Assembly: GCA_017303955.1 (NCBI GenBank)
Contig: JAFLBC010000021.1
Span: 1 to 15,809 of the forward strand
Length of the DNA: 15,809 nucleotides
Direction of reading: 5' to 3'
Origin: Acidobacteriota bacterium
GTDB taxonomy: Bacteria; Acidobacteriota; Blastocatellia; Chloracidobacteriales; JADJPF01
Part shown: one piece after another, positions 1 to 15,809 of the stretch
Numbering within the stretch: position 1 is the stretch's first letter
Layout of the letters: each line of letters opens with the position of its first letter
Position numbers and translations under genes: made by a program
Notes under the pieces: model-generated
Told to the model about the DNA's origin: nothing
Databases searched by the model: none
What the model saw: only the letters and a program-made list of their open reading frames with translations

Positions 1-82
1 TTTTTGATTTTATTTTTGATTTTATTTTTAACTTAATTCTTAAAATAATTCTAGGCTTAATTCTTTAAGCTAAGGCTTCTTT

Positions 83-1114
83 TTACTTTTTTTCGCTATT
101 TATTAAAAACTGGGTACGAATCAGAACGGGAGATAAATTTTCATCTAACAAATAAAATTTTGTGTTAGCAATAGATTCTCCAATAAATGGATGCTCCCAA
201 GTTGAATTGCAGCAAATCAGACTACTACAAACTGTTGCTTCTGTTGGGCCATAAACATTAACTACACGAAGTTTTTTAGCCCATTGTCTAACTGTAGCAG
301 GTGGACAAACTTCCCCACCAATAATAATTGTCTCTAAACATTTTGGAATATTATTAATATCTAAAACTCTTAGCAGTGAAGGAGGTAAATCAATATGTGT
401 AATTTGTCGTCCCGCCAACAATTTCCAAAACTCTTTTTCAATCAATAGTTTATCAGTAGGCTCTATATAAATTGCCGCGCCTGATAATAAACTTGTACCA
501 ATGTCAGAAATAGCCGCGTCAAAGCTAGTTGAAAGATAAAATAAAGATCTACTTTTAGAAGTAAGCTGAAAAACAGGAATTTGGGCATTGATAAAATTAA
601 CTATTCCACTATGTTCAACCATAACGCCTTTAGGATTACCGGTTGAGCCTGATGTATAAATTACATAAGCAAGATCATTTTTATAAATACTAGGTAAAAC
701 TACACCGCTAACTTGATTAGTTGCTAGTATTTCTTGGTAATCAATAGCTTTAACATCTAGTTCATCAAACAAATGAAGATATGTTTTACAGGTAATAATA
801 ATTTTCGGTTCAGCTTCTTGGACAATAAAAGTTAGACGGTTTTTTGGTAATCCAGGGTCAAGCGGCAAAAATGCTGCATTAGCAAACCAAACTCCTAGCA
901 TTGTTGTAATGTAAGCAGCAGATTTATCTAGGCAAATTCCAATTATTGAATCTTTTTTTAAGTCTATGGATTTTAAGTAGTTACCAATTTTTGCAGCCTT
1001 GTTATAAAGTTCTAAATAAGTAGTTTTAGCTGTGTCATTTTCTACAACAGCATCATTATTTGGATAAAGAGAAACAATTTTTGCAAAGCAGCTAAGAAAA
1101 TCTAAGAAAACCAT
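83..1114 (-). CDS. AMP-binding (adenylation-domain) enzyme, C-terminally truncated; probable gene remnant or pseudogene
   Basis: 343-aa ORF. Core A-domain motifs are present: YTSGSTGNPKGV (A3/AMP-binding signature) and NVYGPTEATV (A5). The ORF stops about 55 aa after A5, just before where the A6 (GELxIGG) to A10 motifs would lie. It terminates LIRTQFLINSEKK, which diverges from the conserved PVPxGVxGEL region. The downstream 82 nt (1-82) are low-complexity AT repeats with no continuation in any frame. The start ATG (1112-1114) overlaps the upstream amidotransferase stop (TAATG). Confidence 0.6.
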   Translation of the reverse strand: MVFLDFLSCFAKIVSLYPNNDAVVENDTAKTTYLELYNKAAKIGNYLKSIDLKKDSIIGICLDKSAAYITTMLGVWFANAAFLPLDPGLPKNRLTFIVQEAEPKIIITCKTYLHLFDELDVKAIDYQEILATNQVSGVVLPSIYKNDLAYVIYTSGSTGNPKGVMVEHSGIVNFINAQIPVFQLTSKSRSLFYLSTSFDAAISDIGTSLLSGAAIYIEPTDKLLIEKEFWKLLAGRQITHIDLPPSLLRVLDINNIPKCLETIIIGGEVCPPATVRQWAKKLRVVNVYGPTEATVCSSLICCNSTWEHPFIGESIANTKFYLLDENLSPVLIRTQFLINSEKK

Positions 1115-3009
1115 TAGAGCTTAAACCCCTGATGAATAAAAAATGTTGTTAGAACAGTAAAAAGCACTGGATCAAAGGCTGATTTATCAGTTGTTGACAT
1201 TTTAGGTAATTGTTTTAGCAGATTGATAACCTTTTTTTGATTAAAAAAAGGCACATTGGCAAAACTTTGGCTATGGATAATGTCTTGAACAAAATTATTA
1301 ATTTCTGGGCTAGAAAAACAACTAATTGGGGGTGCTGTAAATGGTCGTTTTTCTCTTAAATAAATAGTTTTTGTAATTAATGGTCGCAAAGCTTCACGCA
1401 AAATATATTTTTCCACCGAACCTTTAATTTTTAGCGACATTGGCAGACTTCGAGCAAATTCAAAAAGCTTATGATCTAGAAAAGGAACTCGGCCTTCAAT
1501 AGAATTAGCCATTTCCGTTCCATCGCCTAATGTATGCAAAATATAATTTGCTAAACAAAGCTTTGACCAAAGATAAGAAGATTGGTTAACTCTATGGCGT
1601 GATTTTAATTGTCCTACAATATCAATATTAGCTAGAAAGTCTTGATAGCAATCAACCCTGCTAAATTGTTGAATAAAATTTTCAGACAAGATTTTTCTAA
1701 TTCGGTGTCCATAAGTTCCTTTTGCAGCTAAAAAAGCAGGAATAAAACCTAAGTTATTTTTAACCGTATCTAGCGGTAAAGACTCACCATAGGCTAGTTG
1801 AATGCCGGCTAGCTCGCTGTTGCTAGAGAAAAGTTTGTCAAAATTTTGATTTTCTAGGGAAAAAAGGTCTTGGCGTAGGTGTGGATAGCCAGCTAAAACT
1901 TCGTCTGAACCTTCACCCGTTAGCACTACCTTAAAACCTGCTTGGCGGATGGTTTTGCTTAAAATAAATTTTGCGGTCAAATGACCGTTAATTGCTAAAC
2001 CTTCGCTATAAAAAGTGGCTTCAGCCAAATGGGTAATTAAATCTTGCTGTGAGACAAATATAGGATTAAATGAAGCACCAGCAAACTTAGCCATTTCTTG
2101 AGCAATTGCAAATTCATCATAAAGTTCTTCTGCAAAGCTTACGCTATAACACTCAATAGGCTTATTGCTATATTGCATCGCTTGAGCTAAAACAGCACTG
2201 GAATCAAGACCACCGCTTAAGTAGCAACAAAACTCGACATCAGCCCTTAAACGTAGTCTAACCGCCTCTTGAAAATGGTGCTTAAATTCTTCTATTAAAC
2301 ATAATTCATTGTCTTGTCTATAGTTTCCATCAACAGGATAGTCTAAATCCCAATAACGATTGATTTTTACACCATTGCTATTAGCTAAAAGGTAATGTCC
2401 TGGAGGTAGTTGACGAATATTTGCAAAAAGTGTTCGGTCTTGAGGTAAATATTGCAAATTAGCAGCATGAAAATAGCTGTAATAATCCCAATTAGCTTCT
2501 AGCCCCATTGCAAAGAGGGCTTTAGCCTTTGAAGCAAGATAAAGTGTGTTATTTTGGTTGCTATAGCAAAGAGGTTTGATTCCAAAACGATCTCTAGCGG
2601 CAAAAAGCAATTGTTTTTTTTCGTCCCAAAGAATAAAAGCAAATTCGCCTCTTAAATAATTTAAGCAGCTAACTCCATATTTTGTATATAAATGTAGCAA
2701 AATTTCGCTATCTGTTTGAGTTTGAAACTTGTAGCCTTGATTTTCTAAATCTACTCGAATTTCTTCAAACCTATAAAACTCACCATTTACAACTATATAA
2801 ATTGTTTTATCTAAATTAGTTATGGGTTGTGTACCTGTATGTAAATCAATAATACTTAAGCGGGTATGACCTAGAGTAACAAGTTTATTTTTTGATTGCC
2901 AATAATTATTTGCATCCGGGCCACGATTATAAAGAGATGATAAAGCTTTGTTTATAGCATTGTTATCTATTGAGTTTGAGGTCGAAAAAATACCAACTAT
3001 TCCACACAT
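1114..3009 (-). CDS. asnB: Asparagine synthetase (glutamine-hydrolysing), class-II glutamine amidotransferase, AsnB-like
   Basis: 631-aa ORF. The N-terminus is MCGIVGIF, with the catalytic Cys2 of the Ntn glutaminase domain. A PP-loop ATP-pyrophosphatase motif (CYLSGGLDSSAVLA) is present in the synthetase domain. Both the length and the domain order fit AsnB. The C-terminus is about 80 aa longer than E. coli AsnB, as in pathway-dedicated AsnB homologues. Confidence 0.85.
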   Translation of the reverse strand: MCGIVGIFSTSNSIDNNAINKALSSLYNRGPDANNYWQSKNKLVTLGHTRLSIIDLHTGTQPITNLDKTIYIVVNGEFYRFEEIRVDLENQGYKFQTQTDSEILLHLYTKYGVSCLNYLRGEFAFILWDEKKQLLFAARDRFGIKPLCYSNQNNTLYLASKAKALFAMGLEANWDYYSYFHAANLQYLPQDRTLFANIRQLPPGHYLLANSNGVKINRYWDLDYPVDGNYRQDNELCLIEEFKHHFQEAVRLRLRADVEFCCYLSGGLDSSAVLAQAMQYSNKPIECYSVSFAEELYDEFAIAQEMAKFAGASFNPIFVSQQDLITHLAEATFYSEGLAINGHLTAKFILSKTIRQAGFKVVLTGEGSDEVLAGYPHLRQDLFSLENQNFDKLFSSNSELAGIQLAYGESLPLDTVKNNLGFIPAFLAAKGTYGHRIRKILSENFIQQFSRVDCYQDFLANIDIVGQLKSRHRVNQSSYLWSKLCLANYILHTLGDGTEMANSIEGRVPFLDHKLFEFARSLPMSLKIKGSVEKYILREALRPLITKTIYLREKRPFTAPPISCFSSPEINNFVQDIIHSQSFANVPFFNQKKVINLLKQLPKMSTTDKSAFDPVLFTVLTTFFIHQGFKL

Positions 3010-3053
3010 ATTTTTTGAGCAAAAGTTTTATAAAGTAGGCAAACTTAGATTTC

Positions 3054-3359
3054 TTATTCTTCTTCAGTAGTTTTGTTGTGATAAGCTTCACGAAAATGTA
3101 AAACATTTACGCTATCGTCACCTACAAGAAAAAGAATTCTGTAACGTTGGAAAATAATTTGTCTTATCTCAATATAAAATTCTTCGCTCTCAGGGGCTAA
3201 GGGATGGCGATTTGGAAACGTTTCAAGTTTGGCTATTTCTTTCATTAGGCTGTTAAACCACTTTTGAGCTTGTTTAGCTCCCCATTTTTCGCAACCCCAA
3301 TAATAAGCCCTATCTATTTCCTCTCTAGCTGGCTTTTCTATTACTACTTGGTATTTCAT
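3054..3359 (-). CDS. parE: Type II toxin, ParE/RelE superfamily (ParE-like)
   Basis: 101 aa. The N-terminus MKYQVVIEKPAREEIDRAYYW matches the ParE pattern MxYxVxFSxxAxxDLxxIxxY. The C-terminus RYRILFLVGDDSVNVLHFREAYH matches the ParE consensus YRIxYRVEDDxVxILRVxH. It lies immediately downstream of, and overlaps, a Phd/YefM-like gene. Confidence 0.7.
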   Translation of the reverse strand: MKYQVVIEKPAREEIDRAYYWGCEKWGAKQAQKWFNSLMKEIAKLETFPNRHPLAPESEEFYIEIRQIIFQRYRILFLVGDDSVNVLHFREAYHNKTTEEE

Positions 3360-3660
3360 TTTCTACCTCTTCATTTGTAGTAAAGTTGTGTTTTTGACGA
3401 AACTCTGCTGCAAAATCTTCTAGCTTTTGTCCTTCACCTCTTTTAATTGAGTCTAACCCTTGTTTAATAGCAGCAATGGCCTCCATGCGATCTTTAAGCA
3501 TGATAAGTTCTTCATAGCTTTCTGCATCTTGCACAACCAAAGCAGCTTTTCCATTTACTGTTAAGATTAGAGGTTCTTTTGTTTCTTGCATTTGCTTTAA
3601 GAGTTTTGTTGTGTTGCGTTTAAACTCACTTAAACTTTGTATATCTCTTGTTAGTTTCAT
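3325..3660 (-). CDS. Type II antitoxin, Phd/YefM family
   Basis: The start was reassigned to the ATG at 3658-3660 (MKLTRD...), which sits 8 nt downstream of an AAGGA Shine-Dalgarno sequence. The upstream Met codons of the 3325..3723 ORF lack an RBS. IQSLSEFKRNTTKLLKQMQETKEPLILTVNGKAALVVQDAESYEEL aligns with YefM ([48 protein letters not shown]). GLDSIKRGEG aligns with SIDSLKSGKG. The gene overlaps the toxin start by 35 nt. Confidence 0.7.
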   Translation of the reverse strand: MKLTRDIQSLSEFKRNTTKLLKQMQETKEPLILTVNGKAALVVQDAESYEELIMLKDRMEAIAAIKQGLDSIKRGEGQKLEDFAAEFRQKHNFTTNEEVENEIPSSNRKAS

Positions 3661-3775
3661 ACATAATCCTTGCATTAAATTTAATCTTAATTTGATGTTA
3701 CTAATAAATTCTTTCTTTTGCAAAAATTTTTCTAGGAAGGAAGAAATTTAGGGAAATAAGTCATTTTAATCAACA

Positions 3776-4711
3776 CTAATTAGACAAAGAGAAAAAGCGT
3801 TTTAGTAATTCGTTTTCAGCAGATAAATTAAAAGCTTCTTTGAAGTCTTCTAGCTTGTAAACTTTGCCAAACATTGAAGTAAAATCAACTTCGTTATTTG
3901 TTATTAGTGCAATTGCTTCATCAAACAAGCCATAATTTACAGCTTGAAATGTAATTTCTTTTTTAATTGCAGCAATAAAATCTATAGCAACGGCTTGATA
4001 TTGACGGCTTTTAAGAATTATTTTTCCTCTATGTTTAACTAAATCAATCATTTCTGATAAAGTTTTACTAGTAGCTAGAGTTTCAATTACATAATCATAA
4101 GAATTAGCCTTTAAACTTACTAAATTGTTATTTGGATCAAAGGTTTGAGTATTTTGAAAACCTTTAGCTTGTAATATTTTTTTTATTAGAAGTGAAATTC
4201 TATTTTCTCCATAAATTAACCCTTTTTGCTTGGGGTTTATATCACCTTTTAATACTGCTAATGCTGCTGCAATAGGCTCGCAATAAGCTGCTAATGGAAA
4301 GGGAATATTGTCATTTATTGGATAAACTGATTCTTTGGGAACAATAATAAACTCTGCAAATGCTCCATTTAGGTCAATTCCTAGCATTTTTGTTGATAAG
4401 CAATTATTGGAATTGTTAGCTAGACATTCTTGGCACGTTTTACAAGCAATTACTGGCATTACTGCTACGCGATCACCTATTTTAAGGTGAGTAACATTTT
4501 TTCCTAATGCTTCCACTATTCCAGAAAATTCATGACCTGGAATAACAGGATCTTGGCTTTTAATGCTGCCTTGAGCAACATAAATATCTGTGCGGCAAAT
4601 TCCTGCTATGACTACTCGAATTAACACATCATCATCTGATTGAATTGTAGGATTAGGCCATGTTTTTATGGTTAAATTTTTTCCTTCTTTGACTAAAGCT
4701 TTCATAGACAA
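3776..4711 (-). CDS. Zinc-dependent medium-chain alcohol dehydrogenase (MDR superfamily), atypical cofactor-binding motif
   Basis: 311 aa. Catalytic Zn ligands are present: Cys in AGICRTD and His-Glu in GHEFSGIV. The structural Zn site is CKTCQECLANNSNNC (C-x2-C-x2-C-x7-C). The Rossmann GxGxxG position reads GLIYGENRISLL, which is degenerate. Confidence 0.75.
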   Translation of the reverse strand: MSMKALVKEGKNLTIKTWPNPTIQSDDDVLIRVVIAGICRTDIYVAQGSIKSQDPVIPGHEFSGIVEALGKNVTHLKIGDRVAVMPVIACKTCQECLANNSNNCLSTKMLGIDLNGAFAEFIIVPKESVYPINDNIPFPLAAYCEPIAAALAVLKGDINPKQKGLIYGENRISLLIKKILQAKGFQNTQTFDPNNNLVSLKANSYDYVIETLATSKTLSEMIDLVKHRGKIILKSRQYQAVAIDFIAAIKKEITFQAVNYGLFDEAIALITNNEVDFTSMFGKVYKLEDFKEAFNLSAENELLKRFFSLSN

Positions 4712-4844
4712 TAAATTAAATAATTTTAAATTAAATAAAAAATCAAAAAGTTACATCCGTTACAGGAAATTGTAATATAAAATACTAGGAATCTAAGCTA
4801 TTTTTCTTGTTTGTAAAATAAAATTCTTAAATAAAAGTAAATCT
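4712..4844. promoter_or_regulatory. Divergent intergenic promoter region (ADH on minus, methyltransferase operon on plus) containing an inverted repeat TTACA-GGAAAT-TGTAA
   Basis: 133-nt AT-rich spacer between divergently transcribed genes. A 5-bp-arm inverted repeat lies at about 4759-4774 (ttacaggaaattgtaa). The spacer contains no ATG. Confidence 0.3.
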
Positions 4845-5609
4845 ATGACACAACCAATAAAAAAAGATGAGTGGTGGAAGCCTTTTTATGACGAGTTTTT
4901 TGTTAATCTTTTAACTTTGTGGAAAGACCAAGCAGAAATTGATTTAACCGTCTCTTTTTTAATTAAAGAACTAGGCTTAAAACCAGAAATGACAGTTTTT
5001 GATCAATGCTGTGGGGTTGGAAGCCTTAGTCTACCGCTAGCTAAACAAGGAATAAATATTATAGGCGTAGATTTAAGCCCTGACTTTATTAATAAAGCTA
5101 AATCTCAAACAAATGAAAATGCCCAATTTTATTGTGATGATGCTTTTAAGTTTATTCCCTTAAAACTTTGTGACGCAGCTTTTAATTGGCATACTAGTTT
5201 TGGCTATTCTGAGTTGGATAAAGAAAATATTTTAATGCTAAAAAATGCTTTTGCTTCACTAAAACCTGGGGGAAAATTTATTTTAGATTATCCAAACATG
5301 GCTTGTACCCTAAAAAACTTTGAACGCTCTATGATTAGGCATATTGATAGCAAAGAAGGCGAAATTTTACTTGTTCGTGAAAGTGAAATAAATTTGGCTA
5401 CAGGAATGCTTGAACAACTTTGGACAATTTGTTTGCCAACAGGAAAACAACTAAAAAAACAAAGCTTTGTAAAAATTTATTTACCACATGCACTAACAGA
5501 TATGTTAAAAGAATGTGGTTTTTGTAGGGTAGATATTTATAGCAATGTACTAGGAGAACCACTAAGCTTAAATACTCCTCGTTGTATTTATAAAGCAACT
5601 AAACCTTAG
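4845..5609 (+). CDS. Class I SAM-dependent methyltransferase
   Basis: 254 aa. Motif I is VFDQCCGVGSLSLPLA (D-x-G-x-G-x-G). The post-I motif is IIGVDLSPDFI, motif II is FYCDDAFKF, and motif III is LKPGGKFIL. Confidence 0.75.
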   Translation: MTQPIKKDEWWKPFYDEFFVNLLTLWKDQAEIDLTVSFLIKELGLKPEMTVFDQCCGVGSLSLPLAKQGINIIGVDLSPDFINKAKSQTNENAQFYCDDAFKFIPLKLCDAAFNWHTSFGYSELDKENILMLKNAFASLKPGGKFILDYPNMACTLKNFERSMIRHIDSKEGEILLVRESEINLATGMLEQLWTICLPTGKQLKKQSFVKIYLPHALTDMLKECGFCRVDIYSNVLGEPLSLNTPRCIYKATKP

Positions 5610-5623
5610 TAAATAAATAAATT

Positions 5624-6478
5624 ATGAATAAAATAAAAAAAATATTACCTCAAGATAGCAAACTAAAAGATAGCAAACTAACTAGAAAGCAAATTTATCA
5701 AGGCGAGGTTCTTTGTTTTCCTGCTACAGATGTTTCTAAACAGCTTGTAAGCGATGTATTAGCATTATTAAAAGAGGAGTTAGGCGAAGATGTTCGTACA
5801 GCACAATTTAGATTTTCTGATGAAGAATTTTTTGAGCATATTGGAAAATTAAGAAAAATAATTTATACCCAAACATATTTTCATGATTTAGCTAAAAAAC
5901 TACTAGTTGAACTTAAGTTTATTCCAAATGAAAATGCTTTTGAACCTATTAGACTACGGGTAATTACTCATAAAGGACATGAAAATCCTAAAGCAGCACC
6001 TATTTATTATGCTCATCGGGATACTTGGTATTCGCACTCGCAAGCATTAATTACTTGGTGGATACCTTTGCATGATTTAAGAGAAGAAGAAACCTTTGTA
6101 TTTTTTCCAGAATATTTTAATCATCCAGTAAAAAATGGCTCACAGCATTTTGATTATGACGAATGGATGCTAGATAAACGCCAATTAACAGTTGGATGGC
6201 AGGACAAAAACGCAGGTAGGGAAGCTTTTTATCCCTCTTTAATGGAAGAAATAAGTGACAGTCAAAAAGTAGGCTTTTCTGCTAAAGCAGGAGAAATAAT
6301 TCTGTTTTCTGGGTCATGTCTTCATCAAACGCTTAATAATTTATCAGGAATGACCCGTTTTAGCTTAGATTTTCGTACTGTAGATCTTACAGATCATAAT
6401 GAAAATATTGGCGCACCAAATGTTGATAATCTTTCTCGGGGTTCGGCAATGAGACAATATATCTACCCAAGTAATTAA
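5624..6478 (+). CDS. Putative Fe(II)/2-oxoglutarate-dependent dioxygenase, PhyH-like (phytanoyl-CoA dioxygenase family)
   Basis: 284 aa. YAHRDTWYSH fits the PhyH HxD facial-triad motif (xHxDxxY/W). The distal LHQTLNNLSGMTRFSLDFR fits H-x3-4-N-x2-S-x3-R, which is the second His plus the 2OG-binding Arg of PhyH/EctD-type enzymes. It lies 14 nt downstream of the methyltransferase gene. Confidence 0.45.
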   Translation: MNKIKKILPQDSKLKDSKLTRKQIYQGEVLCFPATDVSKQLVSDVLALLKEELGEDVRTAQFRFSDEEFFEHIGKLRKIIYTQTYFHDLAKKLLVELKFIPNENAFEPIRLRVITHKGHENPKAAPIYYAHRDTWYSHSQALITWWIPLHDLREEETFVFFPEYFNHPVKNGSQHFDYDEWMLDKRQLTVGWQDKNAGREAFYPSLMEEISDSQKVGFSAKAGEIILFSGSCLHQTLNNLSGMTRFSLDFRTVDLTDHNENIGAPNVDNLSRGSAMRQYIYPSN

Positions 6479-6509
6479 ATTTATTTTTTCTAGGAGCATA
6501 ATAAAAATT

Positions 6510-8363
6510 ATGGCAAAAGATTTTACTATTCGTCGATCTGATGGCACAGAAATAAAAGTTGCTGGCTATAAATTTGCGGCCCCAAATCCTAATGTTAAAA
6601 AATATGCTGGAAAAAAATATGGGGATTCAGAACTTCCTGCCAAAGTAGATTTACGTGAATATATGACTAAAGTAGAAAACCAGGGTAACACTAGTAGTTG
6701 TGTTGCAAATGCTGTAGCAGGTGCTTACGAATATTTAGTTAAACGCTATAAGGGTAAAAACTCATATGATGTAAGTAGGCTTTTTATTTACTATAATGCG
6801 CGTAAATTACAAGGTTGGGAAAATCAAGACGAAGGTTCTTTTATTGCTGATGCTGTAGAAGGGTTAAAAAAATGGGGTGCTTGTTCAGAAGACACTTGGC
6901 CGTTTGATGAAGATATAGTCAATAAAAAACCGGCAGAAAAAGCCTACAAAGAAGCAAAGAATTTTTTAGTAGAAGATGTAAAACTTGTTCCGCTTACCCT
7001 TCATGATTGGAAACATGCTTTAGCAGAAGGTAATCCAATTATTTTTGGTATTTCACTTTATGAATCTTTTGACTCACACAGAAGAAAAGGTCTTGTTCCA
7101 ATGCCGTCCAAAAAGGAAGCATCCCGTGAAGATCATGGAGGGCATGCAATGCTTTGTGTGGGCTATTCTGATGCTGATAGAACTTTTATTGTCCGTAATT
7201 CCTGGGGTAGAAGTTGGGGAGATAAAGGTTATTGCTATATTCCTTATGATTATCTAATTAATGAAAAATTTAATGATGCTGATAGCTGGATTATTAAGCG
7301 ATTAGATAATTTTCCTGATGGAGATCAAGAAGGTTGGGGAGAAGAAGAAAGTGTTATAGAAGAATCTAATACAGAATTCTCCAAAATGACAGATGAAGAA
7401 TACACAGATATGCTTGATGCAATGGGGCCATATCATATTGAATATCGGGTAGCACTGGTTTTAATGCGCGTAATGGGTATAAATAAATCTACTACTCCAG
7501 CTAAATTACAAGAACTAATTACTTCTGTAGACAAACTTCTTACTCAGCTAGGAATTAATGTAAATGCAGAAAAATTAGTTATGAACAGTCTTAATAATGT
7601 TGATAATAATGATTTATTGCGTGAATCCATTGGGCTGCTAGCAAAATATCTGTCTCAAACTATTTTATCTCAACTTAGTGCTGGAACGTTAATCGCTCAA
7701 TTAGGTTTAAGTCAATCTACACATGATTTAATTAAATATGGTTTATCAGAATTAGGAGGCGATTCTTTAATAACAAGTGCTATGGATTGGTTAGGGAATA
7801 TGTTTTCTGATAGCGTTGTAAAAGAAAATAAACAACTTAATACAAATACTAATTCTAGTTCTGATAATACTGATAGTTCTGCTAGCTTGGATGAAACGTC
7901 TGAAGATGAAGTAGAAAGTGAAGATGAAGATATAAGCGAAGATTCTGATGAGGACGAAGAATACGAAGATGATGATGGTGATGATGATGATGGTGATGAT
8001 GATGATGGTGATGATGACGAAGAGGAATATGAAGAAGACGACGATGATGGCGATGATGATGGTGATGACGAGGAAGACGAGGAAGAGGAATATGAAGACG
8101 ATGATGGCGATGATGACGATGATGATGGTGAGGATGAAGAAGACGACGATGATGGCGATGATGGCGATGATGGCGATGATGACGATGATGATGGCGACGA
8201 GGAAGACGACGAGGAAGACGACGAGGAAGACGACGAAGAAGACGACGATGATGGCGATGATGATGACGATGATGATGGCGATGATGATGGCGATGATGAT
8301 GGCGATGAAGAGGAAGAAGAAAAACCAAGTAAGAATAGCAACAGAAAAAAGAGTAGGTGGTAA
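6510..8363 (+). CDS. Papain-family (C1A) cysteine peptidase with a C-terminal helical domain and about 160-residue poly-Asp/Glu tail; no signal peptide or I29 prodomain
   Basis: 617 aa. The oxyanion Gln and catalytic Cys are in ENQGNTSSCVANAVAG, with the same Q-to-C spacing as papain Q19/C25. The His and Asn are in DHGGHAMLCVGYSD...IVRNSWGRSWGDKGYCYIPYD, which matches the papain NSWGxxWGxxGY block. An AGGAG lies 15 nt upstream of the ATG. The N-terminal 45 aa are hydrophilic and are not a signal peptide. Residues about 450-600 are D/E/G/Y only and end KPSKNSNRKKSRW. Confidence 0.8.
   Translation: MAKDFTIRRSDGTEIKVAGYKFAAPNPNVKKYAGKKYGDSELPAKVDLREYMTKVENQGNTSSCVANAVAGAYEYLVKRYKGKNSYDVSRLFIYYNARKLQGWENQDEGSFIADAVEGLKKWGACSEDTWPFDEDIVNKKPAEKAYKEAKNFLVEDVKLVPLTLHDWKHALAEGNPIIFGISLYESFDSHRRKGLVPMPSKKEASREDHGGHAMLCVGYSDADRTFIVRNSWGRSWGDKGYCYIPYDYLINEKFNDADSWIIKRLDNFPDGDQEGWGEEESVIEESNTEFSKMTDEEYTDMLDAMGPYHIEYRVALVLMRVMGINKSTTPAKLQELITSVDKLLTQLGINVNAEKLVMNSLNNVDNNDLLRESIGLLAKYLSQTILSQLSAGTLIAQLGLSQSTHDLIKYGLSELGGDSLITSAMDWLGNMFSDSVVKENKQLNTNTNSSSDNTDSSASLDETSEDEVESEDEDISEDSDEDEEYEDDDGDDDDGDDDDGDDDEEEYEEDDDDGDDDGDDEEDEEEEYEDDDGDDDDDDGEDEEDDDDGDDGDDGDDDDDDGDEEDDEEDDEEDDEEDDDDGDDDDDDDGDDDGDDDGDEEEEEKPSKNSNRKKSRW
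7900..8330 (+). repeat. Cryptic GAT/GAC/GAA/GAG-rich coding microsatellite-like tract encoding the poly-acidic tail, with a recurring (EEYEDDDGDDDD) unit
   Basis: About 430 nt composed almost entirely of GAN codons with periodic GGC/GGT and TAT/TAC. The other five reading frames translate as poly-Ser, poly-His/Arg and poly-Met artefact ORFs. Confidence 0.8.
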
Positions 8364-8398
8364 AATTTTAAACTAAAAATTTCTTATAAAATCTGAAG

Positions 8399-8425
8399 AT
8401 AAGCGGCTAACAAATAGCCGCTTAT
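8399..8425. terminator. Bidirectional intrinsic terminator hairpin between convergent genes
   Basis: A perfect 11-bp stem ATAAGCGGCTA / TAGCCGCTTAT with a 5-nt loop ACAAA. A T-rich tract (TTTCAATTTT) follows on the plus strand, and A-rich sequence on the minus side. It lies 36 nt after the protease stop and 2 nt after the lipoprotein stop. Confidence 0.7.
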
Positions 8426-8426
8426 T

Positions 8427-9461
8427 TCAATTTTGGCTGGAAGAATTAGTAAAACTAGAAGTATCTAAATTGCCTGAGCGGATTTCTTCAGAAATATTAT
8501 TAAATTTTTCTATTTGTTCAGGTGTAAGATGATTTCGGAAAGGTGCAAAATTAAATATATCTTCTCTTAAACCAAATTTATATTGTTTGCCTTCCCATCT
8601 GCCCTGTTGAACTAGGGTTGCGGCTCTTAATATTAGATTAGAACTATCATTAATTACACTAGTGATTACTTTTCCTGGAGCAACATCATGTTGATCTTGA
8701 TCACGCCCTATAATTAACACTTGAGGGTATTTAGCTATTTCTTTTATTGCTGTAACGCCGGGATGATCAGTATTTATTGAAATAATATCAACCCCTTGAC
8801 TAACAAGCTCTAAAGCTGTTTGAGTTGCTTTATTTGGATCAATCCATGTGTGTAAGTACCTAATGCTTACTTTAATATTTGGGTCAACAGATTTTGCAGC
8901 TTTTTCAAAAAATACGGCTTCTTCTACATATTGAGGGAAATCATCTCCAACCATATAAGCTATATGTTTGGTTTTAGTCTTCATTCCAGCTATTAAGCCT
9001 GTTAAATAACCCATTTCTCCAAAGCGAAAAGTAATTGCTCCTAAATTACTGTTATTACCAGAGTAAAAGCCATTAACAGCAAATTTAGTGCGGGGAAATT
9101 CTTTAGCTACAATTTGGGCAGGTTCAACATATTCTCCTCCATGTAAAATAACAAAATCATAACCTTGTACTGCGTATTTTCTTGCTTCTGTAACAGCAGT
9201 TTCAGCAGTAACATTTTCTGTGTAAGAAATATTAGCCTTAAGTTTTTCTTCTACTAGTTTTATTGCCTCATAGCCTGCTTGATTCCATGAGTGATCATCA
9301 ATAGAACCAGCTAATAAAATTGCAACTCTAAAATCTGAATAAGTTTTAGCATCTTTAACATCTTCAATATCTATGTTACAGCCTAACAAATTGATGAGTG
9401 TAACAATTAAAAAAAATATAGCTAAAACGGTAAAATTTTTTCTAAAACCTACTAGATTCAT
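8427..9461 (-). CDS. BMP-family (PnrA/Med-like) ABC-transporter substrate-binding lipoprotein
   Basis: 344 aa. The N-terminal signal peptide carries a lipobox (FLIVTLINLLGC-N). The body matches the basic-membrane-protein/nucleoside-binding family: FRVAILLAGSIDDHSWNQAGYEAI, FVILHGGEYVEP, and IAYMVGDDFPQYVEE. Confidence 0.8.
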   Translation of the reverse strand: MNLVGFRKNFTVLAIFFLIVTLINLLGCNIDIEDVKDAKTYSDFRVAILLAGSIDDHSWNQAGYEAIKLVEEKLKANISYTENVTAETAVTEARKYAVQGYDFVILHGGEYVEPAQIVAKEFPRTKFAVNGFYSGNNSNLGAITFRFGEMGYLTGLIAGMKTKTKHIAYMVGDDFPQYVEEAVFFEKAAKSVDPNIKVSIRYLHTWIDPNKATQTALELVSQGVDIISINTDHPGVTAIKEIAKYPQVLIIGRDQDQHDVAPGKVITSVINDSSNLILRAATLVQQGRWEGKQYKFGLREDIFNFAPFRNHLTPEQIEKFNNISEEIRSGNLDTSSFTNSSSQN

Positions 9462-9623
9462 AAATTAAGCCTTGATTAAATAGTTTGTGACAAAAGCATA
9501 CAACACAGAAAACATATCAACAACATGATAAAAAAACTATGATATTATGCCTTTTATTGATATTTTGAGATAGTTCTATAGTCTTGATGCTGAAGGATTT
9601 TTATTAGGATAATTATCTAGCGA
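9462..9623. promoter_or_regulatory. Divergent promoter region (lipoprotein on minus, signalling operon on plus)
   Basis: 162-nt AT-rich non-coding spacer between divergent genes. I found no tRNA-like sequence in it, and no confident -35/-10 assignment. Confidence 0.3.
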
Positions 9624-11612
9624 ATGAAAAAAGATTCTTTATTGAAACATAAAAAATTAAATACTAATAAGCTTGCCTGGTATGAGTTTTCTATTGCAAC
9701 ACAACTTAGATATGGGTTAGCACTTTCGGTTGTGCTTAGTATATTAATAACAGGAGGATTTTTAATTTATTATAGTTTTCAAGTTCTTTTAAGAGAAACT
9801 AACAAATTGCAAAAAGAACATAGCCGGGTTGCAGCCGAGACAATTGATTCTTATATAGACGATCTTCAAAGAAAACTTAGTTATTTAGCACGTGTAAAGG
9901 GTTTAACCAATCTACCGCAAGCTGAAAAACAAAATCTGCTAGAAGCTTTAACCCGTCATAATGCAGCATATGAAATGGTGGCAATTCTTGATAGTCAAGG
10001 ACAAGTTTTAGCAACTATTTCACCTTATGGCACACCTACGCCAACTACTTTTGCTGATACCCAATTATTTTTACGTACTTTTAAGAAACAGGAAGAATAT
10101 GTTGAATATGTTAGCTTTGATAAGGATGTTAATCAGCTAGTTACTACTTTTGCTGTACCAATTCATAATTTAGAAGATAAAGTTGATGGAGTTCTTTTAG
10201 CAAAAGTTAATCTTAAATTCCTTAATTTTATTGTTTCCCAAACTGATGTAGGAAAAACAGGCTATGCCTATGTTGTAGATGAGAGAAACAAGTTAATTGC
10301 TAAACGTGGTAGTAGTCAAAGTGTATTTAATTTAGAAGATGTTTCAAATCTAGCATTTATTAAAGAACGCTCTATGCTACAAGCTAAATCCTTAAATGTT
10401 TATAAAGGGCTTAAAGGTGTAGAGGTTTTAGGGGCAATTGCTCCTGTTAGAAGTGTATCTTGGTTGGTTGTAGTTGAACTACCAACAATGGAAGCCTACC
10501 AACCTATTTATAATATGATACTTACAATGACGATTAGCTTAATGGTAATAATTATAGTAGTTATTATATTAGGTTTTCTTTTTTCTAAAAGAATTGTTTC
10601 ACCATTTCAACGTTTAACAATGGCTGCTGCACAAATTAGTGATGGAAACTTAAATATCCAAGTTAATATCAAAGCTAATAATGAGTTAGGAATCCTGTCA
10701 AAAGCTTTTAATGATATGGTCTTTCAATTAAAAGAATCTTTTGAAGCTTTAGAGAAAACTAACCAAACATTAGAAATTCGTGTACAAGAGCGAACAACAG
10801 AGCTAGAAGTAGCTAATAAGCAAATTTTAGAGCTTAACGAACGTCTTAAGGCTGATAATTTAAGAATGAGTGCGGAATTAGATGTAACAAGACAATTACA
10901 ACAGATGATTTTACCTAAAGAACAAGAACTAATCCAACTAGCAGATTTAGATATTGCAGGGTTTATGGAACCGGCTGATGAGGTTGGAGGGGATTATTAT
11001 GACGTTGTTAAACAAGGTAATAAAATTAGAATGGGTATAGGTGATGTTACTGGGCATGGTTTAGAAAGCGGGGTAGTTATGATAATGGCACAAACAGCAA
11101 TTCGTACCCTGCTAGCTAATGATGAGAAAGACCCTATTAAATTCTTAAATTCAGTAAATAAAGTAATTTATGATAATACTAGACGTATGAAAAGCCATAA
11201 AAACATGACGCTAGCATTGCTTGAATATGAAGAAGGAATGCTACGTCTTAGCGGACAACATGAAGATCTAGTGATTTTACGTAGTAATGGTGAAATAGAA
11301 CAAATAGACACTTTTGAGCTAGGTTTTCCCCTTGGTATTGAATCAGACATTAAAGCTTATGTAGCACAAACAGACATTAAACTAAATCCAGAAGAAATAG
11401 CTGTACTTTATACAGATGGCCTAATAGAGGCCGTAAATCAGCAAAATGAGATGTATGGTTTAAGTCGTTTATTTCAAGTAATAAAAGAAAGCTCTCATTT
11501 ATCAGCAAATCAAATATGTAGCCAAATAATTGAAAACTTAAAAAAACATGTTGGTAAACAAAAGGTATATGATGATATAACTTTGTTAGTTATAAAGCGT
11601 AAAAAAGCTTAA
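9624..11612 (+). CDS. Membrane sensor serine phosphatase: 2TM periplasmic Cache-like domain, HAMP, coiled coil, PP2C/SpoIIE domain (SiaA/RsbU-like)
   Basis: 662 aa. TM1 is at about aa 31-52 and TM2 at about aa 297-320 (ILTMTISLMVIIIVVIILGFLF), flanking a periplasmic domain of about 245 aa. HAMP is at about aa 321-372. The PP2C motifs are DIAGFMEPADEVGGDYYD, GIGDVTGHGLESG and YTDGLIEA. Confidence 0.8.
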   Translation: MKKDSLLKHKKLNTNKLAWYEFSIATQLRYGLALSVVLSILITGGFLIYYSFQVLLRETNKLQKEHSRVAAETIDSYIDDLQRKLSYLARVKGLTNLPQAEKQNLLEALTRHNAAYEMVAILDSQGQVLATISPYGTPTPTTFADTQLFLRTFKKQEEYVEYVSFDKDVNQLVTTFAVPIHNLEDKVDGVLLAKVNLKFLNFIVSQTDVGKTGYAYVVDERNKLIAKRGSSQSVFNLEDVSNLAFIKERSMLQAKSLNVYKGLKGVEVLGAIAPVRSVSWLVVVELPTMEAYQPIYNMILTMTISLMVIIIVVIILGFLFSKRIVSPFQRLTMAAAQISDGNLNIQVNIKANNELGILSKAFNDMVFQLKESFEALEKTNQTLEIRVQERTTELEVANKQILELNERLKADNLRMSAELDVTRQLQQMILPKEQELIQLADLDIAGFMEPADEVGGDYYDVVKQGNKIRMGIGDVTGHGLESGVVMIMAQTAIRTLLANDEKDPIKFLNSVNKVIYDNTRRMKSHKNMTLALLEYEEGMLRLSGQHEDLVILRSNGEIEQIDTFELGFPLGIESDIKAYVAQTDIKLNPEEIAVLYTDGLIEAVNQQNEMYGLSRLFQVIKESSHLSANQICSQIIENLKKHVGKQKVYDDITLLVIKRKKA

Positions 11613-11638
11613 TTATTTTTAAGAAAGATGGAAAGATT

Positions 11639-12223
11639 ATGGAAGTAAATACAGAGATTTTTGGAGATTATTACGGTCAAGACTCAGATTCTCAGGAATA
11701 TTTAATCATAAACTTTTCGCCTAGTTCTATCCCTCGTAATAGCCGTTGGCGCAATAATGGAATATCGGCTGACTTTTTAGGAGATTATTTTGCTACTTTT
11801 TTTCCAGGTGATGAAATTCCTGGCTCTAAAATAGGTAAACAAGAAACAATAAAAAGTTCTGTTAGTTTTATTGCTAATGAGCTTTTAGAAAATGCAATGA
11901 AATATAGTTTGGTCAATACTAACTTACCAGTAAGTATTGCACTGTATATGTATAATGAAAAAATAGTCTTTATGGTGACAAATCATATTAGTTTAGAATC
12001 ATCAGAGAACTATAAAACTTATATTAAAGAGCTACTTAGCTCTGACATGGATGAAATGTTTACTAAACAGTTAATAAAAGCAAGCTCAGAAGGTAATAGT
12101 TCAGGAATTGGGCTACTTACAATAATTAATGATTATGGAGCAAAACCAGGCTGGAAATTTGAAAAATTGCTTAATCCAGTAGATGTGGTTAAACTAACAA
12201 TTACTATTCAGTTAGAGGTGTAA
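11639..12223 (+). CDS. Small GHKL-fold (HATPase-like) serine/threonine kinase of partner-switching systems (SiaB/RsbW-like)
   Basis: 194 aa. An N-box-like ANELLENAMKY and a G2-like NSSGIGLLTIIN are present. It lies 26 nt after the PP2C gene and 7 nt before a DUF1987-like gene. The family assignment rests on motif-level inference. Confidence 0.5.
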   Translation: MEVNTEIFGDYYGQDSDSQEYLIINFSPSSIPRNSRWRNNGISADFLGDYFATFFPGDEIPGSKIGKQETIKSSVSFIANELLENAMKYSLVNTNLPVSIALYMYNEKIVFMVTNHISLESSENYKTYIKELLSSDMDEMFTKQLIKASSEGNSSGIGLLTIINDYGAKPGWKFEKLLNPVDVVKLTITIQLEV

Positions 12224-12230
12224 AAAGCTT

Positions 12231-12572
12231 ATGGAGATTAAGACAGCAGATTATTATGTTCGCTATGATGAAAACTTAGCTACTATCTTTTTTGGTGGGT
12301 TTCTTAGATTAGAAGGTGTGGACGCTTACAAAGAAATACTAGATTTATGTGTTAATGTATTTGATAAACAAAAGCAAATATCTATGAATCTTACAGATCT
12401 ACAATTTCTTAATAGCTCTGGTATTAGTATGTTTTCTATGTTTGTATTAAAAATACGTGATCTTGGAGATGCTAAACTAACTATACAAGGGTCAGAGAAA
12501 ATTTTATGGCAAACAAAATCACTAAAAAACTTAAAACGCTTAATGCCTAGTATGACACTAGAATTTATCTAA
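12231..12572 (+). CDS. DUF1987/SiaC-like phospho-switch protein (STAS-like partner-switching component)
   Basis: 113 aa. A GAGGTG Shine-Dalgarno sequence lies 10 nt upstream. TIFFGGFLRLEGVDAYKEILDLC fits the DUF1987 N-terminal pattern (tLeisGeSyPEnaxefYxPvlewl). LQFLNSSGISMFSMF fits the phosphosite region YxNTSSxK of SiaC (Thr68 in P. aeruginosa). A conserved Trp lies near the C-terminus (ILWQTK). Confidence 0.55.
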   Translation: MEIKTADYYVRYDENLATIFFGGFLRLEGVDAYKEILDLCVNVFDKQKQISMNLTDLQFLNSSGISMFSMFVLKIRDLGDAKLTIQGSEKILWQTKSLKNLKRLMPSMTLEFI

Positions 12573-12577
12573 ATTTT

Positions 12578-14254
12578 ATGAGTACATTTGACAACCCTAC
12601 AGGTCAAGACCTTAAGCTATTAGAGCAAATAGAAGTATTAAATAAAGAATTAGCATTGCTAAGAAAAACTAACCAAGATCTCCAAATTCAATTAGAAATG
12701 ACAATTGAACATGGGGATGCAGTCGAAGACCAACTTCATAGTGAGATCCAAGAACGTCATCGCGCAGAAGCAGCACTCCAATCAATCCTAGAAATAGTCT
12801 CAAAAAAAAATATGGATCTTGAAATTATTCTTGAAACTACAGCAGAGCATGGCGATCTTATAGAAAATGAATTACGCAAAACTAGTGAAGCTAAAACGGC
12901 CTTTTTATCAAACTTAAGCCATGAATTACGTAGCCCACTTAATACGATTATTGGATTTGCTCAATTAATGAGCCGAGATAAATATCTTAAACAAGAACAC
13001 CATGAGACTTTACACACCATAATGCGTAGCGGGGAACATTTGCTTAATTTAATAAATGATGTGCTTTCTTTAGCAAAAATTGAGTCTGGAAAACTAACTT
13101 TAAGCAAGCGTCTTTTTAATACCAAAGAGCTACTTAGCAGTATTTATAATATGTTTAGGCTAAGAGCAGAAACAAAAGCCACAGAATTAAAATTTGATAT
13201 ATCTGAGAAATTTCCAACATTTGTTTTTGGCGATGAGGGCAAATTACAGCAAGTGCTGATAAATTTGCTCTCTAATGCTATTAAATTTACTGATCAAGGT
13301 AGTGTAAATCTTTTAGCAGATTGGACTAATGGACAAGCTAAATTTACAATTTCTGATACTGGAATTGGAATAGCAGAACAAGACATAGATTCAATGTTTT
13401 TACCTTTTTTTCAAACTGAAACAGCAAGCAAAATAACTGGTAGCACTGGTCTTGGCCTAGCTATTAGCCGTAGTTTAGTTAAGTTAATGGGTGGAGATAT
13501 AAATGTTACTAGTAGCATTGGTAAGGGGACAACATTTTCTTTTAGCGTTGAAATTACTCCATCCCCAGAAGATGAAAATCTAATGGATGAACGCAAAGTC
13601 TTAAGACTAGCAGACGATAGCCACAAATTTAATATTTTAGTTGTAGATAACAACTTAGAACATCAGCTTTTGCTATCTCAATTACTAAAATCAGTTAATT
13701 TTCAAGTTGATGTGGCTGATAATGGAAAACAGGCTTTTGATAAATGGCAAAATAATAAATTCCATCTAATTTTTATGGATATCCGAATGCCTGAACTAAA
13801 CGGAGTTGAAACAACTAAGTTAATTCGTGATAGAGAAAAAGCTAAAAATTTACCTCCTATGCCAATCATCGCGCTTTCTGCTAATGTATTTGAGCAGACT
13901 AGAGACACAATGTTTTCAGCCGGATGTAATGATTTTATAAATAAACCTTTTAGAGAAAGTGAGCTTTTTAATAAATTAGCAGAATACTTAGACGTAACTT
14001 ATATTTATGAAGAGCTAAAAGGAAAATCTGGTAAAGAAAAAATACTAATTAAAGAAAGACTACTTAAATTGCCTAAAGAATGGCTAGATAATTTTCGATC
14101 TATGCTAGCAAAAGGTTTTGTAGAAGATGCTAAAGCTTTAGTTAACCAAGAGCGTAGTTTAGACCCAGAATTATTTGATGAACTAGAAACTTTGCTTAAA
14201 AACTACCAATTTGATGAAATTGATAGTATTCTTTCAGATAACTACACTAGCTAA
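12578..14254 (+). CDS. Cytoplasmic hybrid sensor histidine kinase (coiled-coil N-terminus, HisKA, HATPase_c, receiver domain, conserved-looking C-terminal extension)
   Basis: 558 aa with no TM segment and no recognisable sensor domain. The H-box is LSNLSHELRSPLNTI, the N-box LINLLSNAIKFT, G1 ISDTGIGI, and G2 GSTGLGLAISRSLVKLMGG. The receiver is ILVVDNN...FMDIRMPELNG...IIALSA. A tail of about 100 aa (LPKEWLDNFRSMLAKGF...) follows the receiver. Confidence 0.85.
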   Translation: MSTFDNPTGQDLKLLEQIEVLNKELALLRKTNQDLQIQLEMTIEHGDAVEDQLHSEIQERHRAEAALQSILEIVSKKNMDLEIILETTAEHGDLIENELRKTSEAKTAFLSNLSHELRSPLNTIIGFAQLMSRDKYLKQEHHETLHTIMRSGEHLLNLINDVLSLAKIESGKLTLSKRLFNTKELLSSIYNMFRLRAETKATELKFDISEKFPTFVFGDEGKLQQVLINLLSNAIKFTDQGSVNLLADWTNGQAKFTISDTGIGIAEQDIDSMFLPFFQTETASKITGSTGLGLAISRSLVKLMGGDINVTSSIGKGTTFSFSVEITPSPEDENLMDERKVLRLADDSHKFNILVVDNNLEHQLLLSQLLKSVNFQVDVADNGKQAFDKWQNNKFHLIFMDIRMPELNGVETTKLIRDREKAKNLPPMPIIALSANVFEQTRDTMFSAGCNDFINKPFRESELFNKLAEYLDVTYIYEELKGKSGKEKILIKERLLKLPKEWLDNFRSMLAKGFVEDAKALVNQERSLDPELFDELETLLKNYQFDEIDSILSDNYTS

Positions 14255-14270
14255 ATGTTAGGAATTAAGG

Positions 14271-15809
14271 ATGGATCAAAAACGCTGGGAACAAATTAAA
14301 ACAATTCTTGATATAGCTTTAGAAAAAGATTCCTACTTGGTTGGGCCATATCTTGACAGAGTTTGTGCAGGTGATAGCAGTTTACGTACTGATGTAGAGT
14401 CTTTTATAAAAATGTTTGAAGAAACAAAAGAAAGCAACTCAAATAAACTAATAAATAACATTCCTTCTTATTTACCAAATCTAATAGAAACTACTAAAGA
14501 TCAAAGTCTCAGAACTTCTAATTACAGTGAAAACCAAACAACAAATATAGATTTAAGTGAAATAAATAAAGCTTCTAAAGGAACTATTTTAGTAGTAGAT
14601 GATTTGCCTAATAACTTAAATTTACTATCAGGATTGCTTTCTATGGAAAATTATCAGGTTAGTGTGGCAAATAATGGTCGTCGAGCATTAAAAATAGTTG
14701 AGACTCTTTCCCCAGATTTAATATTACTTGATATAAATATGCCTGAAATGGATGGTTATGAGCTTTGTACTTTATTAAAAGCTAATCCAAAAACTTCTGG
14801 TATCCCTGTTATATTTATAAGTGCTTTGGATGAAGTGCTAGACAAGGTTAAAGCTTTTGAAGTCGGCGGAGTTGATTACATAACTAAACCTTTTCAAACT
14901 AAAGAAGTTATAGCTCGTGTTGAAAATCAGTTAAAAATATTTCGTCTTCAACAAGAATTGCAAAAAAATATTGAAGAATTAGCTAAGAAAAATCAAGAAT
15001 TAGCTGAAAAAAATCAAGAATTGATTGAGTCTTATAGAAAAGCAAATCATATATTTACAGTTCTAGCTCAAGCTTTGCCAGGCACTATATTAGATGACAA
15101 ATACAAACTAGAAGAAAAAATTGGTTCAGGTGGCTTTGGTGCTGTTTATCGTGCTACTCATATTCCTATGAAACGTGCAGTTGCAGTAAAAGTCTTTAGG
15201 CCAAGTTTAGGAAATGACTCTATTAGTGAGCTTGAACGGTTTCAAAGAGAAGCTATTTCTATTTGTCGTGTTAATCATCCTAATGCTGTAAATGTCTTTG
15301 ATTCTGGCATTTCCTCACAAGGTATAGCTTATATTGTGATGGAACTACTTACAGGACATACTTTAGTTAAAGAATTAAAAGAAAAAACAGTAATTTCTTT
15401 ACGTCGTTGTGCTGAAATTTTACTCCCTATTTGTGAAGTTCTTTCTAAAGCACATTCTGAAGGTATAATTCACCGAGATATCAAGCCCGATAATGTGTTT
15501 TTACATCAAACTACTTTAGGTGAAGTAATTAAAGTAATAGATTTTGGGATAGCTAAATTAATTAAAGAAACACCAAGCTTAAAATTTAGTGATTTAACGG
15601 CTGTAGAAGGTTTTATAGGCACTCCTAATTATATGGCACCTGAGAGAATTCAAAATGTTGACTATGATGGAAAAGCAGATGTTTATAGTTTAGGAGTTAT
15701 GCTTTATGAAATGTTAGGAGGCCGGCGACCTTTTTCATCTAGTATAGGTAGTTCCTTTGGCGTTCTTTCACAACACTTAAATGAAATTCCTCCATCAATT
15801 AAACTGCTT
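14271..15809 (+). CDS. Receiver-domain/Hanks-type Ser/Thr protein kinase fusion, 3'-partial (runs off window end in frame)
   Basis: The ATG at 14271 is preceded by AAGGA. The N-terminus is RWEQIKTILDIALEK...LDRVCAGDSSLRTDVESF. The receiver is ILVVDDLPNNL...LLDINMPEMDG...IFISA. A coiled coil follows, then kinase subdomains IGSGGFGAVYRA, AVAVKVF (Lys), IHRDIKPDNVFL, DFGIAKL and GTPNYMAPE. There is no stop codon through 15809 (513 codons). Confidence 0.8.
   Translation, partial: MDQKRWEQIKTILDIALEKDSYLVGPYLDRVCAGDSSLRTDVESFIKMFEETKESNSNKLINNIPSYLPNLIETTKDQSLRTSNYSENQTTNIDLSEINKASKGTILVVDDLPNNLNLLSGLLSMENYQVSVANNGRRALKIVETLSPDLILLDINMPEMDGYELCTLLKANPKTSGIPVIFISALDEVLDKVKAFEVGGVDYITKPFQTKEVIARVENQLKIFRLQQELQKNIEELAKKNQELAEKNQELIESYRKANHIFTVLAQALPGTILDDKYKLEEKIGSGGFGAVYRATHIPMKRAVAVKVFRPSLGNDSISELERFQREAISICRVNHPNAVNVFDSGISSQGIAYIVMELLTGHTLVKELKEKTVISLRRCAEILLPICEVLSKAHSEGIIHRDIKPDNVFLHQTTLGEVIKVIDFGIAKLIKETPSLKFSDLTAVEGFIGTPNYMAPERIQNVDYDGKADVYSLGVMLYEMLGGRRPFSSSIGSSFGVLSQHLNEIPPSIKLL

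Follow-up and report, generated by a model that had tools for sequence, protein, structure and literature searches.

The locus

The window, by which we mean the whole stretch of 15,809 nucleotides analysed here, carries near its left end two open reading frames on the minus strand: an AsnB-like gene encoding 631 aa (1114..3009), intact according to Pfam, NCBIfam and alignment to relatives, and a 343-aa ORF (83..1114), which Pfam and NCBIfam matches combined with a BLASTN breakpoint identify as chimeric. The tight pairing of the two frames, already pointed out in a sequence-only reading of this DNA, is real. At positions 1112-1116 (cCATTAg on the plus strand), the ATG of the second frame (1114..1112) and the TAA of the first (1116..1114) share base 1114 within a TAATG overlap, and the same one-base stop/start overlap is present in the related loci L004, L005, L014 and L015.

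Upstream of the pair lies a Zn-dependent medium-chain alcohol dehydrogenase gene (3776..4711, minus strand; Pfam ADH_N, 5e-31), a member of the conserved cassette discussed below, which directly precedes the AsnB-like gene in L002, L006, L012, L004 and L014. Here the two are separated by 759 bp (3023..3781, minus strand) encoding a Phd antitoxin (3325..3723, minus strand; Pfam PhdYeFM_antitox) and a ParE toxin (3054..3359, minus strand; Pfam ParE_toxin). This segment is missing from L004, L014 and L015, where the spacing is about 8 bp with no Phd/ParE genes, and the module is thus a strain-specific insertion, the second at this locus besides the one that ends the 343-aa ORF. Two further cassette members are found on the plus strand: a class I SAM-dependent methyltransferase gene (4845..5609; Pfam Methyltransf_31/25), divergent here, which L002, L006 and L012 have within the cassette, and the gene of a PhyH-like Fe(II)/2-oxoglutarate oxygenase (5624..6478; Pfam PhyH, 1.9e-5), a core member whose product bears an HxD...H triad and is 39% identical (E 8e-78) to a 290-aa protein encoded next to an adenylation-carrier-reductase gene (hereafter A-PCP-R) in Archangium. 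For neither the methyltransferase nor the PhyH-like protein did a sequence search of the PDB yield a match informative about function.

A reductase gene interrupted by an insertion sequence

The 343-aa ORF matches positions 5-364 of 384 of the Pfam AMP-binding profile and positions 1-315 of 409 of TIGR01733, the latter with a score under the cutoff. Among adenylation motifs it has A1-A5 only (A3 YTSGSTGNPKG, A4 FDAAISD, A5 NVYGPTE) and stops before A6, so that it has neither the full A1-A10 set nor the A10 lysine. The sequence-only reading had noticed this stop and the AT-rich sequence beyond it, both of which we confirm, and had suggested that displaced A6-A10 motifs be sought near the left end: there is no trace of them in the ORF itself, and none is encoded in any other frame of bases 1-260. 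Truncation is evident from the near-identical alleles, which encode proteins of 992-996 aa in a family of about 1000 aa. Those of L014, L015 and L005 have 95-97% nucleotide identity and 992 aa. Intact alleles match TIGR01733 over positions 1-409 of 409 with 360 bits, above the cutoff, and contain A1-A10 complete; in L004, L014, L015 and L005 a single protein has an adenylation, a PP-binding and a thioester reductase domain, a combination that the 343-aa ORF lacks.

In BLASTN comparisons with L004, L005, L014 and L015, homology runs in every case up to window position 125, the end of codon 330, and no further. Where the empty site has ...TCTCCCGTT|AATGAAGTAGG, the window has ...TCTCCCGTT|CTGATTCGTACC. 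Codons 1-330 (1114..125) thus correspond to the first third, at the 5' side, of an A-PCP-R gene, with motifs A1-A5, and codons 331-343 with the stop (124..83) are read from foreign DNA; these last 13 codons, LIRTQFLINSEKK, are IS-derived and not adenylation-domain sequence. There are intact loci at 95-97% nucleotide identity that are free of both this foreign DNA and the toxin-antitoxin module.

The foreign DNA is the left end of a 1314-bp insertion sequence (1..124, minus strand, the remainder lying beyond position 1). Bases 124..1 are identical at 124 of 124 positions to L008 49-172, the left end of a complete copy that spans L008 49-1362 and finishes with the right inverted repeat ...TACGAATCAG. 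Window positions 110-124, read on the opposite strand, give the terminal inverted repeat, CTGATTCGTAcccag. In L008 the repeats at 49 and 1362 (CTGATTCGTAcCCAGtTTTT at one end and, reverse-complemented, CTGATTCGTAgACAGaTTTT at the other) agree at 10 of 10 bases at the tips and at 17 of the first 20; no target-site duplication is visible at L008, the one complete copy. The same end occurs in the window, L007, L008 and L009 with four different flanks and 100% identity over 124 nt, that is, at three unrelated sites besides the window, as befits a mobile element. Within the window we found no further copies, chance AT-rich matches only. The element encodes a 357-aa transposase of the DDE type (Pfam DDE_Tnp_1, 25 bits, cutoff 23), for which the IS4-family model NF033591 is the best and only NCBIfam match. 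What had been called AT-rich repeat junk is the subterminal array of the IS, a tandem 12-mer (AAAATCAAAAAT) at 1-29 at which assemblies break; a second 12-nt array lies at 24-65. Because the IS is multi-copy and carries this tandem array, the end of the window is probably the end of the contig; the left gene/IS junction lies within the window, which ends inside the IS, and the right junction lies beyond position 1.

We conclude, with a probability of roughly 0.9, that the ORF supposed to encode a truncated adenylation enzyme represents the initial third of a 992-codon NRPS-like A-PCP-R gene cut by a 1314-bp IS4-family element between codons 330 and 331. By this account the upstream frame reads 13 codons into the element and then meets a stop, giving the 343-aa ORF, and the right junction should consist of the IS right end (...CTGTCTACGAATCAG; ...AAAATCTGTCTACGAATCAG) followed by the gene sequence AATGAAGTAGG... 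/ AATGAAGTAGGAAAAAAGGG. The insertion may be carried by only part of the population.

Alternative explanations

The sequence-only reading saw in the pair a partly eroded cluster. An old deletion, with loss of the 3' two-thirds of the gene in a decaying cluster, could account for the absence of A6-A10 and for the non-coding-looking AT-rich sequence that comes next, and yet we consider it very unlikely. The foreign sequence is the end of an IS, all the other cassette genes are full length, and the retained 330 codons contain neither a stop nor a frameshift. Lineage-specific substitutions in the fragment, small in number, amount to 7 synonymous and 10 non-synonymous for the window lineage and to 7 and 8 for that of L005, with no sign of relaxed constraint or of a non-synonymous excess. 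The missing part of the gene, moreover, persists: protein P0244 (MBN8725786.1, "Acidobacteria bacterium") comprises residues 399-992, with the frame intact to the natural stop, and shares 96.8% identity with the protein of L014. The accession numbers of P0244 and of the 343-aa protein (MBN8725299.1) are 487 apart, and this numbering together with the names indicates that the two contigs very probably belong to the same MAG. We therefore favour one clean and apparently recent insertion, with the 3' part of the gene surviving on another contig.

Still less likely, in our opinion, is an assembly chimera, in which the gene would have been joined to the end of an IS not truly inserted there. The junction does lie within 124 nt of a likely contig end, beside a multi-copy repeat. 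However, L001, from a Logan assembly with one mismatch in 7906 nt, has the identical junction and continues 28 nt into the IS, and a separate contig, starting near the break, has the 3' half of the gene in its annotation, which a real insertion would lead one to expect and a chimera would not.

Finally, we give almost no credence to a natural short or split family, in which a genuine stand-alone N-terminal protein of about 310-345 aa would work with a separate C-terminal part: several top matches in one homologue listing do have 303-324 aa, and L002 has a 313-aa ORF followed by an overlapping 650-aa ORF with A6-A10, PCP and R, but that listing omitted full-length proteins at 92-93% identity and was thus biased to short sequences, the other short matches are on short contigs or out of frame, nearly all homologues among the 120 listed of 2165 have 930-1150 aa, the break falls inside the large adenylation subdomain, between A5 and A6, and not at a domain boundary, and at this locus the idea is refuted by the IS junction and by intact alleles at 95-97% nucleotide identity. 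The pair of ORFs in L002 was rejected as a natural split because it results from a 1-nt frameshift in a G5 run, homology continuing in the other frame past the stop; that this frameshift lies near the IS site reflects the selection of short proteins by the listing.

A conserved cassette

The AsnB-like gene, which the sequence-only reading thought might still be functional, retains every catalytic motif. Its product matches Pfam GATase_7 (8e-41) and Asn_synthase (4e-71) and scores 428.9 bits against NCBIfam TIGR01536 (cutoff 267); it has the N-terminal MCGIVG with Cys2, the PP-loop YLSGGLDSS and, in LTGEGSDEV, the synthetase-site GEGSDE. C2, R50, N75-G76-E77, D100, S265-G-G-x-D-S270 and G365-E-G-x-D-E370 are invariant in six cassette copies, and R50, N75-G76-E77 and D100 align with the corresponding motifs of E. 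coli AsnB. The protein shares 97% identity with P0252 and 93% with that of L004, its homologues have 629-641 aa, and its PDB matches are 1CT9 (1e-45) and 7YLZ (2e-45). Judged by these features, it is an intact class II glutamine amidotransferase and a predicted acyl-adenylate-forming amide synthetase.

The gene belongs to a cassette that encodes the Zn-dependent alcohol dehydrogenase, the AsnB-like protein, the SAM methyltransferase, the PhyH-like oxygenase, the A-PCP-R protein and a NadR-like nucleotidyltransferase/kinase. This cassette is kept in L002, L006 and L012/13 and partly in L011; its bearers are labelled Blastocatellia/Acidobacteria, Obscuribacterales/Melainabacteria and Alphaproteobacteria, and one is a contig with a SidC_N gene. 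Archangium has a reduced cassette, with the reductase and without any AsnB-like gene. Among the 73 top AsnB-like matches on contigs of at least 9 kb, 34 lie on a contig equal in length to that of a top A-PCP-R match. Because synteny with the reductase gene extends to at least four differently labelled lineages, and because of this co-occurrence on contigs, the data support a pathway-associated rather than a free-standing AsnB-like gene. For a housekeeping asparagine synthetase, which makes Asn from Asp, there is the TIGR01536 score above its cutoff; the position of the gene in a conserved biosynthetic cassette points the other way. The earlier argument from tight pairing holds to this extent; the direct adjacency on which it relied is lineage-specific, since in other lineages the two are separated by the methyltransferase gene and, in most cases, the oxygenase gene as well. 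Nor is the partner a free adenylation enzyme serving an amide synthetase, as had been supposed: it is an A-PCP-R thioester reductase, which should release an aldehyde or an alcohol.

The specificity code of the adenylation domain, derived by hand from the motif anchors of GrsA, is DASDIGVVCK, nearest to Gln/Glu/Lys codes. In an intact cassette, the adenylation domain would thus activate a polar amino acid, which the reductase domain would release as an amino aldehyde and the alcohol dehydrogenase would reduce to the alcohol. The AsnB-like enzyme, with glutamine-derived ammonia and an acyl-adenylate intermediate, could convert a carboxylate to a carboxamide, the methyltransferase and oxygenase might tailor the product, and the NadR-like enzyme might phosphorylate or nucleotidylate it. 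In the strain of the window, the 3' half of the gene, which very probably persists elsewhere in the assembly, has no start codon before Met399, so that the enzyme would be inactive and the downstream NadR-like gene uncoupled, and the pathway would be blocked at the reductase step.

We found no characterised cluster homologous to the cassette, and a full-text literature search returned no paper describing it, which does not prove it undescribed. It is a tentative proposal, on which we would stop just short of betting, that the six genes form an undescribed and widespread pathway to a small amino-acid-derived metabolite, amidated, methylated, hydroxylated and possibly phosphorylated or nucleotide-linked, that the AsnB-like proteins are a new amidotransferase subfamily, and that strains such as this one are natural knock-outs.

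Implications

The most immediate consequence concerns annotation. The deposited 343-aa "AMP-binding protein" and 594-aa "thioester reductase domain-containing protein" are best regarded as two halves of one IS-disrupted gene, and it would be a mistake to count them as enzymes in their own right or as members of a short adenylation family. The case exemplifies how a multi-copy IS with internal tandem repeats breaks short-read assemblies and produces apparent gene truncations at contig ends. Another contig, L010, starts inside the gene.

The IS event is in itself ordinary, and the cassette is the more interesting lead. Apparently uncharacterised, it combines, in distant phyla, an NRPS-like reductase with an AsnB-like amidotransferase and a NadR-like enzyme, and would be a reasonable target for heterologous expression. 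The IS-disrupted strain and its intact relatives (95-97% identity) offer a natural mutant/wild-type pair.

Comparison with known systems

The element resembles the IS4 family in its single DDE transposase ORF, its length of about 1.3 kb, its terminal inverted repeats and its identical copies at several sites. It differs in the low identity of its transposase to annotated IS4 transposases in tblastn (23-27%), in an NF033591 score of 93 bits, under the cutoff of 152, and in the subterminal tandem 12-mer array.

The intact alleles share amino-acid adenylation, PP-binding and the TIGR01746 thioester reductase with known stand-alone NRPS-like A-PCP-R reductases, namely the MxcG terminal module, AusA, the alpha-aminoadipate reductase Lys2 and carboxylic acid reductases; in the window the A1-A5 part alone remains. 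In NCBIfam they align best with MxcG (492 bits) and AusA (431 bits), far under the equivalog cutoffs of 2300 and 2500, and they lack a condensation domain. A C-terminal fusion to AAA_28 is present in some relatives, and the gene always lies beside a NadR-like gene.

A beta-lactam synthetase, one identity that the sequence-only reading had entertained for the AsnB-like protein, is improbable. Beta-lactam synthetase and CarA share with it the fold of the superfamily and the formation of amide bonds with ATP. In these enzymes the N-terminal Cys and the glutaminase activity are lost, whereas in the AsnB-like protein Cys2 and the glutaminase residues are still present, and its match to CarA is weak (E 8.7e-12). 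With E. coli AsnB, the hydroxyamidotransferase TsnB9 and the NAGGN amidotransferase AsnO, it shares the Ntn Cys, the R/N-G-E/D glutaminase residues, the PP-loop and GEGSDE. It differs from these in a C-terminus about 80 aa longer and in the setting of its gene, which forms part of a biosynthetic cassette and does not stand alone; in the alignment it has AINGHLT where E. coli AsnB has DVTTIRAST, a stretch with aspartate-site residues, and this replacement is a hint, and only a hint, that its acceptor differs.

An interrupted reductase gene

The AsnB-like gene (1114..3009, minus strand, 631 aa) and the adenylation ORF behind it (83..1114, minus strand, 343 aa) overlap as the sequence-only reading had noticed: positions 1112-1116 of the plus strand are CATTA, base 1114 being common to the TAA stop of the former and the ATG of the latter. 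The same reading was right that the adenylation ORF stops ahead of motifs A6-A10. AMP-binding is the family to which the 343-aa protein belongs by its match, and motifs A3, A4 and A5 are there, but of the amino-acid adenylation model it covers positions 1-315 of 409 only, and A6-A10 were found in no frame of bases 1-260.

The AsnB-like protein, searched against genome contigs, led to a sibling MAG contig (L004, 93% amino acid identity, gene order unchanged), in which the gene downstream of the AsnB-like gene encodes an intact 995-aa adenylation-carrier-reductase protein (A-PCP-R). The BLASTN alignment of the window with this contig ends precisely at position 125 of the window, behind ...TCTCCCGTT, that is, codon 330 (LSPV), and the end point is the same with the intact alleles L005 (96% nucleotide identity), L014 and L015 (95-97%). 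Past this codon, the intact alleles read AATGAAGTAGG (NEVGKKGELYISG, motif A6) and the window reads CTGATTCGTACCCAG... When the first 29 bases of the foreign sequence were looked up by exact match in public metagenome contigs, three further contigs turned up; in all contigs the element end begins at the identical base, after differing flanks (CCCGTT, CAGGAG, GGCTTC, ATAGAT). The foreign bases of the window are identical (124/124) to the insertion sequence that is complete in contig L008, and the 343-aa ORF thus consists of 330 reductase codons followed by 13 insertion-sequence codons. What had been called "AT-rich repeat junk" is indeed AT-rich (tandem 12-mers at bases 1-65), but it is the end of an insertion sequence and not junk. 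The Logan contig L001, which has a single mismatch to the window over 7906 nt, carries the identical junction, which argues against an assembly chimera. The taxonomy labels of the sibling MAGs (GC ~33%) conflict, being Acidobacteria/Blastocatellia on the one hand and "uncultured Clostridia" (L004) on the other.

The possibility that the 343-aa protein belongs to a natural short family, which the sequence-only reading had raised against itself, could find comfort in several homologues of 303-324 aa among the matches listed, and in the related locus L002, where a 313-aa ORF overlaps a 650-aa ORF with the remaining domains. However, translation of L002 reveals that the frame shifts by one base within a G5 run and that homology goes on in the other frame, and other short matches are on short contigs or run out of frame. 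Furthermore, the list that gave them omitted full-length proteins 92-93% identical and is thus biased to short sequences. When the C-terminal two-thirds served as query, 2165 homologues were obtained at E<1e-30, and nearly all of the best 120 are 930-1150 aa long. The window therefore holds part of a truncated reductase gene and not a short enzyme. The L002 frameshift (10925-10945 of ENA ERZ25039521 contig_17957) probably reflects either a homopolymer error of long-read sequencing or a genuine pseudogene; that it lies only a few codons from the insertion position of the window is explained by the search bias towards short proteins.

Fate of the 3' part

A 594-aa "thioester reductase domain-containing protein" (MBN8725786.1, P0244), from a 56.6-kb contig of an "Acidobacteria bacterium" MAG, falls in the same cluster as an intact 992-aa protein. 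The 343-aa protein (MBN8725299.1) is on a 104-kb contig of a MAG of the same name, and since the two accessions are only 487 apart, both proteins very probably come from a single genome. P0244 runs from Met399 of the intact protein to the natural C-terminus (96.8% identity to the L014 allele), which indicates that the gene was split, not deleted, and we infer a right-hand junction between element and gene.

Over the 330 retained codons, which are free of stops and frameshifts, the window lineage has 7 synonymous and 10 non-synonymous substitutions, and the intact L005 lineage 7 and 8. The insertion therefore looks recent. The earlier idea of a partly eroded cluster holds in that the ORF is truncated and the cluster damaged, but the cause is a clean, apparently recent IS4-family insertion with the 3' part very probably kept as P0244; all other cassette genes of the window are intact, the AsnB-like gene among them. 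Such an insertion is in itself an ordinary event. A close allele in a Blastocatellia MAG is annotated as pieces of 903 and 85 aa (MBK7996581.1/MBK7996580.1, P0241/P0243), split by a frameshift near the 3' end of the gene.

The element and other features of the window

The complete element (L008, 49-1362, 1314 bp) has inverted ends, CTGATTCGTA... and ...TACGAATCAG, and carries an ORF of 357 aa with a match to Pfam DDE_Tnp_1. The best NCBIfam match of this ORF is to an IS4-family transposase model, with a score below the model cutoff, and annotated IS4 transposases are 23-27% identical to it. Just inside the left inverted repeat stand 4-5 tandem copies of AAAATCAAAAAT (L008 49-1362; L007 13624-13750; L009 1-234). 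Copies in two JGI contigs of metagenome Ga0268299 and one ENA contig are 100% identical over their shared part; Ga0268299 also holds the intact, insertion-free locus L014. No target-site duplication is visible at the L008 copy. The window, L007 and L001 all end within or just before the 12-mer array, as multi-copy repeats do in short-read assemblies, and position 1 of the window is thus presumably a contig end.

Between the ADH and AsnB-like genes sits a Phd/ParE toxin-antitoxin module (3023-3781, 759 bp, minus strand; Phd 3325..3723, ParE 3054..3359), absent from L004, L014 and L015, where the gap is ~8 bp; the cassette has thus received two insertions specific to this strain, the module being the second. 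On the plus strand, a papain-family (C1) cysteine peptidase (6510-8363), conserved in L004 and L014 (621-622 aa), ends in an acidic tail of ~130 residues (~7863-8348), almost all Asp/Glu, whose DNA looks like a long GAT/GAC/GAA repeat. A signalling block follows (9624-15809, plus strand), with a dCache-HAMP-SpoIIE phosphatase (SiaA-like), an slr1658-family protein, a 113-aa ORF, a hybrid histidine kinase and a receiver/Ser-Thr-kinase fusion, incomplete as it runs off the right end.

A conserved cassette

The window lineage has genes for a Zn-ADH, the AsnB-like protein, a methyltransferase, A-PCP-R, a NadR-like/AAA_28 enzyme and a PhyH-like oxygenase. This set is conserved in an Obscuribacterales MAG (L006), in an Alphaproteobacteria MAG (L012/13, reductase fused with AAA_28) and on a 1-Mb contig with a SidC_N gene (L002; oxygenase not adjacent, a PhyH-family gene lying at the locus edge). 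Archangium has only an oxygenase homologue (39% identity, E 8e-78), the reductase and AAA_28, and these three look like the core. Of the 73 AsnB-like matches whose contig is 9 kb or longer, 34 are on a contig exactly as long as that of a best-120 reductase match, an indirect lower bound for the two genes sharing one contig. The AsnB-like gene is therefore not free-standing, and the earlier proposal of a dedicated adenylation/amide-synthetase pair survives as regards a conserved pathway context; the partner, however, is a reductase in a six-gene cassette and not a simple adenylating enzyme. Direct adjacency with TAATG coupling is found in the window lineage only: methyltransferase and oxygenase genes separate the two in L006 and L012/13, and the methyltransferase gene does so in L002. 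In the intact relatives, an ArsS-type radical SAM gene (TIGR04167, 413 bits, arsenosugar biosynthesis) follows the NadR-like gene (L004 10860-11834, L014 13290-14264); L006 and L012 have none. Full-text literature searches did not turn up any account of such a cassette, which we consider a modestly interesting lead.

Proposed chemistry and comparison with known enzymes

From the domains, the product leaving the R domain would be an amino aldehyde, which the ADH would go on to reduce; a carboxylate might be amidated by the AsnB-like enzyme via an acyl-adenylate. The oxygenase carries an HxD...H triad and is thus a predicted hydroxylase, not a halogenase. The NadR-like protein (TIGR01526, 297 bits, below the cutoff of 341) may phosphorylate or nucleotidylate the product. 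The specificity code of the A domain, derived by hand from the anchors A4, LPP, GGE and YGPTE (checked with the GrsA code, DAWTIAAICK), is D-A-S-D-I-G-V-V-C-(K), which we take to be nearest Gln/Glu/Lys-type codes. The 631-aa protein matches GATase_7, Asn_synthase and TIGR01536 (NCBIfam, 428.9 bits, cutoff 267), and six cassette AsnB-like proteins, 43-97% identical to it, keep all catalytic motifs. Retention of Cys2 and the PP-loop, as first proposed, is borne out by its N-terminal MCGIVG and by YLSGGLDSS, and these, together with GEGSDE, align with the motifs of E. coli AsnB.

What the first reader, a model, noticed from the sequence alone, without database searches (positions are those of the whole stretch)
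9624..15809. SiaABC-like partner-switching module whose output is a hybrid histidine kinase and a REC-Ser/Thr kinase rather than a diguanylate cyclase
Five plus-strand genes are packed with 5-26 nt gaps. They encode a Cache-HAMP-PP2C membrane phosphatase, a small GHKL kinase, a DUF1987/SiaC-like switch protein, a sensor-less hybrid HK, and a REC-STK fusion. In the characterised Pseudomonas aeruginosa SiaABCD system, SiaA (PP2C) and SiaB (kinase) set the phosphostate of SiaC. Unphosphorylated SiaC binds the N-terminal coiled-coil stalk of the GGDEF enzyme SiaD. Here the fourth gene keeps a stalk-like coiled-coil N-terminus with no other input domain, but it is a HisKA/HATPase/REC hybrid kinase. 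A receiver-Ser/Thr kinase follows it. This looks like the same switching logic re-plugged into His-Asp phosphorelay and Hanks-kinase outputs. It would chain Ser/Thr phosphatase/kinase partner switching, two-component signalling and eukaryotic-like kinase signalling in a single operon. I do not recognise this architecture as a described system.
Basis: partly seen in the sequence, partly recalled or inferred. Interest (0 to 1): 0.72.

Follow-up and report, generated by a model that had tools for sequence, protein, structure and literature searches.

The report
Partner-switch module wired to histidine kinase
This five-gene operon is a phosphatase/kinase/switch-protein module (the little-studied slr1658/slr1659 family) whose target here is a histidine kinase; that kinase carries the same N-terminal double-motif segment that relatives attach to c-di-GMP and cAMP/cGMP cyclases, which points to one portable switch serving three signalling outputs.

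Summary
Five plus-strand genes lie 26, 7, 5 and 16 nt apart with no internal terminator. They encode a 2-TM dCache-HAMP-PP2C phosphatase, a 194-aa GHKL protein, a 113-aa switch protein, a sensor-less hybrid histidine kinase and a REC-Ser/Thr kinase (560 aa in the full contig).

The kinase's first ~105 aa carry two copies of DLxIxLxTxxEHGDxxExxL. This segment (Nmod) is homologous to the N-termini of GGDEF and class III cyclase proteins that flank slr1658/slr1659 pairs (49% identity, E 9e-26). An Nmod gene is adjacent in 69 of 80 loci. Only 288 of 1.84 billion cluster representatives carry Nmod. Of 108 scanned, 69 are GGDEF, about 21 histidine kinases and 10 cyclases.

SiaD also has two SiaC-binding motifs on its stalk, so the output-swap reading is well supported. 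It remains untested whether the switch protein or the kinase docks on Nmod, and whether the kinase is active.

Kinase outputs recur in at least five lineages. The REC-Ser/Thr kinase is specific to this lineage. No paper I could search describes the mechanism.

The parts
9624..11612 (+). p1: membrane sensor phosphatase. Layout is TM1 (about aa 30-52), extracytoplasmic dCache_1 (aa 56-285), TM2 (about aa 294-328), HAMP (319-370) and PP2C/SpoIIE (465-659), with the GGDYYD, GDVTGHG, YTDGL and DDITLL motifs.
   Evidence: Pfam. Hydropathy. Motifs. Weak SiaA match: 133 bits against a cutoff of 700.
11639..12223 (+). p2: slr1658-family (DUF6272-like) GHKL protein and presumed Ser kinase of p3. It has an N-box (ANELLENA, aa 79-86) and a G2-like box (SSGIGLLT, 154-161). 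An invariant Asn115 sits where the G1-box Asp is expected. A family-specific N-terminal extension carries an invariant SADFLGDYF (43-51).
12231..12572 (+). p3: slr1659-family switch protein with a SiaC/STAS fold. The invariant F59-L60-N61-S62-S63-G64-I65 lies at the N-terminus of helix alpha2 (nt 12405-12425) and is the presumed phosphorylation loop. Helix alpha3 (LWQTKSLKNLKRLMP, aa 92-106) is nearly invariant.
   Evidence: NCBIfam NF047705 at 137 bits (cutoff 100). No DUF1987 hit; STAS E 0.051. Alignment A1. Model pLDDT 86.8. Foldseek best hit is SiaC (7e6g_F, TM 0.71), followed by RsbV and SpoIIAA.
12605..12892 (+). Nmod: N-terminal helical docking segment of the hybrid kinase. It holds two repeats of DLxIxLxTxxEHGDxxExxL, at nt 12677-12736 (aa 34-53) and nt 12815-12874 (aa 80-99). 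The second repeat ends 22 residues before the phospho-accepting His115.
   Evidence: Repeats. 49% identity over 93 aa with one 7-residue gap to a cyanobacterial cyclase N-terminus, E 9e-26. Alignment A4. No Pfam, NCBIfam or PDB relative.
12578..14254 (+). p4: soluble hybrid histidine kinase. Layout is Nmod, HisKA (aa 105-171, H115), HATPase_c (218-325), REC (353-467, D401), then a conserved ~90-aa C-terminal helical segment with no conserved His.
   Evidence: Pfam. Motifs. C-terminal alignment. No TM segment.
14271..15809 (+). p5: receiver plus Hanks-type Ser/Thr kinase, cut by the window end (560 aa in L001). REC spans aa 106-217 (D154) and the kinase domain starts at aa 278, with GxGxxG, VAVK, HRD, DFG and APE motifs.
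   Evidence: Pfam. Full length. Motifs. Present only in the window's own lineage.

Best explanation
This is a partner-switching system of the slr1658/slr1659 family with a His-Asp phosphorelay as its output.

Proposed mechanism:
1. An extracytoplasmic ligand acts on the dCache domain of the membrane PP2C phosphatase p1. This sets the rate at which p1 removes phosphate from Ser62 or Ser63 of the small switch protein p3.
2. The GHKL protein p2 puts the phosphate back.
3. Unphosphorylated p3 docks on the two EHGD repeats of the Nmod at the N-terminus of each subunit of the dimeric hybrid kinase p4. The docking site lies directly upstream of the DHp helix that carries His115, so docking changes the kinase's autokinase/phosphatase balance.
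4. Phosphate then flows to p4's own receiver and, directly or through an unidentified Hpt, to the receiver of the Ser/Thr kinase p5.

In relatives, the same switch and the same Nmod drive diguanylate cyclases and class III nucleotide cyclases.

Shown here: gene order, domain content, family membership, folds, homology of Nmod across output classes, and its tight linkage to the p2-p3 pair.

Inferred, not shown: every binding and phosphotransfer step, the sign of regulation, and the ligand.
For: Operon and domains.

The two small proteins:
- Both pass the NCBIfam slr1658 and slr1659 cutoffs.
- The p3 model (pLDDT 86.8) is closest to SiaC in its SiaD-bound form (7e6g_F, TM 0.71).
- The p3 loop FLNSSGI lines up with SiaC Y65-L66-N67-T68-S69-x-I71. 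In SiaC, T68 is the phosphosite that inserts between the SiaD stalk helices.

The Nmod:
- The first 100 aa of p4, used alone, found 93 ORFs in the fetched loci at E 2.8e-31 to 2.3e-8. They are the N-termini of proteins next to p2-p3 pairs. The output classes were checked with Pfam on a sample: GGDEF, PAS-cyclase and PAS-histidine kinase.
- In 80 loci, p2 is adjacent in 79 and an Nmod gene in 69. Nmod-GGDEF occurs in 57, Nmod-cyclase in 30 and Nmod-histidine kinase in 4.
- The repeats are spaced 53 aa apart. In the window's clade the spacing is 46 aa, seven residues (one coiled-coil heptad) fewer.
- A profile search of 1.84 billion representatives found only 288 Nmod clusters. Of 108 scanned with Pfam, 69 are GGDEF, 21-22 histidine kinases and 10 cyclases.
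- Gene fusions Nmod-GGDEF-p2 exist in 7 clusters. In one locus checked, p3 and a PP2C gene lie downstream.
- Independent loci with a histidine kinase output: L089, L091 (HK-REC-Hpt | p2 | p3 | PP2C), L077 and L094.

Precedents:
- SiaD carries two conserved SiaC-binding motifs on its stalk, in a 2:4 complex.
- STAS-type switches that activate cyclases are known: HsbA-HsbD and BgrV-BgrR.
Against: - No interaction or phosphorylation was tested or modelled.
- p2 lacks the canonical DxGxG G1 box: an invariant Asn115 takes the place of the Asp. It could therefore be a weak kinase or a pseudokinase.
- p2's invariant N-terminal extension and its anti-sigma-like fold leave open that p2, not p3, is what binds Nmod.
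- Nmod has no detectable sequence similarity to the SiaD stalk or to any solved structure. The SiaD parallel is therefore analogy.
- The EHGD motif contains a Gly, so Nmod may be a helical bundle rather than a straight stalk.
- p4 has no Hpt domain, so transfer to p5 is not explained.
- Some Nmod histidine kinases are orphans far from any p2-p3 pair (L087, L090).
Confidence: 0.6

Rival explanations
1. Classical anti-sigma logic with an enzyme in place of sigma. The GHKL protein p2 is the direct binder and inhibitor of the Nmod repeats, as RsbW binds sigma B. Unphosphorylated p3 only pulls p2 away, and p1 controls p3. The wiring and the output are the same as in the best explanation, but the protein that touches the kinase differs.
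For: - p2 carries an invariant ~65-aa N-terminal extension (SADFLGDYF) with no role in the GHKL core.
- Nmod-GGDEF-p2 fusion proteins tether p2 to the output.
- The degenerate G1 box fits a protein whose main job is binding.
Against: - p3 is closest to SiaC, which binds its target's stalk directly through the same N-[ST]-S loop.
- Two equivalent repeats per chain match the 2:4 SiaD:SiaC stoichiometry.
- The N-box catalytic Glu and Mg-binding Asn of p2 are invariant, which argues for retained ATP chemistry.
Confidence: 0.22
2. An ordinary STAS/anti-sigma partner switch that controls a sigma factor encoded elsewhere. On this view the histidine kinase and the Ser/Thr kinase are unrelated neighbours, or an upstream input that feeds the switch.
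For: - p3 has a weak anti-sigma-antagonist signal (TIGR00377, E 1.3e-4). Some relatives hit STAS_2.
- p2 has an anti-sigma-like fold.
- Receiver-PP2C phosphatases occur in some relatives (L009, L049, L064), so two-component input into such switches exists.
Against: - p3 is below every STAS cutoff (21.8 against 53.45 bits; Pfam STAS E 0.051).
- 69 of 80 loci place an Nmod-bearing enzyme next to the pair, and Nmod is very rare elsewhere (288 clusters in 1.84 billion).
- No sigma factor gene lies in the window or among the called genes of the contigs shown with Pfam annotation. The 80 loci were not scanned for sigma factors.
- The window's p1 has its own Cache sensor and no receiver domain, so the kinase is not needed as input.
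Confidence: 0.05
3. The two small proteins are a scaffold or adaptor pair without phosphorylation. p2 is a pseudokinase, and they assemble Nmod enzymes into a complex whose activity is set by p1 acting on another substrate.
For: - An invariant Asn replaces the G1-box Asp, and no DxGxG is present.
- No sequence-level hit to any solved kinase.
Against: - The Ser-Ser pair of p3 is invariant at exactly the phosphosite position of SiaC, SpoIIAA and RsbV.
- A PP2C gene is linked in 41 of 80 loci, many of which are truncated.
- p2's N-box and G2-like box are invariant.
Confidence: 0.08

Closest known systems
SiaABCD of Pseudomonas aeruginosa (PDB 6KKO, 6KKP, 7E6G; eLife 2021, PMC8457831; PLoS One 2020, PMC7647112)
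   Same: - Gene logic: a membrane HAMP-PP2C phosphatase, a small GHKL kinase, a small phosphorylatable switch protein, then an output enzyme with a helical N-terminal region.
- The best PDB fold matches of p2 and p3 are SiaB and SiaC.
- The switch loop L-N-[ST]-S-x-I is shared.
- The output carries two repeated, conserved motifs in its N-terminal helices.
   Different: - There is no family membership by sequence. SiaA scores 133 of 700 bits and SiaB 20 of 85 bits, and DUF1987 gives no hit.
- Nmod has no detectable similarity to the SiaD stalk.
- The output here is a hybrid histidine kinase plus a REC-Ser/Thr kinase, not a diguanylate cyclase.
- p1 adds a dCache sensor.
Slr1657-Slr1658-Slr1659 locus of Synechocystis sp. 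PCC 6803 (Zer et al. 2018, Plant J, doi 10.1111/tpj.13770, known here only through papers that cite it)
   Same: - p2 passes the slr1658 equivalog model and p3 passes the slr1659 superfamily model.
- Slr1657 is listed as 'XXX-GGDEF'. This fits the Nmod-GGDEF | p2 | p3 order seen in 57 of 80 loci.
   Different: - The Synechocystis and general cyanobacterial outputs are GGDEF and class III cyclase proteins. The window has a histidine kinase and a Ser/Thr kinase, and it comes from Blastocatellia MAGs.
- Only genetics is published: an iron-recovery defect and about 1000-fold pgr5 de-repression. [quoted passage not shown]
- I did not fetch the Synechocystis locus itself.
HptB-HsbR-HsbA-HsbD (P. aeruginosa) and BgrU/V/W-BgrR (Sinorhizobium meliloti)
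   Same: A STAS-type switch protein whose phosphostate is set by a PP2C/kinase couple and which controls an enzyme by direct binding rather than a sigma factor (as described).
   Different: - Those outputs are diguanylate cyclases, and their switch proteins are canonical STAS domains.
- No shared docking module across several enzyme classes has been reported for them. Whether their outputs carry anything like Nmod was not tested here.
RsbU/RsbV/RsbW and SpoIIE/SpoIIAA/SpoIIAB sigma-factor partner switches; RsbRST stressosome modules next to two-component genes (Vibrio vulnificus, PMC9237108)
   Same: - The same three-part chemistry: a PP2C, a GHKL Ser kinase and a small alpha/beta switch protein with a Ser at the start of helix alpha2.
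- Stressosome loci associated with two-component proteins show that switch modules have been seen next to histidine kinases before.
   Different: - No sigma factor is present.
- p3 is below the STAS cutoffs.
- In V. vulnificus the link to the downstream two-component protein is genomic only. The tested interaction was negative, and the proposed contact is through RsbT, not through a docking module.

Membership tests
slr1658 / slr1659 regulator pair (NCBIfam NF052618, NF047703, NF047705) | The 194-aa protein scores above the curated cutoffs of the slr1658 models. | tested here: met
   NF052618 at 241.1 bits (cutoff 200) and NF047703 at 206.4 bits (cutoff 100), both full length.
slr1658 / slr1659 regulator pair (NCBIfam NF052618, NF047703, NF047705) | The 113-aa protein scores above the curated cutoff of the slr1659 model and lies immediately downstream of the slr1658-like gene. 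| tested here: met
   NF047705 at 136.9 bits (cutoff 100). The gap is 7 nt. The same adjacency holds in 79 of 80 loci.
SiaABCD system | SiaC: a DUF1987 (Pfam) switch protein. | tested here: not met
   No DUF1987 hit at E<=0.01 or E<=1. The p3-family profile does not hit SiaC among PDB sequences at E<=10. At fold level only, SiaC is the best PDB match (TM 0.71).
SiaABCD system | SiaB-family kinase (NF038262). | tested here: not met
SiaABCD system | SiaA equivalog phosphatase (NF038263). | tested here: not met
   133 bits against a cutoff of 700. The domain order HAMP-PP2C is shared, and the match spans aa 144-657.
SiaABCD system | The output is a diguanylate cyclase whose N-terminal stalk carries two conserved binding motifs for the switch protein. 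| tested here: inconclusive
   Two conserved repeats are present upstream of the catalytic core. However, the enzyme is a histidine kinase, the repeats show no similarity to SiaD, and binding is untested.
Canonical STAS anti-sigma-factor antagonist / sigma-factor partner switch | The switch protein passes the STAS or anti-anti-sigma models. | tested here: not met
   TIGR00377 at 21.8 bits against 53.45. Pfam STAS E 0.051, 13.8 bits against 22.6. The fold is STAS-like (RsbV TM 0.63, SpoIIAA 0.59).
Canonical STAS anti-sigma-factor antagonist / sigma-factor partner switch | A target sigma factor is encoded with, or bound by, the GHKL protein. | tested here: not met
   There is no sigma factor gene in the window or among the called genes of the contigs shown with Pfam annotation. 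The 80 fetched loci were not scanned for sigma factors. Binding cannot be tested with these tools.
GHKL Ser/Thr protein kinase (SpoIIAB/RsbW/SiaB type) | Bergerat ATP-binding fold with an N-box (ExxxN), a G1 box (DxGxG) and a G2 box. | tested here: inconclusive
   The fold is met. N-box E81/N85 and the G2-like box are invariant. The G1 Asp is replaced by an invariant Asn115, with no Gly pair. Activity cannot be tested here.
Pfam DUF6272 (PF19788) | Score above the gathering threshold. | tested here: not met
   24.2 bits against 26.6 for the window protein. Many close relatives carry the precomputed PF19788 hit, so this is a borderline member.
Hybrid histidine kinase (two-component system) | HisKA with a phospho-accepting His, HATPase_c with N/G1/G2 boxes, and a receiver with an acceptor Asp. 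| tested here: met
   Pfam E 1e-19, 9.8e-28 and 1.8e-26. H115, NLLSNAIKF, DTGIGI, GLGLAIS and FMDIRMP are present. No Hpt domain.
Hanks-type Ser/Thr kinase with receiver input | A REC domain followed by a complete Pkinase catalytic core. | tested here: met
   REC E 4.4e-30 and Pkinase E 1.1e-50. The GxGxxG, VAVK, HRD, DFG and APE motifs are present. The C-terminal 47 aa lie outside the window.

The most novel reading that the evidence does not exclude
Nmod (two EHGD repeats in about 110 helical residues) is an undescribed, portable docking domain. Through it, one phospho-switch pair (slr1658/slr1659 type) commands several enzyme classes in cis and in trans: diguanylate cyclases, class III adenylate/guanylate cyclases and histidine kinases.

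On this reading a single Ser phosphorylation event would set c-di-GMP, cAMP/cGMP and His-Asp signalling together. In this Blastocatellia lineage it would also reach a eukaryote-like Ser/Thr kinase. It would also explain the unexplained Slr1658 phenotype in Synechocystis through the neighbouring Nmod-GGDEF protein Slr1657.
Probability: 0.5. Interest if true: 0.8.

Novelty: new variant of a known kind. Interest (0 to 1): 0.68.

Why it matters
Partner switching is best known as a way to free sigma factors. A few cases (SiaABCD, HsbA-HsbD, BgrV-BgrR) show that it can also switch on a diguanylate cyclase.

The evidence here points to something broader. A specific docking segment makes the switch modular, so the same kinase/phosphatase/switch trio is found plugged into c-di-GMP synthesis, cyclic-nucleotide synthesis and histidine-kinase phosphorelays.

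If that is confirmed, several things follow:
- It would be a clear case of a Ser/Thr phospho-switch controlling a histidine kinase through a dedicated adaptor site.
- It would give a testable mechanism for the Synechocystis Slr1658 regulator, for which citing papers say the signalling chain is unknown.
- It would define a new domain family for annotation. These N-termini are currently 'XXX' or unannotated.
- It would offer a compact, transplantable control handle for engineering kinases and cyclases.

The window's version is also a rare example of PP2C/GHKL, His-Asp and Hanks-kinase signalling chained in a single operon.

Tried and rejected
1. DUF1987/SiaC and SiaB family membership was rejected at the sequence level and kept only at fold level.

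2. PDB sequence searches with p2 and p3, as single sequences and as profiles, gave nothing significant. SpoIIAA appeared only at E about 0.7.

I rebuilt the alignment from database hits.

4. The word-indexed protein search with the Nmod alignment returned only 12 short fragments and was of little use. The exhaustive representative search replaced it.

5. I looked for an Hpt domain in the conserved C-terminal ~90 aa of p4. There is no conserved His and no model hit.

6. I tested whether the downstream Ser/Thr kinase is a conserved part of the module. It is not: in L025 it lies behind two opposite-strand genes, and it is absent in the other histidine-kinase loci.

7. I tested whether Nmod resembles the SiaD stalk or any solved structure. 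Only generic coiled-coil noise came back.

8. Literature searches for DUF6272, slr1657/1659/1660, partner switching with cyanobacterial cyclases, and partner switching with histidine kinases found no description of the mechanism. Slr1660 turned out to be unrelated (DUF3172).

9. I considered inter-protein covariation between p3 or p2 and Nmod and dropped it. There are too few, too closely related sequences, and the interface residues are nearly invariant.

Full report
**1. What is in the sequence**

The region holds five plus-strand ORFs at 9624-11612, 11639-12223, 12231-12572 and 12578-14254, plus one starting at 14271 that runs off the window. They are separated by 26, 7, 5 and 16 nt. There is no plus-strand terminator-like site between them.

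The same DNA occurs on contig JADJPF010000024.1 of GCA_016713405.1, a MAG labelled Blastocatellia. There the fifth gene is 560 aa, and the next gene lies on the other strand. Identical proteins occur in several independent Blastocatellia/Acidobacteria MAGs. Public records annotate them only as 'SpoIIE family protein phosphatase', 'ATP-binding protein', 'hypothetical protein', 'response regulator' and 'protein kinase'.

Pfam gives these domains:
- p1: dCache_1, HAMP and SpoIIE/PP2C.
- p4: HisKA, HATPase_c and REC.
- p5: REC and Pkinase.

p1 has two hydrophobic segments around the Cache domain, while the other four proteins are soluble. All catalytic motifs of the phosphatase, the histidine kinase, both receivers and the Hanks kinase are intact.

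**2. The two small proteins**

- p3 has no Pfam hit at all. There is no DUF1987 hit even at E<=1, and STAS scores only E 0.051.
- p2 is a sub-threshold DUF6272 match and a very weak SiaB-family match (20 bits against a cutoff of 85).
- Both pass curated NCBIfam models. p2 passes slr1658_cyano (241 bits, cutoff 200) and slr1658_superfam. p3 passes slr1659_superfam (137 bits, cutoff 100).

- The p3 model (pLDDT 86.8) matches SiaC best: 7e6g_F, the SiaD-bound form, at TM 0.71, and apo 6kkp at 0.70. RsbV (0.63) and SpoIIAA (0.59) follow.

Conserved features of p3 across 25 family members:
- F59-L60-N61-S62-S63-G64-I65 is invariant and sits at the N-terminus of helix alpha2.
- From the residue names given in the SiaC papers (Y65, L66, N67, T68, S69, I71), this is the same loop as in SiaC. 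There T68 is the phosphosite that inserts between the SiaD stalk helices.
- Helix alpha3 is also almost invariant.

Conserved features of p2:
- An invariant N-box (E81...N85) and a G2-like box are present.
- An invariant Asn115 takes the place of the G1-box Asp.
- An invariant N-terminal extension (SADFLGDYF) lies outside the GHKL core.
- Whether p2 is an active kinase is therefore open.

**3. The key result: the kinase N-terminus is a shared docking module**

A scan of one genome per species found relatives of p3 in 367 species. The best 80 loci are almost all cyanobacterial.

I searched the ORFs of those loci with pieces of the window's proteins. Unexpectedly, the first 100 aa of the histidine kinase matched 93 ORFs at E 2.8e-31 to 2.3e-8. 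These are the N-termini of the genes that flank the p2-p3 pair.

Pfam on a sample shows what these genes are:
- proteins of about 290 aa with this N-terminus followed by GGDEF;
- proteins of about 600 aa with this N-terminus followed by PAS domains and a class III cyclase domain;
- one protein with this N-terminus followed by PAS domains and a hybrid histidine kinase.

The shared segment, called Nmod here, is about 110 residues. It has two copies of DLxIxLxTxxEHGDxxExxL, nearly always 53 residues apart.
- In the window's kinase the copies are at aa 34-53 and 80-99. That is 46 residues apart, seven residues (one coiled-coil heptad) fewer.
- The second copy ends 22 residues before His115.
- Pairwise, the kinase N-terminus is 49% identical over 93 residues, with a single 7-residue gap, to a cyanobacterial cyclase N-terminus (E 9e-26).

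**4. How tight and how wide the association is**

Counts in 80 loci:

| Feature next to p3 | Loci |
|---|---|
| p2 | 79 |
| any Nmod gene | 69 |
| Nmod-GGDEF | 57 |
| Nmod-cyclase | 30 |
| both GGDEF and cyclase | 21 |
| Nmod-histidine kinase | 4 |
| PP2C gene (many contigs are truncated) | 41 |

The linked PP2C genes carry varied inputs, including REC, HAMP, PAS and Cache.

An exhaustive profile search of 1.84 billion cluster representatives found only 288 with Nmod at E<=1e-3. Of 108 representatives of at least 200 aa:

| Pfam family | Representatives |
|---|---|
| GGDEF | 69 |
| HATPase_c / HisKA | 22 / 21 |
| REC | 12 |
| Guanylate_cyc | 10 |
| DUF6272 | 4 |
| EAL | 2 |
| Hpt | 1 |

My own domain labelling found seven Nmod-GGDEF-p2 fusion proteins. 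One of them sits in a three-gene system with p3 and a PP2C gene downstream (L092).

Histidine-kinase outputs next to the pair recur in several lineages:
- L021, L025 and L089 have the same 46-residue spacing and come from non-cyanobacterial MAGs.
- L077 reads Nmod-GGDEF | Nmod-PAS-PAS-HK-REC | REC-EAL.
- L094-96 read p2 | p3 | Nmod-GGDEF | Nmod-HK-REC.
- L091 reads Nmod-HK-REC-Hpt | p2 | p3 | PP2C, on a non-cyanobacterial contig, with all the diagnostic motifs present.

Two cyanobacterial Nmod histidine kinases are orphans far from any pair (L087, L090). This suggests control in trans.

The REC-Ser/Thr kinase follows the histidine kinase only in the window's own lineage.

Nmod has no Pfam or NCBIfam model and no relative among solved structures. 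Only coiled-coil noise came back, and SiaD was not hit.

**5. Mechanism**

The best-supported reading, at about 0.6, is Sia-type partner switching.
- The Cache-regulated phosphatase p1 and the GHKL protein p2 set the phosphostate of p3 at S62 or S63.
- Unphosphorylated p3 docks on the two Nmod repeats of the dimeric kinase, just upstream of the DHp helix, and changes its activity.
- Phosphate then moves to the receivers of p4 and p5.

The published SiaC-SiaD structure provides the precedent. It shows two SiaD chains and four SiaC molecules on two conserved stalk motifs, with binding abolished by phosphorylation of T68.

What is shown here is anatomy, family membership, folds, homology and genomic linkage. 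Every contact and every phosphotransfer is inferred.

The main rival, at about 0.22, keeps the wiring but has p2 clamp Nmod as an anti-sigma factor would, with p3 acting as its antagonist. It is supported by p2's fold neighbours, its invariant extra N-terminal segment, its degenerate G1 box and the GGDEF-p2 fusions.

Two further readings are unlikely:
- An ordinary sigma-factor switch, because Nmod is so rare and so tightly linked to the pair.
- A non-phosphorylating adaptor pair, because the Ser-Ser loop is invariant and a PP2C gene is regularly linked.

Open problems:
- p4 has no Hpt domain. Its conserved C-terminal ~90 aa lack a conserved His.
- The sign of regulation and the Cache ligand are unknown.

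**6. Comparison with what is known**

- **Working logic.** It most resembles SiaABCD. Membership fails on every sequence criterion tested (SiaA, SiaB, DUF1987), and the output enzyme differs.
- **Family.** It is a member of the slr1658/slr1659 pair. For that pair the only experimental work I could trace is genetic. [quoted passage not shown] The original paper is not in the library.
- **Slr1657.** A 2023 review lists Slr1657 as 'XXX-GGDEF'. This fits Nmod-GGDEF, although I did not fetch the Synechocystis locus.
- **Other enzyme-controlling switches.** STAS switches that control diguanylate cyclases (HsbA-HsbD, BgrV-BgrR) are known. Stressosome modules next to two-component genes have been noted, but without a demonstrated contact.
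- **Literature.** No paper in the searchable library describes Nmod, its sharing among enzyme classes, or a partner-switch protein docking on a histidine kinase. This library lacks most subscription journals, so the absence is not proof.

**7. Verdict**

The finding is real, and its central idea survives testing in a stronger and more general form than proposed. Its family labels were wrong, its claim of uniqueness was overstated, and its fifth gene is a lineage-specific add-on.

I rate it a new variant of a known kind: partner-switching systems with enzyme outputs. Interest is 0.68. The most novel reading still open is that Nmod is a portable docking domain through which one phospho-switch commands c-di-GMP, cyclic-nucleotide and His-Asp outputs. 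I give that a probability of about 0.5 and an interest of 0.8 if true.

Noticed in passing
window 6510-8363 (+), repeat array 7963-8320: A 617-aa papain-like (Peptidase_C1) protein ends in a ~120-aa run of almost pure Asp/Glu. The run is encoded by a GAT/GAA-rich tandem array, which explains the strong GC skew and the nested ORFs on both strands there. The NCBI record splits this region into three genes.
   Followed up: partly
window 3054-3723 (-): A ParE-toxin / Phd-YefM-antitoxin type II pair lies between an asparagine-synthase/AMP-binding gene pair and an alcohol-dehydrogenase gene.
   Followed up: no
window 8427-9461 (-): A Bmp/PnrA-like substrate-binding lipoprotein is transcribed divergently from the operon, across a 162-nt intergenic region. 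The same arrangement is seen on three other contigs that carry an identical switch protein and are probably the same organism (L002, L003, L006). It may hint at the ligand class sensed by the dCache domain of p1.
   Followed up: no
window 83-6478: AMP-binding enzyme, asparagine synthase, zinc alcohol dehydrogenase, SAM methyltransferase and a PhyH-like dioxygenase lie together upstream of the papain-like protease. This may be a small modification or biosynthesis cluster.
   Followed up: no
L087:6001-8034 and L090:7001-8923: These cyanobacterial Nmod histidine kinases have no slr1658/slr1659 pair within 6-7 kb. One switch pair may therefore control several Nmod enzymes in trans.
   Followed up: partly
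P0259, P0295, P0302, P0319, P0325, P0334, P0336; L092:6001-9527: In these fusion proteins Nmod-GGDEF is joined to the slr1658-like GHKL domain. In L092 the fusion is followed by the switch protein and a PP2C phosphatase, giving a three-gene version of the system in a non-cyanobacterial context.
   Followed up: partly
L091:7001-11854: This contig carries Rnf genes and is not cyanobacterial. It encodes Nmod-HK-REC-Hpt, then the GHKL protein, the switch protein and a PP2C. The order is reversed relative to the window, and an Hpt domain is present that the window's kinase lacks.
   Followed up: yes
window 13988-14254 (p4 aa 471-558): A ~90-aa helical C-terminal segment after the receiver is conserved in other Nmod-HK-REC proteins. 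It has no conserved His and no Pfam or NCBIfam model. Its role is unknown.
   Followed up: partly
window 11639-11836 (p2 aa 1-66): The family-specific N-terminal extension of the GHKL protein has the invariant motif RW-N-G-SADFLGDYF-FFPG. It lies outside the kinase core and has no counterpart in the best-matching solved anti-sigma kinases.
   Followed up: no
whole window; L007, L021, L025, L073: The module is otherwise almost purely cyanobacterial, yet it sits at 55-60% identity in a 32% GC Blastocatellia genome. Related contigs carry conflicting MAG labels (Clostridia, Acidobacteriota, Rhizobium). This suggests horizontal transfer, unreliable binning, or both.
   Followed up: no

What the first reader, a model, noticed from the sequence alone, without database searches (positions are those of the whole stretch)
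14271..15809. Receiver-domain N-terminally fused to a Hanks kinase, preceded by an Acidobacteria/Planctomycete-style RWxxIxxLxxxAL...CxxDxxLRxxVExL N-terminal motif
The protein opens with RWEQIKTILDIALEK...YLDRVCAGDSSLRTDVESF. This signature resembles the conserved N-terminal motif of many Ser/Thr kinases and ECF-sigma-associated proteins. A complete REC domain follows, with the phospho-acceptor Asp in LLDINMPEMDG. Next comes a heptad-repeat linker encoded by a 21-nt tandem repeat at about 14960-15030, giving ELAKKNQELAEKNQEL. The kinase domain follows that. Placement directly after a hybrid HK suggests that His-Asp phosphotransfer gates Ser/Thr kinase activity. REC-STK fusions exist but are rare, and this one sits in a partner-switching operon.
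Basis: partly seen in the sequence, partly recalled or inferred. Interest (0 to 1): 0.5.

Follow-up and report, generated by a model that had tools for sequence, protein, structure and literature searches.

The report
Response-regulator-controlled Ser/Thr kinase ending a signalling operon
The gene encodes an intact receiver domain joined by a rigid coiled coil to an intact PknB-like Ser/Thr kinase; it belongs to a large, uncharacterised acidobacterial family and sits last in an operon that appears to chain a partner switch, a histidine kinase and this kinase.

Summary
An ORF starts at 14271 and runs off the window. The full gene, recovered from identical contigs, encodes 560 aa. Its layout is N-terminal motif, variable linker, REC, one 58-residue helix, then a PknB-like kinase with no further domain. 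All REC and kinase catalytic residues are invariant across 109 homologues. The organism is a Blastocatellia (Acidobacteriota) MAG.

The "rare" claim fails. All 120 listed homologues are REC-kinase proteins at 45-60% identity, and that list is cut off at E=1e-136.

In all 120, the spacing from REC beta5 to the kinase G-loop is 76, 83, 90 or 97 aa, so it changes in exact heptads. Core d positions are Leu and a positions are Asn. This indicates a switchable parallel dimeric coiled coil.

Six of nine sampled homologues lie directly downstream of a hybrid histidine kinase, as here.

The upstream PP2C/slr1658/slr1659 genes form a SiaABC-like partner switch. The histidine kinase carries the same twin "TTxEHGD" N-terminal module as the cyclases this switch accompanies in cyanobacteria.

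The N-terminal motif marks kinases encoded next to PF07638 ECF sigma factors (4/4 versus 0/104). It is under purifying selection here.

Nothing has been tested biochemically. It is a new variant of a known kind, of moderate interest.

The parts
9624..11612 (+). First operon gene: dCache-HAMP-PP2C (SpoIIE) phosphatase, SiaA-like. It is the likely sensor of the partner switch.
   Evidence: Pfam finds dCache_1 (5.7e-27), HAMP (3.4e-12) and SpoIIE (1.3e-40). NCBIfam SiaA scores 133 bits, below its cut-off of 700. A PP2C gene lies upstream of slr1658 in 51 of 66 related loci.
11639..12223 (+). slr1658-family protein with the fold of a GHKL-type partner-switch Ser/Thr kinase.
   Evidence: NF052618 scores 241 bits against a cut-off of 200. 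The AF2 model has pLDDT 82.9. Its best PDB fold matches are the anti-sigma kinases UsfX, SpoIIAB and RsbW (Foldseek E=1.7e-4 to 4e-3).
12231..12572 (+). slr1659-superfamily protein (113 aa), distantly STAS-like. It is the presumed phosphorylated switch protein, analogous to SiaC.
   Evidence: NF047705 scores 136.9 bits against a cut-off of 100. The anti-sigma antagonist model TIGR00377 scores only E=1.3e-4. There is no Pfam hit. This gene follows slr1658 in 72 of 72 related loci.
12578..14254 (+). Soluble hybrid histidine kinase: twin-EHGD stalk, HisKA, HATPase_c, REC, then an 80-aa tail. It has no sensor domain and no HPt.
   Evidence: Pfam finds HisKA at aa 105-171, HATPase_c at 218-325 and Response_reg at 353-467. 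The tail has no Pfam hit and contains no His.
12578..12862 (+). Histidine kinase aa 1-95: a helical module with two DLxIxLxTTxEHGD motifs. This is the proposed docking site for the slr1659 protein.
   Evidence: phmmer finds this module at the N-terminus of GGDEF, PAS-adenylate-cyclase and hybrid-HK proteins that flank slr1658/slr1659 in cyanobacterial metagenome loci (E=1e-30 to 1e-9). It has no Pfam model.
14260..14263 (+). Shine-Dalgarno-like AGGA, 7 nt before the start codon.
   Evidence: Read directly from the sequence.
14271..15809 (+). REC-coiled-coil-Ser/Thr kinase gene. The window holds codons 1-513; the full protein is 560 aa.
   Evidence: NCBI lists it as MBL8193782.1/MBN8725312.1, 'protein kinase [Blastocatellia bacterium]'.
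14280..14411 (+). N-terminal motif, aa 4-47 (RWEQIKTILDIALEK...CAGDSSLRTDVESF). It is predicted to form helices.
   Evidence: AF2 of the 93%-identical orthologue P0001 predicts helices at 3-18, 21-31 and 36-74 with pLDDT 65-82. dN/dS against the orthologue is 0.13.
14436..14582 (+). Low-complexity linker, aa 56-104, predicted to be largely disordered.
   Evidence: Residues 71-99 have pLDDT below 50. Identity to the orthologue is 59% and dN/dS is 0.77.
14586..14921 (+). Receiver domain, aa 106-217. The phospho-acceptor D154 is at nt 14730-14732.
   Evidence: Pfam E=4.4e-30. D154, S184 and K206 are invariant, and D110/D111 are conserved in at least 90% of 109 homologues. The closest solved relative is PleD REC (6e-33).
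14898..15071 (+). One continuous helix, aa 210-267: REC alpha5 runs on as a signalling coiled coil up to the kinase N-lobe.
   Evidence: The AF2 model shows helix 210-267, mostly at pLDDT 93-97. Leu occupies the d positions and Asn the a positions. The linker length is quantised in heptads.
14952..15022 (+). 21-nt tandem repeat, 3.4 copies, encoding successive heptads of the coiled coil.
   Evidence: TRF score 91.
15102..15809 (+). Hanks-type kinase domain from aa 278, cut by the window end. Key codons: K307 at 15189-15191, H401-R402-D403 at 15471-15479, D424 of DFG at 15540-15542, activation-loop T443 at 15597-15599.
   Evidence: Pfam Pkinase 1.1e-50. Catalytic residues are invariant in A1 and A2. 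M. tuberculosis PknB matches at E=8e-45 and TM 0.91.

Best explanation
The gene encodes a soluble response regulator whose output domain is a PknB-like Ser/Thr kinase.

**Core mechanism (best supported)**
- The hybrid histidine kinase encoded 16 nt upstream phosphorylates D154 of the receiver.
- Phospho-dependent pairing of two receivers zips, or shifts the register of, the single long helix that continues from REC alpha5.
- That helix is a parallel, Leu/Asn-cored and therefore marginally stable dimeric coiled coil. Its length must keep heptad phase.
- Zipping brings the two kinase N-lobes together. The kinase domains then trans-autophosphorylate the activation loop at T443, the position of PknB T171, and become active.

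**Upstream input (inferred by analogy with SiaABCD)**
- The dCache-HAMP-PP2C phosphatase and the slr1658 kinase set the phosphorylation state of the slr1659 protein.
- The unphosphorylated slr1659 protein docks on the twin EHGD motifs of the sensorless histidine kinase and switches it on.

**Downstream target (weakest step)**
- The N-terminal motif, together with homologues that are fused to a sigma factor, points to a PF07638-type ECF sigma factor or another transcription factor encoded elsewhere in the genome.

**Shown versus inferred**
- Shown: the domain architecture, intact catalytic residues, heptad quantisation, the recurrent HK/REC-kinase gene pairing, the shared EHGD module, and the motif-sigma association.
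- Inferred: every phosphotransfer step, whether regulation is positive or negative, and the substrate.
For: **Both domains are intact**
- REC D154, S184 and K206 are invariant in 109 homologues. D110 and D111 are conserved in at least 90%.
- Kinase residues G287, K307, E327, H401-R402-D403, N408, D424, E458 and D470 are invariant. R536 is conserved in at least 90%.

**The linker is a constrained coiled coil**
- The spacing from DY[IV]TKPF to the G-loop is 76, 83, 90 or 97 aa in 33, 62, 9 and 16 of 120 homologues. No other value occurs, and the window has 83.
- The d positions are Leu in 89-119 of 120. The a position N241 is Asn in 109 of 120.
- AF2 of the 93%-identical orthologue P0001 shows one unbroken helix from 210 to 267, mostly at pLDDT 93-97, running from REC to the kinase.
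- The coiled coil is 100% identical to the 93%-identical orthologue, with dN = 0.

**Pairing with a hybrid histidine kinase recurs**
- Six of nine homologues lie immediately downstream of, and often overlap, a hybrid histidine kinase. The sensor domains of those kinases differ.
- The whole operon is conserved in a second genome (L177).
- A terminator-like hairpin follows the stop codon.

**The upstream genes form a partner switch that targets this histidine kinase**
- slr1658 folds like SpoIIAB, RsbW and UsfX.
- The histidine kinase N-terminus shares the twin-EHGD module with GGDEF, cyclase and HK proteins next to slr1658/slr1659. In L111 and L130 such a histidine kinase is followed by a REC-EAL protein.
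- SiaC binds two conserved motifs on the SiaD stalk (PMC8457831).

**Link to ECF sigma factors**
- All 4 motif-bearing kinases in the sampled loci have a PF07638 sigma gene directly upstream, against 0 of 104 motif-less kinases (p=1.9e-7).
- Seven of the top 120 homologues are REC-kinase-PF07638 fusions.
- The motif has dN/dS 0.13 against 0.77 for the adjacent linker.
Against: - There is no biochemical evidence for any step.
- The histidine kinase is a hybrid without an HPt domain, and no HPt gene lies in the window. The route from His to D154 is therefore unclear: it could be direct transfer, with the fused REC acting as a competitor, or it could use an unlinked HPt. Of the six paired histidine kinases, the listed domains show HPt only for the P0042 partner, and some domain lists were truncated.
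- Three of nine homologues are orphans with no adjacent histidine kinase.
- No sigma-factor gene lies within 14 kb upstream (window) or 10 kb downstream (L001). Most family members lack the N-terminal motif.
- Dimerisation was not modelled; AF2 was run on a monomer.
- Whether phospho-REC activates or inhibits the kinase cannot be read from sequence.
- The heptad classes are not phylogenetically independent counts.
Confidence: 0.6

Rival explanations
1. The architecture is the same but the sign is reversed. The unphosphorylated coiled-coil dimer holds the kinase active, and phosphorylation of D154 switches it off. Alternatively, the REC domain mainly drains phosphate from the hybrid histidine kinase.
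For: A Leu/Asn-cored coiled coil can transmit a signal in either direction. The histidine kinase already carries its own REC, and hybrid-HK/REC systems often include phosphate sinks (established two-component knowledge). Three of nine homologues have no adjacent histidine kinase, so some basal function without a dedicated kinase is plausible.
Against: The domain is an RD kinase (HRD) with a conserved activation-loop Thr at the PknB T171 position. Such kinases usually need induced dimerisation and trans-phosphorylation (established knowledge of PknB). The residue aligned with PknB L33, in the N-lobe dimer interface, is Leu in at least 90% of the family. Strict conservation of linker phase argues for real coupling between the domains and against a passive sink.
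Confidence: 0.2
2. The REC is a phosphorylation-independent dimerisation or scaffold module (a pseudo-receiver), and the kinase is regulated by something else.
For: Nothing specific supports this.
Against: All five receiver signature residues are present here and conserved in at least 90% of 109 homologues, three of them invariant. The recurrent, translationally coupled hybrid histidine kinase upstream (six of nine homologues) also argues against it.
Confidence: 0.05
3. The kinase feeds back on its own operon. It phosphorylates the slr1659 switch protein, the histidine kinase or the PP2C, and does not act on a sigma or transcription factor.
For: The slr1659-type protein is by analogy a Ser/Thr phospho-protein (SiaC T68, PMC8457831). 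All five genes are in one tight operon with gaps of 5-26 nt. No sigma gene is nearby.
Against: None of the nine homologue contexts contains slr1658 or slr1659, so the family's general substrate cannot be that protein. Fusions to PF07638 sigma (7 of 120) and to TetR (P0115) point to transcription factors. The motif-sigma association is strong.
Confidence: 0.15
4. The N-terminal motif is a non-functional relic of a recent gene fusion between the 5' end of a motif-bearing kinase gene and a REC-kinase gene.
For: Among the top 120 homologues, only this 90%-identity cluster and P0002/P0003 carry the motif. The motif is separated from REC by a fast-evolving, disordered linker. Its predicted structure has only moderate confidence (pLDDT 65-82).
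Against: dN/dS is 0.13 for the motif against 0.77 for the linker, with 10 synonymous and 7 non-synonymous differences. Identity to the orthologue is 87% against 59% for the linker. No alternative start codon gives a REC-only N-terminus except M48, which lies just after the motif.
Confidence: 0.15

Closest known systems
PknB/PknA/StkP-type Hanks Ser/Thr kinases (M. tuberculosis PknB kinase domain, PDB 1mru, 1o6y, 3ori)
   Same: The kinase fold and all catalytic motifs match (phmmer E=8e-45; Foldseek TM 0.91). It is an RD kinase. T443 aligns with the PknB autophosphorylation site T171. The family-conserved Leu (Met here) aligns with the N-lobe dimer-interface residue L33; both residue correspondences come from my own hand alignment.
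   Different: It has no transmembrane helix and no PASTA or other extracellular sensor. The input comes from an N-terminal receiver through a coiled coil, and the protein ends about 15 aa after the kinase domain.
REC-stalk-GGDEF response regulators (WspR, PleD)
   Same: A receiver is coupled to a dimerisation-dependent enzyme through a helical stalk that continues from alpha5. The REC here is most similar to PleD REC (6e-33; NF007135 3.6e-39).
   Different: The output is a protein kinase and not a diguanylate cyclase. There is a single REC. The linker is a long (about 8 heptads), strictly phase-quantised Leu/Asn zipper.
SiaABCD partner-switch module of Pseudomonas aeruginosa (PMC7647112, PMC8457831)
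   Same: The components correspond: a PP2C phosphatase with a HAMP domain, a small GHKL-type kinase, a small phospho-protein, and an output enzyme with an N-terminal helical stalk carrying two repeated motifs. Here the motif is EHGD; in SiaD there are two SiaC-binding motifs.
   Different: The proteins belong to the slr1658/slr1659 (cyanobacterial-type) families and fall below the SiaA and SiaB model cut-offs. There is no DUF1987 hit. The output here is a hybrid histidine kinase, followed by a REC-kinase, and not a diguanylate cyclase.
ECF sigma factors activated by Ser/Thr kinases (EcfP/PknT, EcfK/PknS; predicted groups ECF59-62, 217; PMC8999054, PMC7826278, PMC13147305)
   Same: The N-terminal motif is the one found on kinases encoded directly after PF07638 ECF sigma genes. 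Close homologues are fused to such a sigma factor.
   Different: No sigma gene is adjacent here. The kinase is soluble and controlled by a receiver, whereas the characterised kinases are membrane sensors. The characterised pairs belong to ECF43, and I did not test whether they carry this motif.
Cyanobacterial dual kinases (HstK family: STK-GAF-HK; PMC2176072)
   Same: Hanks-type and two-component phospho-chemistries are combined in one pathway.
   Different: The logic is reversed. In HstK a Ser/Thr kinase domain sits N-terminal to a histidine kinase on one chain. Here a histidine kinase feeds a receiver that controls the Ser/Thr kinase.
Signalling helix (S-helix) linkers of histidine kinases, cyclases and PP2C proteins
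   Same: A parallel dimeric coiled coil lies between the input and the catalytic domain. It has polar core residues, and its length changes in heptads. This comparison rests on my own knowledge of that literature.
   Different: Here the helix connects a receiver to a eukaryotic-like kinase. I did not test for the specific S-helix sequence signature.

Membership tests
Response-regulator receiver domain (PF00072, CheY-like) | Profile match above the curated cut-off | tested here: met
   The Response_reg score is 104.5 bits against a cut-off of 30.2, over aa 106-217.
Response-regulator receiver domain (PF00072, CheY-like) | Acidic pocket (DD), phospho-acceptor Asp, conserved Ser/Thr and Lys | tested here: met
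   D110, D111, D154, S184 and K206 are all present. D154, S184 and K206 are invariant and D110/D111 are at least 90% conserved in 109 homologues.
Response-regulator receiver domain (PF00072, CheY-like) | Is phosphorylated on Asp by a cognate histidine kinase or HPt | not testable with these tools
   Only gene adjacency to a hybrid histidine kinase is available: here, and in 6 of 9 homologues.
Hanks-type Ser/Thr protein kinase (PF00069) | Profile match and kinase fold | tested here: met
   Pkinase scores 173 bits against a cut-off of 31.7. The AF2 model of the 93%-identical orthologue P0001 superposes on PknB with TM 0.91.
Hanks-type Ser/Thr protein kinase (PF00069) | Catalytic motifs: G-loop, VAIK Lys, alphaC Glu, HRD, DFG, APE | tested here: met
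   All are present: GSGGFG at 285-290, K307, E327, H401-R402-D403, N408, D424-F425-G426 and P457-E458. They are invariant or at least 90% conserved.
Hanks-type Ser/Thr protein kinase (PF00069) | Catalytic activity and autophosphorylation | not testable with these tools
   T443 aligns by hand with PknB T171.
Acidobacterial REC-coiled-coil-STK family (defined here by homology) | Full-length similarity from REC through the kinase, and a linker in heptad phase (76+7n aa) | tested here: met
   Identity is 45-60% over 75-83% of the window query, which is all of it except the N-terminal extension (97% for P0003), for the 119 listed proteins other than the close orthologue P0001. The window spacing is 83 aa, the most common class.
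Acidobacterial REC-coiled-coil-STK family (defined here by homology) | Encoded directly downstream of a hybrid histidine kinase | tested here: met
   The gap here is 16 nt. Six of nine homologues share the arrangement, so it is common but not universal.
SiaABCD-type partner switch | SiaA and SiaB family membership by the curated models | tested here: not met
   NF038263 SiaA scores 133 bits against a cut-off of 700. NF038262 SiaB scores 20 bits against a cut-off of 85. The module resembles SiaABC but is not a member by these models.
SiaABCD-type partner switch | SiaC-type (DUF1987) switch protein | tested here: not met
   The 113-aa protein has no Pfam hit at E<=0.01 and no PDB sequence hit.
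slr1658/slr1659 regulator pair (NCBIfam) | Matches above the curated cut-offs, with the two genes adjacent | tested here: met
   NF052618 scores 241 against 200 and NF047705 scores 136.9 against 100. The gene pair is adjacent in 72 of 72 related loci.
slr1658/slr1659 regulator pair (NCBIfam) | Partner-switch kinase fold for slr1658 | tested here: met
   The top Foldseek hits are UsfX, SpoIIAB and RsbW, at E=1.7e-4 to 4e-3 and probability 0.98-1.0.
Multi-step His-Asp-His-Asp phosphorelay | An HPt domain between the hybrid histidine kinase REC and the terminal REC | tested here: not met
   Pfam finds no Hpt in the histidine kinase or any other window ORF. The histidine kinase tail contains no His. 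An unlinked HPt gene cannot be excluded.
ECF sigma / Ser-Thr kinase pair (PF07638-type) | Sigma factor gene adjacent to the kinase gene | tested here: not met
   No sigma gene lies in the 15.8-kb window or within 10 kb downstream.
ECF sigma / Ser-Thr kinase pair (PF07638-type) | Kinase carries the N-terminal RWxxI...CxGDxxLRxEVE motif | tested here: met
   The HMM scores the window ORF at E=2e-20. The motif and sigma adjacency co-occur in 4 of 4 motif-bearing kinases against 0 of 104 others.

The most novel reading that the evidence does not exclude
The operon would be a complete four-tier phospho-cascade.
- A periplasmic dCache signal sets a SiaABC-like Ser/Thr partner switch.
- The unphosphorylated switch protein clamps the twin-EHGD stalk of a sensorless hybrid histidine kinase and turns it on.
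- His-Asp transfer to the receiver zips a heptad-phased Asn/Leu coiled coil and activates a Hanks kinase.
- The kinase's N-terminal motif is a docking module that recruits a PF07638 ECF sigma factor for activating phosphorylation.

This single pathway would join partner switching, two-component signalling, Hanks kinases and ECF sigma factors. The motif would become the first recognised sigma-recruitment element of sigma-phosphorylating kinases.
Probability: 0.2. Interest if true: 0.7.

Novelty: new variant of a known kind. Interest (0 to 1): 0.45.

Why it matters
- **An uncharacterised family.** Receiver-controlled Hanks kinases would be a direct wire from two-component systems into Ser/Thr phosphorylation. 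My searches of the held literature found no experimentally characterised example. The family is nevertheless large in Blastocatellia.
- **A testable coupling rule.** The linker changes only in exact heptads and has an Asn/Leu core. This makes the family a clean system for studying how a receiver drives a eukaryotic-like kinase.
- **Two leads beyond this gene.**
  - The twin-EHGD module looks like a portable acceptor site that lets slr1658/slr1659 partner switches control diguanylate cyclases, adenylate cyclases or histidine kinases.
  - The widespread N-terminal kinase motif, which has no Pfam or NCBIfam model, tracks PF07638 ECF sigma factors. It may explain how sigma-phosphorylating kinases find their sigma factor.
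- **Limits.** All of this rests on comparative evidence. The protein itself is one ordinary member of its family plus a lineage-specific N-terminal addition.

Tried and rejected
- **Genome scan for related loci.** It returned mostly unrelated kinases and was useless for gene context. The loci later served as a background set for the motif/sigma test.
- **Junction query to size the family.** A 102-aa query spanning the REC/coiled-coil/kinase junction collected only 31 candidates from the word index and gave 9 hits. I therefore have only a lower bound on family size: the top 120 are all REC+Pkinase, and the list is cut at 473 bits.
- **Models for the N-terminal motif and the histidine kinase ends.** Pfam and NCBIfam have nothing for the N-terminal motif or the histidine kinase C-terminal tail. 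Pfam has nothing for the histidine kinase N-terminal module.
- **PDB sequence searches.** Searches with the slr1659 protein and the slr1658 profile found nothing. Only the fold search was informative.
- **Literature.** I found no paper describing a REC-to-Hanks-kinase response regulator. Galperin's response-regulator censuses could not be fetched. My recollection that they list Ser/Thr kinase as a rare output domain is therefore unverified.
- **Pseudo-receiver or degenerate kinase.** Rejected on residue conservation.
- **HPt function for the histidine kinase tail.** Rejected: the tail has no His and no Pfam hit.
- **Horizontal transfer shown by composition.** GC is flat at 0.30-0.38 across the window. 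The closest non-Blastocatellia slr1658 relatives are cyanobacterial, at roughly 50% identity.
- **Copy-number variation of the 21-nt repeat.** All six members of the 90% cluster are 560 aa, so none was seen.


Full report
**1. What is in the sequence**

An ATG at 14271 is preceded by AGGA 7 nt upstream. It opens a frame that runs to the last base of the window, giving 513 codons. No ORF of 60 aa or more lies on the opposite strand here.

I looked up contigs that encode the identical upstream histidine kinase and recovered the rest of the gene. L001:5993-7675 is 100% identical over the window part and encodes 560 aa, so only 47 residues are missing. The protein ends about 15 residues after the kinase domain. 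A terminator-like hairpin follows the stop codon, and the next gene converges on it.

NCBI holds the protein as "protein kinase [Blastocatellia bacterium]", so the organism is an acidobacterial MAG. GC content is flat at 0.30-0.38 across the window.

**2. Domains and whether they are functional**

Pfam finds Response_reg at aa 106-217 (4.4e-30) and Pkinase at aa 278-493 (1.1e-50). I aligned the protein with 25 homologues and then with 108.

- Receiver residues D154, S184 and K206 are invariant. D110 and D111 are conserved in at least 90%.
- Kinase residues G287, K307, E327, H401-R402-D403, N408, D424, E458 and D470 are invariant. R536 is conserved in at least 90%.

Neither applies.

The closest solved relatives are the M. 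tuberculosis PknB kinase domain (E=8e-45; Foldseek TM 0.91) and the PleD receiver (6e-33). No solved chain spans both halves of this protein. In my hand alignment, T443 corresponds to the PknB activation-loop site T171. The family-conserved Leu at column 300 (Met in this protein) corresponds to PknB L33 in the N-lobe dimer interface.

**3. The linker**

TRF confirms a 21-nt repeat at 14952-15022 with 3.4 copies. It encodes consecutive heptads.

In all 120 listed homologues, the distance from the REC beta5 motif DY[IV]TKPF to the kinase G-loop takes only four values: 76, 83, 90 or 97 residues, in 33, 62, 9 and 16 sequences. The window protein has 83. In the alignment, seven-residue indels occur at several different positions.

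The d positions are almost always Leu (89-119 of 120). The a positions are mostly Asn: N241 in 109 of 120 and N248 in 70 of 120. AlphaFold2 on the 93%-identical orthologue, with a 109-sequence alignment, gives mean pLDDT 85.8. It shows REC alpha5 continuing as one helix from 210 to 267, mostly at pLDDT 93-97, into kinase strand beta1. Between the two orthologues this segment is 100% identical, with dN = 0.

A Leu/Asn core and strict heptad phase are what one expects of a parallel, marginally stable dimeric signalling coiled coil. That expectation rests on established knowledge of GCN4-type zippers and signalling helices.

**4. How common the architecture is**

The protein search scored 8000 candidates. 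All 120 proteins it lists carry both PF00072 and PF00069, and the last one still scores 473 bits. Apart from the close orthologue P0001, they share 45-60% identity over 75-83% of the query (97% for P0003). Where the source gives a name, it is mostly Blastocatellia.

The family is therefore large, and "rare" is not correct. I could not obtain a full count (one search failed).

Most members are 445-520 aa and start a few residues before the receiver. Variants include:

- REC-kinase-PF07638 sigma factor fusions (7 of 120);
- a REC-kinase-TetR fusion (P0115);
- a HisKA-REC-kinase fusion (P0112);
- motif-kinase-REC-coiled-coil-kinase double kinases (P0002, P0003).

Among the listed proteins of the usual single-kinase layout, the N-terminal 100 residues of the window protein occur only in its own 90%-identity cluster.

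**5. Gene context of homologues**

I sampled nine homologues on long contigs.

- Six lie immediately downstream of, and often overlap by 4 nt, a hybrid histidine kinase (HisKA-HATPase-REC). Those kinases carry varied sensors: Reg_prop/Y_Y_Y, PAS, or REC-PAS. The listed domains show HPt for one of them.
- Three are orphans.

One genome, GCA_019695185.1, holds at least three such pairs. None of the nine contexts contains slr1658 or slr1659. A second genome (L177) conserves the whole window operon.

The hybrid-HK/REC-kinase pair is therefore the recurring unit. This is the main comparative support for His-Asp control of the kinase.

**6. The upstream genes**

The operon has gaps of 5-26 nt between genes. 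It reads as follows:

- dCache-HAMP-PP2C, which is SiaA-like but below that model's cut-off;
- an slr1658-family protein;
- an slr1659-superfamily protein;
- the hybrid histidine kinase;
- the REC-kinase.

An AF2 model of the slr1658 protein (pLDDT 82.9) matches the partner-switch kinases UsfX, SpoIIAB and RsbW best. The slr1659 protein has no Pfam hit, so DUF1987 is not supported. It shows only weak similarity to anti-sigma antagonists.

The closest non-Blastocatellia relatives of slr1658 are cyanobacterial, at roughly 50% identity. In 80 metagenomic slr1658 loci:

- slr1659 follows slr1658 in 72 of 72;
- a PP2C gene precedes it in 51 of 66;
- 26 of 42 loci with both flanks available hold a neighbour whose N-terminus is homologous to aa 1-95 of the window histidine kinase. 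This is a helical module with two DLxIxLxTTxEHGD motifs.

Those neighbours are GGDEF cyclases (22 loci), PAS-adenylate cyclases or other proteins (12) and hybrid histidine kinases (7). In L111 and L130 the histidine kinase is followed by a REC-EAL protein. Only the organism's own locus (L097) has a REC-kinase.

In the P. aeruginosa SiaABCD system, unphosphorylated SiaC binds two conserved motifs on the SiaD stalk and promotes the active parallel dimer (PMC8457831). By analogy, the sensorless window histidine kinase is an output of the partner switch. The REC-kinase then occupies the position that REC-EAL holds in cyanobacteria.

**7. The N-terminal motif**

A phmmer search with aa 1-55 against 1.84 billion representative proteins gave 139 hits at E<=1e-3, almost all at residues 1-52 of the hit. 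The nine long hits scanned are motif + Pkinase (starting at about aa 80-100) + TPR, PEGA, FGE or AAA domains. Some proteins carry two or three tandem copies. No Pfam or NCBIfam model covers the motif.

The otherwise unhelpful generic-kinase loci served as a background set.

| Kinase ORFs in L007-L086 | PF07638 sigma gene directly upstream | No adjacent sigma gene |
|---|---|---|
| With the motif (4) | 4 | 0 |
| Without the motif (104) | 0 | 104 |

The four sigma ORFs match Pfam PF07638 at E=1e-52 to 1e-63, and Fisher's exact test gives p=1.9e-7.

In the window protein the motif is under purifying selection (dN/dS 0.13). The linker that follows evolves almost neutrally (dN/dS 0.77).

Phosphorylation-activated ECF sigma factors are established for EcfP/PknT and EcfK/PknS, and are predicted for several planctomycete and acidobacterial groups (PMC8999054, PMC7826278). 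Two independent lines therefore link this protein to PF07638 sigma factors: the motif, and the fused homologues. However, no sigma gene lies within 14 kb upstream or 10 kb downstream.

**8. Most likely mechanism and its weak points**

The best-supported reading is this. The adjacent hybrid histidine kinase controls phosphorylation of D154. Receiver pairing acts through the phase-locked coiled coil to bring two kinase domains together. The kinase domains then trans-autophosphorylate and become active.

- **Upstream.** The partner switch controls the histidine kinase through the twin-EHGD stalk.
- **Downstream.** A sigma factor or another transcription factor is the best guess for the substrate.
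- **Weak points.**
  - No step has been tested biochemically.
  - The histidine kinase lacks an HPt domain, so the phosphoryl route is unclear.
  - The sign of regulation is unknown.
  - The substrate is the least secure step.
  - Dimerisation was not modelled.

**9. Comparison and verdict**

The protein is a member of the receiver and Hanks-kinase families by every sequence criterion I could test. It is also a member of a large acidobacterial REC-coiled-coil-kinase family that, as far as the held literature shows, is uncharacterised.

- It works like WspR or PleD, with the cyclase replaced by a kinase.
- Its operon works like SiaABCD, with the cyclase replaced by a histidine kinase plus a response regulator.
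- It fails the curated SiaA and SiaB cut-offs and the DUF1987 test.
- It is not a canonical phosphorelay, because no HPt domain was found.
- It is not a genomic sigma/kinase pair, because no adjacent sigma gene was found.

I rate it a new variant of a known kind, of moderate interest. The heptad rule, the EHGD module and the motif-sigma association are the parts worth following up.

Noticed in passing
window 6510-8363 (+): A papain-family C1 cysteine peptidase (PF00112, 5e-18) carries a C-terminal tail of about 170 aa made almost entirely of Asp and Glu. The repeat also produces spurious poly-Ser, poly-His and poly-Met ORFs in other frames (7712-8376).
   Followed up: partly
window 12578-12862 (+), and loci L099-L162: The histidine kinase N-terminus is a helical module with two DLxIxLxTTxEHGD motifs and no Pfam model. 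The same module heads GGDEF, PAS-adenylate-cyclase and hybrid-HK proteins next to slr1658/slr1659 in cyanobacterial metagenomes. It may be a portable docking site for the slr1659 switch protein, like the two SiaC-binding motifs on the SiaD stalk.
   Followed up: yes
window 14009-14251 (+): The hybrid histidine kinase has an 80-aa helical tail after its REC domain. The tail has no His and no Pfam hit, and it was found only in this lineage. Its function is unknown, and it is not an HPt domain.
   Followed up: partly
P0037, P0084, P0087, P0092, P0108, P0111, P0119 (L093:8001-10073); P0115: Close homologues (52-55% identity) are fused at the C-terminus to a PF07638 ECF sigma factor or to a TetR regulator. 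The sigma-fused P0087 also sits directly after a hybrid histidine kinase. This would put a kinase and its likely substrate on one chain.
   Followed up: partly
L058:125-4071, L066:12751-15276, L073:7455-11097, L086:8837-11938: Every kinase in the background set that carries the N-terminal RWxxI...CxGDxxLRxEVE motif is encoded directly after a PF07638 ECF sigma gene (4 of 4 against 0 of 104). The motif has no Pfam or NCBIfam model. In some proteins it occurs in two or three tandem copies (P0161, P0163, P0168).
   Followed up: yes
window 3054-3723 (-): A ParE toxin / Phd-YefM antitoxin pair with overlapping genes lies between an asparagine-synthase-like gene plus a truncated AMP-binding (adenylation) gene and a Zn-dependent alcohol dehydrogenase.
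   Followed up: no
window 11639-12572 (+); Outside Blastocatellia, the closest listed relatives of the slr1658 protein are cyanobacterial wherever the source names an organism (Leptolyngbyaceae and others), at roughly 50% identity. This hints that the partner-switch module moved between phyla, although the window shows no GC anomaly.
   Followed up: partly
L092, L095: Two REC-kinase paralogue loci also carry a PatA_N-REC response regulator gene and CheW genes; L092 additionally has CheA-like and CheB genes. This suggests a link to a chemosensory-type pathway in some Blastocatellia.
   Followed up: no
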